Shown: positions 1 through 64,000 of the stretch, piece after piece
How positions within the stretch are numbered: position 1 is the stretch's first letter
How the letters are laid out: every line of letters begins with the position of its first letter
Assembly (NCBI RefSeq): GCF_001194135.2
Contig: NC_068984.1
Location: forward strand, 90,720,223 to 90,784,222
Length of the DNA: 64,000 bases
Source of the DNA: Octopus bimaculoides
Taxonomy: Eukaryota
Direction: 5' to 3'
Program-made: the position numbers and the translations under genes
Notes under the pieces: generated by a model
The model's database searches: none
What the model saw: the letters and a program-made list of their open reading frames with translations, nothing else
What the model was told of the DNA's origin: nothing

Positions 1-183
1 AACTTTAACGATATTATAAACTATAAAGATTAATAATTAATCAAAAATAATCGAAAATATATCAACACTATTCCAATCGAAGTTCTAATATTATGTTGAA
101 ATGAAACTATAACTTCTAAATAATTTAGTGTTAAATAAGTTATCTATTAAAATAATCTATAAAGAACCAAATGAATAGTATAA

Positions 184-579
184 AAACAAGAATACATATA
201 TAAGAAATATAGCATAATCCTAGATAGGTTCTATATAGGAAGCACGAAGAACTTTAAGGCTAGATATAGAGCACTTATGAGTTTGTTTTCAATGGAAATA
301 TACAGTAACTCTACCACACTTGCCTCTTATCTTCATGAACTCAAGAAGAAGAAGATAAAGTACTCTCTTGAATGGTTTATTATAGCGAGGGCCCCATACT
401 TTAAGGCAAATATTAGCAAATGCTCTTTATGTATTAGGGAATCCCTTGCGATTCTCAGGTCTTTTGGACCAAAAACCCTGAATAAGTTCACTGAGGTAGT
501 CCCCTTCTGCAACCATAAGTTTTCCTCCACCTTCTTGAAACTGTATAGAGATAAAAATAAATTTAAAATTAATAAATAA
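184..579 (+). mobile_element. Penelope-like element, GIY-YIG endonuclease C-terminal remnant
   Basis: Open frame from 184 reads KQEYIYKKYSIILDRFYIGSTKNFKARY (YIY...YIG motif). It continues into ORF 277-579 (YSNSTTLASYLHELKKKKIKYSLEWFIIARA...CSLCIRE...LNKFTEVVPFCNH), which resembles the PLE endonuclease tail. A hammerhead fold lies downstream. Confidence 0.8.
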
Positions 580-779
580 TAAGTGTAATAGTTTACGTTA
601 GGGTGAATTGAAACCTCGTAGATTGGTTTTGATACTGCAGCCTGTTTGGCTATTCTAAAATGGCACTTTTTTTTTTTTGTGGAATCCTCCAATTATTTAC
701 ATAGGCTGGTCCAATTTGTTTATATATATTTGCTCTTTATAGAAATCTTTTTTTTTTCCCTTGTGCATGTTGTGACTTT

Positions 780-862
780 TATCCTGACGAGGAGGTCATC
801 ACCAGTTTACACTCTATTGTGTTTTGAAATACAGTGGTGTACCTCCGAAATGGCCACAGGTA
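780..862 (+). ncRNA. Type I hammerhead ribozyme, degenerate (probable Penelope pLTR)
   Basis: CTGACGA 784-790; stem II GGAGGT 791-796/ACCTCC 841-846, extended by CACCA 800-804/TGGTG 835-839; GAAA 847-850; palindromic stem III A-TGGCCA-C; stem I TATC/GGTA (4 bp with one G-U). Cleavage triplet is ACA instead of AUA (U16.1->C). Confidence 0.7.
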
Positions 863-1315
863 TTGTATGAAGTTCGTGAAATTGTTTTTACTGATGGATA
901 CCTGTGGTGTGCTGTAATTGAACTTTTGCCTGTTGATACCTGCTGGATGCCTGTTGTTTGCTATTGTGTTGCCGGATTGGTGCGAACTTGCCTTTTGGTG
1001 TCTACTGGTTTTGAGGTGTGAAATGTGCCCGAGGGAGTTGAAGAACTTTGAACTTTAATTCTAAGTGGTGTTAAATCACTTCTGTCCTTGTTTTTTTCAA
1101 CCGATAGACTACTTTATGGTACCTCATTTCTTCATTTCATTTTATTTTACTATATCGACTTATATTATATTATATTATATTATTATATTATATATTTGAA
1201 ATTTTTACTCTTCCCGTATTAATTTTTATTCCTATTAATTTTAACTTTTTTAACTTCTATGAAATGATATTCACGTGTATTGTATTATACCTTTAACTCA
1301 ATTTTTTTCAATTCC

Positions 1316-1958
1316 NNNNNNNNNNNNNNNNNNNNNNNNNNNNNNNNNNNNNNNNNNNNNNNNNNNNNNNNNNNNNNNNNNNNNNNNNNNNNNNNNNNNN
1401 NNNNNNNNNNNNNNNNNNNNNNNNNNNNNNNNNNNNNNNNNNNNNNNNNNNNNNNNNNNNNNNNNNNNNNNNNNNNNNNNNNNNNNNNNNNNNNNNNNNN
1501 NNNNNNNNNNNNNNNNNNNNNNNNNNNNNNNNNNNNNNNNNNNNNNNNNNNNNNNNNNNNNNNNNNNNNNNNNNNNNNNNNNNNNNNNNNNNNNNNNNNN
1601 NNNNNNNNNNNNNNNNNNNNNNNNNNNNNNNNNNNNNNNNNNNNNNNNNNNNNNNNNNNNNNNNNNNNNNNNNNNNNNNNNNNNNNNNNNNNNNNNNNNN
1701 NNNNNNNNNNNNNNNNNNNNNNNNNNNNNNNNNNNNNNNNNNNNNNNNNNNNNNNNNNNNNNNNNNNNNNNNNNNNNNNNNNNNNNNNNNNNNNNNNNNN
1801 NNNNNNNNNNNNNNNNNNNNNNNNNNNNNNNNNNNNNNNNNNNNNNNNNNNNNNNNNNNNNNNNNNNNNNNNNNNNNNNNNNNNNNNNNNNNNNNNNNNN
1901 NNNNNNNNNNNNNNNNNNNNNNNNNNNNNNNNNNNNNNNNNNNNNNNNNNNNNNNNNN
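1316..1958. other. Assembly gap (643 N) followed by (AT)n
   Basis: Run of N; (AT)n at 1959-2000. Confidence 1.
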
Positions 1959-2007
<49 letters not shown>

Positions 2008-3862
2008 CAAACACACATACACAGATGTGCAAGCATGCATGCACACACATACAGAGTGGTGGACCTACCTTTATGTGGCCATGACACTTGAACTGTTATG
2101 GGAGCCCCTTCATAACCAGTGACTATAGCACAACATCCAACAAGACCTGAAAGGCCTTGCTACCTCTACAAGGGCTTTGAGGTCTAAATGATAGAGAATA
2201 GTGTGATTGGGTGAAATTCTTGTAAATGCAGTGGGCTTTTTCCTACCAGTCATGTTATCTTCTTTAATGTGTTTATTCTATGACAAATCATTGCAAATTT
2301 AAAAGTAAAATGTAACATTTATGCCTCAGATTTTGATTTAAATTACTATGCTGAGTTATCTTGTATGTCAAAGTCACTGATGTGACTTGGACATGGAAGA
2401 TATAAAAATTTCCTATACCTTATAGATTCAAATTATGGAGGGATGAAAATTATGGATTCTCTGTACACATCCTTAATGCATTGTAGATTGATGAAATAAA
2501 ACATACCAAAGACCAGAGTTAATATAGTTTTCAAAATACTTTTTTTCTTGTTTTTTTTTCTCTAGCATGTTACTAGAGAAAAACAGAAAAAAGAGTATTT
2601 TGTAAACTATATTCACACAAAGTTTTCTCACATGAGAGTTTCTTTGCAATGTCATTTTCTGGAGACAATATGGGCAGCAAATTTAAATGTCCTTCAGACG
2701 AGGGATATTTATGAAGAAATTTTTGTTTTGAGAAATTCCTTTCTGCTTCACAGCCCATGACAGGCATTGACAAGCACACGTGGATGGCCCAACATAACTG
2801 GAAACAATTGTGCTATATTTGTAGCAACAGAGATTTCTGATGTCTATCTGCCATCTGTCTTAACTTTCTTTCTGGGTTGTCTGGCTGTAGCAAGAATGGA
2901 GGCACATCACACAGCTGCCTCAACATTGTGCATGGTAAAAAGTGAGAATGAGTTGGTCCACTCTCAATGCTCCACAAAGAGTGTTGGCACCCAAAAGCAG
3001 CTTATAGGGTACAAAAATAGGATTGTTGAAGATTGAATCATGCGATGGCTTGACACTGATTGGTTGCTTAACAGACCAATTTTGTGAAACTACTGTGATT
3101 TGGCCATGATGTATGACTGGTTACTAAGCAGTTCAGTTTTGAATTACCTCTACAGTATCTTGGTTATCAATTTGATTTACAATTTCATGTTGCACATGTT
3201 TTTCTATGATTTTTATCAATTCTCCTGACAGTTTTTGCTAGATAAGTTCTTCAAGTTCCTGATGCACATCGTTTTTATTTGTCTTCCTTGTTATCCAGCT
3301 TAGCATTACAATGGAGAATCATGAAGCAAACCTGGAACACAAGTTCCATACTATCCTCATGATTTTCTAGAGTTCTAAGTTCATTTATCCAATTAGAAAA
3401 CCCACCTGTTGTGAGTGATGTTTGACATTTAGGAAAGACTTTGCAAACAGAACTGTATGCATGTATTGCATGCACAAGTACACATGCGCATACACACAAA
3501 TGCAAACACATACACAAACACGCACACACACACATATATGGTTAAGAAGCATACTTCTCAACCATGCAGCCATTCCTGAACCTATTCTTTTATATTTTTT
3601 AATTGGCAAAAAGTTACCAAAGAACATCAAGGGCCAAGAGTTTCATGTATGGTTCTTATGAAGCTGACTTAAACTCAAGAACACATTTCTGATATAGTAT
3701 GAATTACAGTTCTATCTGAAATGTTTAATTAATAATTCATGCTGGAGATTCATGTTAAAATTTGAGAAATTGAATAATCTGCCTCTTAACAGCAAATGGG
3801 CTAAAGAGAAAATTAAATGCAGACATGTAAAAACGCACACACATGCATGTGCGTGTGCACGA

Positions 3863-3899
<37 letters not shown>

Positions 3900-4483
3900 G
3901 TTTGCTGCATATCAACTCCTTTACTTGTCTCTGAATCAGCCATAAATTACAATAACTTACTATTTTTTTCTTAATATTATCATAAATTGTTGAGGAATGT
4001 ATGTTATACTCACACATACATAATTGCATTCTGGTTTTCATCCCTCTTCAAAGGCCTTTTATTTCAGTTCCTAGGTGCAATGTGAGAATCACATGCTTTC
4101 TTTTCACACTTTTCTCAAATTGGTTTCACTCATTAATATTGGAAGACAGTTTTACTAATAAGACAATAAACAGAAAGACTAAGGTGCTTACAAAAGACTA
4201 AGATGCTGATAACTCTTCTTTTCAACTTGAATGTAAAACAATGACTGAGTGATGGCCGCAGCCAGTGATAATTCAAAGGAAAATATAAAGTTGGTGACAT
4301 GCTGGTCAATTGAGCTTGCTGGACTATTGGACATGGGGTTAATGGAACTTTATTTCATATATTTATTAGGTGGTGAATAGGCAGTCATTACAGCATCAGA
4401 TAAAATGCTTTATTGTATTTAATCTAGCGTCTTGTATTCTGAGCTCATATTCAACTGAGGTCAACCTTGCTTTTCATCCTTCT

Positions 4484-4780
4484 GATCATCATCATCAACA
4501 TCTTCCTTGTTGTTGTTGTTGTTGTTGAGTATGTTTTCCATGCTAGCAATGGGTTGGACAGGAGCTGGCCAGGCAGAAGACTACACCAGGCTTCTGTGTC
4601 TATTTTGGCACAGTTTTTACAGCTAGATGCCCTTCTTAACACCAACCACCCAGCAGAATGGACTGGGTGCTTTTTACATGGCACAAGCACAGGCGAGGCT
4701 AGTTTTGACATGGTTTTTACAGCTGGATGCCCTTCCATATGCCAACCACTTTACAATGTGGACTGGATGCTTGACAAGTG
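4484..4780 (-). mobile_element. SINE / RTE 3'-UTR-type repeat with (GAT)n tail
   Basis: Shares ttccatgct.gca.gggttgga and ctggatgcccttc.taa..ccaaccac blocks with copies near 9490-9670, 12853-13118, 25255-25440, 34500-34700, 47634 and 63154. Confidence 0.7.
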
Positions 4781-5711
4781 AAGTACCTGTCCAGGGTGGT
4801 GAACTAGCAGAATTGTTAGAACACCTGACACTGTCTTGCAATATTTGTTCTGGTTCTGTTGTTTTCTGAGTTCCTGTTGTGGCCAAGGTAGACATAATCC
4901 AATGTTCAGGTTAACACCACCACCTGATCCTTGGGTGCCATTAGTAGAGTCCATTTTGTTACAAGCATTAGGTCCAAGTCTCTGGTCTGAGGATAGCTAC
5001 AACTCTCCCTCCCACAAATTCCGGAAGCCTAGTATAAGGGCATGAGCAGTGTTTTCCCTCCTGACTAGATGTTAAATATATATTTATGTGCAATATATTT
5101 CATTTATATCCATATTCATTTTCAACAAACAAAGCAATAAATGAATAGATTAGAAGCACTGATACTATGGCAGTACAGAAACCATAAAGAGAATTGAAAA
5201 TAAGTCAAAACAGATCTCCTTAATTGTGGAGTTGTAGAAAAAGAACGTATTTATCCAACAGTTTAGTTGTGTTCTATTTAGTGATATTGTATGACTTCTT
5301 TATGGTGACATCTATTTTTAGTGTTTATGGAGTAAACATTATTCAATTTAAATCAACTGTATTCTAAGCTTAAATTTTCTTTTATTATTGATATTCTGGT
5401 TCACAAAATTTTACGACTTATATCTCAAGATTACTTTTAGCATGTAGGTAAACTAAAATGTATACTATAAACTTCTGCATCAGTTATGACTACAATTTAC
5501 ATTTGAAATATTGCCTAATACATTCACTAATGTATCTTCTAAACATCAAAAATCCTTGTAATAGATATTAGTTATGAAAATATAACCATTAAATTCATAA
5601 TAATTATTTGAAGCAAACCATGTATATTTTAAAGCTTCAGGATTGTTTTGAAACTAATTTATATTAGACTCGTGGAAATATGATTCTTTTATTTTACTTT
5701 TAATTTTACAG

Positions 5712-5751
5712 AGAAATCAAGGCTCTACAACAGATAGAAGATAATCCCTAT
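5712..5751 (+). CDS. CDK20: CDK20 exon (first visible): (R)EIKALQQIEDNPY
   Basis: ttttacag acceptor, gtaagt donor; matches CDK20 EIKALQEMEDNQY; joins the next exon in phase 0. Confidence 0.9.
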
Positions 5752-7207
5752 GTAAGTTAAATCTTGAAACTCCTACTTAGTTCATTATTCTTACACATTG
5801 TGTTACCAATAATATGGAAAAATAGTTTCATAATATGGTAGAAAAGCAGATTCAAACACTTTAAGGATGTGAATACACTATGAATTTAGAATTATGCAGA
5901 ACATGACAATAATGTTTATTTTCTTTCTTACACATTGTTTATACATACAAAAGTGATATCATCATAAAGGAGACAGGCCATAGCACTCCATATGTATTAC
6001 AAGATAAGGTTGTTAGATGGATGTATGCATCTTTTCTACATTCATTTAGTTCTTTTTTATTTTTATATTATTTTTATGGCTTAAAGGAGTAAAAGCAGTG
6101 CCCATGAACTTTGTAAGATCATATTATGACTGGAAATTTGGTTTGAATCCTCACAATAGAACAGAATAGACTAAAGGTATTCAAGGGCTGAATGGCAGTT
6201 TTAAAGAAATTGAGCTAAGACTGGTTCCTTAATATATCTTCACTCTCAGAAATATTTTCATTTTCTGCTATGTATTGTTTTACCAGTTACGTAATGTATT
6301 AAATTTACCAATATTTACTGTTGCTAATCAGTTTTATTAGCACCACTGCCATCCTATATTGAACCATAAAGAAATGAGAGTTTTCTGATCTGTTACATTG
6401 CTTGATTGAGTGTTTTTTTTTATGAACAATTATTATTATTATAATAATGTATTTTTTTAAATTTTTTTTTTTTTAATTTCCTTTTTTAGAAAATTTCCCA
6501 AATAATAAGCATGAAGCCCAGCTCTGTTTAACATGTTGTGCTTAGTAATCTATGTACTAATTACTATACTATAAATATAATTAAGTTACTCAGAAAATAA
6601 AATGCAATAGAAATATATTCATGCACATATGTACAAAGAAACAATTTATCTTAGGTTAGGCATGGGCCACCTTTCTTGAAAAGTAGGCCACATGAGACAT
6701 GACTCATTGTCAGGCAGGCTGTTTTGCTAAAAAAATTCAAAGTAACTTTTCATTAGGCATGCCATTCAGAAAATCTCAATGCTCATGACTGTTTTAGATA
6801 TTGATGGTTATAGTTGTTAGCAGTGCACATTTCATTCAAATAGTAACCAAATATGTAAAGGGAATATTTCTTTTGTTTTCATTTGTTAAATCCTTTATTA
6901 ACATTGGGTCAGATATTCTCTCTGACTCAATAATGGAATGATTGGGTAGAGATACACATAATATGTAGCCATGTTGAATAGTTGAATTAGAGGTATATGT
7001 AGTTAATGTCATTATTATAGTGCAGGACAGATATGAAATAACATTTAGATCTAAATTAATTTTTTTAATGATAATGCAATAGATAATTCATAAAACAGCT
7101 GACAACTGTAGTGAGTGATAGTTAACTGTTACCAGATATTTTCAGAACAGAGATTTGGCTTAGGTTTTAAAAAATTCATAAAGATTATAGAAATTGGTAT
7201 ATTTCAG

Positions 7208-7396
7208 GTTGTCAGACTTTTAGATGTCTTTCCTCATGGTGCTGGATTCGTATTGGTTTTTGAGTATATGCTGTCAGATCTGTGGGAAGTGATTCATGAT
7301 TCTGAGCATCCTCTCACTGAGTCTCAGCTAAAATCCTACCTACTTATGCTACTCAAAGGTGTTGCATTTTGTCACAAGAACAATATCATGCATCGT
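7208..7396 (+). CDS. CDK20: CDK20 exon: VVRLLDVFPHGAGFVLVFEYMLSDL...KGVAFCHKNNIMHR
   Basis: atttcag/gtaagt boundaries; 63 codons; FPHG.GFVL.FE.MLSDL is characteristic of CDK20/CCRK. Confidence 0.96.
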
Positions 7397-8363
7397 GTAA
7401 GTTTGTTTTATTTTACCTTTAATCCAATTTTTTTAAATTTCCAAGCTACATTTCTGGAAAAACGATTAATTTAACATATATAAATCACAGTAGGTGTGTG
7501 TATATTGACTAACACATACATTTCCACAATTCTCAACTAATTTTCACCAAACTTTACACAAACATTACTTATGTCCCAAGGATGGTCATGCAGTATAACA
7601 TATTGCCCAGAGCTCCTGCGTAAATGGACGTAAAAAGGACATAGTTGTTTTGTATGTAGGGTCTTCCTTACTTTTTTAATTTTTCTATAAAAGTGAAAGG
7701 ATTTTGTCTATTTATTTCGACTGCCCACTTGTGACTGTTATTAAATTGACTAGGCACACTGTACACAATGAATATCTAATACCAAACAACCTTAATCTCC
7801 ATATTTAAACTGCATTAAACTTTGGCAAGCTTACCTCTACTTATTCTGAGTTACTTGAAAGGTGATGTTCCCTTACCTTTCTTCTATTTGTTGATAACTG
7901 TTTACCTATCAATGCATTGTTTCACTTTAAGGATGCTTATTTATCCATCCATTATGACATTTTGACTGTTGTCCATTGTTTCAAATATGTTTCAGCATTG
8001 TCATTCTAGCCTTTTTTAAACAATCATATATGATTCATCCCAAAGAATCAACCTTTAAATAAGTTTTGCTTCCACTAGCAAAAGTTATACATATCTTTCA
8101 GAAAGCTCCATACCAATTTAACTTTATGTAGCATTTGTTGTTAGTTTATACGCAGGCTATGTGGGAAGACAGAATAAAGGGGATTTTGTTAGCTTATCTC
8201 TCCAAAAAAATAGCTCCCTTTGCTGTTGAAAAAAATAAGTTTGCGGAGGGGAAGTTTCAACGTCTTCCTTCAATTTCATTACACCATTTATATGGCTGTT
8301 TCTGACAAGAAATTTCGCTCTCATGTAAAACAACTATATTTTGTAGTCATTCCACTGTTAGGG

Positions 8364-9162
8364 AGTGACACTTCTTCACACAGCTCTCCTCATCCATATG
8401 CAGTATGTGACCATACCAGCTCAGTCATTTCTTTTGCACACCACATCTGATGCTTCTTATGTCCAACATTTCTCTCAAGGTGCTTACACTCTGCAGTGTG
8501 TGCACACTGACATTACACACCCAGCGGATCATACTAGCTTCATTTCCTTCAAGCCTACGCATGTCTTCAGCAGTCATGGCTCGTGTTTCAATGCCGTGTA
8601 GCATGGCAGTTCGTACACATGCATCATGCAATCTACTTTTCACTCTGAGCGAGAGGCTCTTTGTCACCAGTAGAGGTAGGAGCTTTCTGAACTTTGTCCA
8701 GGCTATTCTTATTCTAGTGGTAACACTCAGAGCATCCACCTCCACCACAGACTTGGTCGCCTAGGTAGCGGAAGCTATCAACGACTTCTAGTTTCTTCCC
8801 CTGGCATGTGATAGAATCAGTTTTCTGAGCATCTGCGGTGTTTATTTTCCCTGTGCATCTGCCGCACAAAAAAGCTAACCTTCCTTTGATGTTGCTGCAC
8901 CTCTTATGCATCCAAAGCTCACACTGGGTACATCTTATGGAATTTCTACCTACACCTTTCCTATAGCTCAAGCAGGGCCATCTACTTGAAGGGTTTTGTG
9001 ATGTGTTCGCCTTCCTACTTACTAGGACTTTGGTTTTTGCAACATTGACTCTGAGGCCCTTCAATTCTAAACCTTGCTTCCACACTTGAAATTTACTCTC
9101 TAGTACTGGTAGTGATTCCGCTATGAGAACAAGGTCATCAGCTTAGAGGAACTCCCAGGGGC
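8364..9162 (-). mobile_element. RTE-clade LINE reverse transcriptase 3' fragment (frameshifted)
   Basis: ELL(Y)ADDLVLIAES at about 9110-9155; ORFs 8714-9085 (GLRVNVAKTKVL...DSFRYLGD) and 8425-8748 (RIRIAWTKFRKLLPLL...). Confidence 0.88.
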
Positions 9163-9220
9163 ATATATATATATATATAAATTAATACAAACAGCCAGGT
9201 GCAATGTAATACCATAAAGG

Positions 9221-9395
9221 AAAAATTCAATCATCACTAAGAGTGATTATGGGTGCCAAAGCACCTACATTGCTAGAAATAAAAGTTAAAATACTCTTAA
9301 TATATTTACATTCTTCTTTCCGCATTTTAACTCTTATTTCTAACAATGTAGGTACTTCAGCACCTTTAGTCACACTTAGTGACGATTGAATTTTT
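9221..9395. repeat. 72-bp imperfect inverted repeat derived from HHR family-2 unit
   Basis: Arm 9221-9292 is the reverse complement of 9324-9395 with scattered mismatches; 31-nt spacer; sequence matches 12555-12620. Confidence 0.85.
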
Positions 9396-9964
9396 CCAAT
9401 ATATATTGATCTTGCCAATAAAAGGTTTGATATTGCCTCATGAAATAATGAGGTTATGCAAGAATGTAAAATTATATAATATCATGTTGGTGCTGCATTA
9501 ATGCACCCATGTTGGTGGCATGTAAAAAGTACTCACCACACTCAGCTAAGTGGTTGGTATTAGGAAGGGCATCCAGTCATAGAAACCATGCCACAACAGA
9601 GTTGGAGTCTGGACAGCTCTCTGCTAGCTAGTTCCATGTCAAACTATCATCCAACCCATGCCAGCATCAATTCTATCTCAGCTTCAGACAATCACATAGT
9701 CAATCAAGTGACCATGACCTGATCTAGAATGATACCAAATTACTTTGTTTTTATTGGACTGTTGAAAAAGAGCATTGGTGATAGAAGGTTCAAATTCACT
9801 GCATAATGATAGTTGCAGCAGTCCATTTGACTTTATTTTGCAAAGACCATGTTTACCAAGAATATTTGGTCAAGAAAGCCAATCTGGTATTAAAATCTCC
9901 TAAAAGGAAAATTTTGTTTTGACTGGGAATTTGGTTCAACAATATTTATAAATCAAAATAGAAC

Positions 9965-10454
9965 TTACCTTTAGCTGCATCTGCAGAACTAAGTGTTGGT
10001 GCATTCAGACTTACTAGTGTAGCATAATTTTGTAGGCCAAATGGGATTCACATTAACATTAGACAATCATTAAATCCATTTGGTAAGGATTCTAGTTTAT
10101 GTACAAATCATTACTAATAGTGAAACCCACACCAGATTTCCATTTTTCTGCTTCAGATTTACCAATCCAGAAGAAAGTGCACTCTCCAACAACTTCATTC
10201 AACTGACCAGAATTTAGTAGCCTTATCTCTGAAAGAGCAGCAATACTAACATTTTTACTTCTCGGAAACTGATCTAGAAGTGATGTTTTGCACTCAGGAC
10301 ACTTCTTGTGGTCCTGGGGGGTGTGTACATTCCAAGTTTCTATACTCATATCCATTTCTCTACCCTTTTCTCTTTGTTTTCTCATATTTTCTTGACTGTA
10401 TGGTTGAAAGTTCAGCCATTCACAGTATAATGACAGGATTGTGTGAGCCAGCAA
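9965..10454 (-). mobile_element. RTE LINE apurinic endonuclease N-terminal remnant
   Basis: ORF 10092-10454: IETWNVHT...IAALSEIRL...TFFWIGK...SGVGFTISN; a (Y)APTL-like segment follows near 9990. Confidence 0.8.
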
Positions 10455-11177
10455 TTTTTAGGACACCTTTTTTAACCCCCTCCCCACACAAGAGAAAGTA
10501 GTGCCATCCTAAATAGGCTGCTTTGTAGTTAAGAAGAGAACACATCAGTTTTACAGAATGGTCATCTACCTCTTAGCATCATACATGAAAAGCTCAAGCT
10601 AGGGACCTCCAGTGACTTTCTCCAACTGTCCCTGTTGCTATCACTTCATCACTGGAGGATTTGATTTGTTCTCATGTTGTCACTAAATGGCCTGCACTGT
10701 GAGTTTCTTTCAAGTGGAATTTGCTTGTGCTGGACAAAACACACTCTCTCCACCTAAAAAGTACATAACCTATGCTGGAGCACTGTGTGCCACTTGTCAA
10801 ATGCAGACTAGGTCACAGATCAAATACTTATAGTATGGCTTGATCTACCAATTGGCTGAGGGTTTGTTGCTCAACACATGCACAAACAAACACATACAAA
10901 GAATATAAAATATTAAAAATATATATATAAAAATGAATTGTGCTGTTGGTGATCTTTTTTTCCTTCTTTGAACTTTTCCTGTTTTCCTTTCCGACGGAGA
11001 GCTATGCTCAAAACATCAAAAACTCTCTCTTTTTACTGAGCATCAAACTAATACATTCCATGTGCATATCCTCTAGTTGTTTGGTTATTGTTATTTTTAA
11101 TGTTCATTTATTCAATTTTACTATATATAATATATATAGACAACAGTATGCAATGTTTTACCAAAAAAGGAAAACTA

Positions 11178-12188
11178 TTGGGTTGGCAAGAAAGTAATTT
11201 TGTTTTTTTAGTGTGAAATTTCTTCATACAAAGAATGAACTTTAATCAATTATATATTTTCCATTTTGTTCGATGACCTTTTGCCATCATTCTGTCCACT
11301 TCATGATTCTTGTACTCATAGAACTTCTGGTCCTTATTTGCCAATTCTGGCCATTTTTCTTTGATTGCTTCCTCCAGTTTCATTAGTTGTTGACAGTAAA
11401 CATCTGAATTGATCATTTGATTCCTTGGAAGCAACTCAAAGTACACGACACCTTTGTAATCCTACCGATTCAACAGCATGACCTTTTTTTTAATGGAATT
11501 CAGCTTTCAATGTGTTTTGTGTTGGTTCATTATGCTTGGACTATGATCGTTTTGGATTGATGCTATTGTAGACAATCCATTTTTCATCACTAGTGATGAT
11601 TCATTTCAAAAAAAGGTTTGATTTCATTGCATTTGAGATCCTTATTGCAAATATTGATTCATTGTGTTAAGTGAATCTCTTTCTATGTATGTAGAACCCA
11701 AATATCGAGCTTCTTAATGACTCCCAAGACATTTTAAGTGATTTTCAATTGTGTGTGATACATTTAACTTTTCTGCAATCTCTCACACAGTTATATGACA
11801 ATCAGATTCAATTATGGCTTTGATTCGGTCATCATCAACTTCAGGAGGTTGGTTGTCTTTGAGTGAAAAATCTCTAGAAAGGAATTTTTTAAACCATTTC
11901 TGATGTGCATTCTCTTAAGCAATCAGCACCATAAACTTCACATATCTCTTTGTGAGCCTCAGCAGGTTTCTTGCCTTTATAGAAATAAAAAAAGCAAAAT
12001 ATGGTGAAGATGTTCGTTTTTGCACCCCATGTTAAAATTGACACTGAACTAACAGTTGTGAACTAAATTACATGCAATTTGCTTCTAAAGTAAGCTAAAA
12101 GTAACAGCTATCAAATGTCAAAAGTCATCCAAAAAAATCGTAACTCTATCTATTTGTGAAGACCGAAATTACTTTCTAGTGAACCCAA
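11178..12188 (-). mobile_element. Mariner transposon, internally deleted, TA-flanked
   Basis: TIRs ttgggttggcaagaaagtaattt and (rc) ttgggttcactagaaagtaattt; TA at 11176-77 and 12189-90; ORF 11246-11446 YFELLPRNQMINSDVYCQQL; homologous to 60009-61250. Confidence 0.92.
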
Positions 12189-12343
12189 TATACTTGTCAC
12201 TAAATATGACTAGGGTGTTAGAAAGAAACACTTACATTGCTAGAAATAAGGGCTAAAATTCTTTAATGCTGTAGTCAAAGCACATAATTGTATACATACT
12301 TACTGACAGGGACTATAATTGCCTGAAAACACCAATCGAGAAT

Positions 12344-12396
12344 TCCTTATACTGACAGGTCAGTTTCAGCAATTTTCGTTGCCTCATCAGTAAGGA
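12344..12396 (-). ncRNA. Type I hammerhead ribozyme, intact core
   Basis: - strand: UCCUUA CUGAUGA GGCAA cgaaaa UUGCU GAAA CUGAC cu GUCAG UA^ UAAGGA. Stem I 6 bp, stem II 5 bp, stem III 6 bp, GUA triplet; predicted cut between 12350 and 12349. Confidence 0.88.
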
Positions 12397-12852
12397 CTGG
12401 CTCGACTTCAACAGATTCCAGACTGAATTCTCTGTCAGTATATATGTTTTCACCATATAAAAATCTATGGATGATTTATTCAATCACTAATGTGTATACA
12501 TAAAATTAATATAGACAGCCATGTGCAATGTTTTACTGAAAAAGGAAACTATAATTGTCACTAAATATGACTAGGGTGTTAGATACACCTACATTGCTGG
12601 AAATATGAACTAAAAATGCTCTAATGTTGTAGTTGTATGAGTTACATAATTTGAAACAGGTTTATTATTACTTATTTTACTGAATTACTATTTTTAAATC
12701 TCACAATGAGAGATATTCAGCTACAGTACTTTGTAGTAAAAACTGTTTGCCAACATAACATAGCAGTCCTGGTTTAGGATGAATGTTGCTGTAATTTGGC
12801 CCCAGCAGACATCGTCTCCAGCTAGCTATACGACACAATCTGTGTCCTTATA

Positions 12853-13118
12853 TTTTCGAGGCTCCTGTGCAAGTGGCACATAAAAAACAGCATTTGAGCA
12901 TGGCTGTTGCCAGTACTGCCTGACTGGTCCTCATGCCAGTGGCACGTAAAAGCACCCACTACACTCTTGGAGTGGTTGGTGTTAGGAAGGGCATCCAGCT
13001 GTAGAAACTCTGCCAAATCAGATTGGAGCTTGGTGTAGCCATCTGGTTCACCAGTCCTCAGTCAAATCGTCCAACCCATGCTAGCATGGAAAGCGGACGT
13101 TAAACGATGATGATGATG
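12853..13118 (+). mobile_element. SINE with (GAT)n tail inserted in family-1 copy B
   Basis: gtggttggtgttaggaagggcatccagctgtagaaac...ggacgttaaacgatgatgatg; the flanks rejoin as in copy C (tgtgtccttata|..gaatctagcacc). Confidence 0.85.
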
Positions 13119-13151
13119 GAATCTAGCACCCCCACTCAGCTCAAAACAATA

Positions 13152-13196
13152 TCTGTGTATCACGATTTCCGAGTTATTTCCCTTCATCAGCACAGA
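13152..13196 (-). ncRNA. Type I hammerhead ribozyme (family 1, copy B), core intact, stem II weakened
   Basis: - strand: UCUGUG CUGAUGA AGGG aaauaa CUCG GAAA UCGUGA UA^ CACAGA; AUA triplet; 10.1-11.1 is an A.G mismatch. Confidence 0.78.
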
Positions 13197-13316
13197 ATAA
13201 TTGTTTGGCTAGAGGTAGCGCTGCCAAATTTCTGTTTGAAATATATAGTTTTCAAAGTGACAACTAGTCACTGATCTATAAATTAGAGAATTACTATTTT
13301 TAAATCTCAAACAATA

Positions 13317-13692
13317 TAAGGACATAGATCGTGTTGTATTGCCAGATGTCTCCTGCTACTAAATTACAGCAACATTGCCATGTTATGTTGGCAAACAATC
13401 TTTACTACAAAGTACTGTTGTTGAATATCTCTCGTTGTGAGATACATTTCAAACGGGAATTTGGCAGCACCACCGCTAGCCAAACAATTATTCTGTGCTG
13501 ATGAAGGGAAATAACCCAGAAATTGCGAGACACAGATATTGTTTTGAGCTGAGTTGGGGGTGCTAGATTCCCTATAAGGACACAGATCATGTCATATAGC
13601 CAGCTGGAAACGATGTCTCCTGGGGTTAAATTACAGCAACATTCATCCTAAACCAGGACTGCCATGTTATGTTAGTAAACAATCTTTACTAC
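13317..13692 (+). mobile_element. HHR family-1 unit (copy C), about 1.3-1.4 tandem units, inverted relative to copy B
   Basis: gccatgttatgtt..aaacaatctttactac at 13377 and 13661 (284-bp period; about 60 bp deleted relative to B); reverse complement of 12700-13250. Confidence 0.8.
13492..13536 (+). ncRNA. Type I hammerhead ribozyme (family 1, copy C), degenerate
   Basis: TCTGTG CTGATGA AGGG aaataa CCCA GAAA TTGCGA GA CACAGA; U16.1->G at 13529. Confidence 0.75.
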
Positions 13693-14637
13693 TTATTTTA
13701 TGTTGGCGAGTCATAGGAGTTATCCACAATGATCTCCCTGGGCAAACATTCTAGAAGCTTCTAAAACATTGGATTTATGTCCCTTTTACTAATCCAAATG
13801 AGCCATAGAATGTTCTAGGATGTAATTTAGTCATCAGGTGGAACCACCAGTCTTTGGGCTACATGTTGAATAGCCGCAGAACTTTTATCTCTCTTCAGTC
13901 ATCAGACTTCATGCTAGACACATCTCTGTGTTCAGAGCACATAGATTTTGCTATACATGGTCCAAGGAATCAAAAATGCCTTAGTGGCGCAACCGTGTAT
14001 CCCCGAACTATTTAAGTTGCATAACATGTGCACGACTTCCTTTTACATGAGAAATAGACCTAAGTGGCATACAAAATTCTTTTGTACATTTTAATTTACC
14101 TTCTACAGATGGAACGTGACAAGGCAAAATAGTATGTACACGTTCTTCATTTATGTGCCGCTTCAACCAAAGCATCTTATTGGTGAATTCTTACCTGGTT
14201 CTAAATTGGTATTAAATTATTTGGGAAGTTCAAGAATGGCTCTTTCATTTATTCCAATCAAGAATGCATTTTACCTTTTGTAACATGAGGATTTTTGCTT
14301 CTGAATTAACCTCTTGTTCCAGCAGTAACAAGGCCAAGTTATAGCCTTAACTCTTATTACTGTGGCCTACTCCATTGTTACATAGTCAAAGCATATAATT
14401 GTATACATTGGGTAATTATAGTCCCTGTCAGTATATATTTATTTGAATAATTCAAGTAGAGGAAAACCACTGACCAATGTTTTCATTTTAAAATTATATT
14501 TTTACCACTTTAATGTAAGATATCTGTTTATTCAAAATTCTTTATTTAATTGAAAAGGTAAGCACAACCATTACAATCAACTCATTATAAGGATATTCTT
14601 TTTTTAACTTATAGAAAATAAACTTCATTTCTTGCAG

Positions 14638-14759
14638 GATTTGAAACCTGCTAATTTATTAATAAGTTCCACTGGACATTTGAAAATTGCTGATTTTGGT
14701 CTAGCCAGAGTTTTCCAGAACAGTAATAACTGTGAGTACAGTCACCAAGTGGCTACAAG
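14638..14759 (+). CDS. CDK20: CDK20 exon: [40 protein letters not shown](R)
   Basis: cttgcag/gtaaga; completes HRD, carries DFG and the T-loop. Confidence 0.97.
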
Positions 14760-14964
14760 GTAAGATTGTCAATTTATGTAAAGTTTACTGTTATAACTGA
14801 ACTTGGGTCTACTTTGTCCTCTTTCCATTTACACCATCTTCATGGCCTTCATGAAGGCATGAAGATAGTGTAAAGAGGAAGCAAAGCCCACACACACATG
14901 CACAAAAGAGCAAAGATACAACACTTCTAAAAACTGCATATTTTACTACATAAACAGGGTGTAG

Positions 14965-15158
14965 AACTGGCAAAATTGTAAGAGCATCAGATAAAAATGC
15001 TTTGCAGTATTTTTTCCAACTCATTGCATTTTGAGTTCAAATTCTGCCAAAGTCAACTCTGCCTTCCAGGGTCAATAAAGTGAGTATTGGGGTCAATGTA
15101 ATTGGCTGGCCCCTCTCACCCAAAATTTCAAGCCTTGTGTCTATAAAAGAAAGAATTT
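14965..15158 (+). mobile_element. tRNA-derived SINE (GTTCAAATTC B-box family)
   Basis: gagttcaaattctgcc B-box-like motif; homologous to 33520-33735, about 17930-18140 and about 4370-4480. Confidence 0.6.
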
Positions 15159-15223
15159 TACTTCATAAATAATTCATTTGCTTATCCATATTTTACTTTT
15201 AGTTTAATCTTCTTTTTTTGTAG

Positions 15224-15286
15224 GTGGTACAGAGCTCCAGAACTTTTGTATGGAGCTAGGAAGTATGATGAAGGTGTTGATTTATG
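15224..15286 (+). CDS. CDK20: CDK20 exon: [20 protein letters not shown](W)
   Basis: tttgtag/gtaaat; APE motif; phase 2 in and out. Confidence 0.97.
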
Positions 15287-16125
15287 GTAAATATATTTTC
15301 AGAGTAATTTCCTTCAATGAAAATTGTAATTAAAATGAATTGACTGTAATTTATAATTTTCCAAACAGTAGAAAGGTTAATTCATTAAAGACTACATTTA
15401 TCTGAAAAAGAGAGATTGTAAACTGCTGTGGAAAGATTTTGTTGGTTACTGTATAAACTCTAATTCTAAACTGTCATCTTAACCAGCATTAGCTTTTCTG
15501 AAATAATTGTAATTAAAAGAATTTAATCCACTTTTTAGAAGTTTTCAATGGTGAATTAATGATAAAGAAAAAAAAAATCCTTAAATTATTAGATTTTAAA
15601 TGTCCTATAGTTTTTAAGTAGCAGTGTAGTAAAGTAAGTAGAATTATTACTGTGATGGTGGCAATAAATGAGATATGTTGCCTTACCATTTTTTTGGGGT
15701 GGGTGCAGCCTGTTAATATCAGTGTGAAATTAAGGAAAAGACTATCCCCCATCTCTGTTCCCAAGTGCAGTTTACTGGTTTCTCTGTATCACTATGATCT
15801 TGTTATATTTACAAAAGAATATAAGATGGAACAGAAAATAAAATAAACACTTTTAGTATTAAAGTTTTACTACTCTTTTGTAAAAGTATTTGAGTTGTCA
15901 TTAACTGGAATACATTAACATTTGTTATTAAGAGGTGTTTTTAGTGTCACATAACCAGCAATAATCTTTGTTGCTTTCTCCAGGCCTTTGTTTAACTCAA
16001 GATAAATGGTGCAGGATTAAAATGAAGTACTTGGGTGTCAGAGTTGTCAACCTCATTAGGAGGCACTAATATCCATAGGATTTTGTTTATGTTAATTTTG
16101 TTACATTGTTCATCAGTGTTTGAAT

Positions 16126-16159
<34 letters not shown>

Positions 16160-16363
16160 CAGGAAGCTTTCAGTTTCTGTCTACTTATTTTAAATATATC
16201 AGAGAAGTTGTTACCAATGAATGTATTTAAATTTCTGTTATTTAGTTGCCAAGATTGAACCAAGTATTTTGACAATTTTTATGTATTATTTTCAGTTGTT
16301 GCATTTTATTTGCAAATATTTTATATTTATGATTAATCATAAAGCCTTTTATTTCACTTTCAG

Positions 16364-16415
16364 GGCTGTAGGCTGTATTTTTGGAGAGTTATTGAACAAC
16401 TCCCCACTTTTCCCA
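16364..16415 (+). CDS. CDK20: CDK20 exon: AVGCIFGELLNNSPLFP
   Basis: ctttcag/gtatgt; frame consistent with neighbouring exons. Confidence 0.96.
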
Positions 16416-17007
16416 GTATGTCTACTTACATCATTTCATTGTTATATGTTAACATTACATGTTTTGATATAATTTTATTTACATATTTATCACCTCTTGT
16501 TTCAATCTTGTTGCCCAATTTCAATACTTCTCTCAATTTGTTGTTAAAATAGCATTATCCTAAATTATATATTCCAATGACCAAGGATATTAAATGTCTT
16601 CCTTTTGGCTAAAGAGTAATGAATTCTTATTCTCTTGCTGGTGCTGTGAAGATCCCTTGAGGAGGTTCTGAGTCACACACACCCCAATTGTCTAACAATA
16701 TAGCAAACCAGATATGAGGGACTATCTCAATGAAGTAGCAAACATACCTAAAAGCTTATTGCTTTTAGTTACCACTGCTGATATACTGTGTTTATCAGCA
16801 GATATTTTCACTAATATACTTTTTGTTTTAATAATTTGTTGATTGTTCTTTTCTAATTTACAAATTAATATGAATAAAAACTAACCCTAGACTCTTAAAT
16901 ATTTTTCTCTTAAGTGAAGCATAAGAAGGTATTAAGTGAATTTAATGACTTGCTTTTATGTTTAAATAAATAAATAAATCTGTTGTTTTTTTGTTTCCTC
17001 CTATTAG

Positions 17008-17079
17008 GGTGATAATGATATTGAGCAGCTGTGTTGTGTATTGAGAGTTTTGGGGACACCAACTGAGAAAACATGGCCG
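17008..17079 (+). CDS. CDK20: CDK20 exon: GDNDIEQLCCVLRVLGTPTEKTWP
   Basis: ctattag/gtaatc; 24 codons. Confidence 0.96.
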
Positions 17080-18675
17080 GTAATCATTGTTAAATTTTAG
17101 TGTTTTTCTAATAAACCATAGTATGTTGCAGTAGGTTAGTTTTGAGGACTGTTATTAAGCATTTGGTGCACTAAATGCCTTACAATATTTGATTCAGTTC
17201 CTCTGACTTCAAGTCTCATTAGACTTGGTTTACCCTTTCATATAGTTAAACAATAAGTATTTCTATCATTACAACTATTAGTCTTATATCTGGCAAGAAT
17301 CAGTGTCATGCATTTCTCATACAGAGCTTCTATAGTGTCTCGATTAGAATATGTCTTTCATCATGGTTTAATCTTTTTCTTTATAAAAAGAAAGCACAAT
17401 AATATGGGGTAACTAAAAAGATGATATAGTACAAATACCAGTTAATACAGTATAACTATAAAGCCAATAACTTCCACTATTGTAACTGCCAGTACTACTG
17501 AGTATATTAAAATTGTAAACACCACCTGATAGTATGTAAATATGACCTAATATAATGTAATGGAAAATACAGTACCTAAAGCTACTCTATTGCACACCTG
17601 TCCAAATTATAGCATCATGCAAAACAAGTTATTCTCAATCATTTGTTATTTTCAATACCAAGGCAATATTATATTTTTCCCATCTCTGTTTCTCTTTCTC
17701 TCTTCCACACACACACACACACATTTGAAGTTCTCAGTACCTTAAAAAATTCCTTAAAAGATATTAGATATAGATAACAGAGAAAGCTTACATATGATGC
17801 TACTTTCAATTTAAGTGGTTTAATTTAGTCTTGAGTAACAAACGTTTGTTTACCATTTTATTTCTCTTTCATTTATTCTATATTTGAAATTTCAAAAGTA
17901 GAACACTTAGAAAGTGTCATTTGGAGGCTATATTTAGTGGTAATGAATTGGACAAAATGCCTTGCAGTATTTAGTTATGGCCCTTCACATTCTGAGTTTA
18001 AATCTCATCCAGACCATCTTTGCTTTTGATTCTTCTAGGTTTGACAAAATAAAGTACCAGTCAAGTACTAGAAATGATTCAATCTAGTATATCCTGTCTC
18101 CCAAAAAGTAAACCTTGTGCCAATTTTAGAAATCGATATTTAAGTACAGGCATAATGATGTGTTAAATCGTTTGCTTTATAACCACATTGTCCTAAGTTC
18201 CATGCTACTGTTAAGCAACTTGGCAAAGTGTCCACAACCACAGTCTCAGCCTTATGAGCAAAATTTAGTTGTCAGACCCTGAAAATTAATTTGCTTGCTT
18301 GCTTTTGTAAGATTGAAAATATTAGTAAATTAAATGAAAATCTCAGTTGCATCTCTTTATGACCTCTTTCAAGGTCAATAAAATAAATACCAGGTTAAAA
18401 TTTTGGTGCCCTAGCATGGCTTCAGTCTAGAGCTAAAACTAGTAAAATCTTCTCCTCTCACACATGCCAAAAACTGACAGAATAGGATTCCTTACATTTC
18501 AACTAAGTTGTTAGTGGTAGGAAGGACATCTAACTGTAAAATTAAATCTAACAATATTTAAATAGATGTAAAACAGTTAAGAGCAATTTCTTCACTCATC
18601 TATGTAGTTCTGACAATGAACCAAAAAAATTTGTTATGCAATTTATTTTAAAATTTTTTTATTTTGTTATTGAAG

Positions 18676-18831
18676 GGAATGTCCGAATTACCAGATTTTA
18701 AGAAGATTACTTTCCCAGAAAATCCAGCAATTCCTATCAAAGAAATAGTTCCAGATGCTTCAGCTCATGCATCAGATCTACTGGGAAAGTTTCTTGTGTA
18801 TCCTTCAAAAGAGAGGATAGCAGCCAAAAAG
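18676..18831 (+). CDS. CDK20: CDK20 exon: GMSELPDFKKITFPENP...DLLGKFLVYPSKERIAAKK
   Basis: ttgaag/gtacat; 52 codons; matches CDK20 ELPDYNKISF...RIAAS. Confidence 0.94.
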
Positions 18832-18926
18832 GTACATTCTTAACATTTTGTTGTGGCTCATGGCTCATTTAACTGTATTTTAACGTGTGTGGAAATGAAT
18901 TTATTGATCAGTCCTGTTTATATCAG

Positions 18927-20050
18927 TACCATATAAATTCGTGTATAGGCCGTAACATTTTCTGAGAATATATAGTAAAACCACCAGGGAACTTATCTAC
19001 AAAATCTTAATACAAAATATATTCCACTAATTCAAAATACACAATTATACAGAAATTCCTTACATCAACAAGTTAGTGTACAAGTAAACTGAAATGGACA
19101 GGTATTACATAGGCAAACTCATACTGACTAAAAAACACGAAAGTATGTTGATGATACAATTGAATGGTTACCAAAGGATGTTGATGATACAATTGAATGG
19201 CTTCATAAGTTTGTGGCTAATGAATTTAAGATTTGTGACTTATAATTTGTCAGCAATCAGAATTATAGATGAAAAGTAATGTTTTGGCATGCCAACCAAT
19301 GTCACTGCAGATTTTACAGAACATCTCAGTTTACAGAACATCTCAGTTTACAGAACATCTCAGTTTACAGAACATAAGTAACATCCCCTGGTAGTTTTAG
19401 CTTGCATTGGTGATAGGACTAAATTAAAACTTATTTTTAAAAAGGAAGCTACACCAAAGGTTAATTTTCCAAATACTACACTAATCAATGAGCAACTCAA
19501 AATATGGATGGGTGAGAATTTCATATATGTTTATTTAGACAAAATATAGTTAGAAAGGCTTCACCCTCTACTTGAACCAACATCTTTGTTAGCGAGGGAT
19601 CAATTTTGTGCACATTTGTGTGAATCACTCAAACGAGAAATTGTTATCTCAGGAGGATGTGCCATAATTCTACAATGATTAAGATGTTTCACTCAATAAT
19701 ATTTCTAAAAGGCATTTCAGGAAGTTATAAAATATCTGGGTGGTTTAAGTAAACAAAGAACTGATGAAGGAGAATACGCAAGTGTAGATATGGTTATTAA
19801 ATGATGCTTGGGAAAGCATAACCTATGACATAATTTTAAATTCTTTCAAAAAATGTATTAGTTCAAATGAACTGGATTGAATTAGGGATGAAAAGCTATT
19901 TGAAGAGTCTTTTCAGGGGTATGAGGATGAGAATTGGATAGCTCTCTACTTAACAGAAAAGAACTGGAGAATCATTAGTGTGTTAGAGCTGAGCTTAGTG
20001 ATGATGTAATAATAATAGTTTGAGAGAGTGATACTTGACAGGATTATTGG
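18927..20050 (+). mobile_element. pogo/Tigger-like (DDE_1) transposon remnant
   Basis: Terminus taccatataaattcgtgtatagg; degenerate frames VVLACIGDRTKL.LIFKK, WMGE, SLLARDQFCAHL, SFKKC.SSN match pogo DDE_1 motifs. Confidence 0.7.
19313..19375 (+). repeat. 17-bp tandem repeat (tttacagaacatctcag) x3.7
   Basis: Perfect copies starting at 19313, 19330 and 19347, partial at 19364. Confidence 0.95.
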
Positions 20051-21205
20051 TGAAATATTCTATATTGTATATTTTTTCAAATGTTTGTATTAAACTTTCT
20101 TTGGTTATCACATTGTTTATGGATTGAATGTTGTATATTTTTTATGGACAATTAGTGAATAAAAGATACATTATAAGAATATATTTCTGTTAAAAACATT
20201 ACATTTTACATATCATTTAACATTGCCCTCAATAGTAGTCCATGAAATATTTTGTTTAACTTCATACTATAAACAGCATGCTTTATTCATTCATTTACTA
20301 ATCATTTATCATTTCTGAATCTCATAATTTACTGTGGGTAAACAAACTATTTGAATCCCTCTTGACAAGATGGCAGAACCAATTAAATATTGTTAATATT
20401 TATTATTGCACTATATAGAAATTGTATAGGCCACCATAGTGTATTGTCTGTTTATTGTTGATATGTAATTTGCTCCCCTTGATACATTTTAAAACATGTT
20501 TTACATTAGTAAATATATTTGATATAATTAAAGTACATGGTGAGGGTGTGCACATGCTAGGGTAGATAGTGTGTTACTTATTTTGCTATAAGTAGATGTC
20601 AGAAAGTCAATGTTACATAGATTATATTTCTGCTTAATAAATTTTTCACAACAACCAATTTAAATACATATTACTCTAAGCACTGTGCCAATTATTACTC
20701 TCTCTCTCATTTTCAAAATAAATAAATAAATGCTTCAATTATTACAAACTCAAAAAAAAAAAAATGTTTTCTTAATTAGAATCTTAAAATGGAACATTTT
20801 AAATTTTCAGAAAGTGGAACATTTCAGACTACTCCATCCTGTGTTTCATATATAAAGATCATGAGACATTATATACAAATATATATTTTGTATATAATGT
20901 TGTATAAATTTAGATCTTTAATAATAATAAAAGATGGGGTAGTTTAGTTCTTAAGTTTAATGTGCAACCCTGATTTGTAGGTTTAAAAATCTGACCCCCC
21001 CCCCCCCAAAAAAAAACATGTATTTTGAATTAAAAAAGGTATGAAAATTCTTATCTTCAGAATAAAAATTTCTGAAATTATGAGCATAATCTTCCGTTAT
21101 TGGATCAATTTTTAAGGTACTTTAGGCTATACACATTAGGTTATACACATGAAAGAAATTTTTTATCATACTCTTATACCTGCGATTTTCTTTTACTATT
21201 TGCAG

Positions 21206-21385
21206 GCTTTACTTCATCCTTACTTTTTCAGTGTTCCTCTTCCGTGCCACCATTCAGATTTACCAGTGCCTTACAGAGGTTGGCAGATGAGACGTAGACA
21301 ACAAACACATGACTACAATCCAGATATTCCTTTGGAAAAATCTCTGCTACCTCTTGAAGCATTAACTTTTTTTATGAATCAATAA
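21206..21385 (+). CDS. CDK20: CDK20 terminal exon: ALLHPYFFSVPLPCHHSDLPVP...FFMNQ*
   Basis: tttgcag acceptor; ALLH.YFF..PLP.H.S.LP and D.PLE.SL match the CDK20 C-terminus; TAA ends at 21385. Confidence 0.93.
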   Translation, partial: ALLHPYFFSVPLPCHHSDLPVPYRGWQMRRRQQTHDYNPDIPLEKSLLPLEALTFFMNQ

Positions 21386-22756
21386 CGGACTTTTATAGAA
21401 ATTAATAGCATTTAAAATATACAAATCTTATGATTCTTGTCAAATTTATGCTTTTCTCCAACTCTATATCAGTTTTCAAATCTTTCATTAAAAAAAAGGG
21501 GGAAAGCAGCTACATTCGATCATTTTACTAAGAATGATAGTTTATTGTGGATGAAACATTGTATTGATTGACTGATGTAAAGCCATTGGAATATAATCAC
21601 CAAACTTCAAGGTGATTATATTCCAATGTGTTAGGTTGCTATAAAAAGAAAAAAGAAATATTTAATATTCCAAGAAGCCTTTAATGAAGACTCAGCTTTG
21701 CAATGAAGAGCTTTATCCAAAACATTAGATATCTCTTCTCATGGCCTAACTTTTCCTTCTATTTATAACGTTAAGCTTCATAGATGAGATAAGGATAATT
21801 ACAAAGAGATTGTTGTGGAGACCAACACAATTATATCACAAACAGATTATGATGATGATCAAAATAAAGTGTTTATTCTTTTATCAGAAATGATATATAA
21901 ATTCTGATTCTTAAGTTTAGATAGACACCTATCCACTTGACATTTGCAGCTTCCTTAATGATTATTGATGTTTATCCTAATTACAAATGAATGAAAGGAT
22001 GAGGCAATCACTTAATACTAAAATAATATGGAGTAATCAGACTATTAACCTTAGCTATAATGTTTCTTTCTTGGTTTTTGTAAAGTATATCATGAATATC
22101 TTCAGATGATATATATACATATCAATAGGTATGAAATGAGATAAATTATTAAGATATCATTGATAAAAGAAATGACTAATAAAATAATCTCAAGCTACTA
22201 ATGTTATCTAACTAGAAGAATATGTAAAAGCTTGTGCGATGATGTTTTCTTTTAACAAATGTATTTTCCTAATACTTAATAAGTTTCTTTCCACTAACAT
22301 CTTCATTCCATGCTATGAAATCTGTCCTCTGTAATATTTCTCAAAAAGAGAAAATCATTAACCTTTAGTTTTTAATAATTATCTTCATAAAAAGCAAGTT
22401 AATTCTCTTTTTATATATTTTTTGCTCTGTTAAATTTCAGTTTTTGTGCTTCTGTATAATCAGAGCTTAATCGGTGAACTTGTAATATCTTCTGTGAACA
22501 AGGTTAATTGAAATAGGCAGTAAATAAGTAGTAAACTTCAATTTACTACAGCATGTTAATTAAATATGACTGATTCATATTTTAAAAGTTTTATATTTTA
22601 CAAGTGTAGCTTCACTGATGTGTGACAATTACACAATAGATAAGATTTGATATTTTGGTTAAGAAGTTAGTAGAGTAAGAGTTAGTAAATGGTGTCAGAG
22701 TTATTTCCACGAACCCAAACTATGTTACTGAGAAGATAAGTATTGACCTCTTGAAA

Positions 22757-22959
22757 CCTTTTGATACTGACCCAGGTTCTATGACATAAACTTATTGTTT
22801 TAAAGTGATCTAAATTATGATCTTCCATAAAAATTTTATTCTAATTTGTTAAGACCCCAGCTTAATAATGATAAAGTTATTTTACTAAACACTTCATTAT
22901 TTTAATAATTAACTGAAACAAAGGCAGCATATGTTGACAAAAATATGGTAACAAAAGAG
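22757..22959. mobile_element. piggyBac-like MITE (~200 bp)
   Basis: Ends ccttttgatac and atatggtaacaaaagag+TTAA; homologous to 39757-39971 and to the ends of 55664-56717. Confidence 0.6.
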
Positions 22960-22964
22960 TTAAG

Positions 22965-23800
22965 GTCTTTCATCCACTGTGGCAGAAATTCAGTTTGAAA
23001 ATCACTCAGTAGACAACAGCAGTTAAAACATGGATGTGTAAGAAAGATTACTTTGGTAGGTAAATTATTTAGTGTGAGTTCTAGGTGAGCACTGTAGAAG
23101 TGATGAAGGTATCAAGTTGCAGGGGTACAATGGTCCTGTTTAACAAGTAACATTTGATTCAAGACATAAAAGACAGATGGAGCCCATAGACAGTAAATTT
23201 GAAGCAACGTAGTTGATATTAAGGGCAACAACACTGCTTTTTCCAAAGCATTTAAAAGTGAGAGCCACCATTTAATGACATGGCAAGCAAATCTGTTGTA
23301 AATCTGAATCTGGAAATCATTTCAGTGGTTAAGGAAGAAAGAGATCAAGAGAATCTAGATAATAACGAAAGTAATTATCTGCAACAATTTCTGTCACTTT
23401 TGAGATGTTGGAAATGTGTGCGTGTGAGAGGGAGAGAGAAAAAGAGTCAACAGTCAAAGAAGAGTGGGGTTATGTCTGGAACTGTTTGAGTGTGATGGAA
23501 GAGACACCACCAGGACTAGTCACTTTGGTAGGTTTGAACAATCAGAGGACTTTTTTTCAGTGTATGCAGTGTGGAAGCAGAACTCATAGCAGTATGGAGG
23601 CTTTGTCAGAACGAGTACTACTTAGTGCACTGTCTTGGTAGAGGAATTGAGGATAGGAGGATTTCTGTTTTGGTAGAAAAAATCTGTTTTTATTTTAAAG
23701 GTAAGACAGCTAGCAGGTTGTGTGGTGCTTGACAATATCTTTTGCTTTTCTGATTGTAGTGGTGAGTTACAGTCTCCAAGTTGGTGACTTCTTTTTGTTT
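22965..23800 (-). mobile_element. Highly degenerate CR1/Jockey-like LINE RT fragment
   Basis: Interrupted frames NISKVTEIVADNYFRYYLDS, RFTTDLLA and VVALNI resemble non-LTR RT subdomains. Confidence 0.5.
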
Positions 23801-25580
23801 TTCTGGTCTGTACTCTATTAGGGTAATATCATCATCATTATTATGTTAATAACACCTATAAGGACGTGCTTTTTCCATTCACCAAAGTGAATGGAGCTTT
23901 GGCCAGGAGGAACTGATGTCACCAGACAGTAGCCAATGTTGATCAGATGTTTTGACCCTGAACCATAATGCCCTCCGACTGGTAGGTCAGCAGAGGTGAC
24001 CAAGTCATTGCTCCTCACCTATCTCTTCCTGGTTTCCAGCTGAACTCCTTTCTCTTACTTCAAAGCCAACAAGAGACTCTTTCAGCTGCCTTTCCCATCT
24101 TGTGTACAACCACCCTTCACTCCTTTCCTCTCATTCCAATGGCTGTAAGCGTCCTCCATGCCAACTAAGCAGGGAATCCCCAACAGCCAACCTCAACTGA
24201 GAAAAGCCATATCTGCCATCCCTTATCCCTGCAAGCCTGCAGAAGGCTCCATTATTTGGCATGCTTCCGTTCATGGGCCTCGTCACATCCCTCTTCCCAC
24301 AGGACTGAGTTCAATTAAGATCATTATGTGCTTTTCTTTAGACTTTATTATAAATAATTTGCATGCATCAGCTGACCACAGTTCTTGTATTTATTCTGCT
24401 TCACTATTTCATTAGATTTTAATCAGATTGATTTCCCATATCACCATATAGTTTATTTTAGATTTTAACTATTCTCAGTATGAATATCTTGAGACACTAG
24501 TATTTTCCTCTCTGCTCATATTTTCCATTGACAACCCTTTCTGTGTTGTCAGTCATTACTTCCTTTCCTCTGAATCACTTCCTATTGATATTCATCCCTC
24601 ATTCTTAACATGTTTCATATCTACCATTGACCATCCTTCTACCTTTGTTTGCCAATCACTATAATCACTCTTGTGTAATCACTATAATCACCCTTGTGTA
24701 CTTCTGACCACCTCCATCCCTATCTTTGTTTTCCCTCACACCACTCCCATCCATTACATCTCTTCATCTTCCTCTATCTTCTGTATTATTGTGCTGCTCT
24801 ATCCCTTTCTGCACTTCCGGTTACCACTTCTATTGATATCTATCCTTCATTCTTCTCAACATTCTATTTACTCATACTTACCATTGATCATCCCCAACCT
24901 TGTTTACTATTCACCCCTACTTCTATTTCTAACCATTTATTTTCAGCTTCCATTTTAAGTGAAAGTGAAAATATTTCACTAACTTCAGTAAGTACACTAC
25001 ATCACACACAACCTGGCATTCCTCTAAAATCACCCATGCTTTTTTATCTGTATCCATGCTCTCTTTTAAGCACCTTCTTATTCCCATCCATCCTTATATA
25101 ATGCAAGGTAGACATGTATCTCCTCTATAACAACAAGTCTGTTCCTGTCCCTTCCTGACCTCTCAACATTTTGCATAATAAAGTCACCTTTCTCTCTACT
25201 ATGCCTCTTGTCAAGGGGTGGGAGAAGAGTTCTTCAGTCTTATGAGTTACATGGTGATCTCACTAGTGCTGGTACCACAAAATAGCACCTCATACACTCT
25301 GTAAAGTGGTTAACATTAGGAGGGCCTCCAATCATAGAAAATATTCCAAAACGGAGTCACTTGAGCAAGATGTATCCTTTGACCCATTAGACCCTATCAA
25401 ACTGTTCAACCAATGCCAGCATGGAAAGCAGATGTGAACATTTTTAAGATAAAAAAAATAAATAAATAAAGAGTGAATTATTTGTTCATTACTATGTGAC
25501 AGTATTTAGCAAAGCATCCTAAGCTTTCAAAAGAAATACTACAGTTTCATGGACATAGATGATACTATTTTGTGTTATGG

Positions 25581-25925
25581 GCACAGGAGTGGCTGTCTGG
25601 TAAGAAGTTTGCTTCTCAACCACATAGTTCTGAGTTAAGTCCCACTGCATGGCACCAGTGTTTTTCTACTATAGCCCTGGGTTGACCAAAGCCTTGTGAG
25701 TAGATTTGGTAGACGGAAGCTGAAAGAAGCCCATTGTGTGTTTGTGTTTGTCTCCCACCACTGCCTGACAACTGGTGTTGGTGTGTTTATGTCCCCCATA
25801 ACTTAGCAGTTCAACAAAAAGGACCAGCAGAATAAGTACTAGAGATTGATTCATTCAACTAAAATTCTTCAAGGAAGTGCCCCAGCAAGGCCACAATCTA
25901 ATGACTGAAACAAGACAAAAGACAT
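25581..25925 (+). mobile_element. tRNA-derived SINE (ggcacaggagtggctgt..ggtaagaag family)
   Basis: A-box-like TGGCTGTCTGG; (TG)-rich core; related copies near 3535, 28930, 29650, 33880, 35740 and 51085. Confidence 0.65.
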
Positions 25926-26225
25926 AGAAAATAAGTGATTTTAAACTCTGATTTATTTGTACAACTAATACTCTTGAGAAAGATATGAACATTATATAAT
26001 CCTATAACCCTAAAATGTGTAGCAAATACTGATGTATTATTATTTCAAAACATTCAAGGATTGACAGAATCGCTAATACATTGTAGATTGGTTCTGGGGT
26101 CAGCTCTGCCTTTTATCCAGTAGTACTGGGATTGATGGTACTGATTAACTTCCTCCTCACAAAGCTACTGGCCTTGTATCTAAATTTAAACAAACTAAAC
26201 AAGTTAGATGGGAAAATAATATTAA

Positions 26226-26445
26226 CCCTTTAGCATTCAGATTATTTTGTCAATTGTAATGCTTATTCATTCACATCGTTTTGAATTAATTATGCATTAT
26301 CTTGTGGCTTGGTGATTTCGATGATGTGGTTGTTCATTTATTAAATGACATTGTAGAGTGGGTATGAAAGGCTGGATCTGGTAATTTTGAACATAAAACA
26401 GGTAGAATATTTTGGCCAGATATGGCTGGTTTAAATGCTAAAGGG
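26226..26445. mobile_element. piggyBac-like MITE, 220 bp
   Basis: Perfect 12-bp TIR ccctttagcatt/aatgctaaaggg; TTAA on the left, TATA on the right. Confidence 0.8.
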
Positions 26446-29231
26446 TATAAAGCATTTTTGCAATTTATTAATGAAAATTTCATTAAATTTTGTAAATCAA
26501 GCTTACTTGAAAATAGAAATTCTTAAACTAGTAAAGAGTAGTGAAAGTTACTTTCTTTAGAAAATACAATTAATCTTAGGTTTCCTCAATTCCATAATTA
26601 ATTCCTTTGAATTGTTTTGCTGTATTTCAGGCTAATGTTTTGTTACAGTTTAGGAAGAACATAGGTGACTTTTCCATTTTTCTAAACCTAAATAATACTG
26701 ATAGAGAAAATAACTATATTTTCTCATTGTGTAAACATGTCAACAATTTAGGGACAAGTTATAATTGCTATAATTCAATGAAAAAGAACATAATTTACCT
26801 TAGTGAACAGTAAAAAAAAATGGAGAAAAGGAAAAAGGAGATCAATGAATAAGCAAAATAGTGGTATATACTCTCCCTCAGTTATATATCACACCAAGAG
26901 GAACTGGTGTTTCCCTCTAAAAATTTTTGAGACCCCTCTCTAACACTTAGCATTATTGCAGGTGATTACAAAACTAAGGTACTGGAAGAGTCAGGTAATA
27001 TCCTGAGTATTTTTTGATACTTCAGGGAGCCGAGACACTGATAGAGTCAAAAACATCCTTGTCACTGATCCAGCTGCCACCAATTTCTCGAAAGCCACAT
27101 GTTGAAAAATGTAAATTACCAACACGTTGTGGCTTGTTTTATTCAGCTACCTTTTCTGCAATATTAAGGACATACACTGGAGAAAATAAGTCACTAATGG
27201 TGGCATTCCATGATGCATCTGCCTCTAACCCAAAGGCAAAGAGCAAGTCCTATCTTCCTCAGACAATCTCACAGGCTCCAGGGTTGAGGGGATATTTGCC
27301 CTGGGTGAGGCTCATATAATGATTAGATTTATCTCATGGCAACAATTGTGACTCACATTCAGTTGATATGATAATCCACAAAGACCTGGAATCAAGGAGC
27401 TTAGTACAATGACACCTAATCCTCCCACACATATCAATTCCAACTCTGAAGGTGGTGGAGATGGAGATGCAAAGCTCATCTGGGCTAAGTAAGCCACCAA
27501 TGTTTGCCAAGGACAAATCTTTAGAAAATTTAGCACTATCCTGAAGTTTCTCAAAAATTTGTAGGAGCTAATGTTATGTTATATAATTAAATGTAAGTAT
27601 GTCTCTATTTTGATTATTTATGTTCTGATTTTGCTTTTCTCCTTTCTTCACTGTATATATTTGTAAATTATGTTCTTTTCCACCAAATAAAAGTAAATAA
27701 TTATTTCCAATAGTCCTATTTTGCTTTGAATGCAGTTTCAGTGGACTAATGGAAGTGAGAATATATGTGGTATTCAGTTTAAATTTATTTATTGCTTAGA
27801 TTTTTTATTGAGTAATTTTAGTGTTTTAAAGAAAGTGTACCTCTTACTTAACACATTTGAATCCTAATGAACTACAGTAAGATAATCACTGAGGCTTTTT
27901 TGCAAGAAGATTAAAATGCAGTTGAATTTATAAACAATTCTACAACTTCCTTTGTAAACTAAAATGACTAAAAAACTGGCAGTTAAAATTATTGATGAAT
28001 TGTATTATTGTACAATGTTTCTTGACTTTTCTGGCTATCTTTTAAGATAAAGAAGAATTAAGAATTAGATATGATTTTAATTTTAAGAATATATTCAAGA
28101 GCAAAGTTTATTTGGAGACTTGTGTTAAATTTTATGGAGAAAAAGACTGCCTTATCAAACAGAAATTTAAAAACACTTAAAAGTGATTATTAGTTAACTA
28201 AGTTTTAAATTTCTACTTAAATGAAGGAATAAGTATAGGAATGTACACACGTACATTATTACGGAATAAACACAGAACTTAAATATGACAGTGAAATATA
28301 TTCAGTTAATTAGACTGTCGATTTTAGTGATATAACCCATGTGTATGCCAACCACGCACCTCTTAAATAGTGCATTTTCTAAGAAATAGAAGTCTCCCTA
28401 ACCTAACCGAAGGTAAGTGATGATTAAACACAGCAATGTTTGTGTATCAATAGTGGATCAAAAGCACATTTCAAATGAATGTGCAGGTCTGTAATTACAT
28501 CAAAATCAATTTTATTTAACCATGCTACTCTTGTTACTATAATGTACTCACTCTCCCAAGAAGTAGTTAATCACCTTGTTAAGATTTTCTTTTCCTTGGC
28601 ATTGTTTGATCATACCAATAAAAACAGAACAAGTATAAATAACCTGTACCCAAAAGGTCATTCTTCTTCATCATATTAGCAGCCATAATTCTATGTTGTT
28701 ATGGTTAGGCAGGTCTGCATTAGAGCATCTTGTTATTCCTTTTAAACTTGTTTCATATCATCTACAAGACAAAACATTCTAAGATACAATTCTACCACTT
28801 TTCCTAGGTTTTTGGTGTGTTATAGATGATTTCCATACTTTTTATAAAAACAATAAGGCAAATGTTATCAAATCCTGTGTAAATATCAAACTTGGTCAGA
28901 GTTTCTTCAAAGAATATATATATCTTTTATCCTTTACTTGTTTCAGTCATTACACTGTGACCATGCTGGGGCACTGCCTTGAAGAATTTTAGTCAAACTT
29001 ATCAATCCCAGTACTTATATTTTTTGTAAAGCCTGGTACTTATTTTATTGGTCTATTTTGCTGAATTGCCAAGTCATAGGGATGTAAACACAACAACACT
29101 GGCTTTCAAGCAGTAGTTGGAGGGGGGGGGCACAGATACAAAAGCACACACAGATATATATATTATGGATACTAAAAAAGAAGTGGCTTACACCTGGTAG
29201 CTTCCATCTTCTGCCTTTTATTTGCCATATG

Positions 29232-29262
<31 letters not shown>

Positions 29263-29268
29263 TTGTTC

Positions 29269-29541
29269 ATAGAAAAACAATGGCTGACTGAAAATGGGAT
29301 CAAAAAACTACCTTGGCCGAGCCAATCTCCTGGCATGAGCCCAATTGAAAATCTTTGGAGCATACTAGATAGAGCTATACAAAAAACTTGACAGAAACCT
29401 AAATCTAAAGATGAATTGTTTTGATTGTTGCATGAAAAGTGGGCAGAAATTCTACAAGTGACAATCACAAAGCTCATCAGTTCAATGCCAAAAAGAGTTT
29501 CTGAATTAAAAACTGCAAAGGGAATGTCAACTAAATACTAA
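29269..29541 (+). mobile_element. Tc1 transposase C-terminal remnant
   Basis: WLTENGIKKLPWPSQSPGMSPIENLWSIL...SMPKRVSELKTAKGMSTKY*, with internal stops. Confidence 0.88.
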
Positions 29542-32500
29542 AGTATGTAGTCCTACCTATCGATTACATTTCAACTATTCACTTTGCATATTAAATAAAA
29601 GATTTTGAAAATTAAAGGTGTCTATTTACTTGCTGCATATCTGTGTACATAACACATTCTTTCAGTTTCCATCCACTCACAAGGCTTTGGTTGGTCTAGG
29701 ACTACAACAGAAAATACTTGCCCAAGGTACTATACAATGGAACTGAACCCCAAACCATGTAGCTGGGAAGCAAATTTCTTAATTACAACCAAATCTGTGC
29801 ATCATAACAAAAATGAGAAAGCAAAAATAAAAAATGATTGTTGAGAAGTCTGAAACTAAATGTTTACACTTGTAAGATGTATATTCACTTCCATAAATTA
29901 ATGAAAGGATTACCACCATTTCTTATAATTCCATACACAAGCCTTACTTCCACTAATTAATGCTTACTGTGACCATCAATAACAGGAAATGGCATGGTTT
30001 AAGCTCACTGCTTCCAAGTCCTTCCCTAGTGGTCTGTGTATGGACCACTATGTCCCCATATTCTAGGAATGTCACAGACTTCTGTCACCTTAGAGGCTAT
30101 CCATTTTCTTCCATTCCTAATCTGGAGGAATGGATAACAGCGGTTTGAATGGTGCAGCATCACTACTGTCTGCATTTTACTACATTTGTACTATTCCACT
30201 TTGATGGTACTGGTATGTCTAGTGGACCTTTGTTCTTGTACAAAGCTGAGCATGCAAGGTGCTATGGCAATGCTAGCCAGTTATATAAATACAGATGTTA
30301 CATTTCTGTTCAATTGCAAACACCAGAGTTTGAACTTACCTGGCAGTAATATTTTATCAATCAGAGATTCCATCCAAAGCCATTTTCTGAATTCTCATTC
30401 CCTCACTTTTATTGTTAAGCAATCCACAATAGTTGTCCCAGGCTCCCTTGCCATTGTAAGCATGGCTTCTGCAATCTCACACTTCATTTCTTTCTTCCTT
30501 TGACAAGTGTTAGATTCCAAGTCTTCTTTGCTTTAAAACATATTCTAGCCTAGTTTATCAGTTCATCCGGTCTGTGAAAAATTCTCACCTCTGATTTCTC
30601 ATCCCTAATCAACAGCTCTACATCATCCATGAAAGCTTTCTTAGACAAGTGGATCTTTATTTAATGATGATGCCATTGTGCCTCAAAGGATGACTTCCCT
30701 TCCATGAATGATCATAGCCACATGTTCTATGCAATATGGTACACCAGGGATCCAGATCTTTAGACCATACAATCAATGTATCCATCATTTATAAAAAAAT
30801 GTCATAACTTGTCTGGTAACAATGCCAATATTTTCCCATCTACACTTAGTAAGAAAACTGGCCTCTGGCCTGAACTAGTTAAGAGTTGATGAGTTCTGCT
30901 CTTAGGGGAGGTAGATACTTTCTGCTCATGATCACCTCTTTCGAAGCTCTTTGGAGAACAAAGAATAACATGTTGGTTAGAGTAGATTTGGTATGGCAGG
31001 CATCTTGTCCAGAGACCCTTTTATCTTTGATAAATATCTGGGATCTTGCATTCAGATATTTCCAAGATTAAATTTTGCTCCTGGTGCTGTTAGTTTTGGT
31101 ATCCTTTGGATTAGTGGTACAGAGATATCTCAAAGATTGTCACTATACATTTTGTACGAGTGTCTCCACCTTTGCTACATATCAATTCATCATTTCTGCT
31201 ATCCTGAAACACATCTTTTGTCAACTTGCAAAGATTTTCAAAAAACTTTCTTTGGCTCTACCACCTGAGCCTTCTTTCTCCCCTCTTCTCAATATGTACC
31301 AGCTGGCAGAAGAACTTCTTAACATCATCTGAGAGCAGCTTCCATGGTGCCTTTTCTTCTTCACATGCCTCAATCCACCTAGTCCTCAGAGATTTCTTTT
31401 CCCTCTTCACTTCTTCTATAAGGTGACTCCTCCTGCTAGTACTTTCTGGTATATTCTTCTTGTCTCCATTTAGTGTGCGTGCCAAACATTTCCTTACCAG
31501 TATTATATATTAGTAGCTGAGGTCACCAATTGTGGTGACTGAAGTGACATGCCATATCACGTCAATTTGATGTAGCCGACTACCAAATGTAGCGTGTAGA
31601 TGTAACGCTTGAAGGTTCTCACGTTGGAGTAACCAGTGAACATTGAAGAATCAACACTAAGAAAGAAGAAATATATATATATATATTTATTCGTTTGTCT
31701 GACAGGTAGTTAGAGATACAGCAGTAATTGTAGTGGCAGTGACAAGTTCGCTTTGCAGGTTGGTAACTGATAGTGTAGCAGTTGCTGTCTGTCAGTAGAT
31801 AGGGAAAGAGTAAGGAATACAAAGTGCTGACTGGAAAGAAAGAAAGGTGGCATTGCCTTTCTTGTGACCAAAAACTTCTCTTCATATGTCTAGTGAAATA
31901 CGAAGGGAAGTATTGCTCTTTGGTCATAGCTGACACAAAAGAGGAAGAGATAGGAAATGCTCTGTTATATAGACTATGGTCAGTAATGTAGGTCAAACCC
32001 TAAACAAAGGATTGACCTTTCCTTGACCAGCACAAGTCCTTGGGGGTCAAGTGTTTCCCCATCAATCATCTGGTGTGGAGATGAAAACAAATTCCCGCTT
32101 GTTTCGACAAGCAACAAGCAGGGGGATTTGGTTTCAGATCTCAGGCAGGGCTAAGAGAGGTCCTTACAGATTGAATCAGCAAGTAACTGGAGCTCTTCTT
32201 CCACTGTCAGTCCCCTTTTCTTGGTTCCCATCTTCTTCAGTATTGCATTTTCAAACTCCTTGTAGGCTGACAGTTCATTTGCTTTTGGTCATTTAATCTT
32301 CCCTCACCTGTCCTCACTATCCTCTGCAGGTCTTTTGAAGTAATCTCTCAGAAGTAAAGAATATGAATACTTCCAATTCAAAATCACTATTCCAAGGTTT
32401 AATCTACAACTCTTTGTTATTATCAGTGAATTTTAAAAATCATAAAAAAGATACTTTTCACAAAGTATTTCCTCTACTAGTATTTTATACATATTCATTG

Positions 32501-33519
32501 ATTATGGATCCTCTTTACCATAACAAATGTTTCTTCAAAGACAAGAAATAGCTGTCAATAAAAACTTAAGGTACAATAATGGAATGTTAGAAAACAATCA
32601 TTCTAGTTCTGGAATCTTCTAGTCACATAATGGGAATGGATGTAATTGAGTTCACTACATTTAATTTGCTCCCCTCTTGTTCTGCTCAAGAAAACACCAT
32701 ACAAGGCAATGTTGAAGTATCTAGATGTCTATCTCCCTGTCTGCTACTATCATCAGAGTATGTTTTAACAAAAATGCAAATAAAGCAGCTGAAATTCTTG
32801 AAGAGAAAATGCTTAAAATGATTATGTAAACTAGTTGAATAGGAAATAAATATCTATAAGGTCATCTAACTCCAGCAAAAGAAAATCTATGCAACAATCT
32901 TTATATAGTGAAGTCTTCTCCAAATAATTCTTTATAACAACTCCTTTTGCATATCACATGAAAGTAGTGTATTTGAAACACCAATTTAATATATCAAATA
33001 GTTTAACAAAGTTGCTTATGTCATTTAGCAGTAATAACATTTTCTTAAGGCTTTTATTACTACAATGAATATAAAGTTTGCAATAATATTTGTAACTGGA
33101 ACACAAGGTCCCCAAATAATGTCACTTTCTGCTAGATTAATATTCTTTTAATTTTGTTAGTCTACCAAGATAAAAATCATCAGGTGATATAAAGGCAGAT
33201 CCCTAAGGATTTTGGCTTGGATAATTTCTTATTTGATATTTAGTTGATATTTATTTGATGCAGTAGAAAATTTTTTAAAATAAAGGTGAATAGTTTTATA
33301 AATAAATGTGAAGGATTTAGCTAAACAGCTTTATGAAAATTTTGCTGTGAGAAACTGAAGAAATTTGTTCTTCTGATGCATTAATAGTATATTTCTAGAC
33401 AGATCTAAAAGTAAAACATAATGGAAATATTCAAATGTACTAAATATACTTCTCAAATGTCATGTATAAGAATGGAAACAATTTAGTGAATATTTACTTC
33501 AATTATTTTTGAAGGAAAG

Positions 33520-33735
33520 GTGTCAAGCTGGTAGAATCAATAGCACACCAAGCAAAATGCTTAGTGGTTTTTCGTCTGTGTTCATGTTCTGGGTTCAAAT
33601 TCCGCTGAGGTTGACTTTGTCTTTTATCCTTTCAAGGTGGACAAAATAAGTACTAGTTAAATATTAAGGTCAATGTCATCAACTAGCCCCATCCTCCAAA
33701 ATTTCAAGCCTTGTGCCTATTGTAGAAAAGACTAT
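33520..33735 (+). mobile_element. tRNA-derived SINE
   Basis: agctggtagaatc A-box-like and gggttcaaattcc B-box-like motifs; homologous to 14965-15158. Confidence 0.65.
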
Positions 33736-36700
33736 TTCTAAAAGAAGTGTTATTAAATTAGAAATTCTAAGTCCAAAATAGGAAAGTAATAAACAAAAAG
33801 AATCTAAATATCAACTTGCAATATCAAAAAATATATGTTATCTGTATAAATTTCCTGTCTCATCACTTACAATTTACAAACAGGCACAGGCATGGATGTG
33901 TGATGATGTTCACTTAATATCCACATGGTTTCAGGTTCAGCCCCACAATGCAACATGGGCGAAAGTCTTCTACTATTACCCCAGACCAACTGATCTTTGT
34001 GAGTCTGATGGATAGAAACAATATTAAGTCTCACACATATCTGTGTGTGTGTGTGTGTGCATGTACACATGCATGCAAATATACATGAATGTTAGTATTT
34101 TGCCTGTCATCATTTGAGTATAGTGGTGCTGATACTGACATTCTTTGTTCAAATTTATCCCTTTGTGCTTCTGGAAGACAAAAATCCCTTACCTGAAAAA
34201 AAGTGAAGATTAGTGACGGGAAGGGCTGTAAAATTCTGCCTGAAAATCAATTCCCACCCAAGATATACTAACATGAAAAAATAAGAGGATGTGAAATAAA
34301 TGAATGGCCACAAAGATACATAGAGACAAAAATAGCATCAACTTCAATGATGTAAGAACACACATTAGAGATGTTGCCCCAATAAACAAAAAGAAGGATG
34401 GTCACAGGTGGAAGGCTTTCATCATAAATATTTAATTCAATCAAAGTTGACTTGAGGGTAAACAACTGTTTCCAGCAATTTGGAAGGAAAAACAAATGTG
34501 TCAGTCAGGCATCATCTTATATCTGCTTTCCATGCTGGTATGGATCGGATGGGTCTTCATAGTGTGAGTCATCTTCCATTGGGAGCTACTTTAACCATAA
34601 ACTGGTGCTCATATTTGGTTTGGTTTCTACAGCTGGATGCCCTTCCTTTTGCCAACTGTTTTACAGAATGTGCTGTGTGCATTTCCTCATGGCACCATAC
34701 TAGAAAGATTGAGCAGCCCTTGGTGAGACAGGACTAGAGGGATCCTACAACCCTACACTTTCTCAAATTGGGGTGCATTGTATGTAATAAATGTAGATTG
34801 TACACAGTAATGTAAAACATGTAAACCAAGATGGGAAATGAGAGAGAACAATAGCACCAGAAATGGGTACAGGAGATGGGGAATAGAGGTGTAGGCATAG
34901 GTGTCATTTGCTCAGAGGAATGAGAGAGAGAACAATGACATTTGAGCAGAATGGATATAATGAGAGCAGCAGAAATGTATTGGGAAGAAGGCAAGGATAT
35001 GTAGGGGTGATGCTGGAAGGGCAATCTTTGGTAATAGCTGAGGTGGTAAAAAGTAAGAATGAATGGGTGAAAAGAGCAGTACGATGGGAAAAGTCAAGTA
35101 GTAGTGGCAGGGTGATTGACAATAGCAAAAATGGACAACAGTAGGGATGGGTGATGAGATAAAGGCAAAAGTAGGTAAGGGGTTGCAATAAAGGTGGTTT
35201 ATGAGAGAGAGAGAGAGAGAGATAGAGAGATTGTTGGCTGGCAGCACAGCAGAGTGAATAGTACATTTGACAGACAGATGATAGTGATCTAATTCAGCTT
35301 TTTGAAGATGAGGAGGCAGAGTTATGAGAATGGTGCTATTAGCAGTGACGGGGGGGGGGGGGAGATGACTGATAAGGAAATAAGCAAGAGGAAGGAAAGT
35401 GAGTAATCAATATATGTCAAGATTATAAAGCAGGGTACAAAACATTGCATTTCTAAAAGTTACTGTTTGTGTTAGAGTACATGTTGCTATGAGTGGGTGG
35501 ATCTGCTGTAGACCAGTATGGTCTTTTATAAGGTGCAGCATCTTCAGATCAGCTTTCACCACTAGTAAGTCTTCCTCGATCCCCGTCTTCCATAGGTTCC
35601 CTTAAGTTGTCCTTCATGCACATTACATGCCCAGCATCGATGTAGTCTGAATGGTACCAGTGAAAGAATGTTTATAAAAAATTTGTTATACATGGAAGCA
35701 CAAGTTATTGTCAAAGTATTACCTTTGAGATAGCAGTTTACTCCCAGTATTTCAAAGTAAAAAAAGTCATATAGTTAAGAAGCTCACTTTGCATCAATGT
35801 AGTTTCAATTTCAGTCCTACTGCTCGACACCTTGGGCAAGTATCTTCCACTATAGCCCCAGGTCTTGTGATCACAGCAGAAACTGAGTGGAAGCCCATTG
35901 TGTATGTGTGTGTGTGTGTGTGTGTGCTTGTCCTCCCACATTGTTTGACAATCAGTATTAGTTTGTTTGCATCCCCATAACTTAGAAATTCAGTAAAAGA
36001 GACCAGAATAAATACCAGGCTTAAAAATTTAGAACTGGGTAGTGACCCATCACTGTTGCTGTCCAGTGATTGAAACAAGAAGATAAAGCATAAGAGTTCT
36101 AAAAGAGCATAAATTTTAATCAGAAGAAACCCAATGGAAAAGTCCAGAAATCAATAGATGAATTTGAATATCTACTAAATATAATGGAGAACAATCCAAT
36201 TCAAACAAACTCTGACAGTAAATATTGAAAACTTTCCATAAAGTCACTTTTGAAAGACAGCTGTCTTGAAATATTGTTTGCAAAGATTATTTTAATAACT
36301 GAAATTTTATAATGGTGTTAAATATATGTTATATACATTAGAATATAACAAATATAACAAAGATGGAAATGGAGAAAATGTACAAAAATAATCATTTTTT
36401 TCTCCAATATCACAAAAAGAAATGTCCAGCTCAATAGAATAACTGAGAACAAAATATTTCCAAGCAAATTTTCAATTTTTAGAAAAGCTTTGATTTTAAT
36501 CAGAGTATGTATAAAGCTAGTTCAGTACTACTTGATTAAAGCTCTAATATAATTGACATAAGCAGTCTGAAATCCTGAGTCATGCAGTATTGCATGCATA
36601 GTTTAGTGTTCTGTCCAAGATTAGAGACTATGAAGGCATTAAAAAAGTGAAGAATTCATAATAGAGCAGTAATAACAACTAAATATGTGAATAGTTTTAT

Positions 36701-38489
36701 TCTGGATGTGTCAAAACATATATACTCCTATTGAAAAATTGTATACCCATACATTTTTCAAACTATTGCACTATCTCTATTTTCTATAACAGCAACAGTT
36801 AATAGTTTTACTATCAAAAGACAAAAAGATTTTGTTAGGGTTGTCAAGTAGCTGGAATTTAACTTTTGAATTCTCTTAATCAATGTTTCTAAAAATAAGG
36901 TCTGCTAATCACCTACAAATCCTTGCCAGTTTAGTTATTTTCTTTTTTTAAACCCTGCTGGGTTTTTGTGTCTTTTATAAAACAACTTTTGAAAGAAGCA
37001 TAGTCATATGCAGAGACACTAAGAGAATCCATAACATACATAATGCAAAGTTGATCATACTGTAGAAAATTTGAGACGGGATAAAAATGTAAAAATAGAG
37101 ATGGGATTCAGAGAATTATTTGAAAAATAATAGGAGATACAAATTACATACAAAACCCCAAATACAAGGTTGGCTGGCTAAACTGAAACTCTGAGTTGAA
37201 ACATTTCAAAGCCTGCAACAAAGGCAAATGAAAAGTCAGAAGTAAGAAACTTCTTCACATGTATATTTATTGGAAAATAAAGCTGCTACTAAATATGTCT
37301 ACCATCAAAAGCTGTAACTGACTGATTACAAATTTAGAAGGCTGAACAAGCCTTTTTTTTTTTGCCTCAGCCATGTTTTTGACCTAAATGCAATCCTAAT
37401 AGCAGATCACAGTATAATGACACAGTTATAACAAGTGGACTTATCCATAACTCTCCACATCCAAAAAGTCATATAGATTCAGATATGACCAATTTTACAG
37501 CAACCTTAAACATCATTACTAAGGCTGGATTCTTGCTTTGCATTTCAGAAGGCTTGACTGCAATTATACTGCAGTTGGTTGATACTGAATTTCTTTTTAT
37601 TCACAAAGATTCTCATTCTCCCTCCCATGTCCTTCAGATGGCTGAAAAACTTTGAGGCTTTCTCAACCCTATTAGAACTGGCTATATGAATGCTCTAACT
37701 CCAGGAAACATATGACCCTTTACCTAAGTTATTTTTATCAGCATGTTTTCTTTTCTTTTTGCAAGGTTGGTCAAGTTGAAAAAAACATTTCCTGTAATCT
37801 TAAGCTTAACCAGAGTATGGTAAACTGTTGCCTTTGTATATAGAGGTGTAATGTGGAGCATGTTTAGCACAGTTCATTTCACAAATAACACTAGTTTTGC
37901 TTGCTTGAAGGGGAAGGTGGTTTTAGGTTTATTTGGAGTTTGATTATTTCAAATATGATATCAGTTTTTGTCTTACATTGATTTCAGGAAAGTTATCAGT
38001 TGTGTTCTTCACTTTAAACCATTCTGTTCATTTAAGATTAAAGCCAAGATAATTTTTTACAATTTTATACACACAATCACCAAATTGCTAATTTAGAAAA
38101 AAAAAAGACAAAAAAAAAAAAATTGTAGTAATAAAGACAGATACCAACACCATAAAAGTATACAGTTTAATGGAAGGAAATGTTTTTGAGGTTATGTTCC
38201 TAAAACAGAGAAATTATTTGGCAGAAATTTTTAATATAGAGTATCACCTGGCAGTTATTGGCTGAGAAAGTTTATGAGAGTGGAAAAAACATTTTGAAAT
38301 GTATTTTTGTTAGATTTTTCCAGGTTAATTTGTATACAATGATCTATGTGCCTTACTTATTTCAGCATTTGTTGCTTATTTCTTTAAGTACTCACTTTCA
38401 ATGAAAATTAGTTTTATACTGTATTTCAAGGCTGTCTGTCATCATTATGCTAAACTTGTAAAATATGGATAATACTAGTGGGTATAGTA

Positions 38490-39210
38490 AGTGGAAACAC
38501 AGCTTGGATATCTTGTCAGATTTGTGAGTCTTTTGCCATAGAAAAACATCATCAACTTGTTACAAATATGCTCTTTGTTAGGAGAGCATATTTCATACAT
38601 TTCAGAGTGAAATTGTGTATTCAAGACAAACCATAGGATCCTCACTCACCCAGACAAGCTGGTGTTGTAAATCTGAGGTGATTGACCAAAAGCATAAGAA
38701 AGACAATAAGCTTTGGTGTACCAATGAATAGTTTAGAAGGAACAAAGAAGCCATTTTGATGATCACTATTTATGTATGGTTGATATCCCAGGACATAACT
38801 CCAATACTAATTCATAGACAGATTGCCTAAATTTGCTTTCATTCACAAGACAAGTACCATATTGTGTTGAAATATCTGTTACTGTATTCAATAAGTCTGA
38901 TGTCAACAATGAATCTTAGTGCTTGCTGCACATTGGCAGGAAGCACTGAAACTTACCTGCAACCTGCAAATATAAAGATGCCTAAATTCTTCACTCATCC
39001 TAAATTAACTAACAATGCATGATTTAGATCTTCTAAAGATCTCAGAAGAATTACTGGGATTTACACTGAATAAAAAAAAAAACTGCTAGCTCTGGGAACA
39101 CAATTTAGTTTTCATCAACAAAGAAAAAAAGGATTTGTTGCACTTCTTTAGTATGGATGATAACAGTTTACTGCCATAATGCTAAAGGTTTGCTAAATGC
39201 AACAAGAGGT
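38490..39210 (+). mobile_element. Chapaev3-like DNA transposase remnant (copy 1)
   Basis: Degenerate RRAYFIHFRVKLCIQDKP, SFGVPM, HFDDHYLCMV and SEELLGFTLNKKKLL motifs; family name assigned from recalled motifs. Confidence 0.6.
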
Positions 39211-39756
39211 CAATATGAATCAAAATATATCTAATTTTCATTAATATAAACAATATATTACTTAAATGTAGGTGTAAATTGCTAAATCTTCACATAAAGT
39301 AAACTAATTATATTAAATATACCATACAATTGCATTTCATAAGTACTAAGTTGCTAGTATTTAAAAATACATTTCTGGAAAAAAAATTGACATGATGCAA
39401 AATCTAAGAAAAAGTTTTGAAATCAGTTCCCCAAGATTAGATAAGACAGAAACCTTCCAAAATGCAGCCTAGTAATTCCAATAACTTTAGTACAATCTAT
39501 AACATAAAGCAAAAATACCACCCCCTCAACCTAACCCTCCCCCAGTACTATCGAAGGTGCAATCTAAGACCAGTCATATGCAAAATATTAGCTCTTAATT
39601 CACAATACTCATAAAAGATAATATTTTGAAAACAATGTTTAGCAGTCTAACCCTGTATATTGGCTATTCAAAATCATGGCAAGACACAACAAAAATACTA
39701 ATGGGAAAAAAATGAAAGAATGATTTTTTAAGAATTCAATAATTTTAAATATTTAG

Positions 39757-39971
39757 CCCTTTTGATACCAACCCACCTGAAACTGTCTCTGATTCAATGA
39801 TGCAAACTCTTATTTTAAAGAAATTTAAATTAAAAGCTTTCATCAAAATTTCATGTCAATTTATGTTCTAAACATCATCTTAAAAACAAAATTATTTTAT
39901 TAAATTCTTCATTACTTCCAAAATTAATTGAAACAACATTGTATTTCAGTATAAATATGGTAACAAAAAGG
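39757..39971. mobile_element. piggyBac-like MITE, 215 bp
   Basis: cccttttgatacc...ggtaacaaaaagg; TTAG/TTAA flanks. Confidence 0.7.
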
Positions 39972-40832
39972 TTAAACATTTTTAGAAAAATAATTTTAAG
40001 ATTGAAGCTAATTCTCAACATATCACCTTTAATCCAAGTAAACCAATTTAATTATAACAATATTACTTTTATTTATAATTATAATCCATTGAATATTTAA
40101 TTAAAAATGTGATATACAAGTTATGTCAAAACTGATCATTTAAAAATTTAATGAAAGTTAGTTTTACATTTTCTATAACCCACACATGTAAATGCATAGA
40201 AATATTTAGCATATGTCCTAATCCCCAGAGTAATATTGCATTAGGCAATAAATGCCTATTTGATTTCCTCTTTTCTTTTTTATATATTTACTTATCAACA
40301 AATAGTTATCTTTAGAAATCAGGATAACCCAATAAATCATCAAACATGTTAAAATCAATTTAAACCATAAAACAAAAAATTCTCTGAAATTTATGAGCAA
40401 ACTACCAATAAATATCCAAGTCGGGAATTAAAAAGTCTACCCATTGATAAAACACCCAAGCATTAGTTATTGTGAGATAAAATGAAAAATTGTTTTAAAT
40501 GCTGTTAAATAGAAATATAAAATTGAGTGAGTATTAATATTAAACCACTTAGCATTTTTTCTTTTAAAATTTGGAAAAGGAAATAAAAGACATTTTAAAA
40601 ATAAGATATATAAAAAAATAAAATTTTTGAACATTCTTCAGCCTCAAAATTAATTTTTTAGACAATTTAGAGTATTAAGAAGGGTCAGTTTATATTAGGC
40701 ACAACCAATAGTAAATCTATAAACTGTTAAAAATAGGGAGCACCAACAACTTCAAATGTAAAGCCCATAAGACTGTTAAATATCACTTTGCTTTAAACAG
40801 AAAATAAAGTTCAAAAGCAATTATGCTTAGGT

Positions 40833-40837
<5 letters not shown>

Positions 40838-40892
<55 letters not shown>
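40838..40892. repeat. (TG)n microsatellite
   Basis: Direct observation. Others at about 3865-3896, 16127-16158 and 42891-42944; (AT)n at about 45594-45630 and 59181-59217; (AG)n at about 35203-35230 and 63821-63847. Confidence 0.98.
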
Positions 40893-40895
<3 letters not shown>

Positions 40896-41206
40896 ACGCG
40901 CAAAAAGTTTAATTGCCCTAAATATACCTGCTTCTGGATTTATTTTTGTTATGTTTGGTGAGATATGTCTCATAATGTTAATGGATGGATAAAATGAAAA
41001 AGCATTAAGAGCAACAGTGCAAAAATCAACAAAATTCCAATACAGTATAAAAACTTCCCAGCAGACTTCAAGCTGTTCTTAATGCTTTCTATGACATCCT
41101 TTTATGGTTGTAAGCAATAACTACATGCAGGAGTAATATAATAAATCAGCAGTGTGTAAAGACGGATTTGAAATATTTGAAATTCTTGAAAAGAAATTTG
41201 ATTTAA

Positions 41207-41275
41207 TCATTCATCCTGATCACATGGTGGACATGTGTCAAGGGCTTCAGTTCGAGATCTCCCACGATGCAAGAT
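41207..41275 (-). CDS. Putative terminal coding exon of an unidentified gene: ILHRGRSRTEALDTCPPCDQDE*
   Basis: Strong acceptor tttttgttatttttttcag; GC-richer than flanks; phase 0 matches the donor of exon 52503-52630; TGA at 41207-41209. Confidence 0.65.
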   Translation of the reverse strand: MLHRGRSRTEALDTCPPCDQDE

Positions 41276-41705
41276 CTGAAAAAAATAACAAAAATTTCAT
41301 TTGTAACAAAAAAGTACAAGTTAAATGTTGCATTGACTTAGAAACTGAACAAACAGAATTAGAAATGTCAAGGCAGAAATAATGGCAAAAGTCCAAGATG
41401 ATCATTGCCAGGAATTTAATATTCTAAGATTATCATTGCCAATATTTTTACATTTCAAATTGATAAAACGATATGAGAAAACTTAAATATTTTTCTTCTA
41501 GTTTGAACTCAACAACTTATTTCTCATTCTCATTATTTAATGTCCACTTTTCCATACTTGCATGGGTCAGACTATGTCTAAGATAACAGTTAAGATAAAA
41601 GCACTAACATATATAAAGAAATTTTTAAGTATACAGATACTTTTAAAAATCTAAGATTGCATTGATGTACAAATGTGCAAGACAGGGAAAGTCTGTTTGA
41701 ACTCT

Positions 41706-41997
41706 TACTATTTATATTTATTTCTAAAGCTACATTCAGTTACCCATAATTTAATGTTTAATGTACAGATGTTCATAATTAGGTACAGAAACAAGATTTC
41801 AACATTAGCTCATTTTATACCAAATAGTACATAAAGAGGATGTATTTTGTAGTTAGATAGGGATATGCAATTCACTTGCTATAAATATATGATACCACAA
41901 ACAAATGTACTATTTATATTTATTTTCTGAAGTTACATTCAGTTACCCATAATTTAATGTTTAATATACAGATGTTCATAAACAAGATTTCAACATT
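41706..41997 (+). repeat. Local ~90-bp direct duplication, 202-bp spacing
   Basis: tactatttatatttatt..ctgaag/aaag.tacattcagttacccataatttaatgtttaat..acagatgttcataa at 41706 and 41908. Confidence 0.9.
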
Positions 41998-42912
41998 TTA
42001 CATACTTACAAATTTTAAAGAATGGGACTCCCTCACCCATCTACCACCAAAGTTTTTATTAAATCTTTTAAGAATTAAAATTTATGAAAACAATAATCTG
42101 ATAATTTGCAAGTCCATGTTTGGGAGCACTATGTACATATTGGGTAAACATTGAAGCATTACCTTTAAACACCGGAAGTTAATTAGAAACCAGTTAGAAA
42201 TCAAAATGTTGGTACTTTTGTTGATCAACTTGACAAGTTTTTCACAGTAACAAATCACAGCTGATTTTCTCAGAACAGATTCTTTTATATAAAGTATTTT
42301 AGTAATCTACTTTGTAATTTTACTATGATTTATAAATCAAGTGTCAAATCTTTCAACTTATTCCTTTCTATGACTTTTGTTGATATCTACCTAAAATACT
42401 GCTTGGCTTTACTTTTGATAAAGATTATATGCAAAGGAAAAACATTCTATCAGGTTTATTTAAACGGTTAGTGTTTTGAGAGATGAAACAGCACTGACAT
42501 ACAATCCCAAATAATAAAAATTATAAACAAAAAATAAAATATTAGTTTACATATCTTCTTAAACCTATAAAACATGGAAACTATTTCAAATGGTAACTTT
42601 CATATCTAAATATTTTAGAAAATATGTTACACAATATGAAGCTAGTTTTCACATATTAACTGAATTTCAATTTACAGTAAATACTTGTGGTTCCTGGTCT
42701 GATTTTTAAATGTAGGTTGGATAAGAACATTAAGAATAAAGGAATAAAATAAACATTTTAATTCTTAAAATTAACTAACAAAATTATTTAAATTTATATT
42801 CTTCTCATTGAAATATAGAGTATATTTATTGTTAATGACAGAAATAATGTGAATCTAATAAATCCAGAAGAAGAAAAAAAGAGCATATTGAGTGTGTGTG
42901 TGTGGTGTGTGT

Positions 42913-42945
<33 letters not shown>

Positions 42946-44569
42946 ATTTAATGAATAAATGTTTTAACAAAAACTAGGAAAACTGAATTGCAAATCTGTG
43001 TGAATCTTGTGAGAAATGCAAAAGTTTTATCTATGAAAAATTAAGGTACAGAGAACTATGTCAAAAAAGAAAGTATTTTTAATATAAGAGCAATCCCAGT
43101 TATTCTAAAAATGTATATTAGGAGCAGATAATTACATTTAAAGGAAACAATCAATTCTTGTAGTTAACATAGGATTCTTATGAGAGCATTAGTGGTATAT
43201 TTCATTATTAGCTCAGTGAAATGGTGCAATTACCTTGACAATTATGAAATTAAGAAGGTAGCAAAGTAGTTTTATATTTTCAACAAATATATTAATGTAA
43301 CAATTTGCAAACCAAACATTGCAGCTTCAACTATAACCAGTTCTTTATATAGAAAGAGTTGAACCTGTTTCTAAGTTATGTGAAAAATGATCTGAAAATG
43401 TTACAAAAGTTCCATGCAAAAAGCACTGTAAAAATAACTCAAGCAGAAACATGTGACTAAAATCAAAAGCTAAACTATCTCTGTAATATTTTGTACATTG
43501 TATACACATAAAAACAATTTAAAAGTATTTTTGCACAGAATAGAATGAAAACATGAAGAAACAATGGTAGAAGTTAATTGAAAAGACATTGTTTTATTGA
43601 CAAAATGTAAATTTCTTTGAAATATCTTTGATAATGATTATGACAGGTGTACAAATCTGGATGATAGTGTTGATTAGCTGGAAATTCAGATACATAACTA
43701 GATGAGCCATATAGTGTCTTATTCCTTCAAAATGTGGTCAGGATTGTCAGAAAGTGGAGATTTGTTGTTGAACCCTTTAGAAATTACTGTCTGAAATATA
43801 AAGATAAATGAAATTGACAAATTTCCTAGGGGGAGATTCTTTATTGATGAGTCCCAACCTAGTGGTCTGGAAATGGAAAAGAAATTTTGTATCATATTGT
43901 ATTCATAAGTAACAAAATTTCAAAAAGCAGAAATTAGTTTGTAGGCAATTTTTGGAATTTGTAGTTTTAAAATAGAATTGCAAGCTATATATAAGAAACA
44001 TTTCTTATTCCCCCCAATGAATCAGATTGAAATATTAGAGATAGTAATTTATTTTATTTATCAAACATTAGTTATAAATGGTATTTTTAGGAAGGATAGC
44101 CTATATCTTCTAAAAGGTTACAGGATTGGATAAGCTCTTTATGAATTTTGTAAGCTTTGAAAGGTTATGAGGATTGGGAGAACAGTTTGAAATGTATCTT
44201 TCTTAGTTGATTTTCATAGGTTGGTTTGTATGCAAAACCAACCTAGATTACTGCCAGCATTTGGTTTCTTATTTATTTCAGCATTCAAGTATTTCTACAG
44301 TATTTCTAGGTTGTTATTCATTACTATAAACTTGTAATCTATTATGGCAAGGCATATGAAGTCAGTATATGAAATGCAAATACAGCCTGTATATCTTCTG
44401 ATATAGTTGTAGATTCTTTGCAACAGCAAAGCAGCAGCAACTTCTAACAGATTGTTAGAAGAGTATATTTCACATATTCTGAAACTGGAGAACAAGACAT
44501 AACTTTGCTGAACTTGCACCATAAATCTAAGGCAATGGACCAAAAGTGAAAGAAAGAGAATGAGCACTG

Positions 44570-45360
44570 GTGTGCCAATGGTCTAGAGAGAACTAGTAAA
44601 TCATCCTGAGAATTTATGTTATTTATGTATGGTTGTTATTTCTGGACATAACGTCTAAACTAATTTGAAGAGTGATTATCTAAATTAGCCCTCTGCTATA
44701 AGACCTATATCTTACAGAGCTAAAGTACTTGCTCCTCTAAAGTGAAAAGTCATTGATGAACCCAAGTGTTGCACATTAGAGGCAAGCACTAAGGATGAAA
44801 CTTACCTGCAATCTGCTACTATAAAAGTGCCTAAATTCTTCATGCAGTCTGAATTAAATGATTAAGTACATGCATAAGATCTTCCAAAAGTTTCACAAGA
44901 ATTACTGGGATCCATGTAGAATAAAAATAACTGGGTGGTTTTAGAAATATAACTTAGTTTTAATGCAACAGAGTAAAAGATCTATTGCAGTTCTTCAGTA
45001 TAGAAGATAACATTGTTTACTGTTATGACATTAAAAGTTTCTTAAATGAAAGGGATGTCAATATGTAGAAAGAAAATGGTGCTCATCACTGACAATTCAA
45101 AGACCATTTTGAAGTATGATTTGTTGAGCTTACTGATTGGCCACTTTGTATGCCTAAAAGTAAGTTATGAAACTACAAAAACAGTATTGAAAAAAGCTCA
45201 AATGCTTCAAACAGAATTGGAAGATATGTGAAAATTTGAAAGTAATTTGCAAACTGCTTGGTCAATAAAGTAGATATACCAATTTTCCTTGACTTTTATT
45301 TTGGGGTACACTTATATAATATTCAAAATGGGTGAGAAAGAGATAGCCAAAAAGAGATTT
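44570..45360 (+). mobile_element. Chapaev3-like DNA transposase remnant (copy 2)
   Basis: VNHPENLCYLC; ORF 45046-45231 (LITDNSKTILK...IGHFVCLKVSYE); WKICENLKVICKLLGQ; DNA similarity to 38950-39200. Confidence 0.6.
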
Positions 45361-45589
45361 GAATGTTGGGAAGTACATCATGATAATCCCCAGTAAAACT
45401 AAAAAAACATCTTGCTTTTAGCACTTCATGCACATATCTTTGATGAGTTTAAATTAAGAAAAATGAAAAAAAAATGTTATTTATAAATTTACTTAAACCT
45501 GTTGAGAAAATGCCCTGATAGCATTCACAGAAGTAGTAAAAATATTTGGGACAACAAAAAATTCAAAAATTATGAACTGACAAAAAAGT

Positions 45590-45633
<44 letters not shown>

Positions 45634-47742
45634 AAACAGCTGAGATGACTACACTAACTATTAATCATATAACTATAACTTCTGAGAAGTAAATTCTCAA
45701 TACAAATTTGAAATCAGCATCCAAATAGCAGACAAAGTGGATAACGTTCATGAAAAATGTAAAAAAATTTTTTTTTTTCAATATGCAGAGCAGCAGCATA
45801 TATAAATTGAAATACCTATATTTTTTAATATTCAGTATGTTTAGACTTGAATATTTTCTAGCTTAGAAGTTCAGTCCTGTAATGTATCTGTTACAGAACA
45901 AATGAAATGATAGAAAAGGTCAGAGATTTTTTTTACCTCTGTATTAGAGAGTTCCTCACTTCCTTTGAAATGAATGTAAACAAGATTAGTACAATTCTTG
46001 TGATACCATGTATTTCAGGACTGGTTACTCAATGTAGTCCAACGTGGCACACTGTGTTGTACAATAAGTTAATAGTTAATATAGTTAACACAATTTATTT
46101 AGTACTGAAACTTGTTTGTACTCCAATAGCAGAGCACTGAGTCTTTACAAATTACCTCTATTTAATCTCTCATTGTAATATTCATTTAAAATTAAACAGT
46201 CTAAGAAAATTAATACAGCAATTTATTTTAAAATTTGCTGTGAAACTGTTGTGACATTATGTTTATGAATACATGCCTGCTCCATTACATAACAAAGGAT
46301 TAATACTATGAAATAGCAGCTTCAAGCCAATATCTATGTCTCAAAGAATATATTAGAAACAGCTTGTGAACTTGTTTGTAATTAAAACTGAAATTATTGG
46401 GTTACCTTGTTTGTAAACACTAAGAACTTTTTCTCAATTGTTAAACAACTAATGCCCAATGATGAAAAAGAAAAGAAAAAAACATATTCCATGAATTTCT
46501 TCCAGACTATAATTAATTCCATCTTTCATGAAATGTATCACTTAATAAGCTATTGGTTATGTCATGCTGCTGATTTTTAAAAAGAATGAAATAGTACTAT
46601 AAATGATTACAGCTAACTATAAATTTTAAGGACTTCATGTAACAAGTAAAAAAAAAACCCAAAAACATTGGAATTCTATGCATTTATTTTCTTATTTTCA
46701 TATTAATTTTCATTTAAAATTTCTAATCCTGCCAAATATTAAGAAAAAATGATTGCTTCCCTTGTAAAAGTATGACTACTAGGGAGGAAAACTATGTATT
46801 TTTAAATATTCTATCTGATATACACTGCTATACTAGTAGAGATACATTTTATGTTAAATGTGGACATGCACAAATGCATGTACTTAAAAAATTATCATTA
46901 TGGTTTCAACTAACTTAACGAACTGGAACCAATGAGCTTTAATAAGAATAATTTTCTGTTTAAACTACTTTCCAAAGTAACTAAAATTTACCATATTTAT
47001 AGCTCAGTCAGAGGAAGAAAGGCAGTATTCTTCATGCACTTCAGAGACTCCAAGATTAATGGGAAGAGGTTTTTTTCAGAATGGAGACTTACCCTGAAAG
47101 CTTGTAATAAACTGGACTACATTAAAAATACATAAGGTAAGATGGTGATGTTAAATTGGCTGGCAAATTAAGTCTACCAGCAACATAAATAAACAATACT
47201 TATAATTTGGAAAATTGTTGATGGCTGAGTAGATAGTGTATTGAGCGACCAAAGTGTGGGTTATATCCTGTCATCAGAATCATGGCATTTATGACAGAGA
47301 TACTTACAGTTCAACTGTATAAATGATTTACAGCTCTAAGTAGTAGATATATTGTATAAATAACAAACTGCAATGCTCGAGTTGAAACCCTCATATTAAA
47401 TGACAGAAGTAAAGATTACTCCAAGGAAATAATTATATATGTCTTGCTTTCAGCAACTGATGGGAATAGCTCTGTGACTAGGTCTGGTGCTTTTAGAGAC
47501 ATAAACACCATAAAGCTAAACACCACAGGGAATGACATATCAAATGCTGAGAAAAAAACTGTGTTTTTATGCATGTACATAATGCATATGTGCATACACT
47601 TTAGGACATAAGGAGGTAGATAGCATGTATATACATCATCATTTAACGTCTGTTGTCCATGCTGGCATGGGTTGGATGGTTTGACTAGGGCTGGCAAGCT
47701 GGAAGGCTGTGCCAGACTCCAGTCTGATTTGGCATGGTTTCT

Positions 47743-48958
47743 GATATGTCCCATGATGACGACGTATTTCGTCGTCATCATGGGAGTGGTCTGAATGGCG
47801 TACCTTTGCCAACCAACCATACTGACTGTGTCAGTCCACTATTTATTAGTGGACTGACACATTTTCTTCTTTTTATTTTCATTACTATTTCTTTTTCTTC
47901 CATACACAATTATTTTTCTTTCAAATAAGCTCCAGTCCTGCTATTTCTTCAAGTCGATGTTGTATTTCACTTTCATACAAATCCTTCACACGGACTTATT
48001 AGTTTTCTTTTATTTAGATTTTTTCTTGTTCCATACAGAATTATATTTATTATTTCTTCACAGCATATATATTTGATTTCTACAACTTTTCTATTCATCA
48101 CACATCTTTTGGCAGAAACTGAATCGGTTACCTGCAAACCTTCATTATCTTTTAAAGTGTTTGCATTAGAATGATTCCTCAACAAAGCATTTTCAGTAGA
48201 AGGGTCTTTTCTTATAACAGATGGCTCAGATTCTCTTATTTCAGAATTTTCTACAATGTGTTCTTCACTAGTTACTTCCATCAGTATTTCATCTGGAGTC
48301 TTTTCAAGGACTTGTTTAGTATCCTCAATCACAAAATGACTTGCGTTTTTTTTTTGTCCATTTTAACTTTCTTAGCAACTGGTTCATTTTCAATTTCATC
48401 AGATGATATCTAGTTTTTTTTTCTTTCAAAATGCCCGCAGGTAGTACCAAGTCCCACATTATTACTGGTAGCGCTACTACATATAGCGACCAGACTTATA
48501 AATCCTTCAAACAGACTTATTATTTCACTGTGTGTAGTTCAGTTCTGTGTTAGAGTTCCAGTTTTATCAGACATTTTTTTTTCCTTCCTTCAAAATCTTG
48601 CTTCAACAGCACTTATATATTTTTCACTGTGTGTATATTACTTTTCACTGTGTGCAGTTCTGTGTTAGTTCAAATCCTACTTTGGAATTTCTAACATTTT
48701 TCACTGCGATTTTTTTTGCTCAAAACCATTTTCACTGTGTGAGCTACGAATCCTTGTTGCCACTGATATGTCCCAGTGGCAATATTGTCCAAACCCTCAT
48801 CACCACTGACATGTCCCATGATGACAACGTATTTTGTCGTCTCTACAAGACTGGTCTGAATGGTATACCTTCGCCGACCAACCATACTGACTGTGTCAGT
48901 TCACTATTTATTAGTAGTGGACCAGCCCACTTATCACCTGGGGGCATTTGCCACAACA
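47743..48958. mobile_element. Unclassified 1.2-kb insertion with terminal direct repeats and perfect hairpins
   Basis: Interrupts an RTE 3'-UTR repeat with gtttct at both junctions (47737-42, 48959-64); ~110-bp repeat at 47743 and 48808 (1065-bp period); hairpins 47749-47785 and 47827-47861. Confidence 0.65.
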
Positions 48959-50090
48959 GTTTCTACGGCTGGGTTTATGTGCCACTGGCAAGGATGCCAT
49001 TTGTGTGACATCAGTACCTACCACAACTGTGATTTTGCTTGACTTGATGGTTCTTCTCAAGTACAGCACAATGCCAAAGGTCTTGGTCATTTGTCATTGC
49101 CTCCATGAGGTCAAACACTTGTAAGGTGCTTTTCACGTGTCACTGGCATTGGCCACCTTGCTTCCATGAGGCCCAGTGCTTGAAAGGTGCATTTTATGTG
49201 CCAGTTAGGTGACACCAACATCAGTCATGACTACAATTTCACTTGGCTTGACAGGTCTTCTCAAGCACAGCATATCGCTAAAGATCTGTTACTAGTCATT
49301 GCCTCCATGAAGCTCAAAGTTCAAGGATCATGTTTCACCACCTCGTCCCATGTCTTTCTGGGTTTACATCTATCACAGGTTCCCTCCACAGTTAGAGACT
49401 GGTACTTCTTTAGACAGCTGTGTTCATCCATACGCATCACATGACCATACCAGTGCAGCTGTCTCTCTTGCACACCACATTTGATACCTCTTATGCCCAA
49501 CTTTTCTCTCAAGATGCTTACACTCTGTCATACATGCACACTGACGTTGCACATCCAGTGAAGCATACTGGCTTCATTTCTTTCAAGCCTATGCATGTTT
49601 CACAGCCATCATACAATCTGCCTTTCACTCTAAGGGAGAGGCCTTTGTTGCCAGTAGAAGTAGGAGCTCTCTGAACTTTGTCTAGCCTATTCTTATTCTC
49701 ACAGCCATGTTCTCAGAGCATCCACCTCTGCTACTAACTTGGTCACCTAGATAACAGAAGCTATCTACTACCTCTAGCTTACCCATCTGGCAGTTGATGG
49801 AGTCTATTTTCTGAACATTTTCAGTGTTTATTATACCTATGCATCTTCTACACACAAAAGCTATTTTGCTTGTTAATCTACCTATGATATTGCTGCACCT
49901 CTTATGTGTCAATAGATACATTTTATGGAGTTTCTACCTATGATTTTTCTATAGATTGAGTAAGGACATCTGTCTGGAAGGATTTGTGATCTGTCTGCCT
50001 TCCTATTTACTAAGACTTTAGTTTTTGTTCAGTTAACTCTAAAGCCCTTCAGTTCTAGACTTTGCTTCCATACCTGAAACTTCTCTAGTT
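48959..50090 (-). mobile_element. RTE LINE 3' fragment with 3'-UTR (terminal piece at 47634-47742)
   Basis: ORFs 49682-49921 (LEVVDSFCYLGD) and 49321-49512 (LHWYGHVMRM); same family as 8364-9162. Confidence 0.85.
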
Positions 50091-52457
50091 CTGGTATGTA
50101 AAAAACAAAAATTATGGGTTTTGTATGCTACTGAACTTATACATCTACACACAGCTTTACATATATAGTGAGAAGAAGGAGAGTGAGAAAGAGAAACTTT
50201 AAAAATTGTTGAAACAGTAGATTAGTGATGTAAAAATCAATTGAAAACCTAGTATAATATACATTCTCCAGTACCAGTGTCCACAGTAAACACAAATGGT
50301 TTATTTCACTGACAAAGGTTCAAGTTGCAACTGGATGAAGAACATATGCATGCAAACTTCTGTAACATTCATACTCATAACAAACAGTTCATTGCATTCA
50401 AATTTGATCCAACAACTTTACACACATGCACTATTTGAAGCAGCTATTGATTGCAGAAGTTTCAGCTGAAACTGGACTGTCACATGATAAAACTGTTTCT
50501 TTTGGTTTGCAGTCATCTTTTCCCTGTCAATACACATTTCAGTTTAAATCATTACAAGTTGTCTTGTCATATTTGTTACTAAAGTATAAGAGGAAAAATG
50601 AGAGGTGTAAGCTGTCTGAACACAAGCTCCAAGTCATGTGTGAGAATTTTTTTACTTTAATCTCATGTTTCACTTAGATGATCATGAGTGGACCTGATGG
50701 TTGAGTGTTTGGGATATAACTGAACTTGATTGATTGCACAACACTTAATAGAAATACTATTTGAAAACAAGAGATGTCATCAGAAAGGAAAAGACATTCA
50801 AAAGGGCTTCAAATTTGGTAAACACAATATAGATTTTCTTTTGTCAGTAGTGTGAAGAAATACAGTGTTTTTTTTTTGTTTTTTTGAAGCCCACTCAGAC
50901 TAGGTTTATAAGACTAACTGGATGATATTAATGCAGTTACTGCTCAGTTTCATTACTCAGTTGAGTGAAAACCATAAAATTTCAGGATAAGTTGGATATG
51001 ATGGGGTGGAATGAGACAGTTGCATGTTTTAAGTGAGGTTACATGAGGAAATACATGGTTAGGAAGTATCTCATTTCTGTCAGATGATGTGGGTTCAGGT
51101 ATGGCTGTATAGCCAAGAATTTTGCCTCACAGCTATGAGTTTGATCCTACTGCAAAGCACTCTGGACAAGTATCTTCAGCCACAGCCTTGAATTGATCCA
51201 AGTTTTGGGAGTGAAAACAGGTAAATGGGAGTGTGGATTCTTGTCACTGTAACTATTCTAGAGTAGCAGACTTAATTTATTGCCTAGTCTAGCACAAGTA
51301 CCCTAACTTTGTGTGCTTTTGCAGGAGTTTATTTTGTTACCAGCATTTGAGCCAGGTTTTCAATATGAAAAATAACTTCCTCCCTTTCCTCATACAATCT
51401 TGCAGACTTTGAATAACAATACCAACACTGCTCTTCCTCTTCTGATGTGGCCATAAAAAAAAACAATAAAAAAAACTGCTTTTAAAGTTAGATGGGACAG
51501 CAAAACCTTGACAGTGGGAAATGTATTCAAAGATTGTAAATGTTTTCATGTAAATCTCAGATGCTAAGATAGTTGAAGATCCTGTAACTATACATCTATT
51601 GATGCTTCAAACTGAAAAGCATGTCATTCACACTGAACTTTACTATTCTAAGTAGCAAAATTTATTGCAAAATCTATTTGATACAAATCTGTGTCCCAGG
51701 ACAAATAATCATAATGTTGGATTCTTTATACACTTTTTAACAGCTTTCTATTTTAGTACTGGATTATGTATAATATGATATTAACATATATTGTTTTACA
51801 ACTGGATGATTTTTTCTCAATATGAACTATAAAGAGTAGTTACATTAACTGGAATAATGAAACGAAAGCCTAATATATCTATATCGACATTGTAGCCAAC
51901 AGATCAGTAGCCCAATATCATGTGTACGAAAAATGCATAGGAATATAACAGGTACAGAAATGAATGAACAACAATATATACATGTTAACAAGAATGATTA
52001 AAAATGTTGATATAAATTTAAGTTGAACATGCTGTTAAGCTGCATTGGTATAAACACATTTTTAAATAATGATTAACTATAGTTTTAAAACCACAGAATA
52101 AACTAAACCAGTCTTTACAAATGAAAACAATGTAACAATCTTAAAGAAAAAAAAGTAAAAGAAATGGTAGCAGAATTTAGAAATGATTACAAAACGTTTC
52201 TTCAAATATTCATCTCTTTAAATTCATGCAAAATTGATTATCTTTATTCAAAGTAAAATTTGACATGCTTAGCTCAAATCAAAATAACTAAGATTCAGCT
52301 GAATTAAGATAAAATGCAATTTATTTCCTTTACTGGTTAATAAAATTATTTACAGAGATATTAATCATTTCCATTAATTAGTAATACAAATTAATTCAAT
52401 TAGAAAATCAAGAGTTAAAGTTTTCAAACAAACCCAACTTTAATAATTTCACAGTTA

Positions 52458-52652
<195 letters not shown>

Positions 52653-53959
52653 TTATAACAAGCTGATGATAAAATGTGAATCAACAAAATAAAAATTAGA
52701 TGAAACATTAAATTTGTTTAATATATGATAGTTGTTGAATAAGAGTATTTTTAGGTAACATATAGTTATACCACCCTTCATTGATCAAGATTAATATTGC
52801 TGATTATAAAAATTAGTTGCAGTCTCACAACAATGCAATGAATACTACTATACAACTATTGATATTAAAAGTAGTATTAGTAGTAATGAAAATGATTAAG
52901 GGACCTAATTTTAATTTAACTTAATTTGAGGTATATTTTGAAATCTCACTCTGAAAAATATATTTTGTCATGGATATTTGATATTAAAACCCTTCAAAGT
53001 AATTGATAATTTTATAGAATACTACCCAGAATGGTAGAAAATAAATTTTTTATTCTCCCTTATACTTTAGTTTTGACTATTAAATAATTTAGTTATGACT
53101 ACCTTCAATTTTATCACAACTGATTAAAGTTAGTATAGAAAAGTAAAACTGTTGATCCTTTGGATAAATATAACCGAACACAAAGAAAATTTCACATATT
53201 ATGAATCTAAATATATTTAGAGATGTCAGTATCCTGGTAGAAAAAGAAATTCAGCAACATGACACTTTAGGAGAAGTCAATTTGATAAGTCACCTAATTT
53301 AATACCTATACAAGCTATCTGTTAAAAGAAATGAGGAAACATATGTAAGTGCTAACACTGTAAAAAGTATCCGGTGAAGTATTATTTTCATTGTCATAAA
53401 GGAAAGTATACTAAATTTGAGGCAAAATTTTAGATCTGTATTGCTAGAGCAATGTCAAATACTAGAACTTTTGTCTGACTCTTAAGTATAGATGTTTAAT
53501 GTGAATCAAATTTTTCAAATTATGTAATTGAATTCTGTTGTGTTCTTTGGACGATCAAGATTCAAAATATATCGTTCTATTCAGTTTTTATTTTTTTATT
53601 ATTGATATGTTGCTTCAAATTCCACAATAACATTAGTTGGATTGTTTCAAAAATTTCAGCTTCTGCTTTATTACTATTTTTTACAAATCTAGTTAATATT
53701 TTAAGATGACATACAGAGTTTACTAAAGAATGGCCCAGTTAGGAGAGCTAAAAATCTAGTTAAGCAGAAGTGAATAGTAAGCTCCATAATACCAGCACAA
53801 CAGTTATGAATTTGCTTAATACTTCATTTTTTCTTTGCCAGTGAAATTCTTTACTATTAGCAAGAGTTCTCCAATTGGGTCATGCTAATTTTGCCTGCTT
53901 CAACATGCAAAGAAAAAAAAATCACTACACACATCAAGAAAATACTAGTGTACCATGAG

Positions 53960-54500
53960 CCTCCTTAAACATAAGTAGCACACAACTCAAACTCTTAAAA
54001 TCGTTTCAAATGCTAGTCCTCATCATTATTGAGAATCTCTCTTGACAAACAGATTACATTTCAAAATTGATCTTTCTCTTCAAGACCAGAAAATCCTTCA
54101 ACCTCCATCAAATAACCCTTTACAAAGCTCAGGTGAGATACATAATGGAGTACTTCAGGAATGTTTCTTCCAATCCAAACAAGCATCCTTGACTGCATCC
54201 ACAGTTGATTAAGTGGCATGAAGTCACTCACAAACACACTAACCTCTAGCCCACAGGCAACCTGTCTCCCTTCTGCTTTTTCTACTACTACTTACAATGG
54301 CCTCTGTCCCTTGGAGCTAGATGATCTTATGCCACTCCTACTCAGGCACTTTTAACTCACTCTTTTCTCTTCCCTTCATCACTCAGTGTACAATGCCCAT
54401 CTTTTCTTCTCAAAACATCAGTCCTCAGGGATTCCTTCCTTTTATATGTCATCCTGTAGGCCACAAAATAGGACTGTCAAAATCTTTATACTGTATTGTA
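53960..54500 (+). mobile_element. CR1/Jockey-like LINE RT C-terminal remnant
   Basis: TLYKAQVRYIMEYF and YNGLCPLELDDLMP in broken frames. Confidence 0.6.
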
Positions 54501-54869
54501 GTCAGATTATGTATCCAATTGTCTTAATTTAGCACCTATAACGGCTAGATGTCTTATAACGGAGGTAAAAATTTACATGAATGAAGTCATATTCTCGGAA
54601 GATTCATACAAAATATACATAAAACCTTCAATAAATAAAAAATATCTATTTTAAAAAAATGGACTGATTAAATAAATCTTTTGTAGTAAAATCTAAGTTG
54701 GCAGGCTAATGTTATCTACAATATGTAGTAAGTGTTATATTAAAGACAGCTTCAAAGAAAAATGATAAAATTGAAGAGAAACTACTAGTGCATCTTTTTT
54801 TTTTTTGTGTGTATGTCAAGAAATTGCATAAAAAAACCTGTCATTTATCTCTCTCTTGCTGATATATAA

Positions 54870-57300
54870 AAGATGGATGCTATTTATACACTGTTGATCA
54901 CAGTGCATTTCCAATTCTTTCTTGGTTGCGGCATTCTTTTCTATCTTGGCCCAAATTGTTTTATCCTCATGGATGCCGGCCAATGGCCTTTTCCAGTACT
55001 TTGGATACCACTCAGCAACTGTATGGATCTACTTAATGCTTGTGAACCTTGCGACATATCTGGATCCGCAGGACTTGTGCTTTTGGTATTGTGATCACGT
55101 TGTTCACTTTGCTTCATTCTCAAATACCCTCATCTTAGATATATACTTGCAGTGATATTCCTAGCATGGATCTTTCTATGACCTTTTATGCTTAGCCAAT
55201 TGATGTTCTTCCCTCTTCATAATAGCCCAGGTAGCACAGTACTAGTAGAGAGAATGGTATGTAGGATCTTGTCCAACTTCCAGCATATCTTTTAACAAGG
55301 TAAAACCTATTCATCTTGCCCTTATTCTCAAGATCTGAGCTTCCATTTTTTGATGCACATTTACTGTGCTCCAAGCAAATGTACTCCTTCATCTCCTTGA
55401 TTTTATCACATCTTATCTTTATTTAGCATGGTCTACATTTTCAGACTGCATATATTTTCTTTTTATGCAGTTCATTTTAAGGCCTACTACTGAGCTATAG
55501 GTGCCCAGCTCTGTCAGCATGGTCTGCAGCTGATCTGTGGTTTTGGCAATAAGTATAACGTCAACTGCAAATCAGAGGCATGTTAATAGTTCACCATTGA
55601 TGTTCATGTCTCCTCTACAGCCAATGTCTTGACCATTTCTAGACATGTGGCAAAGAGTTTTAACCCTTTTGTTACTATATTTCTGACCAAAATACACCCC
55701 TCATGAGTTTCAATTAAATTCTAAAATAATCATGAATTTAGACTAGTCTCATTAAACACCTGTAACTTTTTTATTTATCAACATATTGATGTGATATTTG
55801 GAACATAATTAAAGAAAGGGTTCTTAATCAATTCTATTGCATAATTTTTGTCTCAAAGTTTTCCACGTACTGGGGTACTGCTAGTGTCACTCACATGTAA
55901 ATATTGGTTCAGCTTCACAAATCGTACTCGCGCCATAATACTGGAAACATATTCATCGCCAAAAGATTCCTGATTGCTCCAGTAATTTGTTATTCTGGGT
56001 AACTGTCTAATACCCATAATAATATTTATGGCAAAAAATGCCAGTATTTCATCTACGGTTGCAGGAAACCACAAGCTATCTGTTTTTTCCGGCTTGTTTA
56101 CATTCTGCGTAATGGTTTGTTTCCGCAGTAATCATTTCAAACAAGCATGCTGGAAAAAATAAGAAAAAGAAGTCTAAAGGTTTCGCTTCCTGAGAAAGAC
56201 TATGGGTAGACCCTGTCTCCTCAGAAAAATTGTTAATAAAAATATTTTTTAAATCTTTACTCCATTCTGGTGTAAAATCATCCTCGCTGTCGCTGCTTTC
56301 ACTTTCGGATACAGAAATATCCGATTCATTATCGTTCACCAGGTGCTTTTGTAGCTCATTCATTCTTTTTTTCGATATCTCCATATCTTCTGTTGAAAAG
56401 CCTTCAAATTTGGAATCACTGCTTGATAGCATGAAACTCCTCTCCATCTTCAAAGTTGAAAAAAATTAACGCAGCAAAAAATGCGGAAAAAAATCTTCCA
56501 AAATTCACTGAGTTCAAATATCATGCCAAACAATGTCGGATACAATAACTCAACTGTTTGCAAAGTGAAATCAGGTGTTTTAACGAATGTACTAACGAGA
56601 TTTGGGTTCAAATATACATTTAAATAACAATGGGTACTCTCGGCCGGCTATGGCCAGGTTGGTCTTATGAACCAAAAAATTTTTCGGCCAGCTACAGCCG
56701 GGTGAGTATCGAAAGGGTTAAGGGAAAGGTATTTCCTGATTTGATGTCCTTCTCAATAGGAATTCTTACCAGTGGTGATAATAGAGCTATATCAGTGGTT
56801 CACATTTCAGAGCAGTTTGGTGTAATGTGCTTTGACTCCTTGCATCTCCATCTCAATGCTATCAAAAGCCTTTTTGTAGTTGATGAAAGTAATACACAGA
56901 GGCAGCTGGTATTGTTTCACTTGTTCTATAAGCTGTGTCAGAGTGAACAGTAAAACCTGCTTGCTCCCTTGGCTGCTGGTCATCAAGCTGTTTCAATAGT
57001 CTGGTGACAATGACCTTTGTAAACAGCTTGAAGTGGTGAGACAAGAGATGTAAAGGGTAGAGGGTTGATTATTTAGTTGAAATTGCTTCCTTCATTTTAG
57101 CAGTCCTGTTCCACTTAATCCTACATCTCAAGTTAGCAGTAGTTCAGTTCTTGTCTTGCTGGCCCACTGCTTTGATTATAAACAGTATCTGTACCAAATT
57201 ATGCATTAGGTAGAAGAGCTAATCTGATCTTTCTGATCTCTGACTTAATTTTTCTTATGCTCAATGCATTATCAAAATGAACTTCAAATAGATTATACTG
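54870..57300 (-). mobile_element. RTE LINE RT remnant, interrupted by piggyBac
   Basis: ORF 56862-57044 (FKLFTKVIVTRLLKQLDDQQPREQAGF); LSLKLFATCLEMV is restored across the TTAA; LIAKTTDQLQTML...VGLKMN near 55480-55560. Confidence 0.8.
55664..56717 (-). mobile_element. piggyBac (PGBD4-like) internally deleted element
   Basis: TTAA at 55660-63 and 56718-21; TIRs cccttttgttac and (rc) ccctttcgatac; ORFs 56076-56453 (acidic N-terminus, PLDFFFLFFP..ETNHYA) and 55853-56074 (EILAFFAINIIMG...YWS...RF..LNQYLH). Confidence 0.92.
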
Positions 57301-59177
57301 TTTTCCTGTTTTTTACAGATTGTCTACTGTCACTCATCATACATCTGTTCAATACATGTCAGTTTCAATTCACTTTTACCTTTTATTACTCACTACACTG
57401 TTTAATAACTTGAATTATTAGAATACTGAGATATAAATACTGGTTTAGAAATGCTGATATATTATTACAATATTGATATATAAACACACATCAATTAAAG
57501 TTTTCTTTCAATAATTCTGTAAAAGAAATGCATAATTTGAAAGAAGAGAGTGAAAACTAGTGTTCATAGAAGTTTAACCCTAGAAAAGGAAAATATTTGA
57601 CAATGGTTCTCTCCAAACAAAAATTTTAAGCAAGTCATAGAATTTTCAAGCAACAATTATCATTTTCTGAATGAATACATGTGAATAAAATGCATGTCTA
57701 TTACTGTTCATGATTATTGTTTTAGTATGTCAACAATCAATCACTCTAATACATTCAGTTCTTAATGCTTAAATTTCTGAAGTGGTCATCACATTCATGG
57801 TGTCACAACATAACTTAAACAGGTGTACTGAATGGTTTATCAGCATTACTTTATTATATATTATCTAAAGTAGCAACCACGGTAAGAAACACTGCATTAC
57901 TGTACTGTATTAGCTATAATGCTCAAATAAAAAATATTTAAAATATCCTTTGAAAATTCAGCATTTTCATTTCAAGGAGTATTTATTCTTAATAACTTGC
58001 TACCTGTCTTATTTGTAATACTTGAATAAATAAACTGTAGCAGAGTTTCAAATTAAATGCACTGTAATGAGGGGTGGGGAGTTAAATACAAGGGAAAATC
58101 AGCTAAAAATAAAAAGAGATTTGTTAAATAATAACAATGGGAAGGTATATTGCTAAATTAAATTATTGTAAGGAGTGTATGAAATAAAAGTCAAATTAAG
58201 GTAATTAAAAACTTGTTACAAACAACATATAAGTTTGATTATTGTCATGTATAGAGAGAGGAAAGGAATCTATGAAATGCAAAGAGGACATTGAGAGACA
58301 TGAATAAAAATGTTATATCAAAGTTTCTTGTTTAAGTCAAGAGGTTTATAAGCTGGAAAGTTAATTTTTACTTTTCATATATACTAATATTAAAGTAAAG
58401 CAACAAAATCAGAAGAAACTTTGTATGGTTTGTATTAATAGATATTACAAGACCTGTTGCATAAGATGATGCCATTAGTCATCATGCAGAAAGTTTAGGG
58501 GGAGCCTGAATATATTTTCCATTAAGATGTTTCAAGATGTTATTTAAAATGATCAATTAGTCTGAAGTTTACCAATCATACAATAAATATAATCACATGT
58601 TAATATCTTAATGTGTTGTTTTGCTACTTTTAAGTCATTTTTGATAGCTCTGGTTAAATAGCCATTTTCAAGATATAGGAAGCTGATTGAATGTTGATAA
58701 ATCGATGAATGCAGATCAATGTGCAAGTGCCTAGTTGTACCAGATTCTGCTTTCTAATGATTGATTGCCAAGGGCAATAGTTTCCAAACTCAGGACAATT
58801 AATCTAAATGAGGCAGAAACTATTTGGCTGGGGTAATGTCAGTGGCACAGCAAAGGGAGACCAGTGTCTCATGTCCCTCTTGACATGAGGCGAATCACCA
58901 CACTACACAAAAGAGAGTAGGAGCCAAGGGACAAAAATAAATAAACAAAACGAAAAAAAAAAATTTTAAATACAAAGGAAAAATAAAAACAACAACTGTT
59001 CACATCAGTTGATCTACATCATTTTCATGCTTTGTTCTGGATTGTGTCAGGAATACAAAAGTGCGTTGCATCTTTTTACTTTCAAAAACTGAATTGCTCA
59101 TCTTACTCAGAAGCTGTTTTAAAAATAAGGTGTGTGCATTGTTTTTAAATTCAAATAGTAAGCAATACACAATTGCA

Positions 59178-59222
<45 letters not shown>

Positions 59223-60008
59223 GCGACTAGCATCAGTGTCACTTGGGCTCATCACAGATTTCGCATAAGACACATGCCTGTTTGAAGAATTTCACATTTT
59301 CCCCCAATATTTCTAGCCCCAAATGGCTTATTTTTTTATATCTAGCACTACATCTTTCTCTATTTCTAAGTTAAGGGTAAAAATAAAGCAACCCTGCAAA
59401 ACACAACTGATCTTTACACACAGATGCACAGAATATCAGCAATCAAATAATGACAGCGAAGTGCACAACAAATATCAGCGATTTGACTGATGCCTGTACT
59501 TTTGACAAGAAATGTTGGTTAATCTTTTACACCTACCAGGCTTATTCGTATTAGCCAGAGTTGCTGGATAATTTTTCATTCCTTTAAGAATATTGTACAA
59601 TGGAAACTTTTCATAGATTGGAATTTAAATCCTAATCTCTATAGAAATTTATTGTTTCAAGAAAACATTGAATTTGAATTACTTTTTTAAAGTTTTATGA
59701 TTGTAGATAGCAACTCAGTCTGTATCTTCTCAGCCCAAGACAGGCACGTGTGAACAATGTAGAGAGAATGTCTGATATTTTTTGACACAGGACACCCCTA
59801 AGATGACTACCAGACGCTGAACGAAAATAAACGAACTCCGACCAGGCTTAATAAAAGGAGCCAGAGTTATTGGCTGCAATGATATACTTGAAGTCAGTGT
59901 TGGCAGAAATTAAATCAGCTTGCAAATACACGTTCACCTTACTAAATTTATACTTGGGCAAAGCCCGAATAGCCCGAGTGCCGGAGTCACCACTGATATA
60001 TGTATATA

Positions 60009-61250
60009 TTGGGTTGGCAAGAAATTTCTGTTTTTTTAGTGTGAAATAAAAGTAATTTTTTTATACAAAGAAAGAACTTTAATCAATTATATATATTTCC
60101 CATTTTGTTTGATGACCTTTTGCCATCTTTCTGGCAACTTCATGATTCTGCACTCATAGAACCTCTGGTACTTATCAGCCAAAAACTGAAGCAAGTGTGA
60201 TTTCAGGTCATCATCATAATTGAAAGTTTTACTATTCAAAGAATTTTGCAAACTTCGAAATAAATGGTAATCTGATGGTGCAAGGTCAGGGCTAAATGGT
60301 GGATGTGACATCACTTCCTAACTAAGCTCCAATAATTTTTCACAAGTTAGCAAAAAGGTGTGTGGTCTAGCGTTGTCATGTTGGAACACCATTCCTTTAT
60401 GATTTGCTAATTCTGGCTGTTTTTCTTTGATTGCTTCTTCCAGTTTCATTAGTTGTTGACAGTAAACATCTGAATTGATCATTTGGTTCCTTGGAAGCAG
60501 CTCAAAATACACAACACCTTTGTAATCTCACCAAATTGACAGCATGACCTTTTTTTGATGCAATTTAGCTTTCCATATGGTTTGTACTGGTTTATTATGC
60601 TTGGACCATGATAGTTTTGGATTGATGTTATTGTAGACAATCCGTTTTCCATGACCAGTGATGATTCCTTTCAAAAAAAGGTCGATTTCATTACGTTTGA
60701 GATGCATATCACAAATATTGATTCGTTGTGTAAAGTAAATCTCTTTCAATGTATGTGGAACCCAAATATCAAGATTCTTAACAAGTCCAAGACATTTTAA
60801 GTGATTTTCAATTGTTGTATGTGATGCATTTAACTTCTCTGCAATCTCTTGCACAGTTAATATAACAATCAGATTCAATTATGGCTTTGATTCGGTCACC
60901 ATCAACTTCAGTTGGTTGACCAGAAAGTTGGTTATCTTTGAGTGAAAAATCTTCAGAACGGAATTTTTTAAACCATTTCTGACATGTGCATTCTTTTAAA
61001 CAATAAACTCCATGAATTTCACATATCTCTTTGTGAGCCTCAACAGCTTTCTTGCCTTTATGGAAATAAAAAAGCAAAATATAGCAAAAATGTTCATTTT
61101 TGCACTCCATGTTAAAATTGACACTGAACTAAAGGCTGTAAACAAAACTATGAGCAATTTGCTTCTAAAGTAAGCTAAAAGTAATGGCTATCAAATGTCA
61201 AAAGGAAAAAATAACACTGACAAAAGTCATTCAAAAAAAATTCTAACTAT
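60009..61250 (-). mobile_element. Mariner transposon, near full-length, frameshifted
   Basis: TA plus TIR ttgggttggcaagaaa; ORFs with HTH (WFKKFRS), WVPHTL, HDNARPH and FSPDLAPSDYHLF motifs; second TIR not recognisable. Confidence 0.92.
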
Positions 61251-62304
61251 TTGCATTGACATAATACAACAGTGGGTGTGGGAGGATTCTCAGTTAAATA
61301 TTTCAAAATATGAATGGTAAACGACATTTTTGCTGCATTCATTAGCAGTTCTCAGGATGGTCTCCAGAGAACCTGCCTTAAGTAGAGAGGAAGTAAGGAA
61401 GGAAGGAAGGTAGAGAAAAAGTATGGAATTGAAGAGGGAAGAAAAAGGAGATACAGTGGGAGAAGGTATGTATATAAGGGAAAGAGAGAAGGTAGAAACA
61501 TATCAGAAGAGGGTGAAAGAAAACCAAGAAAATAAGCAAACAGGTAAATAAATAAATACATGATTAAAAGGAAATGCAAACTATAGGGGAGAAAAGTAAA
61601 ATAAGAATAAAAGGTGAAAAAAGTATAAAAAACAGATATAAGAACAAACAAAAACGAAAAAGAATGGAAAGACAATGAGGCACCAGATATAAAGTTAAAG
61701 AATCCCAGAAGGAGAATGAGAAAAGGTTAAATAGCTATGGCATTTAAGTATTTGACCACGAGTGTATTTCCAGTGATTTGGCACCAAAAAAGGTAGGGAG
61801 GTAAGCCTGACTCACACATAGATTAGTCCATAAATACATATACCTGTATATATGCATGCCCCAAAAATATTAGTAGAATAACAAAGAATATAAATAAAAG
61901 CAAACAGAATAGAGATGAGGAAAAATACAATGAAGATAGGATAAATAAGATAAAATAAAAATCATTTAAGTAAAATAAAGGTAAAGTAAAATGAGAAAAG
62001 CAAAATTACAAGATGATTACATAGATATATATATACATACACACACACACATAAATGCACACCTATACAACCACACCCATATATATAATATATATATATA
62101 TATATGAAAAGATGAGTAGAGATGGCTTTTTTTTTGGATAATTTTTATTTTAATAACAATGTCTACAGTGAGTGACACTGGTATGAGTTTCAAGCTTCAA
62201 ATAGCCGTTTTCAAACTGAAAAATGTGTTTTACTTGCTTAAAATCTTTTCTTACAAGTATACACTCAAAAAATATACACAAAAAGGGAAATAATATATAT
62301 ATAT

Positions 62305-62685
62305 AGCAATGTTAATTCTCTAAATGAAGTATTAACAGTAACTGCATGATAAAGTGTAGTATATTGCCACTTAAGTGTGGCTGACCCCTAGGGGTGGATG
62401 TTACTGTTGCTTTTAGCCCCAGGAGGACATCTCCTCCAGCTGGATTATCGACACACGACTGTGTCCTGTTTGCCAAGGGAAGTTATCCCTCTCACCACGA
62501 TCTGCAGCACGAACGGATCCGGATTTCAGGGTTATTTCCCTTCGTCGGCGTTCGATAGCTGCTGACCTTGGTGAGAGAGACAAAAACCTGGCAATCTTAT
62601 ATCTACTTTTCCAGTGAAATTCTTCACTGATATCGAAAAGGTGAAAACAAGCAATGTTAATTCTCTAAATGAAGTATTAACAGTA
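62305..62685 (-). mobile_element. HHR family-1 unit (copy A): 345-bp monomer plus perfect 36-bp terminal repeat, within (TA)n
   Basis: agcaatgttaattctctaaatgaagtattaacagta at 62305-62340 and 62650-62685; TA runs on both sides; homologous to 12682-13309. Confidence 0.85.
62504..62562 (-). ncRNA. Type I hammerhead ribozyme (family 1, copy A), U4->C variant
   Basis: - strand: gcagc ua u CGAACG CCGACGA AGGG aaauaa CCCU GAAA UCCGGA UC^ CGUUCG u gcugc; perfect stems; palindrome AUCCGGAU; AUC triplet. Confidence 0.82.
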
Positions 62686-63153
62686 TATATATATATATAA
62701 GCATGTGTGTATAAGAAGAGAAAAAATAAGTAAATGAAATAAAGATAAGACTGCTAGTAATTGAGAATGGAGGGGAAAGGAAAGTTAATAAAGAAATGGA
62801 ATATTTTGGAGTGGTCAGTATTGATGACTGGTGGGGTGCCTACTGATTTGAGGCTACCTATTCAGTTCTCACACATGGTATGGTGTACACAGACACATAC
62901 ATATACTAATATACGTACACACCTTTTAACCCTTATACCTCTGCATGTACACACATATATGCATAAACACATACACACACACACACATCTGTACATATAC
63001 ATATATACAAATATATGCATATACATACACACATACATAACTGTACTAACATGCTCATACACACATATATACACACACACACATACGCCCCCCCCCCAAC
63101 ACAAACATAAGAGGGTGTACATCCATACACACACACACATTCATCTATATACA

Positions 63154-63808
63154 CATCATCATCATTTAACGTCCATTTTCCATACTGGCATGGGTTGGAT
63201 GGTTTGACTGGTGACTGGCAAGCCAGGAGGCTGCACCAGGCTCCAATCTGATCTGGCAAGGTTTCTACAGCTGGATGCCCTTCCTAATGCCAACCACTCT
63301 GAGAGTACAATGGGTGCTTTTTACATTCCACTGGCACAGGAGCCAGTCAGGTGGCACTGGCATCAACCCATGCTTGAATGGTGCTTATTACGTGCCACCA
63401 GCACAGATGCCAGTCAGGTGGCACTGGCATGGGCCACAACTACAATTTCCATTTTGATTTTGATCTTGATTTGATATTACTTGACTCAATAGGTCTTCTC
63501 AAGCACAGTGTATCAGACGATGAGTCCAGGGTACTTTCAAATGGGCCGGTTATGCGACACTGGTATAGGTTATGCCTGTGATCTCACTATACTTGCTTGG
63601 TCTTCTCAATCACAGCATATCTCCAAAGGTCTCGGTCTCTTGTCATTCCCTCTATGAGGCCCAACGTTCAAAGGTCGTGCTTCACCACCTCTACCCATGT
63701 CTTCTTGGGTCTCCCTCTTCCATGGGTTCCTACCACTTCTTCACACAGCTCTCCTCATCCATATCCAGTACATGACCATACCAACGCAGTTGTCTCTCTT
63801 GTACACCA
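63154..63808 (-). mobile_element. RTE LINE extreme 3' end plus 3'-UTR with (GAT)n tail
   Basis: ORF 63730-63948 contains QERQLRWYGHVLDMDEESCVKK; UTR matches 47634-49320. Confidence 0.8.
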
Positions 63809-63817
63809 TACATACAT

Positions 63818-63853
<36 letters not shown>

Positions 63854-64000
63854 GGAGAGGGAAGAAAAGAGAGAAAAAACACCTGCATATAACTTTTGGT
63901 TGCATAAAATAGTACATAAAAGTGTATATAATGATATGTAGTTTTCAATATTCAGGCAGTGTTTGGTTGGTGTCTTTCTGTGGATTGTTGGGATAGTAGT

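What the first reader, a model, noticed from the sequence alone, without database searches (positions are those of the whole stretch)
11107..13692. Candidate retrozyme-like system: two families of ~350-bp non-coding repeats, each with a hammerhead ribozyme, clustered in a CDK20 intron
Seen: three HHR folds within 1.2 kb (12344-12396, 13152-13196, 13492-13536) and a fourth at 62504-62562. They sit in units of 361 bp (family 2) and about 341-345 bp (family 1). All units are more than monomer length (terminal repeats or partial tandems), show no recognisable ORF, and have a palindromic or near-palindromic stem III. Established: type I HHRs with minimal palindromic stem III occur in Penelope-like element pLTRs, in satellites (Schistosoma Sm-alpha, newt satellite 2) and in metazoan non-LTR retrozymes, which yield circular RNAs. 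Inference: these are cephalopod retrozyme-like elements that self-cleave to monomer RNA, circularise and reinsert by reverse transcription slightly beyond one round. I cannot tell whether these particular families are already catalogued.
Basis: partly seen in the sequence, partly recalled or inferred. Interest (0 to 1): 0.85.

Follow-up and report, generated by a model that had tools for sequence, protein, structure and literature searches.

The report
Dead hammerhead-ribozyme retroelement copies in octopus
An intron of the octopus CDK20 gene holds old, broken copies of small non-coding jumping elements that each carry a self-cutting hammerhead RNA motif. This is a kind of element already known from other animals, here seen in a cephalopod and inserted in the manner of Penelope-like retrotransposons.

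Summary
The repeats and hammerhead (HHR) motifs are at the stated coordinates and are not chance: 2 strict type I HHR hits against 0.05 expected per 64 kb.

Only two of the four motifs have a complete catalytic core (12344-12396 and 13152-13196, both minus strand). 13492-13536 has lost U16.1. 62510-62554 reads CCGACGA, a U4-to-C change.

The host is an Octopus, probably O. bimaculoides. Three motifs lie in CDK20 intron 7397-14634; the fourth lies about 41 kb past the gene.

Units are 361 bp (family 2) and 345-348 bp (family 1, two subfamilies about 62% identical). Between the family 1 subfamilies, 5 of 6 stem I pairs changed on both sides and still pair.

Every locus is a dead-end insertion with one HHR per strand, so none can release a monomer or a circle. 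The intron copies are shared with O. vulgaris and decay neutrally.

The insertion anatomy matches Penelope-like element (PLE) integration: (TA)n targets, 22-36 bp terminal redundancy, two classes of 3' end 48-57 nt apart, and head-to-head inverted copies.

A second copy of the 62-kb subfamily, 99.4% identical with the same C4 core, lies elsewhere in O. bimaculoides and has no counterpart in the orthologous O. sinensis locus.

Verdict: new members of a known kind (metazoan non-LTR retrozymes, PLE-dependent). A circular RNA step is untested.

The parts
12555..12633 (-). Family 2, 5' partial unit. It corresponds to unit positions 280-361 in HHR sense.
   Evidence: 83% identical to 12194-12275. 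Present in the O. vulgaris ortholog.
12191..12554 (-). Family 2, full 361-bp unit. GC 0.33.
   Evidence: Self-BLAST. 96.7% identical to O. vulgaris L001 60189-60544. Whole-unit fold z-score -2.0.
12344..12396 (-). Family 2 type I HHR with a complete core: UCCUUA / CUGAUGA / GGCAA-CGAAAA-UUGCU / GAA / ACUGAC-CU-GUCAGU / A / UAAGGA. Predicted cut lies between the complements of 12350 and 12349.
   Evidence: Descriptor hit. Weak Rfam Hammerhead_3 match at 26.7 bits. 53/53 identical in O. vulgaris.
11103..11177 (-). Family 2, 3' partial unit (unit positions 3-76). It is split from the full unit by a DNA transposon.
   Evidence: 75-81% identical to the end of the unit.
11178..12188 (.). Mariner-like DNA transposon inserted into the family 2 element. 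It is an interruption, not part of the element. Terminal inverted repeats are TTGGGTTGGCAAGAAAGTAATTT and its near-complement, with a TA duplication at 11176-77 and 12189-90.
   Evidence: Sequence. A related copy at 60402-61204 encodes the Mos1 HTH_48 domain at 62.6 bits. The insertion is shared with O. vulgaris.
12682..13309 (-). Family 1 'arm L': one unit of about 348 bp plus an exact 22-bp terminal direct repeat (12682-12703 = 13288-13309). A SINE interrupts it.
12860..13118 (.). SINE inserted into arm L (an interruption). Absent from the O. vulgaris ortholog.
   Evidence: Other copies at 4535-4684, 9515-9667, 25281-25438, 47634-47742 and 63154-63406.
13152..13196 (-). Arm L HHR: UCUGUG / CUGAUGA / AGGG-AAAUAA-CUCG / GAA / AUCGUGAU / A / CACAGA. 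The core is complete, but 10.1/11.1 is A/G.
   Evidence: Descriptor hit. The O. vulgaris ortholog reads CUAAUGA, so G5 is lost there.
13316..13692 (+). Family 1 'arm R': an inverted copy of about 1.36 units, head to head with arm L. A segment of about 62 bp is deleted here but present in O. vulgaris.
   Evidence: 89-91% identical to arm L in reverse complement. O. vulgaris arrangement.
13492..13536 (+). Arm R degenerate HHR. It keeps CUGAUGA but position 16.1 is G, which breaks the A15.1-U16.1 pair, and 10.1/11.1 is A/A.
   Evidence: The O. vulgaris ortholog keeps U16.1.
12670..12679 (.). Candidate target-site duplication ACTTATTTTA flanking the whole inverted family 1 composite. The second copy is at 13691-13700.
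   Evidence: This is an inference: the right flank is deleted in O. vulgaris, so it cannot be cross-checked.
62305..62685 (-). Family 1, subfamily 'E3': a 345-bp unit plus an exact 36-bp terminal repeat, inserted in a (TA)n microsatellite. GC 0.45, CpG observed/expected 0.63.
   Evidence: Fold z-score -7.6, with stem I continued by a long helix. About 62% identical to arm L over 281 nt.
62510..62554 (-). E3 HHR-like motif: CGAACG / CCGACGA / AGGG-AAAUAA-CCCU / GAA / AUCCGGAU / C / CGUUCG. U4 is C. Stem III is a perfect palindrome.
   Evidence: Relaxed descriptor. The homodimer cofold gives a double HHR with an 8-bp intermolecular stem III. The same core is in the second copy at L003.
9165..9395 (.). 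Family 2 fragment. A minus-sense piece spans the unit junction (9165-9301) and an inverted piece lies beside it (9324-9383). (TA)n flanks both sides and there is no HHR. It sits inside a LINE remnant.
   Evidence: Orthologous copy at L001 55211-55435.
14383..14442 (.). Small inverted pair of family 2 pieces (unit positions 258-283 and 232-263). It lies in a stretch that is absent from O. vulgaris.

Best explanation
These are dead-end genomic copies of short, non-coding retroelements that carry a type I hammerhead ribozyme. There are two families, and one has two subfamilies. They belong to the metazoan non-LTR retrozyme class, now regarded as non-autonomous derivatives of Penelope-like elements (PLEs).

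Likely life cycle, all inferred:
1. Master copies exist as tandem or partial-tandem arrays elsewhere in the octopus genome and are transcribed.
2. A PLE reverse transcriptase / GIY-YIG endonuclease supplied in trans nicks AT-rich or (TA)n DNA.
3. It starts cDNA synthesis at one of two internal sites about 50 nt apart near the unit junction.
4. It copies a little more than one unit. This leaves 22-36 bp terminal redundancy and, often, a head-to-head inverted partner copy.

Role of the HHR, also inferred:
- The HHR may trim multimeric transcripts to unit length: as a monomer in family 2, as a dimer in family 1.
- That would allow circles to form. But it is probably not needed for insertion.

Shown here: the motif anatomy, the covariation, the unit structure, the termini, the targets, orthology with O. 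vulgaris, and the young second copy.

Not shown here: transcription, cleavage, circularisation, and which enzyme mobilises the elements.
For: HHR motifs are real:
- 2 strict hits against 0.05 expected by chance.
- Across five family 1 sequences, stem I has 5 of 6 pairs changed on both sides and 100% of cells paired. Overall 88% of cells pair, against 18-49% when partners are slid by 1-3 columns.

The family 1 motif has the canonical metazoan type I design: helix I 6 bp, helix II 4 bp, helix III 2 bp capped by the 4-nt palindromic loop CCGG (PMC4209133).

Units are short and cyclic:
- Every copy runs through the unit junction straight into the next unit, with no ORF in between.
- There are no long ORFs and no Pfam hits.

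PLE-type insertion signatures, as described in PMC8557442 and PMC11167929:
- (TA)n targets at three insertions.
- 22-bp and 36-bp terminal redundancy.
- Two 3'-end classes 48-57 nt apart, each seen in both subfamilies.
- Head-to-head inverted copies, with HHRs about 300 bp apart on opposite strands, as reported for truncated PLEs in PMC4209133.

Mobility:
- A 99.4% identical E3 copy lies at another O. bimaculoides locus.
- The 119-kb O. sinensis locus L004, orthologous to L003, has no E3-type HHR; what aligns with the sequence just before the L003 copy is a microsatellite tract.
- E3 keeps its CpGs (observed/expected 0.63) where the window as a whole has 0.18.

Penelope families are annotated in Octopus (PMC13282606).
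Against: - No tandem array with two or more same-strand HHRs was seen in about 340 kb of octopus sequence.
- Copy number is unknown, because no cephalopod genome could be searched at the DNA level.
- No PLE ORF or pLTR was available for comparison, so the link to PLEs rests on insertion anatomy and the literature.
- Rfam models miss family 1 entirely. Its 10.1-11.1 pair is A-U or mismatched rather than G-C.
- The 3'-end classes rest on only four insertions.
- There is no expression, cleavage or circular RNA evidence.
Confidence: 0.75

Rival explanations
1. Family RNAs self-cleave at the HHR, are ligated into circles of 345-361 nt, and are reverse-transcribed slightly beyond one turn of the circle. 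That overshoot would give the 22-36 bp terminal redundancy.
For: - Unit plus 22 bp and unit plus 36 bp fit an RT that meets its own start on a circle and displaces only a short stretch.
- Element ends are not at the HHR cut site: E3 is cut at element position 170/171, and its ends are at 1 and 381. A plain cleaved linear monomer is therefore excluded as the template.
- The E3 monomer is highly self-paired, z -7.6, like retrozyme circles.
- Mussel retrozymes of 350-390 nt do form abundant circles (PMC7229834).
Against: - The young E3 subfamily has C at invariant U4 in two independent insertions. By established mutagenesis (my own knowledge: Ruffner et al. 1990) this should nearly abolish cleavage, and without cleavage there is no circle.
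- Arm R is about 1.36 units long, not one turn plus a little.
- Two discrete 3' ends 48-57 nt apart are explained directly by PLE internal initiation on unprocessed RNA. HHR-dead mutants insert normally in vitro (PMC11167929).
- No circular RNA data exist.
Confidence: 0.3
2. The units are only 5'-truncated 3' ends, or solo pseudo-LTRs, of autonomous RT-encoding PLEs. They are not a separate non-autonomous family.
For: - PLE insertions are heavily 5'-truncated.
- PLEs carry HHRs in their pLTRs.
- They form inverted pairs and tails (PMC8557442, PMC4209133).
- Most single HHRs in genomes were attributed to truncated PLEs (PMC4209133).
Against: - In all the longer copies the sequence after the unit end is the unit start again, with a period of 345-361 bp. 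A PLE partial tandem would place a 3-4 kb ORF between repeats.
- No RT or GIY-YIG ORF lies nearby.
- The family 1 HHR has the canonical design (helix I 6 bp, helix II 4 bp). The PLE min-HHR design has helix II of 7-8 bp and helix I of 4-5 bp (PMC4209133).
Confidence: 0.12
3. They are ordinary SINE-like or satellite repeats moved by LINEs or by local duplication. On this view the HHR-like motifs are incidental or long dead and play no part in the life cycle.
For: - Rfam fails to call three of the four motifs.
- All family 2 pieces lie within 5.3 kb of one another, which could reflect local rearrangement.
- L1-type twin priming also produces inverted copies.
Against: - Chance expectation is 0.05 per 64 kb.
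- Compensatory changes preserve stem I between subfamilies that are only about 62% identical.
- No poly(A) or simple-repeat 3' tail is present.
- The (TA)n targets and the two-site 'tail' are PLE traits (PMC8557442, PMC11167929).
Confidence: 0.06
4. The family 2 HHR at 12344-12396 has been co-opted for a host function at this locus, for example processing an antisense transcript of the CDK20 intron.
For: It is 53/53 identical between two Octopus species, where the flanking intron is 94.6% identical.
Against: - About 2.9 substitutions are expected in 53 nt, so zero has a probability of about 0.05. That is not significant.
- The whole unit is 96.7% identical, so the HHR does not stand out.
- A mariner has disrupted the element.
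- The HHR is antisense to the gene.
- No transcript evidence exists.
Confidence: 0.03

Closest known systems
Metazoan non-LTR retrozymes (Cervera & de la Pena 2020, PMC7229834), e.g. the Mytilus galloprovincialis repeats of 350-390 bp
   Same: - Non-coding units of 345-361 bp.
- GC below 50%.
- One type I HHR per unit.
- The host is a mollusc.
- The predicted RNA is self-paired, strongly so for E3.
- PLEs occur in the same genus.
   Different: - Only monomer or partial-tandem copies are seen here; no array with an HHR in every unit.
- Circular RNA is not shown.
- One subfamily carries a U4-to-C core.
- Cephalopod families are not described in the papers I could search.
Penelope-like elements and their pseudo-LTR hammerheads (PMC4209133, PMC8557442, PMC11167929)
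   Same: - Insertion into (TA)n.
- Partial tandems.
- An optional terminal 'tail'.
- Two 3'-end classes.
- Inverted 5' partner copies.
- HHRs on opposite strands a few hundred bp apart.
- HHR activity dispensable for insertion.
   Different: - No RT/GIY-YIG ORF.
- The repeat period is 345-361 bp rather than 3-4 kb.
- The interval between the two 3'-end classes (the PLE 'tail') is 48-57 nt, against the reported 30-40 bp.
- HHR design is canonical (helix I 6 bp, helix II 4 bp) rather than the PLE min-HHR.
Satellite-borne type I HHRs acting as dimers (newt satellite 2, Schistosoma Sm-alpha; reviewed in PMC6155905)
   Same: Family 1 has a helix III of 2 bp capped by a palindromic tetraloop. Two copies are predicted to pair into a double HHR.
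   Different: Those are long tandem satellites. Here the copies are dispersed single insertions, and family 2 has a stable 5-6 bp helix III that should work as a monomer.

Membership tests
Hammerhead ribozyme, type I | Conserved core C3 U4 G5 A6 N7 G8 A9 ... G12 A13 A14, the A15.1-U16.1 pair, and H17 | tested here: met
   Met for 12344-12396(-) and 13152-13196(-). Not met for 13492-13536 (16.1 is G) or 62510-62554 (U4 is C).
Hammerhead ribozyme, type I | Three helices around the core, with helix I open and helices II and III closed by loops, supported by covariation | tested here: met
   Stems of 6/5/6 bp and 6/3-4/2-4 bp. Family 1 stem I has 5 of 6 compensatory pairs, and 88% of cells pair against 18-49% when slid. 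In effect this is one contrast between two subfamilies.
Hammerhead ribozyme, type I | Match to the curated Rfam hammerhead models at gathering score | tested here: not met
   0 hits at gathering score. Family 2 reaches 26.7 bits against Hammerhead_3, gathering score 48.5. Family 1 gets no hit even in 111 nt.
Hammerhead ribozyme, type I | Self-cleavage at the predicted site | not testable with these tools
   Needs in vitro transcription or mapping of RNA ends.
Metazoan non-LTR retrozyme | Non-coding unit of 150-450 bp with GC below 50% | tested here: met
   Units of 361, 345 and about 348 bp; GC 0.33-0.45. No ORF and no Pfam hit.
Metazoan non-LTR retrozyme | Tandem repeats with a type I HHR in each unit (two or more HHRs on one strand) | tested here: not met
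   At these loci there are only 1.06-1.5 units and one HHR per strand. They match the 'monomer derivatives' of 10.64898/2026.07.22.740005. Arrays elsewhere in the genome could not be searched.
Metazoan non-LTR retrozyme | [quoted passage not shown] | not testable with these tools
   No octopus RNA data were accessible.
Metazoan non-LTR retrozyme | Highly self-paired predicted monomer RNA | tested here: inconclusive
   E3 z -7.6. Family 2 z -2.0 and the arm R unit z -2.2.
Metazoan non-LTR retrozyme | Co-occurrence with PLEs, and sequence relation to their pLTRs | not tested
   Penelope families are reported in O. vulgaris (PMC13282606). No octopus PLE sequence was available for alignment.
Penelope-like element (autonomous) | ORF encoding RT plus GIY-YIG endonuclease between pseudo-LTRs | tested here: not met
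   No ORF of 90 aa or more between 10454 and 24671. The only weak RVT_1 hit (8717-9142) belongs to a LINE remnant with a YADD-type C-terminus.
Penelope-like element (insertion signature) | (TA)n target preference, partial tandems, 30-40 bp tail from two RT start sites, adjacent inverted 5'-truncated copy | tested here: met
   (TA)n at the window E3, the L003 E3 and 9165-9395. Redundancy of 22 and 36 bp. 3' ends in two classes 48-57 nt apart. Inverted pairs at 12682-13692, 9165-9395 and 14383-14442. Sample size is small.

The most novel reading that the evidence does not exclude
The E3 subfamily (62305-62685, plus a 99.4% identical copy in the first intron of a bicarbonate-transporter gene) is a recently mobile hammerhead element whose ribozyme core carries C at invariant U4 in independent insertions. 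If the master copy has it too, these elements transpose in vivo without self-cleavage. They would be 'ex-retrozymes', moved by the PLE machinery from unprocessed RNA. Alternatively, C4 is a naturally tolerated core variant.
Probability: 0.3. Interest if true: 0.5.

Novelty: new member of a known kind. Interest (0 to 1): 0.35.

Why it matters
It extends HHR-bearing non-autonomous retroelements to cephalopods. It also supplies clean genomic examples linking retrozyme-type units to PLE-style integration: microsatellite targets, the two-site tail, and inverted partner copies.

The young subfamily with a U4-to-C core gives a direct test of whether ribozyme activity matters for mobility in vivo. That has so far been addressed only in vitro, for one anole PLE.

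For annotation, these units are probably among the unclassified repeats of octopus genomes, and Rfam-based scans will miss them.

For the CDK20 gene itself, nothing suggests a function.

Tried and rejected
- **Rfam** at gathering score and at E up to 10: only one weak type III alignment for family 2. I rejected that topology because its stem I is 3 poor pairs, whereas the type I fold has a 6-bp stem I and a 5-6 bp stem III.
- **Pattern scans** of metagenome and viral collections for both HHR cores: the single hit, L002, is a chance match inside unrelated sequence.
- **Protein-route search.** I searched the protein database with concatenated stop-free translations of the units, to reach nucleotide copies indirectly. 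It gave one hit, which led to the second E3 copy.
- **Failed look-ups.** P0010, P0121 and P0122 were not on record.
- **L004 never appeared in the Python sandbox**. I examined it only with pattern, covariance-model and Rfam tools.
- **Covariance model R1** found no further family 1 HHRs in 339 kb. I make no copy-number estimate: the window was chosen for having these elements, and L003 was found through one.
- **Selection on the family 2 HHR:** not significant.
- **Purging of sense-strand HHRs from the CDK20 pre-mRNA:** rejected. The O. vulgaris arm R keeps a formally complete motif on the sense strand.
- **Arm cores created by CpG decay of a CCGACGA ancestor:** considered. Only position 4 matters, since N7 is free. 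The more economical reading is an ancestral CUGAYGA with U4-to-C in E3. Stem I differences include transversions that CpG decay cannot explain.
- **Is 14383-14442 the continuation of the family 2 element, split off by a 1.75-kb insertion?** Left open. The intervening 13693-14382 is unique sequence.
- **Is the E3-derived exon in UniProt model A0A0L8G4E9 this window's copy?** Rejected. Exon 1 is not in the window, and the copy lies at L003.


Full report
**1. Where we are**

The window carries a CDK20 gene on the plus strand. Exons lie at 5710-5754, 7208-7396, 14635-14760, 15219-15287, about 16365-16420, 17008-17079, 18679-18831 and 21203-21376.

- The joined peptide is 100% identical to 'cyclin-dependent kinase 20-like [Octopus vulgaris]' and to an O. 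bimaculoides isoform.
- The O. vulgaris locus L001 (OX597817.1:100167330-100249924) is only about 87-97% identical to the window, block by block. The window therefore comes from another Octopus species.
- A 99.4% match to an O. bimaculoides locus makes O. bimaculoides the likely source.
- The finding lies in intron 7397-14634. The fourth motif, at 62.5 kb, is about 41 kb past the last exon.

**2. The hammerhead motifs**

- 12344-12396: UCCUUA / CUGAUGA / GGCAA-CGAAAA-UUGCU / GAA / ACUGAC-CU-GUCAGU / A / UAAGGA.
- 13152-13196: UCUGUG / CUGAUGA / AGGG-AAAUAA-CUCG / GAA / AUCGUGAU / A / CACAGA.

Simulated sequence gives 0.05 hits per 64 kb, and none has stems this long.

The other two motifs are defective:

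- 13492-13536(+) has G at 16.1 and A/A at 10.1/11.1.
- 62510-62554(-) reads CCGACGA, so U4, part of the uridine turn (PMC6155905), is C.

Rfam reports nothing at gathering score. It gives one sub-threshold Hammerhead_3 alignment for family 2 (26.7 bits). It gives nothing for family 1, even in a 111-nt search.

Family 1 matches the 'canonical' metazoan type I design described in PMC4209133: helix I 6 bp, helix II 4 bp, helix III 2 bp with the palindromic tetraloop CCGG.

- After the 6-bp stem I comes an asymmetric internal loop (UAU/U or UUAU/UA) and then a further helix.
- Two E3 motifs cofold into a double hammerhead with an 8-bp intermolecular helix III.
- Family 2 has a stable 5-6 bp helix III and should not need a partner.

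Covariation was counted on an alignment of the five family 1 motifs: three from the window and two O. vulgaris orthologs (A1).

- In stem I, 5 of 6 pairs changed on both sides between E3 (CGAACG/CGUUCG) and the arms (UCUGUG/CACAGA), and every cell pairs.
- Over the whole structure 88% of cells pair, against 18-49% when the partners are slid.
- This amounts to one evolutionary contrast. It spans subfamilies only about 62% identical and includes transversions.

**3. The repeat units**

*Family 2, read in HHR sense (minus strand)*

- The layout is 12633-12555 (unit positions 280-361), then 12554-12191 (a full 361-bp unit), then 11177-11103 (positions 3-76). That is about 1.4 units with a single HHR.
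- It is split by a 1011-bp mariner-like transposon (11178-12188) with terminal inverted repeats and a TA duplication. A related copy at 60402-61204 encodes a Mos1 HTH domain.
- Two HHR-less fragments lie nearby. 9165-9395 is an inverted pair flanked by (TA)n. 14383-14442 is a tiny inverted pair.

*Family 1*

- Arm L (12682-13309, minus sense) is one unit of about 348 bp plus an exact 22-bp terminal repeat. It is interrupted by a SINE (12860-13118) that O. vulgaris lacks.
- Arm R (13316-13692, plus sense) is an inverted copy of about 1.36 units lying head to head with arm L. O. vulgaris retains a segment of about 62 bp that the window has deleted.
- A 10-bp direct repeat, ACTTATTTTA, flanks the whole composite. 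This suggests one insertion event.
- E3 (62305-62685) is 345 bp plus an exact 36-bp repeat inside a (TA)n tract.

*Features common to all copies*

- The sequence after the unit end is the unit start, so the template was a tandem or circular form of a short unit.
- None has an ORF of 90 aa or more nearby, and none of the stop-free stretches has a Pfam match.
- GC is 0.33-0.45.
- The E3 monomer folds far better than shuffles, z -7.6. The other units reach only z about -2.

**4. Age and selection**

- The family 2 element, its mariner insertion, the 9165-9395 fragment and the inverted family 1 pair are all present at the orthologous O. vulgaris positions. They predate the species split.
- The orthologous HHRs decay differently. 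Arm L is CUGAUGA in the window but CUAAUGA in O. vulgaris. Arm R has lost U16.1 in the window but keeps it in O. vulgaris.
- The family 2 HHR is 53/53 identical, but the flank is 94.6% identical, so zero changes has a probability of about 0.05.
- I see no evidence of constraint at this locus.

**5. A second, young E3 copy**

- Translations of the units, used as a probe, hit one protein: an old O. bimaculoides gene model for an anion exchanger. Its second exon is the antisense strand of an E3 copy.
- The RefSeq model of that gene lacks the exon.
- The locus (L003, CM046604.1:53954828-54027984) holds an E3 copy at 17359-17691(-). It is 99.4% identical to the window's copy and has the same CCGACGA core.
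- That copy also abuts a (TA)n-type microsatellite. It ends 44-48 nt earlier at its 3' side, and its 5' side runs into a 3.8-kb assembly gap.
- The orthologous O. sinensis locus (L004) has no E3-type HHR. At the position matching the sequence just before the L003 copy it has a microsatellite tract. The gap in L003 prevents mapping the other flank.
- E3 keeps its CpGs (observed/expected 0.63), where the window as a whole is at 0.18.
- E3 is therefore a recently mobile subfamily, and it moved with C at position 4.

**6. Termini**

In HHR sense, the four family 1 insertions end at two sites:

- Site 1: ...TACTAC(ACT)| in arm R and the L003 E3 copy.
- Site 2: 48-57 nt further on, in the window E3 and arm L.

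Each class includes a member of both subfamilies. The two copies that end at site 2 begin 12-29 nt after the site 1 position of the preceding unit, which produces the 22-36 bp redundancy. The ends are not at the HHR cut site (E3 position 170/171).

Three published observations bear on this:

- Frangieh et al. (PMC11167929) showed that a PLE reverse transcriptase starts at two adjacent internal sites on unprocessed RNA. This creates the optional genomic 'tail'. HHR-dead mutants insert normally in vitro.
- Craig et al. (PMC8557442) list partial tandems, an adjacent inverted 5'-truncated copy, a 30-40 bp tail and (TA)n targets as PLE hallmarks.
- Cervera & de la Pena (PMC4209133) noted paired HHRs 100-700 bp apart on opposite strands.

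All of these are seen here.

**7. Interpretation**

The best reading is that these are dead-end copies of non-autonomous HHR-bearing retroelements of the non-LTR retrozyme class (PMC7229834). They were probably mobilised by PLE enzymes; a 2026 preprint argues that retrozymes derive from PLE pLTRs (10.64898/2026.07.22.740005).

- The local copies cannot yield monomer or circular RNA, because each strand has one HHR.
Unit plus 22-36 nt could be the footprint of one turn around a circle.
- It is weakened by three observations: the C4 core of the mobile subfamily, the 1.36-unit arm R, and the two-site 3' ends.
- The 'truncated PLE' rival is weakened by the 345-361 bp periodicity and the canonical HHR design.

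**8. What is known**

- The accessible literature describes such elements in cnidarians, mussels, other invertebrate phyla and many vertebrates (PMC7229834; 10.64898/2026.07.22.740005).
- For cephalopods I found only a count of 235 Rfam Hammerhead_1 hits in the giant squid genome (PMC6962438), and repeat annotations that list Penelope families without mentioning ribozymes (PMC13282606).
- Searches combining retrozyme or ribozyme with octopus terms found nothing more.
- I could not consult Dfam or Repbase.
- This is a new member of a known kind.

**9. Limits**

- No cephalopod genome could be searched at the DNA level. Copy number, the existence of arrays, the relation to octopus PLE pLTRs and the family-wide state of the core are all unknown.
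- There are no expression, cleavage or circular RNA data.
- The inferences about termini rest on four insertions.

Noticed in passing
window 12733-12852 / 13118-13246 versus 13442-13692: The two family 1 arms form an inverted repeat that is 89-91% complementary. Rfam even scored it as a miRNA-like hairpin at 13184-13503. Any CDK20 pre-mRNA would fold it into long double-stranded RNA, a plausible substrate for the heavy A-to-I editing known in octopus.
   Followed up: partly
L003 17359-17691 (O. bimaculoides CM046604.1): The UniProt gene model A0A0L8G4E9 (anion exchanger) uses the antisense strand of an E3 copy as a coding exon, with splice-like ttttag| and |gtgaga edges. Its first exon also resembles a repeat. 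The RefSeq model XP_014784164.2 has a different first exon and lacks both, so this is probably an annotation artefact.
   Followed up: yes
L003 17692-21512: A 3.8-kb assembly gap starts right at the 5' side of the young E3 copy. It could hide a tandem array or only microsatellite sequence.
   Followed up: no
window 13693-14521: An 829-bp stretch, unique within the sampled sequence, is missing from the O. vulgaris ortholog. There, arm R is joined directly to sequence matching window 14522 onward. This is a deletion in O. vulgaris or an insertion in this lineage.
   Followed up: partly
window 60402-61204 and 11178-12188: Two copies of one mariner family. The 60-kb copy still encodes the Mos1 HTH_48 domain (62.6 bits) and a partial Transposase_1 domain.
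   Followed up: partly
window 8428-10457 (-): A LINE remnant with a reverse-transcriptase C-terminal part (weak RVT_1 hit...ADDLVLIA...) and an N-terminal part that resembles an endonuclease domain by eye (no Pfam hit). The family 2 fragment (9165-9395) and a SINE (9515-9667) interrupt it.
   Followed up: partly
window 55856-56465 (-): A piggyBac-type transposase fragment (DDE_Tnp_1_7, 60.9 bits). A related copy, 89% identical, lies in L003 7448-8538.
   Followed up: no
whole window: CpG observed/expected is only 0.18 across the window. This strong depletion makes the CpG content of a repeat (E3 0.63, arms 0.44, family 2 0.30) a rough clock for its age.
   Followed up: partly
window 1316-1958: A run of 643 N (assembly gap). 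The long ORFs listed across it (1275-2122) are artefacts.
   Followed up: yes
L003 43455-43677: A diverged (about 69%) E3-like fragment, again arranged as an inverted pair and lacking the HHR part.
   Followed up: no
L004 64610-64810 (O. sinensis): A near-perfect palindrome of about 190 bp, which looks like a MITE or foldback element, close to the orthologous site that lacks the E3 copy.
   Followed up: no
window 12433-12443 versus 12344-12354 (minus sense): In family 2, UAUACUGACAG upstream of the HHR is an exact complement of CUGUCAGUAUA, which spans the 3' strand of helix III and the cut site. This 11-bp alternative helix would compete with the active fold, and it appears in the minimum-free-energy structure of the whole unit.
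   Followed up: partly
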